The notes under the pieces were generated by a model. The model saw only the letters and a list, made by a program, of their open reading frames with translations. It had not been told where the DNA came from and searched no databases. A DNA stretch of 64,000 nucleotides, taken from contig NW_004797336.1 of assembly GCF_000002075.1 (NCBI RefSeq), positions 34,315 to 98,314 of the forward strand, read 5' to 3'. This document shows, in pieces, positions 1 through 64,000 of this stretch (position 1 is the first letter of the stretch; each line of letters opens with the position of its first letter). Origin of the DNA: Aplysia californica (taxonomy: Eukaryota). Made by a program: the position numbers and the translations under genes.

Positions 1-129
1 ACACTCCGCCTTTGAAGGGGTTGCACCTTCTGCAGACGAAGCAGTGGGTCTATTTATATCCCCCCGACCCACTGGGGGTCAGAGAGAGAGAGAGAGAATA
101 AAAATATTTTCAGCAGGCCATTGAGAACC

Positions 130-480
130 AGTAATGAGCACAAACTCTACTGCTGAAAATATTGCCATTACTTATTCAAAACGGTTCTTACTTTCACAAA
201 ATCCTCACTCAAAATTGGCATTCACTTAAAATCGTCACGACGTCCTCAAAACATTAAGCCTCACTTGAAAATGGCATTTACTTAGAATTATCATGACCTC
301 TTCAAAACAGTCATTGCTTATTCAAAATCTCTATGCCTTTTAACCAAAATTATCACTTGGGTCATTAAATCATCATGACCTCTTCAAAACAGTCTTTAAT
401 TAATCAAAATGTGTATGCCTTACTCAAAATCTCTATTTCGGTTATTAAATTATCACGACTTCCTCAAAATATTATTTGCT
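130..480. repeat. Degenerate minisatellite (about 20-bp CAAAA-anchored subunits, about 80-bp higher-order period)
   Basis: AAT(T/C)ATCA(T/C)GAC...CAAAA recurs at about 286, 368 and 448. Confidence 0.5.
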
Positions 481-780
481 AAAATATTGCCAAGTGGGAA
501 GTGTGTTGACAAAACGAGTCAATTCTCAGATTTTATCTTAAAGAACACAGACATAGGCCAGATTTATAGGTTTAATTTGTACACTTAATTATATTAGATG
601 AAAAAACAAACTATATAACTTGAAGAAAATCCCATCAGTTCAAAATGTACAAATTTGAAATTGAAGTGTGCATATTTTCAGCCGACATCTCCATACATGG
701 ATTGCGAGAAGTAACTTATTTTGTCTGTGAAATAATAGTAATAATAATTGATTTCATTTATATAGCACTCTATCTCATAC

Positions 781-1140
781 AATGTCTTCATCGACCTGAG
801 GCAGGCGTATGACCGTGTGTAGAGAAAGGGACTGTTCTACAAAATGCAAAAGCTTGGGATAGCAGGAAGGATGTACAGCTGAATCAAGAACTTTCTGTCT
901 TGCAGAACTATCCAGACACCATATGACAGCAAGATTTCTTCACAGAGGACACTCGAGAAAGGCCTCCCACAGGGGCCAGCACTCAGCTGTATCCTCTTCC
1001 TGTTGTTCATGAACGACTTGCCAGATGTCATCTCCTGCCAGAAAGCACTCTATGCTGACGACTTGCTCATCTGGAGCAAAGGAAGTGACATGAGAGCACT
1101 GACCAAGCCATCAACGCAGACGTAACTACTATCTCGTCCT
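781..1140 (+). mobile_element. Degenerate non-LTR retrotransposon reverse-transcriptase fragment
   Basis: Translates as VFIDLRQAYDRV*...GLPQGPALSCILFLLFMNDLP...ALYADDLLIW, with in-frame stops. Confidence 0.85.
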
Positions 1141-1318
1141 TACAAAGCCTGCTCTACTCTGGCGTTGACCAGATGACAAGGACATGTGGTTACTTGAGAG
1201 ACGCATTGCGCTGCCAAGAGCGAAATGTTCGCAGCTAAAGGGATTTGAAAACAACAACAACAACATCTCATACAAGTATTATCTCCGCGCATGCCTCACA
1301 TATATTGTTATTACTTAC

Positions 1319-1817
1319 TCAAGATCGTAATAGGCTCCTGAGGCAATGTCACAGCCGACACAGAGGTCAGAGGCGAGCCATCCGTCTGCAGCCAGTGCAC
1401 CGTGGGAAGGTGGTGGGGATGGTGGTTCATCACGGCAACGCTCGATGCCAGCATGTCAGCCGCCGTGCCAAAACTGACAGTCTGGTGGGGGACCGTGCAA
1501 GGGATCTCCATCATGGAGGAGCTGTCCAGATTAGGCGCGGGCAGGATCTGCACAGGGATCACGGAGCAGCTGAGGAGCGAGTCTGACTCCTGCCCGCCAA
1601 CCCCAACCGTCGCTGCAGCTGTCTGGACGGTACACAGAACCGAGGGTGGGGGGAGGGGCTTGGACTGGGACAGAGGCAGCAGGAGACTTTTGGCTGGGAG
1701 CAGAGCTGTGGCTGTGGCTGCTGTTGTAGTTGACACCGTCTCTTGCGACATGACGGGAGGCATAGCAACTGTAGAGGTATTGATGGGGACCACTGAGGTG
1801 GATTTTTCAGACTTAAC
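1319..1817 (-). CDS. BTB-ZF gene exon (Thr/Pro/Val-rich); gene continues beyond the window
   Basis: Acceptor TTTTCCTTCCAG; open frame; consensus donor A|GTAAGT at 1318. Confidence 0.75.
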
Positions 1818-4800
1818 CTGGAAGGAAAAGAAAGCCGAGGGGTGGGGAGGGGGATTAGTAAACTCAATGCTGACGAGTTGATCTAACTAAAGCAACTATA
1901 TGAGTACAAAGGTTGTGACTAAGTTTTCAAACAGATTTGATTTTAACTCACTCACCACCATTATCGCACCTGTCGTCAGTCAATAGGCGACAACTGCTCA
2001 CCGCCGCTAGCGCACCCTTGTCGGTCACGTATTATCCTCTTTATTTCTACTAATTTCCAACACATATGCATACCCAATCACAAGAGTAACATCCCTTTGA
2101 CCATTCAGAGCAGTTTCACTTTATTACAATGTGTCCCTGCCTGTTTTTGGAACGGGAGTTCCCTTTGTCTTATTTCTGGGTTTTGTCTTGAACTTCGGGC
2201 GGCCAAAGTCAACAAATGTTCATGCCGATATGAATTGAAAAAGGCGCATAATTTTAGAGATTCTGAATCCATATGATTCAACAAACTGAGATAATGAAGT
2301 GCAAAATAATGGTAGTGATGGTTGTTTGAGATGAGAGAAAGAGGTAGACAACCTGTCGACAGCAGTGTAGGTTAGTAGTACTAATACTAGATCTAGTACG
2401 AGAGTCTAGTACGACGACAAATGATTCAAGCGATAGCGTTTGAAATAGTGTAGCCTAAGTCATCATAAACTTATAAATTTAGTTTTCTTTGTTTTGTTAT
2501 AGATTTTTGTGTGTATTTTAGGACAGAAACTGCATCACTCTCACAAAAACAGCAAAAATATTGTACTGGCTAGTTTGGCCAAAACAAGAGGTTTTGGTTC
2601 CCAAAATTCGTCGATTTTTTAAAAGCTATAAAACATGAACAAAAGAACATACAGTCAAAATTCTCTCTGTTTTGTAAAGCTCAACATCTCCAACTGAAAC
2701 TGGCCAATTTTCATAAATCTTACATAAATAGATAGAGAGTAACTGGATTTTGAAAAAGGTAAAAAAAAAAAGCTGGCAGGCAGCGGCTTGGTCGGAGCTA
2801 AGGCGCCGGCAGCAAGTGAGTTAATAGTGTCCCTTTTCAAAAAGGACTTAACCACTTTCCTTTGAAACTTGAAACAAATGTTTTCTAATTAACAACATTT
2901 AGCGCAATCAAAAGACAGCTACTTCAGACTAACTAGTCATGATCAACCCAGCAGAAAGATCAAGACACTCAACTGAATATGTAGGCTTATATAACCACAT
3001 ATAGGATGCAATTTTTTTAACCTAAAAATCAGTGCTTCAAAGTTGCCGTGTCTTATCCAAGGGATCCGAAATAAGATCTGCAAACCCAAAGTGTATTAAT
3101 ATTAGATCCAAAGACATGACAAAACCACACAGCCAGACCTGGCCACTTCGAACAGAGCTCTTTTCGCTGCAGGCAACACCTTCATTCTTCAGCACAGATG
3201 GTAACACCAGTGTGGGAGGCTGGAGGGTGGACAGGGGCTGGGTAAGCAGACGCTGGATCCGACTTCCCTCAAACCGTGATCGTCCAGACTTTCCAGATGC
3301 TGCAGATTTTTTCAGACCAGACTTTCCACCATCAGATTTCCTTTTCTGATTTGGATATTTTAAGCTCGGGTCTGTTTTCATCTGGAGAGAAGAACGGGAA
3401 ACAATTCATTGAACAATTCTCATTCTGCACTCTCTCAACAAGCTCCTTCATATTAAAAATGAAGTGGCAAAAATGTGGGGGTGGGGGGGGGGGATATTTT
3501 TGGACAATAAAATCATAACTATGTCTTAATCCTTTTAGCCATCTCATCCTCTCAGTCAAAGAAAATTCAATCCGCTATATGAAAATCCTCGCTTTTAAAA
3601 AAAACAAGGGCATTATCCGCAATAAGTCACACCTCAAACAATAACCATGTGGTCTAAAAGTCCTACCCATTAAAAGCTTATCCCTTATTGGGTATGGAAA
3701 TATAGCAAAGACTGTTCAAAATCAGCGACAAAAGATTCCAGTGCATCCCACACAGCCACACGTAAACACCCACTCTGTACACAGCAACAAGTGCTCTGTC
3801 AGGAAGCAGCACACAGCAGAAGCACACAATCCAAAGTGAAATTTTTAAGAACTTTGGGAATTGAGATCTTGCAACTTTGTACAGGATTCACAAAGCCATT
3901 TTATGAAAAGAACTGAGACTCAAATTTATTAAGTGTAAAACCTGAAAGATGCATCAATCTTAAAAGTTAAAAAGTTGCAAAATGCAAAGGTTCAAATGTT
4001 GTATGACAAATTTAGGCTTGAACCCTACTCTCCTCTCCCCCCCCCCCCCCCCCCCCCACTATTTTCTAGCAACACCAACAGCGACAGCAACAGCGACAAC
4101 AACATAGAGGTCACTGCTACCTTCTCCACAAGTGCCTGCATAGCAACGGCAAGTCCAGCTGGATCCAAGTCCTTGTTTTCTTGGTTGAGCTGTGTACAGC
4201 AGGAAGAGAGAGCACATAGAATGAGTTACAAAATTACGGTTGGGATCATTCAATTAAAAATGAAACTGCAGTGACACGCATAATTCAGGGATGACGACCT
4301 GCAGAAAAAAATCCATAGTAGCCAAAGAGTGACCCCCTGCTTTTTTTTGGTGAAAGCCAACCTTCCTTTAAGCCTTTGTTGAGCCCTAACTTCCTGAGGC
4401 TACCAAGCCCCTCTGCCTGAGCTCCTGAGCGATTCACGCTTTCATATCATCATCAGAAGCACATTCCATATCACCCACTAAAGGTAGTCCTCATCATTAC
4501 CAGCATCTAATTCAGAAAGATCATCAAAATAATCAATAACGTCCTGAGTGGTAAACACTGTTTTCCGTGCACGTTTTGTCCCCAACGAGCCGGTTTGGGG
4601 AAAGGGTCTCACTCACTGGTATACCGGTGGCCAGGCACACCCGTAATTTAATGTGCCACTGACCGGCGGCTACGGCTTAAAGGGTTAACAGTAAAGAATT
4701 ATCGCTTTATCACTGCTTCAAATGTTTTTCAGCAGAACATCATCCCTTCATTACCAGTGTCAGTGTTCCTGGAATTACCCATTTTCATTTTATAGAAATA

Positions 4801-5887
4801 CTACAAATTCAATTCAGATAACTTTCTACCCTCAATAACACCTTCATCCTCAACAGCATGGTACTCGAATGCATGCCTTAACCTGCCGTGGTGTAAATCT
4901 AGCAGTCAATTCAAAGAAGCTCAGAAGAACAGTGCCAGTGAACTCAAGGCTCAAAGGGTTAAAAGCTGATAGATTGATAAACACAGTAAAATGATTTAGG
5001 ATGTAGGCAAAATCTGGAACTAAAATGAAATGTCTGTCTTACACAGTACAGAAGGGGCAGCCATAACTATGTGAGGCGTACTGACAAAATGAGTTTTTTC
5101 TCGGATTTTATCCCTCCAATGGACATAGTAATGTCAAATTTATAGGTTGAGTCTGTACAATTCATTAGCATGAAATGATAAAAGACATTTTAGACTCGAA
5201 GAAAATGCTATCAGTTGAAAATCTACAAAGTCCAGCCATGTGTTGATTTTTGGCCGATGTCTCCATTTGTGGAATGCAACAAGTGACTCATTTTGTCAGC
5301 AAGTCTCACATATCAACCTCTCCAAGTAACCTAGGCTGAGAAACAAATTTAAAACCTAAATTGCCTGTACAGGAGGATGGAGTCAACTAAGTGAATAGTC
5401 AAACATTGACAAATGAGAATACAAATTCTGAAATTGACCTCCAAAAAGAGATCTTATTTGTCTGCACAACTTCATTACAAGACGGTACTCTCCTTCCCGA
5501 CCACCCTAACCCTGTCATACCTCTGCCAACTCAAAGATTAAGCAACTCGCATCCATCAGAGTCATAAAACCATCACTAGTCTAGATCAGGGCTGTACTGG
5601 GTGTTATGAAGGAGGCACCTCAAATATGTAGTGGTACTATTGAAATCTTGACAACCTTTATCCCGCAAAAGGCACTAACCTTTTTAATAATGACATTGAC
5701 TCTATCATCGTCAAAGCTGTGTTTGCCTTTCAGGTGGTTCTTCATGTTGCCCTGTGTAGTGCTGCTGTAGTCGCACTCGGGGCATGAAAATGGACGGTTG
5801 CCTGGTGCAAAAGAATTTGTAAAGACGTGAGAGGTCAAACACACACTCACATACATATAAAGGCGCACACACACACACACGCACACA

Positions 5888-5929
<42 letters not shown>

Positions 5930-8900
5930 AACAGACACACACATGATATGATAGAATCTGGCACTATCAAATTTTGGACATGATATGAATTTATTCGTAT
6001 CATTTCAATCTTGTTCATTTGTCTTAATCTTGATTAAAAAATAACCCAACTATCTTGTTTCCGTTTAGTAAGAGTTTTAGGGCGCTCGCAACTGCATACG
6101 ATCATACGAGTGCGCGAAACAAGTTGGTTCTATTTGCAACAGTTCACTGCACAGCCTGAGTTTGGTCAATATTTCTATTAAAATAGGGGGTTTCATGAAA
6201 AAATTTTAAAATCATTAATTAGAACAAGATACATGTCACTATGTAGAGCTAAAAGAGCTGAGAAAATTTTTTTTAAACAGCATGAAGATTGGATAAACGG
6301 TTCAAAGGTTATGCAAGTTTTTTGTTGGGAATTTGGCCACATTTCGGGAATCATTAATTACTTACTTATATAGACAAGAGGATGGCACCAAAATGTGCCA
6401 AAATGAGGCATGAGAAAGACAACTTAGCAACAGTTTTCATTAATTCAAAGAGAACGTTGCCTGCAAAACAAATGACAATCATACATTTCCAGAAAGGTTA
6501 TGTAATGGCCCACATTATAAACAATGTGTTTTGTAATATGCAGTCACGTGACCAAATATGGCCGCCATTGATGAAACCCACAACAGATTTTGACTTACAA
6601 GTGACATAACATCAATGTTTTAAGTCAAAAGTGTACAAAAGTACATATTTTCTTAATCAGCACGACTAGGCGCGTCTAACGAACTGTAAAAAAAGCAACA
6701 ATAAATCTTCTTTTTTTTTTTTTTAATCATATTTCACCCCAAAAAAATGAATGTAGTTGGGCATGAAAACCACGAACACAGAAAACTGAAAATCTTGAAT
6801 AGCTCGTACAAATTGCCATTCCTTGACTGATATCTCTTGAATTTTTCATCACCTTTAGCCCGTAACCCAAATTATGGACATGTCGAAGACGTTTGCCATC
6901 CCCCGATGTATTTAAATTATTCGTGCCTGAAGTTAGTGATTATGAATCTAATTCCATAAGAATACCAACAGTCTTGAGCAAAAGTATACATTCTTTAGAT
7001 CAGCAAAAAGTGAAGAATCCAATGAAAGAGCATACAACCAAAGATCAGATGGATACAGAGGAAGAGAACCAGCGTCTGTGGTGTAGCAGTTAAGAGCTTC
7101 GCTTTCATAAGCAGGAGACCTAGTGTTGATTCCCCAGAGGAGAGAAAATTGTTATCTTTGCTCTTCAAAAAAAGAAACGCATAACCAAGTGCATGTGTTT
7201 TCGTGATAATAAAATATGTAAATATGAGGTTTTGTGCATGCTAGTTTTTTTCACACATATGTGCGACTTGTTGTCTTGAACTTTTCACAACAAATTTCAT
7301 CCTTTAATCACAGGTAGGCGCAGCCTGAGCTGTTGAATTGCATGATAATTAAGAGTTAAAAAGCTAACAAATTGTCTAATTTCGTGAGTAGCCGCACGGA
7401 ATTTGGCGAGTGAGTTCATTCACAGAGTGGCTATATAAAAGGCCCAAAAAAATCAGTTTCATCCCTGTCAGTTCAGCGATACACCATTCCACAACTAACA
7501 ATAGAAGAGCGAAACCAGGCTATTAGACGTTTGCAAGCCGGAGAAAGCTAAACTAAGGTTACCACACATTTCAACGTGTCAGTCTACCATCAGCCCACTT
7601 TTTGCAAGGTTTCAACAGTTCAACTCCACTGTCGATCAACCAAGAAGTTGATGGCCAAGGGCAACATCTCGAGCCCAAGATCGCTTTATTCAGCTTCATC
7701 ACCTGCGGGATGGTTTTGTGCCTGCCTTTTCAACGGCCCAAGCGCTTTGGAATGTCATCAGAATTTCCGACCAGACAGTACACAACCGACTCCGAGAAAG
7801 AGGGCTCTGCGCATATCGACCTGTTTTAAGGACATTGTTGATGGACCGGCATCGCCAACAGCGGAGACAATGTGCCACTCAGCACATCAACTGGAAGCTA
7901 CAGAACTGGCGGCACGTACGGTTCAGTGATGAATCAAATTTTCTCATCTCTCGACACGACCGACGTCGAAAAGAGAGGTTCGCTACTGGATGCATCTCCC
8001 AGGCCTTATCGTATGGTGGTGGCAGTGTGATGGTGTGGGGAGAAATCAGCCACACTGACAGGAGCAACCTGGTGAGAGCACAATGCAATCTGGCAGCCCA
8101 GGCCTACATCAAACAACGTCCTCCTACAACATGCCCTTCCATTGCTTCAACAACCAGGGGCAATCTTCCAGCAGGACAATGCCAGACCGCATGCTGCCAG
8201 AGTAACTAGAGACTTTAGGAACAATGTCCAGACACTCCCATGGCCTTCAAATTCACCGGATATGAACGCTATAGAACACATTTGGGATGCTTTGGACAGA
8301 CGTCTCCGGAACAGAGTTGTCGCCCCTGCCACTCCAGATGAACTGTTTGCCGCCTTGGATGAAGAGCGGAGGGCAATACCACTCCCCAACATTCGTCATC
8401 TCATCGCCTCCATGCCTAGAAGATGTCAAGCGGTGCTCCAGTCAGCAGGAGGCCACACCCGGTACAGAATGGCCGCCCTTGCATGGACGGATTGGAGCAT
8501 CCAATTGATTGTTCAAAATCAATTCAGCTTTGAGGATAATCAATAAACAGCAATGAAAAAAATTACAAAATGTATTTTCTTTCCTTCATTTATATCAAAA
8601 GTTATTCAGTGCTATATATACGATTATACACGATGGCCCATATGGTTAATTTATGCGTTTCTAGTATTTTTTAACAGTATAGTATTTCTGTCTTTCTACT
8701 GTGAAGTTGTATCTCTCTCAGTCCAGGTTGGCCCAAACAGACAGGAAAGGGGTGTAAAATAACCTACATTTAATTTATTTTTTTTTTAAACACCAAGAAG
8801 CAGGGCACGAAAGGCAGAATTATAACAATAATAAATCAACAACACAGAGATGTTTTCAACTGCTGGAGCATTAGGAGAAACATTAAACAAAAACAATATA

Positions 8901-11900
8901 AGCATACATAACAATCAAGAGAAAGATGTTTGCTTCTCGCCTCGACACCATAAGTATAAAAGTTGACAGAGACTGCAAAAGGTAGGCAAAGCGCATAATA
9001 AGTAAACTCCCTACGATACAATGCCATATTACCAATTACCAGACCAGCAATATTCTCAGTCAACAAGGTTCCATTTTTTCATTTCACCACTGAAATTCAA
9101 AGTAACATGGGCTTCTGAGCCACTGAACTTGGCAGGAGCAACAATCATAATAATATCCTTCTTCTGAGGAGCTCAATACCTATTTCACCTTGCCTTGCTG
9201 CCAAGTGAACTTATCTTCAAGATTTTTCAACTTCGCTTTAATTTTGCACCCAATGACTACTGTGAAATGCACACACAGTCTGAGTATACGCTTTTGACCT
9301 GACCGCCCCCAACCTCCAGCCCATCGATCAAGATTTTCTAGTACCTGACCTGCGCTTTCTTCAACCAATCTTTTCCTTCTTGGATTGATACGAATTCACT
9401 CTTTTTATCACATTGGAGGAGGACCAAAGCCCACCACATTTTTCAATATCCTTTGAAAGTTTCATTTTAGTTTCAACTTTCGTCAAAAGTATCTTTGGCC
9501 GTTAATAATAATATTGGTCACCCTTGTGCTACCAGAACTAGTAATACCTTTGATGGCAGTTGTTTGTTTACATCAGATACATTAAAAATCCAGTTATTTG
9601 ACCCTGACTTCTGGCTCTGCGGGTGAATTTTTTTTTTACCTTACGAAGTGAACTAGGGTAGTGTAGTGAAGTTCGATTTTCTTCTACAAAACTAATCATT
9701 TTTAACAAAAATGACATTTCTAGAGAGCTACATGATATATCTATCAGTATAACTTGCCCCGGGAGCGTTTTCCATCGTTAATAAAAAAAATTTAGAAGAT
9801 AAAATATATATTTTATAATAACTTTTTACACAAGCGTCGTTTAAACTCCGGGTGGGTTGTAAACTCTCCAGCGTCCAATTCTACTACAGAATCATGTGAT
9901 TTCTACTGCCACCTACTACAATTAGCGATGGAAAATTCAGCTCGAATAAACCGCTAGAAACGGGCTGCGCTCTAAATTTGTAAAAATTTGTGTGACACGT
10001 GTTGTGGCAGAACGCGTACCGACCCTGTAGTTTTAACTAAAAAATGTATAATATTAGACATTTCTCCCCCCCATTGAACCTAATATGGAAACAAAAACCA
10101 CATATATACCTCTCGTTTCATGTTGGATTAATGATGCTAGGCTAGAACTAATAAAGTTATGAGCCGAGAAAGAGGAAAAAAACGGGATTTTCGCAGAAAT
10201 TCCCACTCGCCAGTCGAGCGTGAAACCCCCTAATTAAAATCTTAAAATGCTAAAAATTTTAAGTAAATAAATTTTTTCATTTAAAATAACTTTTTACATA
10301 ACATTAAAACTTTTAAGGTTTTTCATAACTTTCCGTAAGGGCCAATGGCTTTTATAAAATTAAGGATTCTGTCGGGATCAACGACGGAAAACAGATGTTG
10401 CAAATTTTTACACTTAAAATATTTCCTTTGCGTCTCTCCTAAGCCTAAATGTTCTGTTAAAATGTGTCTAATGGTAAAATCTGTGTCACATCCAACACAA
10501 AACTGCTTCTCATCTCCCTGAAGGAGGTATTTATGTGTCAGGGACGTGTGTCCGATGCGTAATCGAATAAAAATGACTTCGGCTCTTCTAGAGAGGCCCG
10601 AAGGTTTTCATGGACCCAGTTGGAGCTTAATGTTGTGTAGTTTGTTGTTGGTTTGGTTCTTCCAATGGGTCTCCCACAGACTGGAAGTGTAGTGTTTGAC
10701 TTTATTTTTAAAGTCAGTCTGTGGGAAGAGTGTTTGTCGTTGATCCCAAACGAAGGAACAAGGATTCCTTTGCCAGGAGATCCACCTGCTCATTTCCTTG
10801 GGTGCCCACATGGCTAGGAAGCCATGTGAACATGATACTTTTCCCAGTTTCAGTCAAAGCATGTATTTTTTGTTGTAACCTTACTATTTTTGGGTGTAAG
10901 AGTGTGTAGTTTGTAAGTGAGGTGATGCAAGACAGAGAGTCAGATAGGATAAGGAAAGATTTGTTGGGGGAATTTTCTACAGAGTCCAGTGCCAATCTGC
11001 CATGTCAATGACAGTGTCCTCCGCACAGAAAATGGAGGCTTCAAGATGAAGTCTCCTCTGGTGTGTACTGTTTGAAGATAGGGCAGCAGCCATCACAGGA
11101 TAGTCTGATTTAAAGTGAGCCATCGGTGAAGATTAGCTCCGCACCAGGGTATTTTTTCTATAAGTTTTTTGTATTCTGCTTTAAATGTTTTGTTGCTTGT
11201 AGTCAGCTGTAAGTCAACTTTTGCCTTGGTGAGGTATCATGGAGGGAGGTTGGGGAAAAGAAATTGTTGAATGTCTTGTTTGGAAAAGTGTATGTTTTTT
11301 AGGTCCTCAAGGACTCGGAGGCCGAATGGTTTGATGAGTTTTTTGATGTTTTTGAATTTGTTTATAGTGTCTAGGTTTGTTTTGAAAATGCAGTCATGTG
11401 CTGGGTTCTCTGGTGTTGAACTCTGTTTAATTGCGTATTGTAGTGAGAGTTGTGGGCGTCTGAGTGTTAGTGATGGTATGCTTGCCATGGCCTGCAGGCT
11501 CCCCACTGGAGAAGTGCGGAAAGCCCCCATGGTGAGGCAGAGTCATTGGTTTTGTATTGGGTCTAGCATGTTTAGGTCATGGCGTTTTGTCAACAGCGAT
11601 AGTCAAACCTGGATCGGACAAGGGAAATGTATAAGTGGAGAAGGTGTTCTGAGTCCCCACCCCACTCCGGATGCGATAAAATTTTCAAAGCGCTTAAAGC
11701 TTTCTGGCACTTCACACGGAGGTCTTTTATGAGTGGAATGAATGTGAATTTTTTGTCAAATATAATGTAGAGAAAACGAGCCTGGTCCTGGACGGGAATC
11801 CTTTCCCCATATAATGTCAAATCCAGCCTGCAGTACACATCTGCCTGATCGACAGAAGTGTACTGCAACCGTCTTATACAGGGAAAACTTGAAACCGTTA

Positions 11901-14900
11901 TTATTTGCCCATTTTTCAAGTTTGTGCAGCTGCGTTCCATAGATCTTAGTTGAGGATTTTTCTAACAGCAACATATCAGAAACTCGTCAATGTTTAACGA
12001 GCTGCCTATGCCATTTTGAAGGGTCTTAACGACGGACTATTTTAATCTTGAATAGGAGAGGAGAAAGGATGCTTCCCTGGGGTACACCTTCCTCCTGTTG
12101 GTCGGGATTTTTTGAAAGGGAGGATCCGACATGAACCTGGAAGGAACGGTTCTTCAGGAAGTTTCCAATGAAGGCAAGGAGGTGATCGCGTATGCCGAGA
12201 GCATGCAGGTCTCTGAGAATGCCGTACTTCCAGGTTGTGTCGAAGGCTTTTTCAATGGCGATCATGTGGCCTCCTTCTGCAAACGTCTAGTGTATGAAGG
12301 TCTCCGTGTGGACCAGATGATCCAGAGTGGATCGAGTTTTCCTGAATCTGCACTGGAGACCACTCAGCCAACCCGTCATCTCAAGAAACCACCTGAGTCG
12401 CCTGGGAATCACTTTTTCTATAAGTTTGCATAGACAGCTCGTCAGTGCTATTGGTCTGTAATTGGATAGGTGTGTGTGTTCTTTGTTAAGTTTAAGTATT
12501 GGAATGACAGTAGCGAGACAACAAGACTCTGGAAACGAGTGCGACTGCCACATGTCAGAGTATAAATCTAGTAGGAGTGTTAAGTGTTTCTGTGGGTAAA
12601 TGCTTAATGATCTGGTTGTGGATGTCATCTGGACCTAGGGCTGTATTTCCCAGGTCCAAGATGCACGATGTTAGTTCGTCTAATGAGAAGTCTGCATTGT
12701 AGGTTTAGGTGTTGTTGTCCTGTTAGTTTTGATGTTTTGAAAGATGGTGTTGTAGTTTGCTTTGGATAAGTTTTTGGAGAGAGAAGTCGCTATTGTGTTT
12801 GCGATGTCTGCCTGTGTTTCGCTGTGGTTCCATCCGGCCTCTGGACGTGCCAGATGGTGTCTGAGCGTATACCCAAAACTTTTTTAGCGATTTTAAAAAT
12901 TAGGTTGAGTAGTGTCTGACTGTTGATTTTGGAGATGTATTTTCTTAACAATTGTCTTTTGCTCTCCCTGAGGCATCTACGTGCCTCAGCCCAAGCTTTT
13001 AAATAATTTATTTTATTTTCTGTGGTGGTGTTGTCGATGGCTCTCCGATATGCTGCCTTCTTGTTCATTACTGCATCATAACACTCCTCAGAGAACCAGA
13101 TCTTGTTTGGAAGATGTTTATGGTATGTATTTGTGACATATTTCTAGAAGCGTTTCATGGAATTTGTTGTGAGGTCAAAAGTGGGGTTCAAAATCTGGGG
13201 ACATTCAATGGTGAACCCGTCCCAGAGTGTTTTTGTTTTAATTGAAGCGTTCTGGGATCGGATCATTTTAGGGCTATTGTTTTTTAAAAGAATTGGGAAA
13301 TGGTCTGTACGGTCATCCAGCACAGACCCCTCAAGTTCTGGGACTAGGTCAGGGGTACAAAAGGTGAGGTCAAAGGATGAAGTGCCAAAAGTGAATCTGT
13401 TTCTGTAAGTGGGGAGACCTGTCATTTAAGAGGAAAATATTATGAAACGAAAAAATCTTGTATTAATTTTCCTTTTATGGTGTGTGGGTTTGTCTTCCCA
13501 AAGGGGGCTGTGGGCATTAAAGTCACCTAGCAAAATAAAGGGTTTTGGGAGGTGGAGCTTTAAATCATTTAGTGGACTTATTTTGAGGGGGTAATTTGGT
13601 GGGATACAAAGGGAGCAGATCATGATTGGTTTGTGCAGGGTGACCTGTACGGCAAGAGCCTGGAGGGTCTGCTTAAGACGAACTTGTCTTTGAAGTGCCT
13701 TGTTGTCGGTGTAGAAGGAGGTTCAACCGGAAGCAATCTAATCTGGTTCTCCGTGTGAATATGATGATACACAGTAAATCCTTTTAAGTCTGTGGTTGTA
13801 CCTGGGGCGAACTTTGTATACAAGTGGGCATAGTGTGGCCTGTAAGTGTTGCAATTCTTCATTGGAAGGTTGGAGTCAACCAGCATTCCATTGCAGGACT
13901 GTTATTATGAAGGATTTTTTACTTTGGAGCACATAGACCCTGGCTTCGAAGAAACACTCTGATTCTTCCTTGCGGGGGAGGCAGAGTGTTTTCTAGACTG
14001 CCGCCCTGGATTGGGCGGCGGCCTAGTGGGTGATTTGGGGGAGGAGTGGCCGGGGTAGGGGAGGAAGAAGACAAAGAAGGGATAGAAGAGGAGGGAGGGG
14101 AAGAAGAGAGGGTGGAGGAAGAGTCCACTCCATCCTCCCCTAGAACCCCAAATCAGTTAGACAGTGGCACTTCAAAGGTGGATGCCACAGAGCTAGAAGG
14201 GACCTTTTTCTTTTGTGCACAAAATCGCCTCTTGATCGCGGGCTCTGGGAAGTCAGCAGTAGAGGTACTGGCTGACTTCATGACTGGCCAGGCTGCCTTC
14301 GCATATGACTGGCCAGGAACAGGGGTAGCGATTAGCGGGCAGACAGCTTTATCTTGAACAGAAATAGAAATATTTGAGATTGAAAGAGTCAGGGGGTTAC
14401 TTGGTATCAGTGGTAAAATTAACTAAAGTTTGGTGATGCCCTTTGATCAACATTTTTCAGTAAATCCACACAGAAACAGAACGGTCATGAGCCCATGGCC
14501 CAAAACAAATTGATCAAAATAACCCAACAGGTAAAAAAAACATGTTGGTTTCTTCTATTTCATTATTTTGATGAGCGCCTGATTTCACCATGTTGCCACA
14601 CATACATAATCATACTATCGCAGACACAAACCCACACATCACACAAAGATTGTATTCACCCAAAGACTAACAACTGACCTGTGTGTGACCGGAAGTGGAC
14701 CTTGAGCTGTGTCCAGGTCTTGAAGCTCTTCTCACAAACCTTGCACTGATGCTTGCGGTCTTTCGAGTGCTTGTGAAAGATGTGGTTGTTGAAACTGTTA
14801 CGGTTCTGAAAAGCCTGTCAGAAAGAAAAGGACAGCTCACGCCATTTATCTCATGGAAAATGAGTTAACTACACTTCACTTATTCTGTACGCAATTATAC

Positions 14901-17900
14901 AATCCCAGTGTGAATAATAATATGTATTCACATAACAAATCGAAAAAAATTCAAATGCGTCTAATCATCATCATCATTGCCTTTCTCACCCACCACCAGG
15001 ATATAGGCCGCGAACTAACACTTTCCACCTTTCTCTATCCTGGGCTAGCCTCTTGGTGTTATTTCATGTCTTCCCACTTTTCCTACTTTTCTGTACATCC
15101 AAAATGCGTCCAATGCTGTGTCAGTAATCAATAACAGCAGCACAGCATTCAGCTAGACCTCCTCTTCTTCTTCTTCTTTTTCTCCTCCTCCTCCTCCTCC
15201 TTCTTCTTTTTTTCGTCTTCTTCTGTTTCTGCTACTACTGCTAGAGCACTTCCCTGTTAGATCTAAAATAGACGATAGCAGGTTCTTCACCTTACAGTAT
15301 AATTTTATCCTGCTGGTAAGTAGGCAGTGTCCTTCTCATGCCAGGCAGACATATTTGATTACACACACCAAGAGACACGCCAGGCTCTCTATAAAAAGAC
15401 CTATAAGCCAGTGGAGTTCTCACTTGACAATGTCCATAATTCAGAGGTGTTAACTGGATATACACCCAAAAAAATCATACACTTTTCAGATCCCATGGAA
15501 ACGGGGACTCAGATTTCATAGATCATTTTGCCAAATGCATCTCGTATCAAGATTACTTTTATATATAAAGTGCAACTACTTCTCAATGATCAGCCTGAAA
15601 TCAGGCAAAAATTCCAAAGAATCTCAGGAATCTGGGTTTTCAGATTTATTCAGAAGTTCGGCACCTCTGGTAAGTTTGTCCCACCGAGAGAGTACCTGTC
15701 CACAGTGCGGGCACGTGAAGCCCGACTCCTGACTCTGGTGCGTGCGCTGGTGTTCCTTGAGCATGAATTTGGTGTGGCATTCCTTGTCACAGATGTCGCA
15801 GCGGTTGCTGCTCCAGCCAGGAGGAAGCGGCATGCCGTGTTTGAAGTAGCGGTGGTAGTGCAGGTAGTAGGCCCTCCCTACCGTGCTGTGGTAGCCACAC
15901 AGTTCGCAACTCTAAATGAAAGGGGAACAGCAGTTTCGTTTGAGTTTTAGTAAAGGTTTTACAGCGCTTGCAAGTTGCAACTGTATAAGGTCATACGAGA
16001 GCCAAGGGGTGGATGTCAACAGAGAAGTCCTTACAGGGAATCAGATTTACTCTGCTCACCTCTCTAGCTTCATCAGCACAAAGTCTGCTTCAACTATCAA
16101 GGCACCCCGGAAATAGTGGGTCCCAAAAGAGTGACAAACATACAAAAGACGTAGAGGAAAATGACAATAGTAAGGATTAGGAAAGAAAAAGCAGCAGTTC
16201 CCTGTTGCAGTTCAGGCATAGTTATGAGCGTGACATGATGAATCAGCCCATTTACAATTCTACTGCGCTTGAACGAGAAATGTCTCTCCTTTGGGAATGG
16301 CCTAAAGACACTACAGTCAGTGGCACTGCCCCGGGGGGCAAAGGCACTTCAAGAGGATAACAAACACAAAAAAGGAGGAGAGATAAGGACGATAGATGTT
16401 CGACAGGAAAGAAGGAGCAAAACATACCAGAGCACCTGCCAACACGTGGATGCAATACAATTATTCCCCCCACCGAGCCTACAGGGGGGCAAGACACCTA
16501 ATCCCACACAAATTTACTGGGAAGACAGATGTTACATGAACCTTGAACAATCCACCCTAAAAAACCCACCAGATCAGGACTTTAGCTTTAGTAAGAGTTT
16601 TACGGCACTTGCAACACAATTAGGTCATATAAGTGCCGAAGATTAGAGGTGTTACAAGAGAGTAACAAACACAAAAAAAGAAGGAGGAGAGATAAGGACA
16701 ATAGATGTCTGATAGGAAAGAAGCAAACCACACTAGAGCACCTGCCAACCAACCGCAGATCAGGACTACAACAACAGTCATTTTCACCTGAGAAACATCC
16801 TTCCCTTGGCCTATTGTCACCTGCTCCAGCACACAGTCTGGCTCTGTGCCATGATTCAACACGTGCTTGATGGTGCGCCGCGCACTCTTCACCACAGCCT
16901 GACATAGCTTGCAGATGAAATGATTCCTCTGGGGCTTGTCAGACTTGGATCGCTTTAAACAAAAAACAAACAAAAAAGGAAAAGAGATAAATTTAACACA
17001 ATGGTATTAAGTTGTGAAAGATAATAACAGTGTTTTACTCCACCATCAGCTTGGAAGGACGGCTCAGGACAGAGATAAATGGAAGGAGCTTGTTTGTGGC
17101 TGCCAGGGGTGAAAGGCATTGATGATGATGATGACTCCACCATCAATTAAGTTTAAGTCATTAAAAAGGCAGGCACCTTCAATCATTCTTGCCAAGGCAC
17201 TTGAAAAAAAAAAAAGAAATACTTGACAAAATACTTTCCCTATATTGGGAAATCAAACTTATTTCCTTTTCTTTTCATAACCTACTGAAAACATAATTCA
17301 TTTAACAATTTTAATTTGTGACGTTACTCTCACTTTTCACCACTTCTAGATTTAGATCAAATACTAGAAAACTAGTAGCATATACCACACAAATGTCTTG
17401 TAAACAGAATGAAAACAAATATACTTTACAAAATAGCCTGCCACTCTCAATGGTCTGCCTAGCTATGCAGATTGTACAGTACAGTAAGGTGACAACAGAC
17501 ATCATGTGCACTTTTACTAGGAGATCAACAATTAATTACTTAGCCTTGTGCAATGAGCCGACATTCAAAAACAGCATTTATTCGCCGTTCATTAGCAGAT
17601 TGCAAACATTCTCAGAAAAAAGAAAAAAATTAAAACACATCTGTCTGCCCCGCTCAATATCAGTTGTAAGACGCACTGAACTATTATCTGCTACGAGGCT
17701 CGAAAGGCAAAAAAGTGACTTTCCATGAAAATATTTGTTTTTTGGACATATTGAAAGTTTAATGTCTTCTTCTTCAATTAAGATAAAAATAAACCATAAT
17801 CTACCACAAATATTTTATTTTGATTTATTTTGGAGGTGAGTGTGGTTTGTTGTGAGCTTGGGTGACGAGATAAAGGAATTTGGACCTTGCTATTGCGTAG

Positions 17901-18344
17901 CTGTGAAATTATTTTTAGAACCATTACCTCATGGCCACCTTTGCTTCAACCAAAGATTCTCCACCAGTGGAAAATCTTTGCTCCAATGTTTTTCGTTCGT
18001 AACTATTTTTTTAGATTTTGACCCCTTTTCGAGCATGAATGGTCTGAAATGTAAACAACTCTGATTGGTAAAACAGAGTAAAAACGGGAACTTCTAGCTC
18101 ACTTTAAGCTTGTTTACGTAAACAGCTGACTGTATGGGTGTGCTCTGCTAGCTGCTATTGCCTGTTGATCTTTCAGTTTTACACTTGGATTGACTTTTTT
18201 TAAATTGAGTTTTACAGCTTTTAAAAGATTAATTAACCTTCCTCTAGATCTCTCAGAGCGGACTCCTAACCAAGAGGCCACCGAGGAGGTCTATGTGCAT
18301 GTGTGAGTATCTGTGTTGGTGTGTTTGTATATGTGTGTGTGCGT

Positions 18345-18380
<36 letters not shown>

Positions 18381-19465
18381 CTGTGTGTGTGTGTGTCTGT
18401 GTGTGAGTGTGTCTGTGTATGTGCTCTCGAGTGTTTATGGTGAAATTGTAAAGGCATAATCAGGTAGCGTAAAAACGGCACGTAAGCAGACTTGCGTCCT
18501 TCCGAGCGTGAGATTTTGGCGAAATGGGGATAATTCAGATCTCTGTTTCTTTGCTCTTTTGCTATAAAACACCAAATGCTGAAAACTTTTGAAAAAGTTC
18601 TGATTTTTTTCGTTATAATACTGTAAGTTGTTTGTATATCCGGGTATTTGGAGCGGGAGAATTGCCGTGGAAAAGGAAGCCCTTCGCGGTCGGAATGCGA
18701 GGTCCCCCGTTTAAAATTGACACCCATGCATTCGAATGCTTTGCAGAAATTGGTTTCCCGTGGTTATTATTTTTGGCCTTAGGAGTTAAGAAAGAAAACC
18801 TTGAAAAAAAAGGGTCTAAGTTTTCAAAGATCATCTAACTTTAACACGAAATGTGTAAAATACCGGCTAAAAAAGATACCAATAGAAAGAACAGTTTTTT
18901 TCCTTTAGAATAAAGTCATCGGCTTAGAATTATTTTGCATGAATCCTGCGAAACTTCCGGGAGCACTCAGTATACTACAGTATTGAGCCAGAAAGGCTCG
19001 CCAAGAAGCTGGTGCGACGCCAGTCGAGACAACCCTCTGTGTTTTTATTGAAATAACGACAGATCATCGAGTTTGAGGCAATAAAATACTGACTTGTAAT
19101 GATCTCAAAGTCTTGAAAAATATTAGGCTTCATTTCTATGCTATAGTGAATGTACTCTTTCATGTAGAGATGTTTGGTGCACTTGGTACTCTTTTACTAT
19201 CTGTCAAACATGGGGCTGCAGCCAGTAAACGACTTCAGCAATATTTTATTATTATGCTGAATTGAAACAGCTGACATTCTCTTAAACATTGACTGAAAGG
19301 TAAAAGTATGATACCAAAATTCTCAGGAGACACATATGGAAACACACACAAACACACACTCACACGAACGCAGAGACAGGCCTACAGAATGCACATATAT
19401 ATGCCTACACATTGGTACACATTCACTTTAATAAACACACATTGGACACACACGCACTCACACAA

Positions 19466-19545
<80 letters not shown>

Positions 19546-19742
19546 TTTTTTTTCTTCCACATTTCAAAATGATTTATAGATTTGAAAGGCCTTTGGCCCA
19601 TACATCCACACATTTTAACATATGGCTCAGCAATTACATACAATGATGCAGCACATCGGATATTTAACATAAATTGGACACGCATGCACACACACTTGCA
19701 CGCAAGCACACACACACATACACACACATGCACACGCACGCG

Positions 19743-19782
<40 letters not shown>

Positions 19783-22700
19783 TACACACATACTTACATG
19801 CATGCCTACATACTACACCTACACACATACCGTACATATCATACATATATACATGCATATACGTACATGCATAAGACGTGTTTTGTCATCAGTTTGTATT
19901 AGGATAAATAGCAATTATTAAAGAAGTAAGTATGGAACAACACACGTATCCACCCATTGACATACGTAAATGACGTATTTCAGGAAAATAAGAACACACA
20001 GAAATAGANNNNNNNNNNNNNNNNNNNNNNNNNNNNNNNNNNNNNNNNNNNNNNNNNNNNNNNNNNNNNNNNNNNNNNNNNNNNNNNNNNNNNNNNNNNN
20101 NNNNNNNNNNNNNNNNNNNNNNNNNNNNNNNNNNNNNNNNNNNNNNTCCATCAATTTCAATCAAAACAATATCCCCACAAGATCAAAACTACGTTTGGCT
20201 CATACACAACGAAACAATGAACTAAACCCCACCTGCTCAAGCAACAGCGTCAACTCCGTCTCCACAGAAATATTCCTCACGTCTGCTGAGCTCGGCAACA
20301 CCACCGACTCCACTTTCCTGGATTTACTGCTGTTCTCTTTGGATTTCTGCAAAAGACCCAACATCAGAAACCTTATACACAAAGAAATGTTTTCAATGCG
20401 AAGGCAGGAACCAGTTCGTCATAAAACTTCCTGTTTGAGAAAATTAAAAAGTAGTAAGTAGCAAACAAGGTTAATGTCAACTTTATTTAGACCTATTCCC
20501 CACAGGAAATTCAGTTTATAGCCTTATTTATCTACGTACTTTGACTACTCATCCCCAGCAAGCCGCCCCCCAGCGGCTCGCTGTCCGAATCACTGCGCCG
20601 GTAAGCCGCTGGGAGCAGCACAGGCAGACTCCTTTATAACGACTTTAGACTTCAAATTAGTTCTTTTACCAGTCCATTCATTAGATGAAAAAATATCAGA
20701 AAAGGTTCACTTATTTTGATTTAATTACTAGTTTAATGATGTATATGTCCCGTTATTTCGCACCAAAAGAGGGCCGTGATGTAGTGGGTTAAAAGACAGA
20801 TTTCACAAATCACCAGCACGAAACATCATGCCTTAACCAAATACACACACAGGGATTACCTGGACAAATGACTATAAACTTTTCCATATGTACCGTATCG
20901 CATTAATTTTTACCTTCTTATACATAACAGAGGGGGGAAAAATCATTCACTGCAACCAGCAGTCTTTGACAAACAATGGCCTTATACTTATACTTCCGTT
21001 ATGTTGTTTCACAAGACAGAAAGTAGTGAGGCCTTATGCAGGACAACCACTATGATCTGCTATGACTAAACAGTGCTTATTTCTACCGTCACAAGGGGGG
21101 AAAAATGAAAGAACGAGAAAGTCCACGGAGCATTTTAAACTCCATATACCGTCATAAAGCTCACCTGTTTCTTCATCACCGTCGACTCTTTCGCCTTAGA
21201 TTTTTCTGCAATGGTTGGTCTTTTCATTGGTTTGGAGAAAGACTTCCGAGGGACAGCCCTGGTCGAAGCTCCTTTCAACCAGCTGGACTTGACAGTTCCC
21301 ACCGTTACTGCGCTTCGCTCCCTGACCTGCCCGGACGGAGCTGACTTCTTGCCCTTTGCACTGACCACACCATCCATCCTTTCTCTTTCCGCTTTCTTAG
21401 AACTGGAACCAAAGCTTTCTTCTGCAAGAGTGTCTTTTTGTTTAAATCTAGCGGATGCCTCCTCCTCAACACTATCAGACTGGACCGAGAGAGGGTCACT
21501 TGACTTGTTCAGGACACAGACAGATTCATTCTCATCAAGCACCGAATCAGATTCCTCTACATTTGGGGCACTGTTTCCTCCAAAGGTCGAGTTATTTTTT
21601 CCTCTAACACTTGTGAGATGATTTCCTCCTACAGCTGGGGTATTTTTTCCTCTTACATTTGAGGCACCACTCCCTCCTACAGCTGAGACATGTTTTCCTT
21701 TCACACTTGAGGAGGTATTCTTTCCCGCTGTCAAAGACGCAGTATTTCTCTCTGCTTCAGATGCCTCATTCTCCAAATTTGGATCTTTTGTAACTACTGA
21801 TCTGAGCGAACTGTCAATACAGGGGTCCACAGAACAGCTTTGTAGAGAATCACTCGCCTTTGGGACACCAAGATTGTCACCTGGTGAGTCTCTACCAAGT
21901 TTCTCGCACTTCTCCATGGGGTTGTGCACATCAGCTCCTGGGAGCTGGTCAGCCACCACATTTTTATTACTCCCATCACACTCTAGCCTTTCATCTGAAG
22001 ACGGCCGCCCTGACGCTCGCAAAAACTCCAGCTCCATTTTGGCCCTTTTCTTAGGCGGGGGTCTCACTTTGGACAGAAAACCCCCGACCTCACTAGACAA
22101 AGATTTCTTCTGCTTGCTCCGGCCACTGCTGCTCCCGCCCTCCGTGTCACTTCCTGTGTGTTTCCTCTGTCGCACCTTGCTCAGCCCCAGCCCTCCATCT
22201 ATCTCCAACAAATGTAGCTTTTTGACCTTCACCTTCACATTGCCCAGGCCAACGTCTTCTGCTAACAAAGATTTTCTGGAATGACATGAGAAAGGTGGAA
22301 GTTATAACAGAAATATAGGATTCATAAGCACATAAGTACATAAACATGCAGATACTTAGCACTCACACAAAGTCTTCCTTTGTTTACAACAGGGGTGCCA
22401 ATTAGTTTATTTTAAAAATCCCGAACTTTTGAAACCCCCTGGAAATGATGACAAGAATGTATAGATCATGAGCAAGGCGTCGCAGTGAAATCAGGGGCTT
22501 GTTAAATCAATAAAATCGAACAAATCAGCATTTTCCCGCCACTCTGGCAATTTTTTTCCCATTTTTGTCTTTTTGGCTCAACATCTTTTGTGTCTATATT
22601 TCTGTATGGATTTAACTAAAAACATTGATTAAAGGCACAAAAATTGTAAATTTTATAGTTTCCAATATAATGGAACTCGCCAAACTTTGGCGGCAATTTT

Positions 22701-25700
22701 CTCGCTAATTTTACCTCTGTAACCAGGCGACCTCCCACCTCCTTCAATCACAAATATCTCGACTTCTATTTAAGATAAATGGTTATTTTTTATTTTGTCA
22801 TGAAGAGCAAGGCAAATGAACACGATTTAAGATGATACTAATTGACAATTGCCTGATTCCACAGTGTCATGACACATACTGTCTAATTGTCAGAGTCATT
22901 TCGTATCATGACTATTTTTATATACAAGTGCAAAATGCAGACAGTTTCAGAAATCTAAATTTCCAGATTCATCCCGAGTAGTAAGAAAAAAATTATATCA
23001 ACAAAATCATGATCAACAAAGAATGCAAAAGAGAGGACAACATACAGAAATGACAAGGGTCAGGAGAAAAGACATTCTCTCAAAAACACACTCCCACAAG
23101 CACAAAAATTATTTGCTTTTTAGTAAGAGTTTTACAGCACTTGCAACACAATAAGGTCATATAAGTGCCGGAGATTAGAGGTGTTACAAGAGAGTACCAT
23201 ACACAAAAAAGAAGGAGGATAGATAAGGACGATAGATGTTTGACAGGAAAGAAGGAGCAAACCACACCAGAGCGCCCGCCAACACGAACAAATATTATTT
23301 ATAAGCATAAAAAAGAAAATAACCCAAATCTACAGGGGTGAAATGAGGTGGGGGGGGAAGGGGTAGGATATGTGAAAATAGCAAAAAGTACAGCTGGCGT
23401 CTATTATGTCGTGGTAGGCGTTTCATTGTCCTACGTAGAAGGCCTAAATTTGATTCCTTTTAGGGGAGAACTTTTAAAGCATATCTCAGTCTTTCTGCAG
23501 AGACGTTGTATCCGTCTCAGCCTGGGTTGGCCCTGACAGGCAGATTCAAAGTCTGCCTCCTAAATTATTTAAGTGGGTGGTTGGCGGGTGCTCTGGTGTG
23601 GTATGCTCCTTCTTTCCTTTCCAACAGTCTATCATCCTTATCTCCTCTCCTTCTTTTTGTGTTTGTTACTCTCTTGTAACACGTCGGCACTTATTTATCC
23701 TATTGTGGTGCAAGTGCCGTAAAACTCTTATTAAAACTAAATTATCTAAATTAGTGTTAATGAGGACGTAAAAAATCACCTATATTAACATCATTTACAC
23801 CATTTACGACTTACTTCACTTTGGTCCTGCGGTTCCGCTTAAAGATTTTGTGGTGGAAAGTGTGCGAGTCTTCTTCCCGCGACGCCAGGTCCCTGTCTGA
23901 CCCGTCAGCAGATGCCGCGCTCTTCCCTGACACAGGAGACTTGTTACTGGTGCGTAATCCTGTACCGAGGAGAATGGTGAACCCTGTTAGGTTATTTAAG
24001 AGGCACGACTTCCGAGTTCTATGTCCATCTCCAAAAGGACCGAGCCAAGTGTGAATTCCTGTAAAGAGCCTTTCCCAAGGACACAATGTCAGACAGAGCT
24101 GAGGCCAGAACCCCCGAACCTGCAATCTCATGATTATGAGTCTGGTAGCCTAACCACAAGGCTACCGATGCCACTAAGTAAAATGGTAACACAGCAGACA
24201 TGTACAAGCATACCTAAATGATGATATAAGGAGAAAAAATCATTAGAAACCCACTTTACTTTATATCAATACAGAATGTATAGGAGGATGCCTGATAAAG
24301 AACCAAACGTTTCTCATTACTTTCACATAGCCTGGTTTTTTCATCTAATTCTCACTTAAAACTATTTAAGTTATTTCTATTTCAGTTAACTAATGGATTT
24401 GGAGAGTAGTTGGTTGGAGGGTGGTGTTTGGAGCTTTCTTTCCTTTTTGTTTTTCTATGGGGATGTTTAATAAAGAACAATACAGTCGATCCTGCCCTGA
24501 CGGCCAACTCTATAAGACGGCCACCTGTACAAACGGCCGCTTTCTATTTCCCTCCAGGCGTTTTTTCTATATAATTTAACTGTGTAAAACGAGCACCTAT
24601 CTAATGCGGCCGCAGCCACCATATTTTAACACACAACCCCTATCATACTAAACAATAACACCTGTCTTAGACGGCCACCTTAGTGACTCCATTACGTTTT
24701 GTTAAAAATCATGCATTGTTGGCCCCTGCCGTTGTGGGTGAGCCGTCAAATCCAATCACCTGTTGCATTTGTTGTTAGGTAGTCCCTCCAACCCATCATG
24801 TCGCGTAGGCCCCTCCTACTGTTGACCAATAGGTAACAAATTTTCAGCTGCTGGTGAGGTAAGCGTGTGATCCCCCCATAACCCATAAGCCCTGCCCAGA
24901 ACTCATACAAAAATCGTAAGTGAGATGTGTGGTCACTGTTTACCCAGTCTGTAACAAAGTAGCAATGGACGTCAACATGAACTTGTAACAGAAGCGTTGC
25001 TCGTTCTCCGAGGGGAGGCGACCCGTGTGTTTGTTTTACCATAGCACCCGGTCCTCCTTGTCTGACACATTTGGTTTTATTTTCACCCTTGCACAAAAGC
25101 AGCAACAAAAGAAGAAAAAAAACAAGAAAAAAAACAGCGAAAACAACAACAACAACAATAACAGCAACAACAACAATGCGGCTGCCTTCAGTTGGGACCT
25201 CAGAAAGGAATGGTTTGTTTTCTTCATCTTGGTCAGTCCTGCTTAAGACGGCCACCCGTCTTATACGGCCACTTTTCTCCTTGACAATGGGTGGCCGTCT
25301 TACACAAGTTCAACTGTACCTTGCCCACTGCATTAAATGTAGTTGTGCAAAACTGGGGAGGATTCCTTTTTCCATGATTACATTTCACCTCCTATTATTT
25401 CTGAAAAAAAATCATCTCAGCTTGTCTTCTATTCTACCAGACAGAAAAAAAAATGTCATTACCAGTCGAAATTTGTAAATGATTTCTCATGCTTTGTTGG
25501 GTCGATCAAAAATATCTCAAGCAAATTACAAAATGTCTCAAGACCATAAGACTGAAGGTTTCACTATCTATATTAAAAGATAGAACCCTGGGGGGGAAAA
25601 AACTAGACTTGCGTTAAAAACGGATGTTACGCCCAAAAGGAAGAGCCATAAAGGTCCCTTCAACATACGGCTGCCCCACACCCCCACATATAATGCCAAT

Positions 25701-28700
25701 ATCACTCATCACCAAAATTTAATCTCTGCATACGGCACACATCAAAAAGTGTAGAGAGAAAATGTTATACCACCACAGGGGTGACTGCACATACCAGTAG
25801 CAGCTGACAACGGGTCGGAGAGAGGCGACACGTCCATAGAGGAGGTCGCGGGTACCAACTGCCTGCTGTTCTCCTCAGTCCCCGGGTTTCGACCAAATCC
25901 CACACTGGACACATTCAGCGTCTGGAGACCTGAGGGGGCAGTTGTTGCAGCCTCAAAGTTCTTTGCTGGTGCTTGACCACTGGTCACACTCATACATGAT
26001 GTCATCAGGGCATCTCTGACAGAAGATACGTTGACAGACAAGCCACTTGAGGTGACGCCGCAAGCTGACGACACCCCAGAGTCGCATGACGCTGCTATCA
26101 GACTGTCAAAAGTGACGGGGAGCAAGTTGCTTTCTGATGATGTGGTGAGTACAGCATTATTGACAATCGACTGGCTCAGCGGTTGCTGAGAGCTGGCCAT
26201 TGATGAGGATGCTCCAGATTTCTCTGAATTCATCTGCTGGATAAGCCTTTTTCTAAACCCTTGAGGTGTGGAAGACTGCGAGGTGATTTTGATCTTCGAT
26301 GGGGGAGGGCTCACCTCAGGTGGCTGAAGAGATCTAAGAGGTGAAGATACAGAGAGTGTGGATGCGGAGGCTGGTGGACCACTAGCAGAAGATGGGGAGG
26401 TACGCAGCTCCGAGTCGAGATCGCGAATAACCTTCTGGAGGTCAGCATCCTCTGAACCCATGTTGTTGACAATTGACTCCAGAAGATGACTCACAGAGTT
26501 GCTACCCCCTTCCCATATCTCTGAGTCACTTACGTTAGATCTGTCAGGGATTCCAAAAGATGAACTTCGAATGCTCTTCAAATCACCAACACTCTCTCTT
26601 GCATTCTCTGCAGTCACTGATTTGGTTTGCAGATTGTCCTTCCCTATGGAATCCTTTAGAACCTCCTCACTGCATGACCTGTGAACAATGCTCTTCTTGA
26701 AAGATCTCTTCGCAGACTGTCTGACCATAGCAGAGTCAGGGTGTTTCATCATAACATCAGGCACCTTAGTTACCTCCGTCACGCCTACTGATTTCCCAAA
26801 CTGAATACTCACAGGATCTTTGCCTTCTGCAGAGTTCAACACTTCCAAATTCTGCACATTCTCAATCTTACTGTGACCACTGCCACTTCTGACAGGGGTC
26901 GACAGTTCAGAGCCACAAACAGCCATCTCATTTCTGGCAGCTGATTTGATAAACTCCTTCTTTTTTGACAAAGATGAAGGTTTTTCTCTCTGGCCGGTAG
27001 ACACTTTCTTCCGATCAAGCCCCGAAGCCAGTGCGGCATACGACACAAAGTTTCTGTTGCCACCTCGGGCCCAGCGTGTCCCGTAACTGTGAGCAGAGAG
27101 TTTTGCGGCTGCAGCAGCTTCTGCAATCTCCACTGTCGTGCGTGCAGTCTTGGGTTCTACTGATGGAGAGGATACAAAACAGGACTTTTTCCTCTCTCCA
27201 TCTGCCCTAGACGACGACGAAGAGGTAGTGCTCCTCTCCACGATAACATCATCAACATTTGGTTTTCTGTCCCTGACACAGGGAATTCTGCTCTCCTCCA
27301 GCCTTGAGTTTGAATCAGATTTTGACTCAATTCCAACACAGCTATCTTTCCCTTTCCCTGAAGGACATACCGTTGCAGAACTACTCAACTGAAGAATTTC
27401 CCCAGCACCAGAGCCACTGACACTCACAGATTCCATCAGAGCATCTGATGTACATGTTTGCTTGGGAGACAAGCAGCCTTTTTTCCCAACTTTCAAAGCA
27501 GTCTGAGAGGAGGCAGGATTGTTGTCACTGGACACACCGACTTTAACTCCTAACACTCTACTCTTGGACGGTGACACAGTCTTCTGCTTCGTCTTCTTCA
27601 GCATGACCCACTCCTCCTGTCCACGTTCTCCGGCCTCGCTGGTCGAGCGGTCAGTCTGAGTGGAAGCATCCATCGACCAGTCCCAGCGACCAGTATTGAC
27701 CGCCCGTTCCTCATACACCTTCCCCCCAGCAGCTGCAGTTGCGTCAGTGGAACAACTCTTATCCCTTTTCTTAAGCACTGGTGTAGAGACTACAAGCTGC
27801 GGTTTTTTAACTTGACTGCTCGAGATCCTCATATGAGTCATCACGTCACGGCATAACTTTTGCACAGATGGCATGCGGAGACTGGACGCCAGAACATACA
27901 CATCCAGCACATTAGTGTGGGTCAGCGGACCATGACCCACGTAGACAAGGCTGAGGAAGGTGGAAAGGGAGCTGGACTTAATGCTGTCACAGTTGACCAC
28001 CAGCATGACAGACGGAGAGGACCCCTGGCTTGGCTCCGGTGGTCGCATCGTGTGCAGCAAGGCGGTCAGCTCCTGGCTAAGGGAACACAGCACAACTTGG
28101 TGCACCTAAAGAATGAAAGAAAAACTGAATGAAAAACTGAAAAAGTAAAAAAAAAAAATTATTAATGAAACCTTAACATACCAAGGAATAATGAATTAAC
28201 AAGCATTGACAAGAAATTACAAATGACAAAGTTACCAGCAAAAGTGGCTGTCAAACAGGCTAAAGAATTATGCAACTTATCTCCACAGCCACCTCAACAG
28301 CAATACAGGTCCCTTGGCAAAGTAATGTAATGGAGCCCCTACCAACATACAAAAGTACTGTTTAGTATAAATTTATCAACAACAAATTCTAACGCTCATA
28401 GAATAAAATAGGACCCTCTGCCCATGATGCCACCAGTTATCATTGCGGAGCAAACAATACAAAGTTTAACCCTATAACCTACCCCTTGTGAAAAGAATAA
28501 AACAGTTCCCATCCATCCAACTTCCACTTATTAATTGAACCTATAGAGATTAAAGTGAAAGCTACATAAATCATCGAATGTATGTGACCCCTCTTAAAAT
28601 TATAATTCAACATTTGTACATTGACTTAATACACTATAAGAGGCCATGGAATAAAAGACACTGAAAGTGTTTGTAAAAAAAATAAACGGCTGTTTTTTAA

Positions 28701-31700
28701 CTAATTTTGGAGCCCCTATAAAAATATATGTATTCTGGCAAGGGGATGAAACGTTAATTATAAAATCAATTCATCATCTTTAGCAAAGGGACAAATTAAA
28801 TATGATGTTTTTTTTACCTCAATTGACCTATGAGGGGTTTTTTTTTCAAACAGTAAAGAAATAATTTTATAGTCAGTGCTTTTCATATTTTTTCCCCTGA
28901 CATTCATCCCTGAGTCTTTATCAGAAAATATGATTTTGAATTTTCTTATGAATGTTTCTGTAAATGTAAGTTACCTCTCTAGATCTATTTGCCAAGAAAA
29001 CAAAATAATTTTATCCTTCAGAGAACAATTTATCTAGTTCAGAGGCTTCTTAAAAATTCAAAGAGATTTTGCAAATTGAAAACTCACTTTGATGGAGATG
29101 TTTGGAGTGGAGAGTACCGCATCACAAAACTGCTCTTGCTTCATCATGGAGTAGAGATTCTGACGAGATGAAGACAATATTTCAGATTCTCTCTTCGCCA
29201 TTGATAATCCCGACTGAGTCATGGTTGACATATTATCAGAGCGGTGATCACTGCCAGCAGTTAAGGTATGCATCCGGTCAGAGGTCAATAACTGCCTAAC
29301 GGCAAACTCTATCATAGGTGCCATTTCTTGCCTGGGTCTTGTCGTGTCCGTTGCAGTATTGCCAGGCGGAATAAATTTGTCGGTCATGGTTTCTGAGGTA
29401 GTTTGCTCATTGTGGAAGCCAGACATGACAGGAAGCTGGAAGGAGACGTCTGAATCAACAGTTGCAGTTGAGTCCGTTTCCAGAAGCACAGATTCCATAC
29501 TCGCTGAATGGGAGGGGAAAGGAAGTGAGGGGGGGCCACTAGCGGTATCATGTGAGACGGACGACAATGCTAGCCGCTTGAGGATGTGATTATCCAGTTC
29601 AGAATTGACTGAATGGCCGATACTTGTCTCTCGCTTGTTGCCTCCTCCAATGGACGGATCCATCTCTATCTCGCCTGGTGGAGGAGGAAGGAACGGGAAA
29701 GCCTGGTAGTGCGACATCATGGGTGGGTTTTCTGGTGCTGAATTATGCTGGTTGCTGAGGCTGAGAGACGGGGAATCCAACAGCCCTGGGACCGGAGCTT
29801 CATCCATGAAGCCTGACGTCGACCCAAGAAAGTGCTGATCAGCAAGAGCCATACTCTCTAACTGGTGCTTGGTCTGAAAAGTCTTCTTAGGGCTAGAGAC
29901 AAGACTGCTAACTGGCTGCTGTGGATGTTGCTGTTGGTGAAGCTGCTGTTGAGACTCAAGCTGCTCTCTCTGTTGATGTTGTTGCTGTTGCTGTTGTTGT
30001 TGTTCTTTGAGCCTTGCCTCTTCTTTTTCATTTTCCTGAAGACTCTCCAAAGCCCGCGTCAGGTCTCTAGGTGTGCGAATACCTTTCATACTCTCTTTGG
30101 CCGAAGTCTTTGTTAACTCTTTTTGAAGTTCTGAAACCTCTCTCATCTGCTTCATACTGTTCAGATCTGACCCATCATTCTTCTCCCGTTCTTTGAAAAT
30201 GGAAGAAGTATCTGGTAGCACAGTCATTTTTTCTGACGGCGATTTCTGATACAAGGTCATATCTTGGGGAATATCAGTGCGATCAAAGTATGGCTGACTC
30301 AGATCACGTTGTGGCTGGCTGTTCATGTACTCCTCAAAATTAAAATCGTTGTCAGCAGAGCCAGTCATACAACCAATGTCTCGGATCAGCTGAGTCTGTA
30401 TTTTCCTGGAAAAGGTAATATCTCTATCCACACCCGTCCCAAAATATGCTTCGAGAGGGAGGTCCTGCTGTCCATGCCCACCGATGTTCATGTCCGAAAA
30501 GGCTAGCTCTGCTTCACCGGTATGTGCAGGGTCCATCGGGGAATCAAACGACAGGTCATCAGGGCCAGCGGCGGCATGCCCAGCGTCCATGTCAAAATCT
30601 TTGTGAACCTGCAGCGCCAACTGTTGATTCATATCCAGCTCCCTCTGAGATGAAGTTGTCAGAGAGTGTTGTAAATCCAAGTCCAGCTGGGGACCTGACA
30701 GAAACTGATGATCAGTGAGTAAGGAGGAGTCCTTGTGCATTACAGGCATAGAAAATGAGACAGGGTCCAAAGTAAGGCCATGAGAGCTGAGAAGACCTGA
30801 TTCTTTAGGGAGAGCAAACTGCCGATCTGCATCATCCGCCCTGCTACGGCTAGTCAACCTTCTCTGTTCATGCTCTGAGGCTCTCAACTCCAGTTCTTCT
30901 TCCATGGTCAGGAAAGTCCTAGAATTATTGGTCACATCTCGTTGGTTTTCACCGCCGTGATAAGCCACTTTGCCTTGGACTTCCGTTCGCAATGCATGCT
31001 GGTCCTTCATCGTCTCATAACCTCCTTCCTCAACACCAGCGTGTAAGGCAGCACCGACACTTGTACTGGCTACTTCAACTGCTCCATGTCTCATCTTTAA
31101 CCCTCCACCACCCAGAAGCCTCGCCATCTTGCGGTGGGCCCGTGGCCGACCATTCCACTTCCCAGCATCTCTGCCAGTCTCATCTGTTTCCTTCACACTG
31201 CTGCGTGGATTTCTCACAGTTTCTCTAAATTCATCGCTTGTTGCAGTTTTCCCCATATCGAACTTGTATTTGTGGTGACTAGATACATCAGCTGGAGTAG
31301 CATGGAACACTGGGTCTAAATCAGAAGAAATACTCCCAAAATGCTGGCTCAAGGAAGGTTTTTTTTGTACAGCCTCAGCCAATCTCAAACTTTCAAAATC
31401 AGAATTATCTCCAAAGCTGAAAGAGGGATATGCCATATGAACCCTTTTCAGTTCATCACTGGGTTGCTGTGGGCTGGAGGAGTCAACAGGCAGAGACACA
31501 CCAGTGTATTGCTGATTAGAATCTGACATTGGGACGGTATTGGAGTACTTTTGGGGTATAGTTACATGAGAGGAAGAATCCATGCTTGCCATGCTCTGGT
31601 GGTAGGCAAGTTGTTGAGCCCCTCGATGCAACGAAGACAGGTCAACGCGACCCGCTGAAGTTCCATAGTCGCGGGATGGAGTAGCAAAATCGAAATCTGT

Positions 31701-33324
31701 ATCAAAGTTGGAGATGTCCATCTGCCTACGGTCGAAGGTGAGAGATGAGTCCTGACCAGCCATGGCCTTGGAGCTCTGCTTACTCGTTGAGGCATCATAC
31801 ATGTTCTCCATCTCCTTAGGGAAGTCTCCTGCTTTCATCCGAGAGTCAAAAAAACTCTGAAAAGCAACATAGAAGAACAGAATGATTCCAAGAGTGTACA
31901 TTGACCAGGAAAAAAAATGTGTTACACCTTATTAAAAATTACATCTAAAGCGAGCCAGGACTATACAAAAATATTTTGCCATTTCGACCTGAGGTAAGAC
32001 TAATGTCAGTCAAAATCGTGGACTGAGCATACATGATCAGCATCTTCATATAGAAGTTTTTAAAAAAATATATAATATATATATATATATTAAAATATCA
32101 AAAGATGGCAAAACTAATAAAAGTGTTTTCCCAAAACAAGAAAGACACCAGATCTTAATGTTCTCATCAGTGGGAACAAAATGAACAGAAAGTAACACAA
32201 TCTAGGTCGTGTATTAATAACGCTCTTCAACTACAGCTTACAAACAGATAAGAAGAAGTTTATCCATATATGCCCCCACCCCACTCTAAAAAGAAAAAAA
32301 AACAACTAACTACAGCCATGCCACTCTCCATCCAGGTCAAAGTTAGCAGGAATCATACAGTTCCCAACCTGACAAGTCAAACTCACAGCATTCACCCCTG
32401 TATGTGTGTTCCGAGAAAAGTAGTAAATTAACCTGCAAAGATAGTACCACATAGGGCAATTAAAGGTCTGTCAAGCACCTTTCCCTAAAAATGACTAAGA
32501 AGGTTAAATCAGTCAGAGAGTGATACATTATAATCTTCACTTTACGTTCCTCTGACACCCTCACTGCTGTATCAAAGGCAGACATTAAAAAACAGAACGT
32601 AAACTAGAATTCAATTCCCTCATTTGAGCAGTCAGAGAAGCAAAAATTTGACCAAAGAGGTCAGTTATCGGACTCAACTCACCTGGTCTAGATCTACACT
32701 GCGGCTCCCTGCCTTGTTAGGATCAGGCATCTCAGCATTTAGAGTGTACTCAAGAGTCTGGGAGAAAGGTTGTGACACATGAGAGACAGGAGGTCGCATT
32801 GACGTCTGGGATATTGCAACTCGATGACTGCATGGGTCAGACCCACCGTTGACAGAATTGTGTCTACTACCATCCTTATTGCTGTAGAGGTCCCCATCAG
32901 GTCTGAAATCTGGCTCAGTGTAGTAAAGAGTGGAGCAACTATTGGTCGTAGTGTGGCTTGAGCTGGACACAAACCCTCCCAGGCTATTGCTCAGATTACC
33001 GTTATTCACAGCCCGGTTTTGTACAGGAAACTGTCCCTGCACACTCAACTCCCCATTCCTGCTGCCGTCTTGTGCTGAGGCTCTATGATATCCATAGAAA
33101 CGCATGGCTCCCTCTCCATGATTCTGACCATTACTAAAACCATCTGCAGGGGATACTGGGGAGAACTGGCCAGAGATGTCAACCGACTGACCAATGGAAG
33201 CTGTCCAGTTGTGCAACTGACCATGCCCAAGAACCTGAGAGGAGGACGACGATGAAGTATCAGGCGGCAGTAGTGTCTCCCGCAGAGAAAGAAGAGAGCT
33301 TGGATCTTCCCCATCGCACTCCAT
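1319..33324 (-). CDS. Multi-exon BTB/POZ + C2H2 zinc-finger transcription factor (ZBTB-like), >2,800 aa, 3' end beyond window. Spliced CDS: 33324-32683, 31856-29088, 28105-25795, 23959-23815, 22275-21165, 20346-20233, 16952-16788, 15911-15696, 14814-14679, 5801-5680, 4189-4121, 3381-3139, 1817-1319
   Basis: Exons were assembled by hand with GT-AG sites and consistent phases. The BTB signature (LYSMMKQEQFCDAVL...|VHQVVLCSLS...FLSLVYVG...NVLDVYVLASSLRMPSVQKLC) joins across the 29088/28105 junction. Six CxxC...H...H fingers, with a TGNRPF linker split across 14679/5801. Confidence 0.85.
1947..2820. mobile_element. piggyBac-like non-autonomous element
   Basis: TTAA on both flanks (1943-1946, 2821-2824); imperfect TIRs CTCACTCACCACC / GGCAGCAAGTGAG. 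Confidence 0.65.
3139..3381 (-). CDS. BTB-ZF gene exon (basic, K/S/G-rich); donor position uncertain
   Basis: Acceptor TTCTCTCCAG|ATG; in-frame donor CAG|GTCTGG. Confidence 0.65.
4121..4189 (-). CDS. BTB-ZF gene probable small exon (LNQENKDLDPAGLAVAMQALVEK)
   Basis: Pyrimidine-rich acceptor ending ACAG; donor AAG|GTAGCA; phase 0-0. Confidence 0.6.
4380..4688 (-). mobile_element. piggyBac-like terminal remnant
   Basis: Ends AAAGGG-TTAA; adjacent degenerate acidic peptide (FTTQDVIDYFDDLSELDAGNDEDY) typical of piggyBac transposase N-termini. Confidence 0.4.
5680..5801 (-). CDS. BTB-ZF gene exon with finger 6
   Basis: G-NRPFSCPECDYSSTTQGNMKNHLKGKH completes the TGNRPF linker; donor AAG|GTTAGT. 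Confidence 0.88.
7073..8775 (+). mobile_element. tRNA-derived SINE split by the Tc1 element (head 7073-7158, tail 8680-8775)
   Basis: Head TGGTGTAGCAGTT and tail GGGGTGTAAAA match an uninterrupted related copy at about 42335-42540. Confidence 0.5.
7159..8679 (+). mobile_element. Tc1/mariner DNA transposon, degenerate (frameshifted transposase about 7483-8466), inserted in a SINE
   Basis: N-terminal PQLTIEERNQAIRRLQAG; FSDES, GGSVMVWG, FQQDNARPH, WPSNSPDMNAIEHIW, GGHTRY; imperfect TIRs sharing AGAAACGCATAA (7159-7184 / 8651-8679). Confidence 0.9.
10250..14360 (-). mobile_element. Near-full-length degenerate I/Nimb-type LINE (APE endonuclease, RT, RNase H, C-terminal Cys-His motif)
   Basis: Colinear fragments: LPKPFILLGDFNAHSPLW, DHFPILL, NYRPIALTSCLCKLIEK, EKAFDTTW, GVPQGSILSPLLF, GAFRTSPV, ILSDSLS...WLPSHVGTQGNEQVDLLAK, CVGCDTDFTIRHIL; many frameshifts. 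Confidence 0.9.
14679..14814 (-). CDS. BTB-ZF gene exon with the end of finger 4 and finger 5
   Basis: AFQNRNSFNNHIFHKHSKDRKHQCKVCEKSFKTWTQLKVHFRSHT-G; donor G|GTCAGT, phase 1. Confidence 0.9.
15696..15911 (-). CDS. BTB-ZF gene exon with fingers 2-3 and the first half of finger 4
   Basis: SCELCGYHSTVGRAYYLHYHRYFKH...CDICDKECHTKFMLKEHQRTH...FTCPHCGQ; acceptor CATTTAG; donor CAG|GTACTC. Confidence 0.9.
15947..16202 (-). repeat. Short retroposon family B (other copies 44217-44512 +, 62618-62860 +)
   Basis: Shared GGGAACTGCTGCTTTTTCTTTCC...GGGTGCCTTGA...CCACCCCTTGGC...ATGACCTT...GCCGTAAAA. Confidence 0.75.
16588..16750 (-). repeat. Short retroposon family A (other copies 16350-16445, 23119-23284 -, 23573-23740 +, 63241-63406 +)
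   Basis: Shared TTGGCGGGTGCTCTG...TGTAACAC...ATGACCTTATTGTGTTGCAAGTGCCGTAAAA...CTAAA. Confidence 0.75.
16788..16952 (-). CDS. BTB-ZF gene exon with C2H2 finger 1 (alternative donor at 16821 possible)
   Basis: FICKLC-x12-HVLNH; T-rich acceptor TTTAAAG; two in-frame CAG|GTGA donors. Confidence 0.75.
17049..17133 (+). mobile_element. Severely 5'-truncated RTE LINE copy with a 12-bp TSD
   Basis: Matches the 3' end of the RTE at 45747-45845; (GAT)n tail; TSD ACTCCACCATCA at 17037-17048 and 17134-17145. Confidence 0.8.
18290..19870. repeat. Microsatellite-rich zone: (TG)n 18330-18420, (GA)n 19470-19540, (CA)n 19685-19830
   Basis: Direct inspection; these tracts explain several spurious low-complexity ORFs. 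Confidence 0.9.
20009..20146. other. Assembly gap (N run); second gap at 52021-52155
   Basis: Runs of N. Confidence 1.
20233..20346 (-). CDS. BTB-ZF gene probable small exon (KSKENSSK...LLLEQ)
   Basis: Acceptor TTTTGCAG; donor CAG|GTGGGG; 38 codons, phase 0-0. Confidence 0.55.
21165..22275 (-). CDS. BTB-ZF gene exon (basic/Ser-rich, NLS-like PPPKKRAK, 16-aa repeats)
   Basis: 377-aa ORF; acceptor TTCCAG; donor CAG|GTGAGC; phase 2 to 0. Confidence 0.85.
23815..23959 (-). CDS. BTB-ZF gene internal exon
   Basis: CTAAC branch-like site and ACAG acceptor; donor AA|GTAAGT; phase 1 to 2, which bridges the neighbouring exons exactly. Confidence 0.75.
24040..24175 (-). mobile_element. tRNA-derived SINE fragment (head plus TGTGTCCTTGGG core-type segment)
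   Basis: A-box-like TAGCCTTGTGG and B-box-like GGTTCG, followed by TGTGTCCTTGGGAAAGGC. Confidence 0.5.
24483..25316. mobile_element. pogo/Tigger-like MITE
   Basis: TA|CAGTCGA...TCAACTG|TA termini; repeated subterminal AGACGGCCAC motifs in both orientations. Confidence 0.75.
25795..28105 (-). CDS. BTB-ZF gene exon: remainder of BTB domain plus long Ser-rich region
   Basis: 787-aa ORF; acceptor CTTTAG|GTG; donor G|GTATGT (phase 1). Confidence 0.9.
29088..31856 (-). CDS. BTB-ZF gene giant exon (923 codons): low-complexity region, poly-Q tract, start of BTB domain
   Basis: 947-aa ORF; acceptor TTTTCAG at 31857; donor AAA|GTGAGT at 29087; ends in FCDAVLSTPNISIK. Confidence 0.88.
32683..33324 (-). 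CDS. BTB-ZF gene first coding exon (214 codons; exon begins at 33392 in the UTR)
   Basis: Strong Kozak context acaATGG at 33324; donor CAG|GTGAGT at 32682; phase 0. Confidence 0.75.
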
Positions 33325-34160
33325 TGTAGGCGCGGGACCATCCAGGCAAATTTAGGTTACAATTCCAGTTGAATCATGTGCGTAATCTTTATCTGAAATA
33401 ATCAAAGAAAACACAATTCAAAGTACAATATAGGCTCTATACACTCAATCCAACTTTGATACATTCCATATAAAATAAAAGCAATCAGAACACTTTTCAA
33501 CACTGCAAGAACAAAAACAAAGAATCTGCCATCATGTCTCATTGCACTTTTCATTGACATGTGATCATTTCAAATCATTGTGCAAATGTGTGGAAATCAA
33601 GGTTTGTGGCTTAACTCATGGCTACCCCTGCCGCATATGGTGCAGTCATAGTACAGTTTCTGCTGACTACCTTTACCACAGCCCCTGAGGATTTTGAGTT
33701 CAGAGGGGGTTTCTTCATGTTATTACTGCAGCATATAATGCTGCGTGGATACTGCTTTCAGAAACTATGACCACATCCATACTGAAATAGCAAGAAAAGT
33801 GTAGAAACGCACCTAGTGCTCTGAGTGCCAAGTGCCGCGCTGTGCAAAGAGGACACTATTTGCGTGTTTATCACACGATGGAGGGTTACTGCCTGTTACA
33901 AACTGGGACAAATGGACAGACTGTTGCCATCGTTGGTCCTTTTTTGTGTTTTCTATGGGAATGTGCCACAAACAATATTATAGGAAGTTGCATACACACT
34001 ACAATTCACATTTGATAAGTTTTCCAACTAATGGTCCAATCATTGTTCTTGTGCCAATTTCAGGACCTATTTTTGTTTGTTTTCTAAAAAAAAAATATTT
34101 TTAAAGAAGAAAATCCCATTGTTTGTTGTGTTACACAATAAAACATTGCATGTTTCATCA

Positions 34161-34210
<50 letters not shown>

Positions 34211-34659
34211 CAGTTAGTTTTGTCACAGTGATCGTTTGGAAAATGTACTGAAATAGCAGGCAGGTTTGCAGGGTACATCAAAGACAAATCTATGGCAGCT
34301 AGCAGCTAGCCCGAGAGTTAAAACTATAATATAAGCCTAAGCATGTATAGTGGTAGGGAAATATAGCTTTTTTGAGAGCATCCAAGCAAAGGAATGAAAG
34401 GAGAACCATGATCGCTGAGGTATGTCGCAGATCTGGCCCTGAACGATGATGATGTGTATAGTGGGCGATAAGCTTTAGCAGCAGGACTCATTTTTATCAA
34501 GCAAAACATCTATAGGAGCCAAGCCAATATATTGCAGAATTTTTCCCTAATGAAAGAAATTATATAGGCCAATATGAGTCACGGCGAGATGGAATCAGGC
34601 GCTCGTTAATTTTTGGGCATATGGGGTTATTCTGTTATTGGTATAATCTTTTTTTTTTA

Positions 34660-35175
34660 TAGTAGAGGGTTTTACGGCGCTCGCAACTGCATAAGGTCAT
34701 ATGAGCACGCGGGACACACCTAATACTTTTATTTGGTAGGAAATTTTGAATTTTGCCTGGGTGGTGGCCGAAGCCTACTCTTATCAATTTTAGACCACCA
34801 GGGGATCTTTAACATGCGCAACTTGCACATGGGCCCTCCGAGATTTTTCGCCCTTGTCCCAGAAGGCTAGGTGTAAATCTTTCCTACCAGAAGATCAGGG
34901 GTGTGGCAGAAAGACAGCTGTTAGGAGTCAAGGAGTAGCAGTAAAAAGGCTGCAGAATGAGTCAGGAGTCCAGAGGAGGGGGCAAAGGAGGTGAAAGGGT
35001 GGGGGCAGAAAGAGGAGATGAAAGCAGAAGACAGAATATTGCTAGAGAGCAGGAAAGGAGGTGAAAGGAGACAATTTTAGAGAAGAAAATTTTTCAGTCG
35101 CTACCCGGATTCGAACCCGGGACCTTTGAATGAGAGGCCAACAACACCTTAACTTCTAGGCCACGACAGCCCCCT
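34660..35175 (-). mobile_element. tRNA-derived SINE family C
   Basis: A/B boxes (TGGCCTAGAAG, GGTTCGAATCC on the minus strand); about 510 bp colinear with the copy at 47704-48247. Confidence 0.85.
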
Positions 35176-35261
35176 GGTATAATCTTAAAGGTTGTTCATT
35201 TGCGTACTGTTTGGTGAAGAAAATAACCATTTATGCAGATTAGAATTCAAAATATTTGCGA

Positions 35262-35570
35262 TTGAAGGAGGTCAGGGTTGCCTGGTTTCAGAGGTAAAAT
35301 TAGCAAAAAAATGGCCGCCAAAGTTGTGTAACTTTCATAGCCTGAGAGTCCTTGGAAACTGAAAATTTACATATTTTGTGCCTTTAATCAATGTTTTTTC
35401 TGTAAAATCCACACAAAAACGTCTTTTTAAATTTATATACAGTAATATAAAAGGTGTTGAGCCATTTATTTTAAAAAATGGAAAAAAATTTCCCATCGGT
35501 AAAAAATGCCGATTTCTTTGATTTAATTATTTTGACGAGCGCCTGATTTCACCACAATACCTCGCAATAC
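35262..35570 (+). repeat. Dispersed DNA-transposon-like repeat (other copies 59746-59960 +, 22481-22750 -, partial 14380-14600)
   Basis: Shared TTGAAGGAGGTCAGGGT(T/C)GCCTGGTTTCAGAGGTAAAAT...GCCGCCAAAGTT...GTGCCTTTAATCAA...GAGCGCCTGATTTCAC. Confidence 0.7.
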
Positions 35571-35640
35571 AATATAATATATATATTATAGACATATCTA
35601 GATTCTATAGAAAGAGATCTAGATCTATATATCACTAGCC

Positions 35641-35827
35641 TAGCCGCGTGATTCAACCGACTAAGTGCCAAGAGACAAATTTTTCAGGAGAAGCAAAAAA
35701 CTTTTATTTCTTTATTTTGGTATCTATGAATCTAAAATTCAGATATATGATATAATATGATGTAGGACGATGGTCTGTAACTAACATTTTTTTAAAAATA
35801 GCTTTCTTACATAAAAGAGAGGGAGTA

Positions 35828-35884
<57 letters not shown>

Positions 35885-37224
35885 CAAACAGATAGACAGA
35901 CAGACAGAGAGGGAGAGAGAGGACAGAGGGAAACTGGAGAATGAGTAGTTTTGGTGAAAATTAAACCCATTATTCCTTTAATTATACGGTGATATTATTT
36001 TTTTTTTCAGATCTATAGTGACGAAGTAATGTATCTCTGCGTCTACTTGTTTATTAGAATTATGTTAACTTAAGCCAAAGTCTTACAGTTTATGGCCAAG
36101 GGAGGCAGGGGAGTAGCCTAAAATATGTGACAGAAATCACAGGCTTCCTCCTACTTTGTTTTAAAGGCCTTGTAACCCAGTGAAACAGACGGTACTACAT
36201 TTTCTCATGACATGACAGCATCCCTGAGCATCACCGTGACGTGGCAGCAACTACCGCGCGTAATTGTTTTCTGACCCCGTGCGGGGCGATGCGCAAAACA
36301 ATGCATTGTTGTTATGGAGCGCGCCACGAGTGACATCTGTTATGTAAATCCTCTCAGGTTGAATACAAACTCATTGTTTTGAATATAGGTAGAATGTATG
36401 AGATTTGTTTCAAATTGAAATGTAGAGCTGAGGAGTTGAAGTTGAAGGTTTGTTGAAGAGAGAATTTTCGGGGGCGAAAGTGTTATGAGTTGCTTTTCCT
36501 TCACTTTATATATTTGACAAATTAAGTATCATCTACCCGGCACTGATTAACTTTCATCTCAGTGATTCAAGAATGGTACAGGACAGACACCGCAAGGGGC
36601 ACACACTTAAAGTAAATTAAGAAGCGTAAAAAGTCGAAATAAAAAATATTTTCTAATATTAGTTGTACCGGATGTGAAGCGCCCCTTAGCTGATCATTAT
36701 AGACTTTTTTTAAAATTCATTCGTCAGTAGCTTTTGCCACAATTTACTGACTTGGTCAAGTCAGATTCTTTGATGCCATCTTGTCCTTTCATAAGTACAC
36801 TACCAAACCTACTGTTCATGGATTACACAAATTGCCTTGACAAAATCTTCTGGCTATCGATAGGGTTTGATCTGAGTCAAAGTTAACAAAGGCAGCTCTT
36901 TGTTTTGATGTTATTACCCTCCGGTCTGTTTGACAAAGGCCACAGTCGTGTGGATCACTCTGCCTATGCGACAGGGGAACACCTCAACAAGCCGCTGAAT
37001 CTGCGAGATTCATCCACCCTTTCGCCACCATGAGGCTGCAAAACTGGCACGTTGGCCGGTTGAATCACATGGAAATTGGGGACTAGTGTGAGGCTAGGCA
37101 ATTTAATCTTTCAAACTCAAGGTTTTAACAAAAGGTGTATCAAAGGCAGTACTACATTAAAATAAAGGGATTAAAAAGTGATTTTCGAAAAATTTGTCAC
37201 TTGGGTGGTTGAATCACGCGGCTA
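35641..37224. mobile_element. Non-autonomous DNA transposon with TAG...CTA termini (Academ-like)
   Basis: Perfect 18-bp TIR TAGCCGCGTGATTCAACC / GGTTGAATCACGCGGCTA, extending imperfectly to GACAAATTTTTC; flanks GCC / GCG. Confidence 0.65.
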
Positions 37225-37228
37225 GCGA

Positions 37229-37938
37229 TAGATCTATTCTAGATCTAGATTTTACAATCTAGATCTAGATAACTAGATAGAATCTAGATCTAGATTAGTC
37301 TAGATATTTATAACATTATAATCTTATCTGACTTGAGATTTGCAAAGCTCGTGATCTAGATCTACTAGGTCTTGCATGCAGACAGTTCACAGCACCATGA
37401 CAACAGGCCAATAAGAAAGATGCAATCAAGAAAAGTATCTTTAATCCTTAGGCTAAGTCAGCCTTAGGTTAGGTTACAGGGACAACAACCTCTATTATAA
37501 AAGAGGGTTATTGTTCAGTAAATTATTTGGAAAGGCATCATTATATCACTCCAGGAATTCAGACATTGAACGCCTAGACCCAGAATCTAGATAGATCTAG
37601 ATAGATCTAAAATATCTAATCTAACATATCTAGTAATCTAGACTAGAGATCTAGAATCTAGACTAGATCTAGCTAGATCTAGAATCTAGTCTAGATCTAG
37701 ATCTAGAATCTAGTCTAGATCTAGATCTAGATAGAATCTAGTCTAGATCTAGATCTAGATAGATCTATCTAGATCTAGAAATCTATATAGATCTAGATCT
37801 AGATCTAGATCTAGATATAGATCTAGATTTTATATCTAGATTCCAGATGAGCTCGTCTGGTGAAAGACCTGGCCTGGTAGTGGTAGATTTCTAGTCTTAG
37901 ATCTAGATTATAGATCTAGATCTAGATTAGCTTAGATC
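37229..37938. repeat. Irregular palindromic (TAGATC)n array; smaller blocks at 35590-35630, 38865-38985, 41036-41060, 52304-52315, 52914-53004
   Basis: Direct inspection: TAGATCTA units mixed with TAGAATCTA, TAGTCTA, TAGACTA, TAGATA, TATCTA and TAGCTA. Confidence 0.9.
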
Positions 37939-37956
37939 ATAAATTTGAGTACTCAC

Positions 37957-38130
37957 AATCATCATTCTATGGTCTGGAAAGGCCAAACGAAGAACATCAT
38001 GAGGAACACACAAAATCAAATTGTCGACATTGTCAAGAGTAGATGGGGGAAACACTAGGCCAAAGTCCTCGAGAACGCCGAGAGCTCCGCCATTGCCAAC
38101 TTGAGTGAAATAGACCATCATTCCACAATG
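37957..38130 (-). other. Probable non-coding first exon (5' UTR) of the BTB-ZF gene
   Basis: Good donor ATT|GTGAGT at 37956, relatively CpG-rich sequence and a YY1-like AATGGCGG at 38094-38087. The next exon acceptor is TTTCAG at 33393. The 5' boundary is approximate. Confidence 0.5.
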
Positions 38131-38574
38131 TCCTTCACCTCATCCCCGCATCAAAGACGAGCAGTTTAAAAATAGGCCTCTACGCCAAGGGAGATTTTGA
38201 TCTGTTTGTGTTTACTCATCAGTTAGGACGGTCAAGAAATAATATGAGATTGCTATGTAGACAATTGACTGTGGTTTGCAATTTTCCCAACTTTCACTTA
38301 AATCAAAGAGAATACCTAGAAATGAAAATCATCAAACAGTAGCCTAACATCTCACATTTTCTTTGATTTATAGATCTGCAAATAAACCATCACTCACAGT
38401 ATTACAATATTCACAAGCCAAATCTTTATTTGTCTATACTTGTGAATAACATTTTTTGTTTTGATACGTTTAACATGGTATCGATATTAGGATAAAGATG
38501 AGTGGGAAAATAGGTGGGGAGAAAGAAAGACAGGGGACAGGGACAAACAAAGAGAAAGAGAAGGCGAGCGATGC

Positions 38575-38598
38575 AGTGAGAGAGAAAGAGAGAGAGAT

Positions 38599-38637
<39 letters not shown>

Positions 38638-38730
38638 GAGAGATCAAGAGAGAGGAGAGATACTAGAGAGACAGCGAAATAGAGAGAGAGAGACAGCGAA
38701 ATAGAGAGAGAGAGACAGCGAAATAGAGAG
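38575..38730. repeat. (GA)n microsatellite with three copies of AGAGACAGCGAAATAGAGAG
   Basis: Direct inspection. Confidence 0.85.
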
Positions 38731-40298
38731 GGTGACAGCTCGATTGAAATTATGACATATATTAATTGTTCTTTTTTTCAAATTGTCTTTGTCTTATTGA
38801 TTCCTCCAAATCCAAAACGCAGGAAAAACGATCGTTCATCGAAAAGACATCCGCAATCTTCATATAGATCTAGATCTAGAACTAGACCTAGGCCTCCAAA
38901 GTAGCTATGATTTATGTCTGTCTGTCTAGCCTACTAACAATACTGTCTAGATCTAGACCTAGATCTAGGTCATATAGATCTAGACTTCGTGACTTTGTTC
39001 CCGCCGCGGATACCGGGTAGCCTGGGGTCTGTATCTTTGTTACTGTCTACACTCCCCAGAATCCCTTTAAAAAATAATAAATAAGCTGAACAATAAGCCA
39101 TATGGCTCAAGTGTAAACATATTATATTTCTTGCTTACAATAAGAAAAAAGCTAGATCATCTAATTCCCATCTGTAGTGTTAATATAATTATTTTCTTTG
39201 AAAAAAGTAAAAAGAATGAATAAGTAAGAGTAGAAGAGCTGGCTGATAACTCCGAATTTGAGAGCCTGGGTACGATTGCGAAGTTTCTTCAAAATGTTAC
39301 TGTGCATCATCAAAAAGTATTCCAGAGAGTTAAATCAAGATGGTATTATAACGGGAATGCCCTGCTACTGTTTCAGGAAATAATACATATTACATAATAC
39401 AGCTCAATATAATACTAATACAGTGTATAATAGTATTATTGATCTACATGATGTAGCTATTCACTATTCAATTTTACATTTAGATGGTTGACTTGGGTGC
39501 CTATTGTTCTCAATAGTTCTCATGTTGTTCACTTGTTCGGTGGTAATGATGGAGGAAATTTAAAAGTTTGAGATAAACAAAATTAAAAGAGTTCTAAAAC
39601 TGGGTGTATACATTCAAAGGCCGAAAAGTCCTTTCATAATCGAGCCCAGCAATAGCGATACATGTAATCGATGTCATTTCTTAACTGTCAAAGATAGTAA
39701 CATAACATCTGTTAACCCCACAGAATTCTGTGGTTAACCCAGATACCTATTTCTTCTACAAAATATGTCGTGCTTTTCTTCAAAGTCCAAGAAGATCATT
39801 TACGTGTTTTTAAAGAAATCTCTTTATTTAATCTAGAACCTTAACAAGTGCCAATATACCAGACTGATACATACTATTAAGTCATAGACTAGGTAAGAAA
39901 TAATGGCAACTGTAAAATCGACTAAAGACCCTACGTGGTTTTATGTACTTCAGGAGGCATTACGACCCCAAAAAATCTGGAATTATCCTTCTTCCGGACA
40001 ACGTGGTGGTTCACCTTTGACCGTGACCCAAAATGTCATGATATGGCCAATCAAAGTGCGTGAAAAGCAAAACAGAACCCCACCACGTAGTTCATGGACT
40101 GCTAGGCCTAGGCCTAGGCCTATTTGACCCATTTTGTGTTGTGGCTACGAAAACAGAATCTAATCTTGTGCATCTTGTCTCTGAAGCGAATACGTGGCCA
40201 TATTTTTGGAAATTCTAATTCTCATTGTAACCTGTACACTGCAGTGTTGTGATTTTAGTATCTCCAAGAAGTACTGTAATAGTTTTGAATCATCAATC

Positions 40299-40520
40299 AT
40301 GGCTTCTAGTGGAGACGATAAGTATCTTGATGAATTTGACAAATACAACATCGAGCAGGGCAAGTACGAGAACCATGCCCACAGTGGCAAGGGCCGGTCG
40401 AAAAAGGAAGCAGAACAACATCATCACGAAGACCCAAGTGGTCACACGAGGAAGGATGTTCAAAAGTTGGTAAACAACGCGCACAAGCAAGCAGATGAAA
40501 ATAAAAAGAAAGCTAACTGA
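40299..40520 (+). CDS. NUPR1: Nuclear protein 1 (p8/NUPR1) family stress protein, 73 aa
   Basis: YLDEFDKYNI...SGKGRSKKEAEQH...PSGHTRKDVQKLVN matches the p8 family pattern (human LDESDLY...RKGRTKREAAAN...PGGHERKLVTKLQN); Kozak context atcATGG. Confidence 0.9.
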   Translation: MASSGDDKYLDEFDKYNIEQGKYENHAHSGKGRSKKEAEQHHHEDPSGHTRKDVQKLVNNAHKQADENKKKAN

Positions 40521-40729
40521 CTTCATGGAGCATCTGAAAAGTAAGTTCTTATTCAAGACGTAAGGGGTCTACTATAAAATGTTTTTGTTGCAAGTTCTAG
40601 CTGACTAAACTTTGTAGAGAATAGCCTAGGTTATCTGCTCCTGGCCTCCTGTTACCTGGCCCCAGATAATAATATGATATATTGATCTTTCTTATTGAAA
40701 GATTTGTTACTGCTGACATCATTGCCCCA

Positions 40730-40766
<37 letters not shown>

Positions 40767-42941
40767 AAAGAAAGAAGATCTCAACTGCAAGTTGAGGAAG
40801 ACAAAATTAATGTTTTTCTCTGATTCTGCCCAGTATCGGTTATATTGTCAGGATTGTGATCTCAGATCTGGCTTAAAAGAGCAATTTTTTGTGTGGAAAG
40901 GCTCAACTCTCATTATATTACTCTTGCTTTGACACTGGACAAGGTAAACGTTCCATTCTAATCCAACTTTCCATCTTATTATCAATACCAGCGGTCATGA
41001 TGGTAGTGATTTATTTATTTTGCTACTGATAATACTAGAGATATCTAGAATCTAGATCTATTACTGTTACTTTCTATAATTTTTGTAAAAATATAAATTC
41101 TCATATGAGAGGAGTTCCTCAGAGGGCCGGGACTCACCGTGACAAGGTTCTCTGAACAAACTTCTATACAAGAGTTAAGGTTAGGGTTAGGTGTTGTTGG
41201 TTGGCCGGCCCTCTGCGGAACTCCTTCCCTCTTATTTTTCATTATCGTGGTTTACTCGAATAGATGCATCATACAAGTTTGTCAATCCCCGAAATTTTCA
41301 AGATTAAGTCTGTGCTCTATTGTATTTTTTTTTTTTTCTTTGGTTTTCATTGTTCGGCAAAGCCAAAAGTGTACCGGTAATCACGGATAGCTTGAATTCA
41401 TCGGGATGGGCCTTGATTGTTTGGGGGATATTTTACAAAGATAAAGAAAAAAAACTGAACCACAGGCACAGGTGGACTGATGGGTGATTTTGAGTCTTCT
41501 GTGTTCGACTTATCCGTGTTATGCTGTAAGTGTGCACGGCTGGAAGATCAAGGAACTGAATAGTTCACCATTTTTGCACTTTTTTTCTGACATATTTTTC
41601 TGTTAAGTCATCAGTCTGATTGGAAATGTAATTCCTTAAGCTGGTGCTAATATTAGCTCTGTCCCTACAGTGCGCACCTTTCCCCCCCACCCACATTATT
41701 CCACCAGGTTTTTTCCAATCAATGCTTAAAAAAGAACAGAGATTTGATCATGCTATTTGCCTCTTTAAACCACCATCTGCCAAAACTGTCTTGAGTTGAA
41801 TGGTCTTTATTTAATTAATTAATGTAAGTTTGCTTACCAACGATAACCTCCAAGTCTCCCACATTCAACTCCGAGAGCTAGTGATCATTGAAGTCAAACA
41901 TACGTTTGGGTGAAGGGAAATAACTCACAATATAATATTACCCTTCATCTAGTCACGACAGAATAATTTCCCTTGACATATTGGTCAGTCAGCACTATAA
42001 AAAAAGCAGAGGGCAGTATTACAATCCTGTATACTGCCAGCCCCACTATATCAACTTCATACTCATCCAAAGTTTTGCGGTAAAAATTCCTTTTGGCTGT
42101 ACTCTCTTCCCCTCTTCAACCCATCTCTCTGTGTTCCCACAAATTGTGACAAATCAACTGCTCGGTGTGAGATTCCATTATAGGCCTTCTTCACTTTTCA
42201 AAATGACGTGTATGGTGGAGTCTTACACTCTAAGCGGTATAATGTTCTCATGTGTGTATTGGTATTACTCAGGATTTCTCATTTACCAGATGTTTGTTTG
42301 TGATGTGAATGTTCTGAGTCTCTCATTGATGTCTTTATGGTGTAGCAGTTGAGGGCTTTTCACCTTGCATGCAGAAGATGCAGATCGCGTTACACCTTGG
42401 AAGAATATTTTGTTTTGATCTCCATCCTTCTATTGGAAAATGATATCCCATACGCCAGGTTTGGCAATGACTTACAATATACGGCAGCCTGCCTCATGAT
42501 GTAAATTGTTTTTGAGGGGTGTAAAACATAAATTTACAATCAAGTTTGGTAGGCTATTCGGAGAGGCAGTCCCATTCCATTTCAAAGAGTGCCAGAAGCC
42601 TGAAGACCTTTGTTTGTCTGTTATCAAGTGTCAGTTTTCTTTTTACTGCAGTGAACCGTGATCAGGCAAGAGGAATTTAAGCCTTGAAATTACATGCCTT
42701 CAAAAATATGAACAGAGGTTATCTCATTCCTTCTGACATTTGAAATGGAAGAGATTAGTGTTGAATACGTCCAGAGTATTGCGGGGGGGGGGGGGGGGGG
42801 GCAGCGTGCGATGATACATGCTTACTATCAGATCTAATACTGTACTGTTGTTATTATACCCATATAATGTTTTGTTCTAGACCTTGATCTAAGTTCTAAC
42901 ATGGTACATAATTACAATTTTTTTTTTTATCTTTGTTTCAG

Positions 42942-43620
42942 GCACCTCTGTTCCTTTGTGCAACGATGGTGATTATTTGTTGACATACGATGGAATATAA
43001 TGGACTAGGAGTAAAGACAAACGACTGATTTCTCACCGACAGCAGCTTTGGAGCGTCTCAGAACTTCAGAGGTTGCTGGGTGAGGTTGACAAGAGTGTAG
43101 ACCACCTTGGATGACTCCTGATGTGGTACATTCCAGTCTGAGCCAGCACAATAGAACATTGAACGTTGTGAACATTATTAATTCTGTGCTTTCTTTTTAA
43201 GTTAATAGCTGAGATTGTGAAACTGGTGGTGGTGTTTTTTATCATGTATGGTTGTCAGTATGCTGTGACATACGGGTAGGGTTCATGTAAGTTTTTGCTT
43301 GTTTGTGAGTCATGTTTAGAATCGTTGAAACAAGAAAAAAAGAAAAAGTCGATCTCAGTGCATTGATTTTGGTTAATGAAATCCTGGTCATTTTGAGAAA
43401 TTGTTGTACTTACATTGTTTAATGTTATTTTCTTATTTCATACGAAATAAAAAAAAGTGTGGAATATTAAAAAGTATTTTCATATTATTTTTTTTATTAT
43501 TCCATTTTACTGTACTCCATGCAGGATTTTTCTCTTCCTTCTCTCTCTCTCTTCACTTAATTGTTGTTTGGTGCATTTATTAATTATTCATTTATAATAA
43601 ATAGAATTCATCTCTGACTC
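42942..43620 (+). other. NUPR1: Probable non-coding terminal exon (3' UTR) of NUPR1
   Basis: Donor AA|GTAAGT at 40541; long poly-T tract and TTTCAG acceptor at 42941; AATAAA at about 43446 and 43596. Confidence 0.6.
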
Positions 43621-44639
43621 AGTGGGAATTCATAGCCTTTTTTTTTTTATTCATGTAGCCTATACGTTGTGGGGGGTTTTTCTCCTCCATCAACACAATT
43701 TAGACTTAGTTCATCAATAGTTTTTGCTACAGAGACAATAGCCAGTAGTTATGGTTGAGGGCTACAGAGCTACAAATTCACAATTGGGCAAATAACTTTT
43801 CCTTTTCTTTGACTTTACTGAGAGATCTGTCATTACTTGTACTTAATCACGTGACTTCCTTTAAAGTCTTTTACGAGAACAATGATACTGGGCTGCAATG
43901 CAGATGATCCTGGTTTGAATCCGAAACAGGACTTCCTGAATTTGAATTGAGTGATAAAATTTCTGGCTCTCTGTCTGCTTGGGTATGTCACTACCCTAGA
44001 ATTACAAAGTTCTAGATCCATCCCCTCGAGTTCAGAGAAATTTAACGTGAAAAATGTTGAGTTTCACATCATATCTAGTTTTTTCTAATGCAATTTTTGG
44101 AAAATCTGAATAAAATCTTAATAGCTCGGAATTAACGATTTTGATAGAGGGATCTAGAAATTGTTTTCTGACTTCATACATGGCCTTTGTAACTCAAACT
44201 GAAAACAGCCAAATAAAGGGAACTGCTGCTTTTTCTTTCCTCTTCCTCACAGTCACTGTCATCATTTTTTCTCTTCTTTTGTATACATGTTTGTCACTGT
44301 CTTGTGAACTGCTATTTCCGGGGTGCCTTGACTTGATACATGTAGTCTGTTGAGGCTAGAGAGGTGAGCAGAGTAGATCCAGAGAGTCTGTAGCTCTCTG
44401 GTAATCTAAGCCTGATTCCCCCTTTAGACTTCTCTGTTGACATCCACCCCTTGGCACTCATATGACCTTTTATGCAGTTACGAACGCCGTAAAATCTTAC
44501 TTAGATCTAAAATGAAAATTTTTGAAACGGCCAAAAATGTCAAAGATAGAACTTCGTGTTCTAAGGTAGCGATTTGTCTGTCAGTATCAGAGTGTCAGAG
44601 ATGGAAGTGAAATTTGAAGTCCTGCATTGACGATCTTAA

Positions 44640-44878
44640 CCCTATCCATATGCCCTGGGGTTATTTTTTACCCCCGGGTTGTATTCTTCACATTTTAGAA
44701 TACTTCCAGTACGAAGATCTCTTTGAAGATTTCAGTATTTCTCAAAAATTCATTTTGACAGACTACTCTGCAAAGCGCACGAATCGGATTAACGAGTAAA
44801 TTTCCTCTTTGGAAAGTGGTGGCACAGAGTTTCCCATGTCGTATGGATACGATAGTAAAACACGATGTACGGATAGGG
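44640..44878. mobile_element. piggyBac-like MITE
   Basis: TTAA|CCCTATCCATA...TACGGATAGGG|TCAA. Confidence 0.6.
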
Positions 44879-45746
44879 TCAAACATCTTTTCATTACTGG
44901 TACATTGCTCTTTGTATTGAAAGGGGCGACCCGTACACCGTACAGTACCATCATATTTTCATCATGTATTAACAATGATGATCTCTGTTTTTATTTTATC
45001 TTCTTGAACTGAAAAATAAAGTAGGCTACCTAAAGCACTTGAGGTTTATTGTTCTGGCCTAGGTTGTATGGTATGGGCGCACTGTTGGCTGAGATGGTAT
45101 TATAATGCTGGACTTCAGAGCGGATGGCCTGGCCGTTGTTTGTTTGAAGTCCCAGCCGGGTGTTCTGAACTTGGGTTGTATAGGGGAGTTTACAAAGCTC
45201 TTTCCCCACACATTTGGCTGGGTCCTTTGGAGTCGTACATTGAATTCGTAAGTTCCCCCCTGATAAATAACTTTACAGTGCTGATTGCGACCAGAGAGTG
45301 TGTGTGGTTGTTGGTCTTGTTGTTTTTTTGGGAAGGGGGGGGGGAGCTCGATGGGTTGTTGATAATACATAATGTTATAGAACACACTGGCACCCTGATG
45401 TTTAGATCTATGTCAGGTCAATTAGTAACACAGCCACGGTGTAGACGTATTGAGTTGAGGAGGAAACTGCTGTCCTGTTGTTGACACACAATAGCTGTCC
45501 CTAAACAGCAAAAGTCTTGTCGCAGTCACAGGCTAATTACATTACCTGACACATCATGTTGTTTGTTCCTTGTAATACGATACTAGCTGAGAACCTGGAA
45601 AGATGGGTGATGTGAAAGGACAGAGTGTACGTTTTTTGGAGAGCTGCCAAGTCCAAGCAAACCTGAATGAAAGACGTAAAATGATCATCGATCATGTACA
45701 TGTCTGTTTCAATTCAGGCACTATATGGTGATGGTAATGATTGGTA

Positions 45747-47660
45747 CATCATCATCATCATCAATGCCTTTCACCCCTGGCAGGGTATAGGCCACATACA
45801 AGCTCCTTCCATTTATCTCTGTCCTGAGCCATCCTTCCAAGCTCGTTCCAAGTAAGCTTCATTTCTCTCGTCCCTTTCCACGTATCTCCTCCATGTTTCC
45901 CGTGGCCTACCCCTGCCTCGTGCTCCCTGGGGGTTCCACTGCAGTGACTGTCTTGTGCTGTTTCCGCTGGGCTTTCTTAAGGTGTGTCCCATCCATCGCC
46001 ACTTTCTTAGTCCTATTTCTACTTCTATATCCTTTTGTCCTGTCCTTTCCCACAGCTCTTCATTTCTTATTCTATCTTGCCACTTAATTCTTAAAATACT
46101 CCTCATACATCTGTTGATGAAAGTCTGGACCTTATTCAGTACTGTCTTCGTTGTCTTCCAAGTTTCGCAGCCGTGGAGGAGCACAGACTTGACGTTGGAG
46201 TTAAAGAGTCGAATCTTGGTGCGTAGTGAGATGTTGTTTGCTTTCCAGACTTTTGATAATTGCTTGAAGGCTGACCTTGCCTTGGCGGTTCTTGCTTTAA
46301 CATCTGCCTCGGTTCCACCTTTACCATCGATGACACTTCCAAGGTAGGTAAAGGAGTCCACTTCTTCAAGGGGAGTGTCTTCCACTGTCACAGCAAGGTT
46401 TGAAACTTTTCCTAGCTTCACTACTTTTGACTTGCCTGGATGTATACGTAGTCCAACACTCCTTGATAGGCTGTTGAGTTCCTTGGTCTTTTCTTGCATC
46501 TGAGCATGTGTGTGAGAGAGCAGTGCAAGGCCATCAGCGAAGTCCAAGTCGTCCAGCTGCTGCCAACGGATCCATTGTATTCCATTACGTTTGCCTCTGG
46601 TGGCTTCTTTCATGACCCAGTCAATTGCCAGTATGAAGAGAAAAGGTGAGAGCAAGCATCCTTGTCGCACTCCTGTCTGTACCCGGAATGGTTCTGAGAG
46701 TTGTCCTTCGTGGAAGACCTGGCAGCTTGTTCCATCATAGGTGGGCTTCACAAGCTTGAAGATTTTCTCAGGCATTCCAAAATGCCCCATGAGTTTCCAC
46801 AGAGTTTCCCTGTCCACGCTGTCAAACGCCTTTTCATAGTCAATGAAATTGACCACGAGTGGTGAATTCCATTCAAGCGATTGCTCAACAATGATACGTA
46901 GAGTAGCGATCTGGTCCACACATGATCGGTTTTTGCGGAATCCTGCCTGGTTTCCTCGAAGCTTCTCATCCGTTGCCAGCTTGATTCTCTCAAGGAGTAT
47001 CCTGTTGAAGACTTTCCCGGGTATGGAAAGGAGTGTAATGTCTCTGTAGTTGTTACAGTTGCTGATGTCTCCTTTCTTTGGCAGCTTGATTAGGTGGCCT
47101 TCCTTCCAATCTGATGGTATTTCCTCCTTTTGCCAAACTTTTTCAAATAGAGCATATAGAATTTCCACAAACGTATCGTTCTCTGCCTTAAGGGCTTCCG
47201 GTGGTATATGGTCGGGACCAGCTACCTTGTGGGACTTCAGTGTTTTTATAGCGGCTGCAATTTCCTCTCTTGAAGGTGGTTCCGTGTCTATTGGGAGGTC
47301 ATTTCTGGCTGGAAGAATTTCTGGTTGGTTTTCTGGAGGTGGTCTGTTCAGTAGTAGATCAAAGTGTTCTCTCCATCGGTTAAGTTGCCCCTCTGGGTTG
47401 AAGATAGTCTTTCCTTCTTTGTCTTTCACTGGTAGAGTGGGCTTGCTGAACCTACCTGAAAGAGTTCTTGTAGTCTGGTGTACAATCCTCAAGTTCCCGT
47501 TTGTTGCTGCTTTCTCTGCCTTTTCGGCCAGGCCATTCAGGTAGGTATTCTTGTCCTTCTTGATGGAATTCTTTACCTCCCGGTTTACTTCGGTGTACTC
47601 ATGTTGTGCAGCGAGTTTCTCAGTTCGATTGGTACATGCCCAGGATATTATGTGGTTCAT
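45747..47660 (-). mobile_element. RTE-clade LINE, 5'-truncated, with a long RT ORF (45813-47660, 615 aa) carrying a mutated catalytic motif
   Basis: LIKLPKKGDISNCNNYRDITLLSIPGKVF, NQAGFRKNRSCVDQIATLR, FIDYEKAFDSV, GVRQGCLLSPFLF, LDFADGLAL, FTYLGS, WRWMGHTLR, RGRGRPRETW; (TGA)n tail. Confidence 0.93.
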
Positions 47661-47703
47661 TTAACGGTTAGGGATGTTCACCCTTTTTTTTTTTAGTACA
47701 GTA

Positions 47704-48247
47704 GGGGGCTCTCATGGCCAAGAGGTTAAGGTGTTAGCCTCTCATTCAAAGGTCCCAGGTTCGAATCCGGGTAGCGGCCGAAAAAATTTTTCTCTAAAAT
47801 TGTTTCCTTTCGCCTTCTTTCCTACTCTCTAGCAATGTTCTGTCGTCTGCTTTCGTCTCCACTTTCTGCTCCCACCCCCTCGCCTCCTTTGCTCCCTCCT
47901 CTGGGTTCCTAACTCGTTCTGCAGTCTTTCGACTGCTACTCTTTGGCTCCTTCTTAACTGCTGTCTTTCCACCACACCCCTGGCCTTATTGTAGGAAAGA
48001 TCTGCACCTAACTTCCCGGACAAGGGTGACAAATCTCGGAGGTCCCGTGTGCAATAAGTTGGGCACGTTAAAGTTAAAGATCCCTTTGGTGGTCTAAAAT
48101 CGATAAGAGTAGGCTTCGGCCGTCACCCGGGCATAATTCAAAATTTCCCGCCAACTGAAAATGTTTAATTTTAATGTGTCCCGCGCTCTCATGTGACCTA
48201 ATCACAGAATTCTACACTTAATGCAGTTGCGAGCGCCGTAAGACACT
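47704..48247 (+). mobile_element. tRNA-derived SINE family C
   Basis: A box TGGCCAAGAGG; B box GGTTCGAATCC; CACGTTAAAG...ATCCC internal segment; LINE-type tail GCAGTTGCGAGCGCCGTAA. Confidence 0.85.
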
Positions 48248-50479
48248 TACCCCCCCCCCCCCCACCCCCCCTTCCAAAAAAAGAGTACATGTAAAAATAT
48301 CATGCATGTAGGCCTATCTCTCTTTACACTTTATATTTTATCCCACTTGACTGATTTTGCCCAAGTTGTCCCTGACCATCCACTGACATTCAGGGTCGAA
48401 TCAACTTACCTTCTAAAATATCTAGATTTTTTTAATGGTTGCGTTGTAAAACAGGCTTACCGGTACAAGTAAGTTCATGATGTACAGTAACAATATCGGA
48501 ACCTGTAGACTATGCCCATGCTCTTATACTTAACAGTTAAGTGTGAGTCGTTTTAAGGAACCTGCATACGTACACGCAGAGGCGAAGCGTCTATATAATC
48601 AAATAATCACTGCTTACCTTCCTAATTTTGAAACATTGTCGCAGTCAAATTCACCCATAGATAAACCTCATAAATTAAAAGTAAAGAGACGTTCAAAACC
48701 GTTTAATTGCCACAGAAATAACTTGTTCGACCCTATCGGGCCACTCCATAAGCAGTCGCAAGCTTTGATTAGTAAGCTTAATGAGTTAAAGTGAGGCTGG
48801 AAGAATCTACCAATAGAGTTGAAGGGAACATTTGCATAGCAGTCAAAACTGTTTCATTTGCCGCATATACCCTGTTCACCCAAGGAGATTCCCTTTCGAG
48901 CCACAGTTATAAGCACCCACACCCGATGTAAGCTAACTATTACACTGGTCGTGTCTACCCACAGAATGCTACACTAAGTGTAGAATTCTGTGAGTCTACC
49001 TACAGATGTGAGGGGAACTAACTCCTAATACTAATATTATCTTGACTGCTGCGCGTGCTTGTTTTTTATCCTCGACTTTTTAACGTCCTATAATCAGATC
49101 GTGACCTCGATTATGACACCAGCTCCTGGCCGTGAAAAGCTAGACAAAAAACAGCCAAATGTGAAATAAAATAAAAAAATTGGCATGCTCTACCAAAGTG
49201 TTTCGGCTGTCTGCCACTGTAGTGCATCTCTGCTTCTTTCATTGGTGTTCGTGTGTTATAATCTAAAGTTTAATTTAAGGTTAGTTAGAATAAATATTTA
49301 ATAAAATACTTTCCCGATTATTTTAGCGGTTGAATATAATGCATACAACATGAATTCAGGATTTGTTTTCGTTCGCAACTCAAGAGTTGCCGCCTCCAGT
49401 CTCCAGTGCCAGTAAGATTCTTGTGACTTGTGTGAGTGTGATATCTCCAGCCCCTATCCTATCCCATCTCACTTTGATTACCCTGTCAAACAAGTCAGCC
49501 TTCGCCCCTGCGTGTATGACGTACTGAAAACATCTCCCTCAAGTACGCGTGTGTACTTGTACCACAAGTTACATTTACAACTATACAATGTATGGCCCTC
49601 AGTTTATCACAACTGTTGATTGATAACTGCACGCACAATGTAATTAATTTTATCTAATACTTATAATAGATCTAGTGGCAGTGGGTCTTCTGGGTAGAAA
49701 GGGTGTGATGAAGGACATAATCTACAAGGGAAAAAAACTACGAAAAATCGAAAAAAGAAGTACTGTACACCTTTCTTTCTCTTTGGAAGACTAACTCAAC
49801 CAGCTGAGAAAAAATTAAGATCAACCCTTTTCTTGAGAAGACCTATTGTGTTCGGGGATTCACCCTTTTACACGAATTTTGAATAATAAAACCCGCAATT
49901 CTGGAGGTGTCATAGTGAAATTTTTTTTCGATTTCAACTTTACTTCTTCAAGTGTAGGTGTACAACAGGGCACACATCATTGATTCAACATCCTGTAGGC
50001 CTGCTGTGACTGTGCACTTAGCGTGAGCATACCTGAATTTCTAGAAGTTTTACCCCCCCCCCCCTCGTCACACCTTAGATTATTTAGGAGGCAAGCTGCT
50101 TCAATCCTGCCTGTCAGGACCAACCCGGGCTGAAAGGGACGCAATGTCCCAGCACAAAGACGGAGGCTCTCGATAAAAATTTTGCCCTCTCGAAAATCAA
50201 ACTCAATTTTCTGCACGCATCTGCTAAGCGCCTTTATAACCGCTAAATACAGGCGCAGGGAGCAGGTTATATGTATCGAGATTTTACTGTACCGTACAAG
50301 AAAGTATCTGCCTCGTGAACACCCGGTGTGGACCAACAAGAAGCTGAGCCGTTGTGCTTATTATCTTTGTCCTGGTTTTATTAAAAAAATACAAAAAAGT
50401 CATCTGTCTGTACGCAACGCTCATTACCACCATAGATAGTCCACCGACAAACACCTTCCACTTTTGCCTATAGATAGTT

Positions 50480-50845
50480 AGGCTAACTTCTTAGTATTAA
50501 CATTATTCCTTTTCTATCCCCTTTTCTGTACACCATTCTCTGTGACTGTGACTCTTCCTCATGCTCCACGTGGCCCTCCTCTTGATCTGTTACCCTGTAG
50601 ATTCCAATCACGTTCTTTGTCACATATGTCTGCAGCTGCCCGACTTCCTGATCCTGAGAGTACGGTATGTTCAATCCATCGCCACGGCCTTCTTTCCTCT
50701 TTATCAGACTGAGCTCTGTCTTGTTTTCCTAATACGTCTCCGTTGGTGACTCTGGCCATGTGTTTCTGAGTAATTTTCTCAGACAGACGCACGTTGATGA
50801 AAACTTGGATCATCTTTATTACGCAAGTCTCAAATTGTTCCATGG
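50480..50845 (-). mobile_element. Old RTE LINE 3' fragment
   Basis: IQVFIN...RVTNGDVL...RPWRWIEHT...WNLQGNRSRGGPR parallels the RTE C-terminus at 45813-46150. Confidence 0.7.
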
Positions 50846-51699
50846 CACTTTAATACATTGTATAGATCTAACAAGGCTGACGTTACATGAGTTTTAAAAA
50901 CCCTTCTTTGTGCTGAACATGGTATCTTTAGTCCTTCAAATCCTGTTATAATTCTTTGCTCGCCTAAGAGCTATCTATGACATGACACCCGCACCTATGA
51001 CCGTGGGGGTGGGGGGGGGGGGGGGTGCACACACAAAGCAAGTTACTTACAATAATAAGCCTATTATATTTTCGCACATCTCTTCTTTTATTGTTACCGG
51101 TACATTAAGCGCCAAACCTTATTAATTTATAGGGTAAACTGGTATACCCTGCAAGCTATCATGACTAAAACAAAATAAATAGCGCAACTCCAAAGTCGAT
51201 CTAACCATGGTAAGATTGTCTAATCACTTTCTAACCTTATTCCCTGTAGTCATGATATAGATAGGCCTATTTAGATTTCATTTTATATCAATGTAAGTGA
51301 TCAATTCCACTTACTTGTTCCAAAGATGTTTTCCATGACGTGGTTCTAGCATCCACCAATTTTTAAGCACTCTCTCTTATCTAATTCTAATGGTTTATAA
51401 ATTTTTTAATAATTGCATTTATATTTACATTGTGCATCCATGCTTCATAGCATGCTTTGTGCCGAGTGCCGACTTGTTTTAAAGACCATATATTACTTTT
51501 TATTATTATTAATTATATCCAAGGCAATCACCTGTACAAACAACAATTACTTCACCTTCCCCCTTGCATTCTTCATACACACATTATAGGATATTTTCAA
51601 GAGGACCACTCATCTACAATAATGTACTAAGGTGTCCACTTTTCTTCTCGACAATGAATGGTAGTCTTGGACGCATTTGCATCCTGTAAGCTTACGTAC

Positions 51700-51828
51700 G
51701 GCCTGTGCCCACTACAGCTGGATCGGGCCCATCGCCCGACTCGATCGCCTGAAACTGAAAACAAACACGTTTGTTTTTGAGGCGATCGAGTCGGGCGATC
51801 GGCCCGATCGGCCGATCACGTCCGTAGT
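51700..51828. mobile_element. Short hairpin-type MITE
   Basis: 29/30-bp inverted repeat 51721-51750 / 51780-51809 plus an inner AAAACAAAC/GTTTGTTTT stem. Confidence 0.6.
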
Positions 51829-53320
51829 ATTATTGACTAATTTCTGGAATGATCGATCGGAAGGTAAGCCTGTTTAGGCTGGGGAAGTAGCTCCTCTATA
51901 GAACTGCTATGTAGCAACAAGTTATACTTGTAGTCCGTTGGAGTCCACTCTCGACGGGTTTATGTCACCAGAATTACCGCTTACTTTGTCCAGGGTTTGG
52001 TAAATGTAGATGATAATAATNNNNNNNNNNNNNNNNNNNNNNNNNNNNNNNNNNNNNNNNNNNNNNNNNNNNNNNNNNNNNNNNNNNNNNNNNNNNNNNN
52101 NNNNNNNNNNNNNNNNNNNNNNNNNNNNNNNNNNNNNNNNNNNNNNNNNNNNNNNGAAGCTGCTAGTGCAGGAAAGGGAAGAAATTAGGTGAAAGTGTTC
52201 GTGGCCAATACAAAACAATTATACATCATGTAGAATACTGTGATGATGATGCAAAATGTCGTAGGCCCATCGGCCTAGACTCCTCAAAATAGAATAAATA
52301 AGCTAGATCTAGATATTTATAAGGGAACGGTTTTCAAAGTGAAAGACACGATCTGGCCGATAGATCCACTCCACAATGATCGAGACACCAGAAAACAGAA
52401 ACGTAGGACGTAGCAGCATTTAGATTTTACGTCATATAGGCAAACATTCTTTTTTTTTTTTTTTTTTAGTCATCGTTGGATTATCAGAATTCGTTTGAGG
52501 GACTAGTAGCAGGTGTTCCCAGTTACAAGCAAATTTTGAGTTCGAATCTGATTGTTGTTGGAATTATGCTTAACTTTATTAAACATGGGAGCCTTACAGT
52601 GGGCCCCGATATGGGCCTTGTATGGAAATTAATTATTTTTCATAGGACTTTTTGTGTAATTTGTGCAGTCCTTTGTGATTGTTTAAAAAGAGAAAAAGAG
52701 CAGACCTGCACGTGTCGTGACCGTAGCATGACGATGTATTATGTATTAATATTATATCAATGTACATGTACTTAAATTGCCAACACCTGGAAATAGTTAG
52801 ATTGGCCTTCCTGGTACTCTGAGTAGGTCTAGTCAAGATTCGAAGGGGGCGGGGGTTAATTACCAGTGCAAAGTTTTGAATATCTCTAGTCGAGGATGCA
52901 TAGAGTTTCGTCTTGATCTAGATTTCTTCTAGAATCTAGATCTAGGTGCGGCCGGAATTAAACGTGAGAAAGTAAACAGTTGCCAGTAATAACACGTAGA
53001 TCTAACACTGTTTGCTGTAGTGTTGACAATTAATTATTACTACTACGATAAGTATAACAGTATGGTGTTATTTCAAAACGAACGTGGGAAAGGGGAGGGA
53101 TTTTTTTGGGTTTTTTTGGGGGGGGGGCATGGAAGAAGTTGTGAAGATTAACAAATAAAGGTAATTATGAAACCCCAGTATAGGCTTAGTAAAAAGAGAA
53201 AAGCAGAATCAAACACACTGCCCTACTCGATGAAGCCATGCAACGAAATTCAGTGTTTGTTTTTGTTTCGGGGTCACCACTGGGTCAATTCGAGCAAGTT
53301 GTGTCCCTTCACCAGGGTAA

Positions 53321-53371
53321 CGGAAGTGCCACGTGTGTCGCTGTCATCAAACAGTAGTAAAGATGGCGGCC
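53321..53371 (+). promoter_or_regulatory. Housekeeping-type proximal promoter/5' leader of SCFD1: ETS (CGGAAGTG), E-box (CACGTG), YY1 (AAGATGGCGGC overlapping the ATG)
   Basis: Motifs at 53321-53328, 53330-53335 and 53360-53370, immediately before or over the start codon. Confidence 0.6.
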
Positions 53372-55276
53372 ACCTTGTTGGAAAAGCAAATAGCAGCCCT
53401 AAAGCGTATGCTCAACTTCAATTTACCACAAACTAAAGCCACAAACGCCGAACCACAATGGAAGGTTCTAATTTACGACAGGTTTGGGCAAGACATCATT
53501 TCGCCTCTTCTGACTGTGAAAGAATTGCGAGATATGGGTGTAACGTTGCATTTGACGCTTCACTCGGATCGAGATCCGATACCAGACGTTCCTGCTATTT
53601 ACTTTGTGATGCCCACCGATGATAATATCCAGCGCATTTGTAGAGACTTTCAGAACCAACTTTACGAGTCATACTATCTCAACTTCATTTCTGCAATTTC
53701 AAGGCAAAAACTGGAGGACATTGCCCAGGCTGCGTTGCAAGCAAATGCAGTTCAACAAGTCTCAAAAGTTTTTGATCAGAATTTGAATTTCATTTCGCTT
53801 GAAGATGAACTGTTTACTCTACGCCACCAAGACAGAGACTCAATTTCATACTATGCCATCAGCAAAGGGGATGTTAAGGACACTGAAATGGAAGCGATCA
53901 TGGATAGCATTGTGGATAGCTTGTTTTCAGTTTTTGTGACACTAAGTGTAGTGCCAATTATTCGTTGCCCAAGAGGCAATGCTGCTGAAATGGTTGCAGA
54001 AAAATTAGATAAAAAGCTTCGAAAAAATCTGATAGATACCAGAAACAGCCTGTTTGCATCTGATGGTGTCCCTGGACAATTCAGCTTCCAAAGACCACTT
54101 CTTGTCATTTTAGATAGGAACATAGATTTGGCAACCATGCTTCATCATACATGGACTTATCAGGCGCTGAGTCATGATGTTTTAGATTTAAAATTGAATC
54201 GTGTGGAGATTGAAGAAATAATTGATGAGGGACCAAGTGCAAATTCTCCAACAAGAAAACCTAGGACAAAGAAAAAGACTTACGATCTTTCATCTAAAGA
54301 CAAGTTTTGGGTAAGTCAGAAGGGCAACCCTTTCCCCGAAGTGGCTGAGGCAGTGCAGGAAGAGTTAAATGCTTACAGACAGGAAGAGGGGGAGGTTAAG
54401 AAACTGAAAGCTGCTTTAGGCCTTAAAGGTGAAGATGATGCAGCTATAAGCATGCTGTCTGACAATACTGCTCGTCTTACGTCTGCTGTCACTTCTCTTC
54501 CAGAACTGTTAGAAAAAAAGCGCCTGATTGATATGCACATGAATATTGCCACTGCTCTCCTTGATCAGATTAAAGCACGGAAATTAGATTCGTACTTTGA
54601 AACAGAGGAGAAAATGATGAGTAAAGCTACTCTGAACAAATCCTTGATGGACATGATATCTGATCCTGAAGCTGGTAAACCAGAAGACAAAGTTCGTTTG
54701 TTCATCATTGCTATGATCTGTGGACCACCCATGTCTGAGGCAGAAATTGATCAGTACTGCGTAGCCCTTCAAGCGGCAAACTGTGACATATCATCTGTCC
54801 AGTACGTCCGTCGTTGGAAGTCATACTCGAAACTTCAGGCCCCTGCCAGCCAGTACACGGGTGGCGGCATCAGCTCGACTAGCATGTTCTCAGGACTTCT
54901 CTCTAAAGGTTCTCAGTTTGTCATGGAAGGTGTGAAAAATTTAGTTGTGAAAGGTCACAATCTGCCCACCACTCGAATCGTCGATGCTCTGATGGAGTTG
55001 AAATCTTTGCCTGATGTTGAAGATTACCTGTACTTTGACCCGAAACTGCTTCGAGCAGATGCTTCGTCTACACCTCGCAACAAATCTCCTTTCCAGGAAG
55101 CCTATGTTTTTGTTGTTGGTGGAGGAAACTATATTGAATTTCAGAATCTAATGGATTATGTTCGCTCAAAGGCCACACCAACAATGCAGAAGAAGATTGT
55201 GTACGGTTGTAGTGACCTTGTGAATGCTGCTCAATTTTTGAAACAGCTCTCTCACTTGGGACAAGAAATGTCATAA
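53363..55276 (+). CDS. SCFD1: Sec1 family domain-containing protein 1 (Sly1 homolog), 637 aa, intronless
   Basis: Uninterrupted ORF with Sly1/SCFD1 motifs: ALKRMLNFN, WKVLIYDRFGQDIISPLLTVKELRDMGVTLH, VPIIRCPRGNAAEMVA, RPLLVILDRNIDLATMLHHTWTYQAL, LPELLEKKRLIDMHMNIAT, VFVVGGGNYIEFQNL. Confidence 0.96.
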   Translation: MAATLLEKQIAALKRMLNFNLPQTKATNAEPQWKVLIYDRFGQDIISPLLTVKELRDMGVTLHLTLHSDRDPIPDVPAIYFVMPTDDNIQRICRDFQNQLYESYYLNFISAISRQKLEDIAQAALQANAVQQVSKVFDQNLNFISLEDELFTLRHQDRDSISYYAISKGDVKDTEMEAIMDSIVDSLFSVFVTLSVVPIIRCPRGNAAEMVAEKLDKKLRKNLIDTRNSLFASDGVPGQFSFQRPLLVILDRNIDLATMLHHTWTYQALSHDVLDLKLNRVEIEEIIDEGPSANSPTRKPRTKKKTYDLSSKDKFWVSQKGNPFPEVAEAVQEELNAYRQEEGEVKKLKAALGLKGEDDAAISMLSDNTARLTSAVTSLPELLEKKRLIDMHMNIATALLDQIKARKLDSYFETEEKMMSKATLNKSLMDMISDPEAGKPEDKVRLFIIAMICGPPMSEAEIDQYCVALQAANCDISSVQYVRRWKSYSKLQAPASQYTGGGISSTSMFSGLLSKGSQFVMEGVKNLVVKGHNLPTTRIVDALMELKSLPDVEDYLYFDPKLLRADASSTPRNKSPFQEAYVFVVGGGNYIEFQNLMDYVRSKATPTMQKKIVYGCSDLVNAAQFLKQLSHLGQEMS

Positions 55277-55911
55277 TTTTTTCTTTTCTTTTCAATTTCA
55301 CAAAAACACCAGTTCCATTAGCTGTGGAGAATTTGTCACTCCTTTTTTTAGTCATGAAAGCGGCTAATGTGAAAGAATTGAGTTGAAATTACTGGGCTGG
55401 GTTGTTGTTTTTGGGTTGTTTGTTTTTTTTGTTCTATGAACTGTTTTTGTTTGAGAATTTATATTATAATGTCATTTTTAATTTTTGTTGCCGTTGCACT
55501 CTTCAATAGAACAGATAGTTTAGGCTACCATGTTCACTTCTTCTTATAAAAATAGGGTTGTGCTTGAAGAAAGACTGAATGTATATGATGAGGAATCAGG
55601 GGTCGCTTAATTTGAATACGGTAGAATTTTCAGATTTCAATCTCTCACCTTTTTTCACTAACCCCCATTTTTGTTTTCTACTAGCTTTAAAAATGTTTTG
55701 TTGTGTGGTTAAATTTAAATGAGTATTCTGTGTGTGTACATATGCTTCAAAGGGGTTGGGGTGTTGAATATAATGTCTGCACATGACTGTCTGACTCATA
55801 CTTTAAGTGGACTACACTTTTCAAATTAAATATTGTGTGTGTGAAATCATAAATTACTTTAACTATAATAGTTGTAATGGTTTTGGTCATCAACCCGGTG
55901 GCTCACAAGTA

Positions 55912-56887
55912 CAGTATTCTCCACATAAACGCACTCTCCGCTCGAACGCACGCTTTTGACAGATGGGTATTTTACTTTATAATTAAGACGTTTAAATGCA
56001 CGTTCACTCCTTCTAAACGCACACTCTGATCCGCGGAACACACCGACAGGTAAAACTTGACAGGGGGAAATTCTCACTACAACCTGCACAGCTTGCATTA
56101 TAAGACAAGTCTAGAAAACTGGATATTTCACGAGACTGCCCCTCACACCGAACAAAGAGCAGGTGTGGATAGCGTTTTCACACCCGACTTTCCACCGACA
56201 CATAGGTGTAGGACTGGTCGGTGAAATGTTGGGGGACTGAAATGTTTTTGATTGGTCACTGGAAATTAATCTTTGAGAGAAGGTTTCTGACTGTTGTGTG
56301 GGTGACTGCATGTAATGTTTAGTTAGGCCTAGACGTAGGCCTATGATGTGCAACGCACGTGAATACTGTAATACACTAGAGAGCCTAGAAGGATTAAAGA
56401 TAGTCAAGTAGCCTAATCAGCTGCTTTCGAAGAACTCATCTTGTTCAACGAATCACAATAGGAAAGTTTCACTGAATGTAGAGATCTATGATTCTGATGT
56501 CGTCCATGAATTTACGAGTGAGGGCGGTCGCTTGGAAAGCCATGTGGCTGGGCCGTTGTCTCTATGACTATCACCAACAGTTTTCTTTTAGGCTATTTGT
56601 TCCCGACATTTTATGGTGCATTCATTGCATTGAATCTGTCTTTCTTACCCCCCACCCATTCAATAGCTGTATTCTTAACCGCAGTCGTGGAATCCGTCAC
56701 GAAAGAGTCACGAGTCGTCACATTATCGGCCAGTGACCCCATCCCATAGGGGGGTCACTAAAATATCAAGGCAATAAGATGAATGCGTCCCTTTCTCCCT
56801 TTGCAAAGGTTCATGTAAACGCACGCTCAGTATAAACACACGCTAAGGAACCCTCCCGAGCCCTGTGCGTTTAGGCGGAGACAACTG
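55912..56887. mobile_element. pogo/Tigger-like MITE, copy 1
   Basis: TA|CAGTATTCTCCACATAAACGCAC...GTGCGTTTAGGCGGAGACAACTG|TA; colinear with copy 2. Confidence 0.8.
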
Positions 56888-58006
56888 TAATTCTTGTGTG
56901 CGAGACAAACGAGTGTCGATTTCAACCGTCTTGATTGAAGAGACGTTAAAAATAAAGTGTGTAGTCTTGGCCCTGTATGTTTCTGGAGGCCCTTTTCATC
57001 ATGTGATGAAATTATTGCCAAATTTGATGATTGTATTAATTATTAAGTTTTGTATGTGACGGGAGACAATGACATGCATGTTTGTCACATTGTTGTAAAT
57101 GTCACTGCCTTACTCTTACCTGACATAGCTGTATTAGAGTTCTGTCTATTCAACTATATTTTTCTCATGATATAAAGCCTGCCCATCTGCAGGAATTTTT
57201 TGTCACCTTTTGTGATCTTTGCTTTTCTCAAACCACCTTTCTTGCAAAGTACAAAAGACCTATTTTATGTAATCTCAGTTTTGTCGGACTAGTACTAGTA
57301 TTACTGTGCAAGCAGGTCAAGAGCTGTCTTTGTGGGATACAACAACTTTTGCTGCATCTTGCCTTTGCTCTTGGTAGGTTTGGAAAATGAAGTGTGCGTT
57401 CAGTAGCAGAAACCTGCACTGAGAGATGCAAATTTTTATAAGGAGATTAATAAAGTCTACCATCCATAGAGCACAGTGTGCTTATTTTTAAATTACGAAT
57501 CATACTTTCAGGAAAAGGCTTGTGTATTGAAAAGTACTCGTAACGTCCTTACAGTGTACATGATTTGTGTCCATTTGCTTCCGTTTTATGTCTATTTTTT
57601 TGTAGGTCAGATGATCCAAGACAACATGCCTTGGCTGCATGTTGTATTTTTTTCTTCACAAAACAATTGTAAATTTGCTGGAAATGGGCAGGTGTGTGAC
57701 AATTTTAAATAGGAATGCCTTACTTTTTATTCACCCTTTTGGATAGTTACGCTACCATGTCAGTCTCGTATTAAATTTGATAGAAACTTTGAAGCGAAAA
57801 GTTATTTATTGTCCAATGGGAACAAAATGTTGGCCCTGGACTGTAATGAGATTCTTTCACAGTGTAACAAGTGTTTCAATTCATCTTCTCAACTTGTCAT
57901 AGGTTATTTTTTACTAGATAAAGGTTCTTGATTCATGTTTCATGTTAATTTCTATTTTTTAAAAAGATTTGATGATTTAGCTGATATAGTGTGAGAGATT
58001 ATCATA

Positions 58007-58865
58007 CAGTAGTCTCCACCTAAATGCACGCCATACAAAAGCACACTCCGCTCATACGCTCGTTTTCGTCATCTGACATGTTTTTGACTATATAATTTGG
58101 ACGTACAAACGCATGACCACTCTCTCTAAACGCTGGCTCCGATCTTCGAAACACGCCGACAGGTAAAGCTTGACTAAGGGAAATTTTCACTATGTACAAC
58201 AAGCCTAGAAAACCGGATATTTGGCGAGACTGCCCCTTACGTCGAACAAAGAGTGATGGACAGCGTTTTCCCACCCTACTTTCCACAGACACATAGGTCT
58301 AGGACTCTCTTAGACTTGTCGGTGAAATGTTGGGGGGTTGGGAGACTGAAACGTTATTTGATTGGTCACTGGAAATGCATCTCTTTTGAGAGAAGGTTTA
58401 TGACTGGTGTTTGAGTGACTGCATGTTGGTTAATGTTTAGTTAGACCTAAGCCTATGATGCGCAACACGCATGAATGCTCGTTCATGAAATTACGGTCGG
58501 GGGTGGTCGCTTGGAAAGCCATGTGGCTGGGCTGTCATCTCTATGACTATCACCAACAATTTCTTTTCAGGCTATTGGTTCCTGACATCTTATTGTTCCT
58601 TCATTACATCAAGTCTGTCTTTCTGCCCCCCCCACACACACACACACCCATTCAACGCTTTTGTTTTCTTAACCGCAGTCAGGGAATCTTTTACAAAACA
58701 GTCACTTGTCACATTATCGGCCAAAGTGACCCCCACCCCAAAGGGAGGTAACTAGTATATCAAGGCATTGAGATGACTGCGTCCCTTCCTCCCTTTTGCT
58801 AAGGTTCATGTAAACGCACGCTATGGAGCCCTCCCGAGCACCGTGTATTTAGGCGGAGACTACTG
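58007..58865. mobile_element. pogo/Tigger-like MITE, copy 2 (solo terminus also at 63205-63221)
   Basis: TA|CAGTAGTCTCCACCTAAATGCACG...CGTGTATTTAGGCGGAGACTACTG|TA. Confidence 0.8.
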
Positions 58866-61779
58866 TAGTTATTACTGAAAGTTATGTGTCTGTTGGTGGG
58901 TAAGACAAAGTGTGAATCCTTTGTACATTAGTGGGAGATTCTGCATTGTTTTACATGATGGAATCACGTACATACCTATTTATCTGTGTCACACATAAAA
59001 AATTAGGGTTTTTTTTCTTTTCCTGTGTAAGTACTACTATTGTCCCTGGACCAAGCAACGCAACTTCTAATTGACCTTTTTTTGTGACTGTTGTTAAAGT
59101 CATTAGAATATTCAAAAGTACACATAGTTTTAGTTTTATCACAATTTCATTGAGTTGCAATGGAAATTCAAGCTAGTTCAGAATTATGTGTTTTCATAAA
59201 GGCTATTGTCCAAACCTTTTATGGGCAACTAAGAACCGCTGTACCAGTTAATTAATTTGCTAACGTCAACAGAGAACTTTTGTTGTTTTTCTTAAATTAA
59301 ACAAGTCAATTTTGACTTAAAGCAGTGTGTAAAATCTAAGTCTGCCTGGTGGGTTTTCCTTTCTTGAGAGTGTTTGTCGCAAATGGAATGCTGGGTGTAT
59401 GGTTCTCGAAGTTGTCATAGTTTTCATTTAAAATTGAGAGAGCGTGTTCAGAGGCAAGATAACATAAGAGATGGCTACGTATTGGGTACAGTGGCCTCTG
59501 CCACAATGTACAGTGCTGCACAGTAGTATTTATCATATATATATATGTGTGTGTGCGTGTTATTATTATCTGTTAACAAGTGTGTCACGACATGGTGGAA
59601 TCAGGCACTCGTCAATGTTTTGGCACATATGGGTTTATTGGTATTCTAAAGCCTGTTAATTTGTGTTCCTTATGGGGGGAAAAAAATCCATAAAATATTA
59701 TAAATATGTCATAAAATCTTAAATAGAAATATTGAAATAAATGTCATTGAAGGAGGTCAGGGTCGCCTGGTTTCAGAGGTAAAATCAGCTAGAAAATGGC
59801 CGCCAAAGTTTGGTAACTTCCATAGCCTTAGACTTAGAGTCCTTGGAAACTGAAAATTTACATTTTTTGTGCCTTTAATCAATTTTTTTCAATAATGTCC
59901 ACACAGAAATGATTTCTTTATTTTGAAGAGCGCCGGATTTCACAACGATACCTCACAATTGTATCAATAATAATTGTTATTTATGAGGGATGAAATGTTT
60001 GGAAAGGATTTAGTGTACTCAAATATCCAGCTGTTTTTATTGTGATGTTACACGACTGAGTTGACTCTTTTAGGATTTATTTCTTAATTTTTTAATTCCA
60101 ACTGATTTTACAGAATTAAGTAAGACAGCGGAGTCCACTTAAACAGAAATCTGCGGAGCTTCCTGATTTCCTCAGGTTTAGCTGGGTTTGGGTTATAAGA
60201 AAGAGACTATAGAGGGTGCTAGAATAGATTAATAAGAAACGAACAAGTTTTTTTTTCTTCTTTTGGTTTACCTGTTTGCTGATGAATTGTATTCGGTTTA
60301 AGCAGACTCCACTGTTTACATAAAGTATTTGAGAAAAGGGACAGTTCCTTTAATTATACTTACATATGAGTACCAGTTGTATAGTGTATAGAGAATCGAT
60401 TTCACAAGAATTATTTCGACAATGTTGTTTTTTAAAATGTGTACGAGTATGCAGAGACAATTAGAATATTCTCTTGCAATCTTCGCTTCACAAGAGAATG
60501 TTAGGAGAGCGGTGTTAGATTTTTTTTCTCTCTTTCCTGTGTTCAGGAATGGAATCTTCTCGTTCTATAATTGGATTTTCATTTTTCGGTCATAGGTGTA
60601 AAATATGCATTTCAGGGGAAAGAATCGAACAAAAACGTGATGCAAGTGGTGTTGTCTTTCGACTCTTCATCATTGTTATGTGATTGTGCTTTTCGCTGGT
60701 TTATTTTGCTCACTCTTCAGCTGAATGTATTATTTTGCTTGGAATAGATTTATTGTGACATCTTATGTAGGCCAACAGAAATTCATTGGCTTTTTAAAAT
60801 GTTTTTGGAAGGAAAAGTAGGTTTCTGTAGTTCAGTGTATTGGATGATTACCTACTTAAATTGCCAGAGCTTTAGTTGAGGGTGATTCATTTATTAAATG
60901 TGTATTTTTGTTCATTTTGAAATGTACATTGTTTAGTAAACAAATGATTAACTTCATTTTATTGCTACTGTTACCGTAGCACAACAGCATTTCATCACAT
61001 TGGTTCTTCATCCAAGTCAAGTTTTGTTTCTTAAAAAAATATAGTCTTTTTTGTTTGGTTCTAAAGTCTGTTTTCTATGAACTGTCTGCAAGAGGAATCT
61101 TCTACATGCCCTTACACTACACATACTGATATAATGTTAACTCAGTATGAATCCGGGCTTGTTATACTCTTTTTCTAAAATACCAGCCCGAAAAGAATAT
61201 ATGGGCTACTGGGGATTGAGAAATGCCCTTTGTTGCTTGACACTCAATACTCTCTGACATCCATATGTTTGAAACAAGTGTGATGTCTCTTTCCCCTTTT
61301 CTTTTCTTGTGACTGTCAGTCTCTTTATTTTGGTGCACAGTCACAGGTTGGACAATTCATTTATTCACCAGTCTTTTGCCTTGATTAATGATTTTGATGT
61401 CCTTTGAGTTCTACTTTCTGGACTTGTGGTGAAGTTGTAGGTCAATACCTTGGTCAACTCAAGTTAACTGGGCAAGTTTTAGAGTAAATGTGATATCATG
61501 TGTAAACATTTGTGTGGCATTGTTTAACGAGTGAGTGAAAGAGAAAAGTACCGGTAGTAGTCCTACTGTTATTGTATGTTTTAGAACTGATGTATTTAAA
61601 ATTTCTCATTTTCCGTTGCCAAGTGTCATCATGTGATATTGTTGACCACTTTGTGGTCTATAGTAATGTGATGGGGATTGTAGTAGCTGTATTTACCTCA
61701 AGTCATTTTGTTCACATTTTGTCAGCCACAGACATGGACAGCCTCAATGATGGCAATCCTTGTTAATGCTATTGTTAGA

Positions 61780-62149
61780 CAGGCATGGGCAAATATGGCC
61801 CATGGACCAGATCCGGCTAGAGAGCAGTTTCAGTCTGGACAGTGAGTTGACCCATTGTTTGTAAATACGAATGTGGCCCGCGATGCGTTAATGATTATTT
61901 TTTTAACTGCGTGTCTTGAGAATTAAAATCTATGGTTTCTGTCATAGTTGGAAAAATGAGATATATATCTCTAATATCTTCTGAAATACTCTTGAGTGAT
62001 GTATTGCTATAGCATTGGTTTTAATTTCAGTGTTGAGGGCTTTGGTATTTCAACGGATGTCTCGAAATTTTCTCCTGCATTAGCTAGCCCCTGAGATATT
62101 CAGAATTGTTTTATCTGGCCCGGGTCTTGGACATGCTTGCCCATGCCTG
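61780..62149. mobile_element. hAT (Charlie-like) MITE
   Basis: 13-bp TIR CAGGCATGGGCAA / TTGCCCATGCCTG; subterminal TGGCCC motifs; degenerate 8-bp flanks TTGTTAGA / CTGTATGA. Confidence 0.7.
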
Positions 62150-64000
62150 CTGTATGAGTAGGCCTTTAATTTTTTTTGTCTTTTCCCAAGGTTTGAAACT
62201 TTTGGCCCTGTTGTACTATTTTGTTTTCAAGTTTTCACTTAAATTGTCATTGCATTTGATAAGCCCCATTCTCTTTATGGATCTATTGCTGAGGTTTCTA
62301 TCATGTAGCACTATTGTTATCAAATTAGATTTGATTGAAATTTTGTTATTCATTCTTTGTCCGTGCTGTCTAATAGAATCTAATGCATTGTATATATTAT
62401 ATTTATATTTGTGTGTGTGTGTACATGGTATGTTATTGGTGCTGCTCTGTCCTCTGTTTTGCATACAGGGCCTCTGTCTTTGATTTGCTTTTTCCTTCTA
62501 ATACTTATCTGCATTGATGAATGGCAGTGGACAGAACAATGATGGTGATAAAGTTTGAATAAAAGACTGGAAAGTGAAGTACAATCACCAACTCACTGTC
62601 TGTTAAATTTGTTATTGGGAACTGCTGCTTTTTCTTTCCTCATCCTTATTACTGTCATCATTTCCTCTAGATCTACTTCTTTTCACTCTCTTGTGAATTG
62701 CTATTTCCAGGGTGCCTTGATAGTCGAAGCAGACTTTTTGTGCTAGAAAGCAGAGTAAGCCTGATTCTGCGTTTGGGCTTCTCTGTTGATATCCACCCCT
62801 TGGCGCTCATATATGACCTTATGGAATTGTGAGCGCCGTAAAACCTCACTAAAACTAAAGCAAAAACCCAAGGTTTGGGGATGTGTGTGTGTATAGGGGG
62901 ATGGGGAGGGTGCGCTCTGCTGTTATTTACTACCAGCTAGGCCTATTTTTTTCTAAGTATCTAAGAACAATAAATAAGTTTTTGATTCTGTATTCATCTA
63001 GTTAGGGATGAAAAAGAAATAAGAAAAATGATGCCATTTATTCCTGGAACATGCTTTGGTAAACTTGGATTTGAACCGAGTTCAGTCTGTCTCAGTTTAT
63101 GTACCCTCTCTCAAGTTCCTCGGAATCAAATATATAGAGGCCTACCATGTACTGGAGTCTCTGCCTGAGATCCCAGTGTTTGGGAGCAAGGAAATTACAT
63201 AGTACAGTAGTCTCCACCTAAGATCCCACAGTTTACGATCGTGGGTGATTGGCGGGTGCTCTGTTGTGGTTTGCTCCTTCTTTCTTATAAAAAAAATAAA
63301 TATCTCTATCTCCCCTCCTTTTTTGTGGTTGTTATTCTTTTGTAACACCTCTTATAATATGACCTTATTGTGTTGCAAGTGCCGTAAAATTGTCACTAAA
63401 ACTAAAGAGCTTACGATCCTGGTTCGCTTCAGATCCTACTGTTTAAAGAAACATTGTGTCCCAACTTGTGGTTAGGATCTAAATTGTTTGTATGAGTGAA
63501 GGGTTCTCTTTTGCTGTGCTGTTTGTTCAGGTTGTTTATGTCAATGGTGCTTGTCCCAAATACGGTCATTGTGCGATCATTCTCTTTATAATATTTATAG
63601 CAGTAGAAGCAAGAGTATTGCTGGTTTTTATGATTGGGTACCCCATCCTCACCTTGGACGAGTTCAAAGACAGTGTTCTGAAAATCTTTCCCATGACAGC
63701 TTTTTGGGGAATGAAACCCCTGTCCTCTAGATTGCAAAATTGCAAAGCGAAGAAGTGGACCACCAGAGCATCTCATAGCATGGTAACGTAATCTCTCAAA
63801 AGAGGGTAATAAAAACTGGAAGTTGACACATGTAGGAATCTGATCAGAACTACTGAACATAATTTGCTTTGAAAAGTCAGCAAGACATTTCAATTTTGCA
63901 AGATAGGTTGGAGCTTTTCTAACATCAGGTTTTATTTGGTTGTTGTTTTTTAAAAATAAATTGAGCCAGTCATGAGGCTTGCGTTGTAAAAATCGCGGCA

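Follow-up and report, generated by a model that had tools for sequence, protein, structure and literature searches.

Genes and TAGATC arrays in the window

The window, i.e., the whole stretch of 64,000 nucleotides of Aplysia californica DNA analysed here, corresponds to positions 34315–98314 of its contig in an assembly of 927,310,431 bp and 4,332 contigs. Pfam identified a BTB domain in minus-strand exons between 25.7 and 31.9 kb, Phospho_p8 (NUPR1-like) at 40194–40517 on the plus strand and a complete Sec1 domain (SCFD1-like) in a single plus-strand frame at 53333–55273, in agreement with the gene names proposed in a preliminary description of this DNA. The Sec1-family frame (53333–55276, plus strand) encodes 647 aa and covers positions 1–575 of 575 of Pfam Sec1 without interruption; a whole protein of this family in one uninterrupted frame points to a retrocopy or a gene without introns. 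The minus strand between p8 and Sec1 has a 615-aa open frame (45816–47660) with RVT_1 and DUF6451, which represents a non-LTR retrotransposon copy.

Imperfect TAGATC blocks were found at the places named in the preliminary description (35597–35640, 37229–37938, 38865–38985, 41036–41060 and 52304–53004), and the TA-GATTC-TA unit mentioned there, TAGATTCTA, is located at 35599. The blocks, the element that interrupts one of them and the single units considered below are as follows:

35597–35640: left TAGATC-type block (TA-GATTC-TA, TAGATCTA and others), immediately left of the TA-flanked element
35641–37224: non-coding TA-flanked element of about 1,580 bp inside a TAGATC block, with 17/20 terminal inverted repeats starting GCCGCGTGATTC
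37229–37305: imperfect TAGATC array, 12.8 copies, 20% indels (Tandem Repeats Finder)
37575–37848: longest array, higher-order period of 24–28 bp (Tandem Repeats Finder and parse)
37890–37938: array block ending about 20 bp from a putative GTGAGT donor of the first BTB exon (about 37958, minus strand)
38865–38891 and 38946–38985: two blocks flanking 54 bp of unique DNA, between the BTB and p8/NUPR1 genes
40102–40122: (CTAGGC)3.5, a GGCC-type array (TA-GGCC-TA, three times)
41036–41060: short block of TA-TC-TA, TA-GAATC-TA and TA-GATC-TA, downstream of the p8 reading frame
44502–44509: single unit in a SINE tail, a plausible TA insertion with ambiguous alignment
52304–52316, 52917–52944 and 52997–53004: units upstream of the Sec1-family (SCFD1-like) frame 53333–55273
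56324–56331: single TA-GGCC-TA, a 6-bp insertion at TA relative to the paralogous CAGT-ended copy 58005–58867
62668–62675: single TA-GATC-TA, a derived 6-bp insertion at the consensus TA of a SINE copy

Tandem Repeats Finder reported period-6 TAGATC/AGATCT repeats at 37229–37305, 37647–37841, 37898–37938, 38865–38891 and 38946–38968, and periods of 28 and 72 for the longest array. According to the same program, indels made up 10–20% in the TAGATC arrays vs 0–5% in the CA, GA, AGAC and TA repeats of the window. When the window arrays were cut at every TA, the inner segments were GATC (47), none (9), GA/TC (9), GAC/GTC (8) and GAATC/GATTC (6), followed by a tail of rarer segments including GC, with unit lengths of 4–7 bp. 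This is a mixture of TA-delimited unit types rather than a clean satellite, as had been noted before. CATG units were nearly missing from this parse, and the order and spacing of units were irregular. From 37680 onward in the longest array, the block TA-GAATC, TA-GTC, TA-GATC, TA-GATC recurs, and the blocks at 38865–38985 consist of mixed units, one GGCC unit included. Counted over the window, TAGATCTA occurs 44 times. Single units are scattered over the window and multi-unit blocks are confined to gene 5′ regions, each lying at most about 2 kb from the BTB/p8 intergenic region or the region upstream of the Sec1 gene. Judged from the GTGAGT donor, the array at 37890–37938 would fit a position just inside the first BTB intron.

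Single units as new insertions at TA

Outside the window arrays, TAGATCTA was observed 10 times vs 0.65 expected under an order-3 Markov model, and TAGGCCTA eight times vs 0.58. All 256 palindromic 8-mers were ranked by over-representation in 20 random 10-kb pieces from contigs 1 and 2. The simple repeat TATATATA occurred 127 times there (6.91 expected), TAGATCTA 44 times (2.1 expected), TACATGTA 25 times (2.4 expected), TAGGCCTA 14 times (1.1 expected) and TACCGGTA seven times (0.6 expected). In a 318-kb sample consisting of the window, these pieces and 29 SINE flanks, TAGATCTA, TAGGCCTA, TACATGTA and TACCGGTA were the top non-simple words among all 8-mers, with observed vs expected numbers on both strands of 176 vs 6.9, 44 vs 3.4, 58 vs 7.2 and 22 vs 1.6, respectively. 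The density of the four main unit types in the sample was roughly one per 2.5 kb. Genome-wide, the pattern consisting of GATCTAGATCTAGA and 21 further positions, the last limited to three bases, was found about 16,000 times per strand.

The enrichment depends on TA. Among the 16 possible flanking dinucleotides, TA was the sole enriched duplication around GATC, CATG, GGCC and CCGG in the 318 kb, with 188 TA-flanked cases observed for GATC (8.0 expected), 74 for CATG (9.8 expected), 62 for GGCC (4.2 expected) and 22 for CCGG (2.1 expected), both strands included. The flanks of the isolated TAGATCTA sites (n=37) were unlike the repeat. The 7-mers TAGCCTA/TAGGCTA, i.e., the three-base footprint expected of GCC...GGC ends, were enriched about three-fold.

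A SINE-like family (length about 250 bp, CTAAAA-type tail, at least 5,768 candidate copies) worked well as a neutral reporter. Copies lie in the window at 62617–62870, 16110–16400 (minus strand) and 44218–44520, and in the sampled loci L022–L050. The window copy at 62668 reads CCTC-TAGATCTA-CTTC; in 30/30 other copies fetched, the unit is absent and a single TA is kept (CCTCTACTTC), which upholds the first of two before/after comparisons put forward earlier. For the second, at 44502, insertion at a TA is plausible but the alignment is ambiguous. Paralog pairs revealed the change from TA to TA-GGCC-TA at window position 56324, within a CAGT-ended element whose sister copy is 58005–58867, and from TA to TA-CCGG-TA at position 6059 of the sampled piece L002. 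Thus, a single TA is the empty state in the 30 other SINE copies, in both paralog pairs and in 7,567 genome copies that carry one exact 16-mer of the SINE consensus and are unmodified at site 1.

To count such events, we searched the genome for the SINE consensus flanks around TA, two to six free bases and TA, using patterns anchored on the SINE flanks from 62480–62900 with N in the variable part:

Site 1 (TTTCCTC-TA-CTTCTTT): 56 TA-x-TA matches vs 7,567 unmodified copies; inner CATG 13, GATC 9, GAATC/GATTC 3, CGG/CCG 3, GCC 2, CTG 2, GGCC 1, CCGG 1
Site 2: 51 matches, many of them local tandem duplications; CATG 4, GATC 2, GAATC 1
Site 3: 19 matches; GGCC 4, GATC 2, GCC 1
C-TA-G site: 12 matches; GATC 1
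Control with the GA dinucleotide duplicated instead of TA: 12 matches, each of them a local tandem duplication; the four palindromes were absent

Among 30 four-base inserts at site 1, 24 belonged to the four palindromes, and near variants occurred as well (CACATG, CATGTG, CATTG and AATC); the two-base forms CA, TG, GA and TC were absent from this site. Sites 2 and 3 and the C-TA-G site together yielded CATG 4, GATC 5 and GGCC 4, and all four reporter positions combined GATC 14 and CATG 17, numbers to which copies with one shared insertion could partly contribute by descent from a modified source copy. Four GATC-type SINE copies with visible downstream sequence (three singles and one doublet) all differed there. 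Reversed-pattern controls gave 0–1 matches. The GAATC/GATTC variants, too, arose as single new insertions at the reporter sites.

Because the same few inner sequences appear at different TAs and in different copies, and the non-TA control is free of palindromes, these results demonstrate repeated insertion at TA only: the single units arose anew as insertions specific to TA, and their inner sequences come from a small, fixed, self-complementary repertoire. The alignment of repeat copies, suggested previously as a way to detect gains from TA to TA-x-TA, thus uncovered derived insertions both at SINE sites and in paralog pairs, and the SINE-site approach is transferable to any genome with a high-copy repeat. 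A search for left junctions of an element inserted at SINE site 1 returned 416 matches, mostly due to chance given the short anchor. In the SINE alignment (consensus CTCATATGACC), insertions of 2–4 bp have a hot spot at the TA within CATATG, where 7/31 aligned copies carry small insertions that differ from each other.

An ordinary self-complementary hexanucleotide microsatellite evolving by slippage alone, with single units as decayed or nascent arrays, is a very unlikely account of these data. It is at odds with single units at TA sites that have unrelated flanks and no earlier repeat, with the strict TA dependence common to four inner sequences and with a non-TA control consisting of local duplications only. 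As the origin of single units, slippage alone is already contradicted; it would survive only as a mechanism of growth, on which the evidence in its favour bears (see below).

Transposon excision as a probable source of the units

In Tc1/mariner excision, cleavage of the non-transferred strand takes place a few bases into the element, and the break is repaired by end joining. In general, footprints are regarded as rare and difficult to detect. Those of Tc1/mariner elements comprise the TA duplication plus the first or last 2–4 bases of the element, such as TACAGTA/TACTGTA for Sleeping Beauty (PMC6943129); the Tc1 footprint is TATGTA/TACATA, and this four-base form is the usual one in C. elegans (PMC12632400).

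A 2+2 join of CA...TG ends would give TACATGTA, and the 318 kb contain seven TA-flanked inverted-repeat elements starting with CAGT, whose ends match the CATG unit. Two CAGT-ended, TA-flanked inverted-repeat copies of about 860–980 bp lie in the window (55910–56889 and 58005–58867), one of them carrying the derived TA-GGCC-TA unit at 56324. Candidate matches to the mariner transposase domain numbered at least 1,217 in the genome, and several had open frames of 319–383 aa. The family of the element at 35641–37224 comprises at least 157 candidate copies with 87–91% identity; TA-GCC-TA adjoins the element on the left and TA-GCGA-TA on the right. Its position within a TAGATC block shows that TA-targeting elements do land in arrays. 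This element also contains an (AGAC)20 repeat (window 35828–35908). Plausibly, CCGG units stem from CC-ended candidates and GCC/GGC units from elements of the 35641–37224 type.

The predicted source of the most frequent unit was not among the elements found. Three scans of differing stringency recovered no TA-flanked inverted-repeat elements starting with GA or GG in the 318 kb; if GA-ended elements stood in the same proportion to their footprints as the CAGT elements do, the sample should contain about 13 copies, GATC being the commonest unit. About 60 arrays were listed on contig 1; their flanks were diverse and had no recurring transposon end. Hence the TA element with GA(A)...(T)TC ends that the preliminary description had postulated was encountered neither in the 318 kb nor beside these arrays. 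The predicted footprints of resident GC..GC and GT..AC element types were not enriched.

The proposal that the units are Tc1/mariner-type footprints therefore stands in part: insertion is recurrent and TA-specific, and CATG matches the CAGT elements, but source elements of GATC and GGCC were not found in the 318 kb or beside the approximately 60 arrays. The identity of the inner bases is independent of the flanks, both in isolated units and at the SINE sites, which rules out hairpin-derived palindromic nucleotides and snap-back synthesis. On balance, the units are probably, though by no means certainly, excision footprints of TA-duplicating transposons.

Alternatively, a TA-specific process other than excision (an unknown nuclease or repair pathway, or a domesticated transposase) could add self-complementary hexamers, with arrays then growing by duplication. 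The missing GA...TC and GG...CC elements in the 318 kb and beside the approximately 60 arrays would fit such a process, as would the lack of CA, TG, GA and TC two-base forms at SINE site 1 and the dominance of the six-base 2+2 form vs the four-base form usual for Tc1 in C. elegans (PMC12632400). Nevertheless we regard it as unlikely: the independence of inner bases from flanks excludes palindromic hairpin nucleotides and snap-back synthesis as its mechanisms, inverted-repeat termini would be expected to yield just such a small fixed set of inner sequences, each joining two inverted ends, and CATG matches the abundant resident CAGT elements. We know of no process independent of transposons that adds such hexamers at TA.

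Compared with known Tc1/mariner footprints, the units are alike in that both TAs are kept with the outermost 2–3 end bases between them, in their variants with limited trimming and in their strict TA specificity, and the A. californica genome contains TA-duplicating elements as well as mariner transposase genes. Differences are the dominance of the six-base 2+2 form, the very high density, the tandem arrays and a GATC source element that was not found. A study of Stowaway MITEs in Triticeae reportedly deduced excision footprints from species comparisons, with the parent element known at the same locus. There, as here, footprints of TA-targeting elements were recovered by comparing the filled, empty and footprint states of related sequences; here, however, paralogous repeat copies provide the empty state, and the comparison does without a filled state.

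Our searches of the literature on motifs, genome-wide footprints and Aplysia californica transposons found no precedent for these observations. In a sample of this 927-Mb animal genome, words shaped like footprints are the most over-represented non-simple 8-mers, and they turn up repeatedly at the same neutral sites. Should the units be the work of transposons, they constitute a record of past cut-and-paste activity, countable family by family, and also supply new palindromic repeats beside genes. Should no transposon match GATC and GGCC, a TA-specific insertion process awaits discovery.

Array growth and the position of arrays beside genes

According to the SINE sites, the chance of a given TA gaining GATC is about 0.05–0.12%, from which second hits are expected in 0.1–0.24% of singles. 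Doublets were far more frequent: outside the window, the ratio of doublets to singles was 7:36 for GATC, 1/31 for CATG and 1/21 for GGCC, and counting the window 13/79 for GATC vs 1/36 for CATG. Same-type GATC doublets thus exceed independent second hits by about 70–160 times, and one doublet was found among the GATC copies at SINE site 1. Given this excess, one added TA per cycle is too weak a force for array growth. A preference for C-TA-G as the mechanism of self-seeding was not supported, with one GATC event at such a site vs nine at site 1. The idea that arrays seed themselves by gaining one TA target per cycle, part of the preliminary description, is therefore contradicted by the doublet excess and not supported by the site context. 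Stacking does occur, as chains of unlike units with a shared TA demonstrate (CATG-GATC twice and GGCC-CATG once in the 318 kb).

Duplication has left clear traces. Since a four-unit block is repeated in the longest array, its variant units are copies of one block and not separate events. At neutral sites CATG equals or exceeds GATC in frequency, yet the arrays contain almost none of it, so arrays are not a random pile of footprint types. Some arrays were spread by repeats: one dispersed family has an internal (TAGATC)2–3 between the conserved flanks AATAACCCTCC and GACAGCACACGAGTGAAC, with two vs three units between its copies (C1:448241, 629767, 702291, i.e., L003 2289, and 2034644). At C1:2,504,000–2,546,000, several members of a tandemly repeated gene-sized unit agree in the relative position of a TAGATC array (flank ...CTCTAGATGTTGTATCGTGTA); these arrays are inherited through segmental duplication, and their unit number has changed.

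The higher-order block repeats, the same-type doublet excess, the difference of two vs three units between copies of one repeat family and the 4,330 genome-wide occurrences of (CTAGAT)3CTAG are the points that speak for a plain microsatellite. Against it stand, in the arrays themselves, the chains of unlike units and an indel content 3–4 times that of other microsatellites in the window. Like hexanucleotide microsatellites and higher-order minisatellites, the arrays have head-to-tail units, change unit number between copies and, in the longest array, duplicate blocks; unlike them, they start from TA-specific insertion seeds, are self-complementary, have an unusually high indel content and mix unlike units. 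Arrays probably grow chiefly by duplication of units and blocks, with occasional addition of unlike units and insertion of elements.

We therefore lean, with modest confidence, towards an origin in two steps, in which footprints provide seeds that then grow by duplication. A seed would form when a six-base insertion turns a TA into TA, two bases, their reverse complement and TA. Genome-wide, this class would comprise the inner sequences GATC, CATG, GGCC and CCGG together with three- and five-base variants. In an excision of the Tc1/mariner type, both TA copies would stay behind, and end-joining repair would join the outermost 2–3 bases of each end. The seeds are observed to be new and specific to TA; transposons are their presumed makers. 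Slippage or unequal exchange, acting on a repeat that is self-complementary, would then duplicate units and multi-unit blocks in tandem, and this would be the main way in which seeds lengthen; TA-targeted insertions into the array and unlike units would join now and then.

Arrays are often paired around 50–300 bp of unique DNA. Such pairs were considered as ends of MITEs, a candidate rejected as the DNA between them is unique and unrelated between loci. Whatever the origin of the first unit, arrays might be selected cis-regulatory or chromatin elements, i.e., clusters of sites for palindrome-binding factors or boundaries of nucleosome-free regions, kept and enlarged at gene 5′ ends. The multi-unit blocks within about 2 kb of three gene 5′ regions in the window, the frequent pairs, the same relative array position in several members of the tandem gene cluster on contig 1 and the expansion of GATC beyond CATG are compatible with this explanation. 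However, single units are dispersed and also form at neutral SINE positions, unit order and spacing are irregular, and CpG observed/expected is at background level, so that we consider such selection quite unlikely. As a promoter proxy, CpG observed/expected around the arrays gave no signal above background, and Pfam searches of frames near array-rich random loci remained mostly blank. At one WD40 gene locus in the sample, units lie 0.8–1 kb upstream. Insertion bias for open chromatin, local instability and selection are candidate causes of the arrays at the gene 5′ ends of the window.

For the preferred origin from footprint seeds that grow by duplication, the stronger expansion of GATC than of CATG, which generic slippage would not lead one to expect, leaves room for family-specific return to own footprints or for selection at promoters. 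In a far-reaching version, the genome would preserve, like a fossil archive, some hundred thousand excisions or more, in which a rare or extinct GA...TC family preferentially re-entered its own footprints in chromatin open in the germline, and the promoter-side TAGATC arrays would largely be stacked footprints marking past germline accessibility; we hold this to be improbable. The BTB/p8 intergenic region additionally contains a long imperfect (GA)n tract at window positions 38578–38730.
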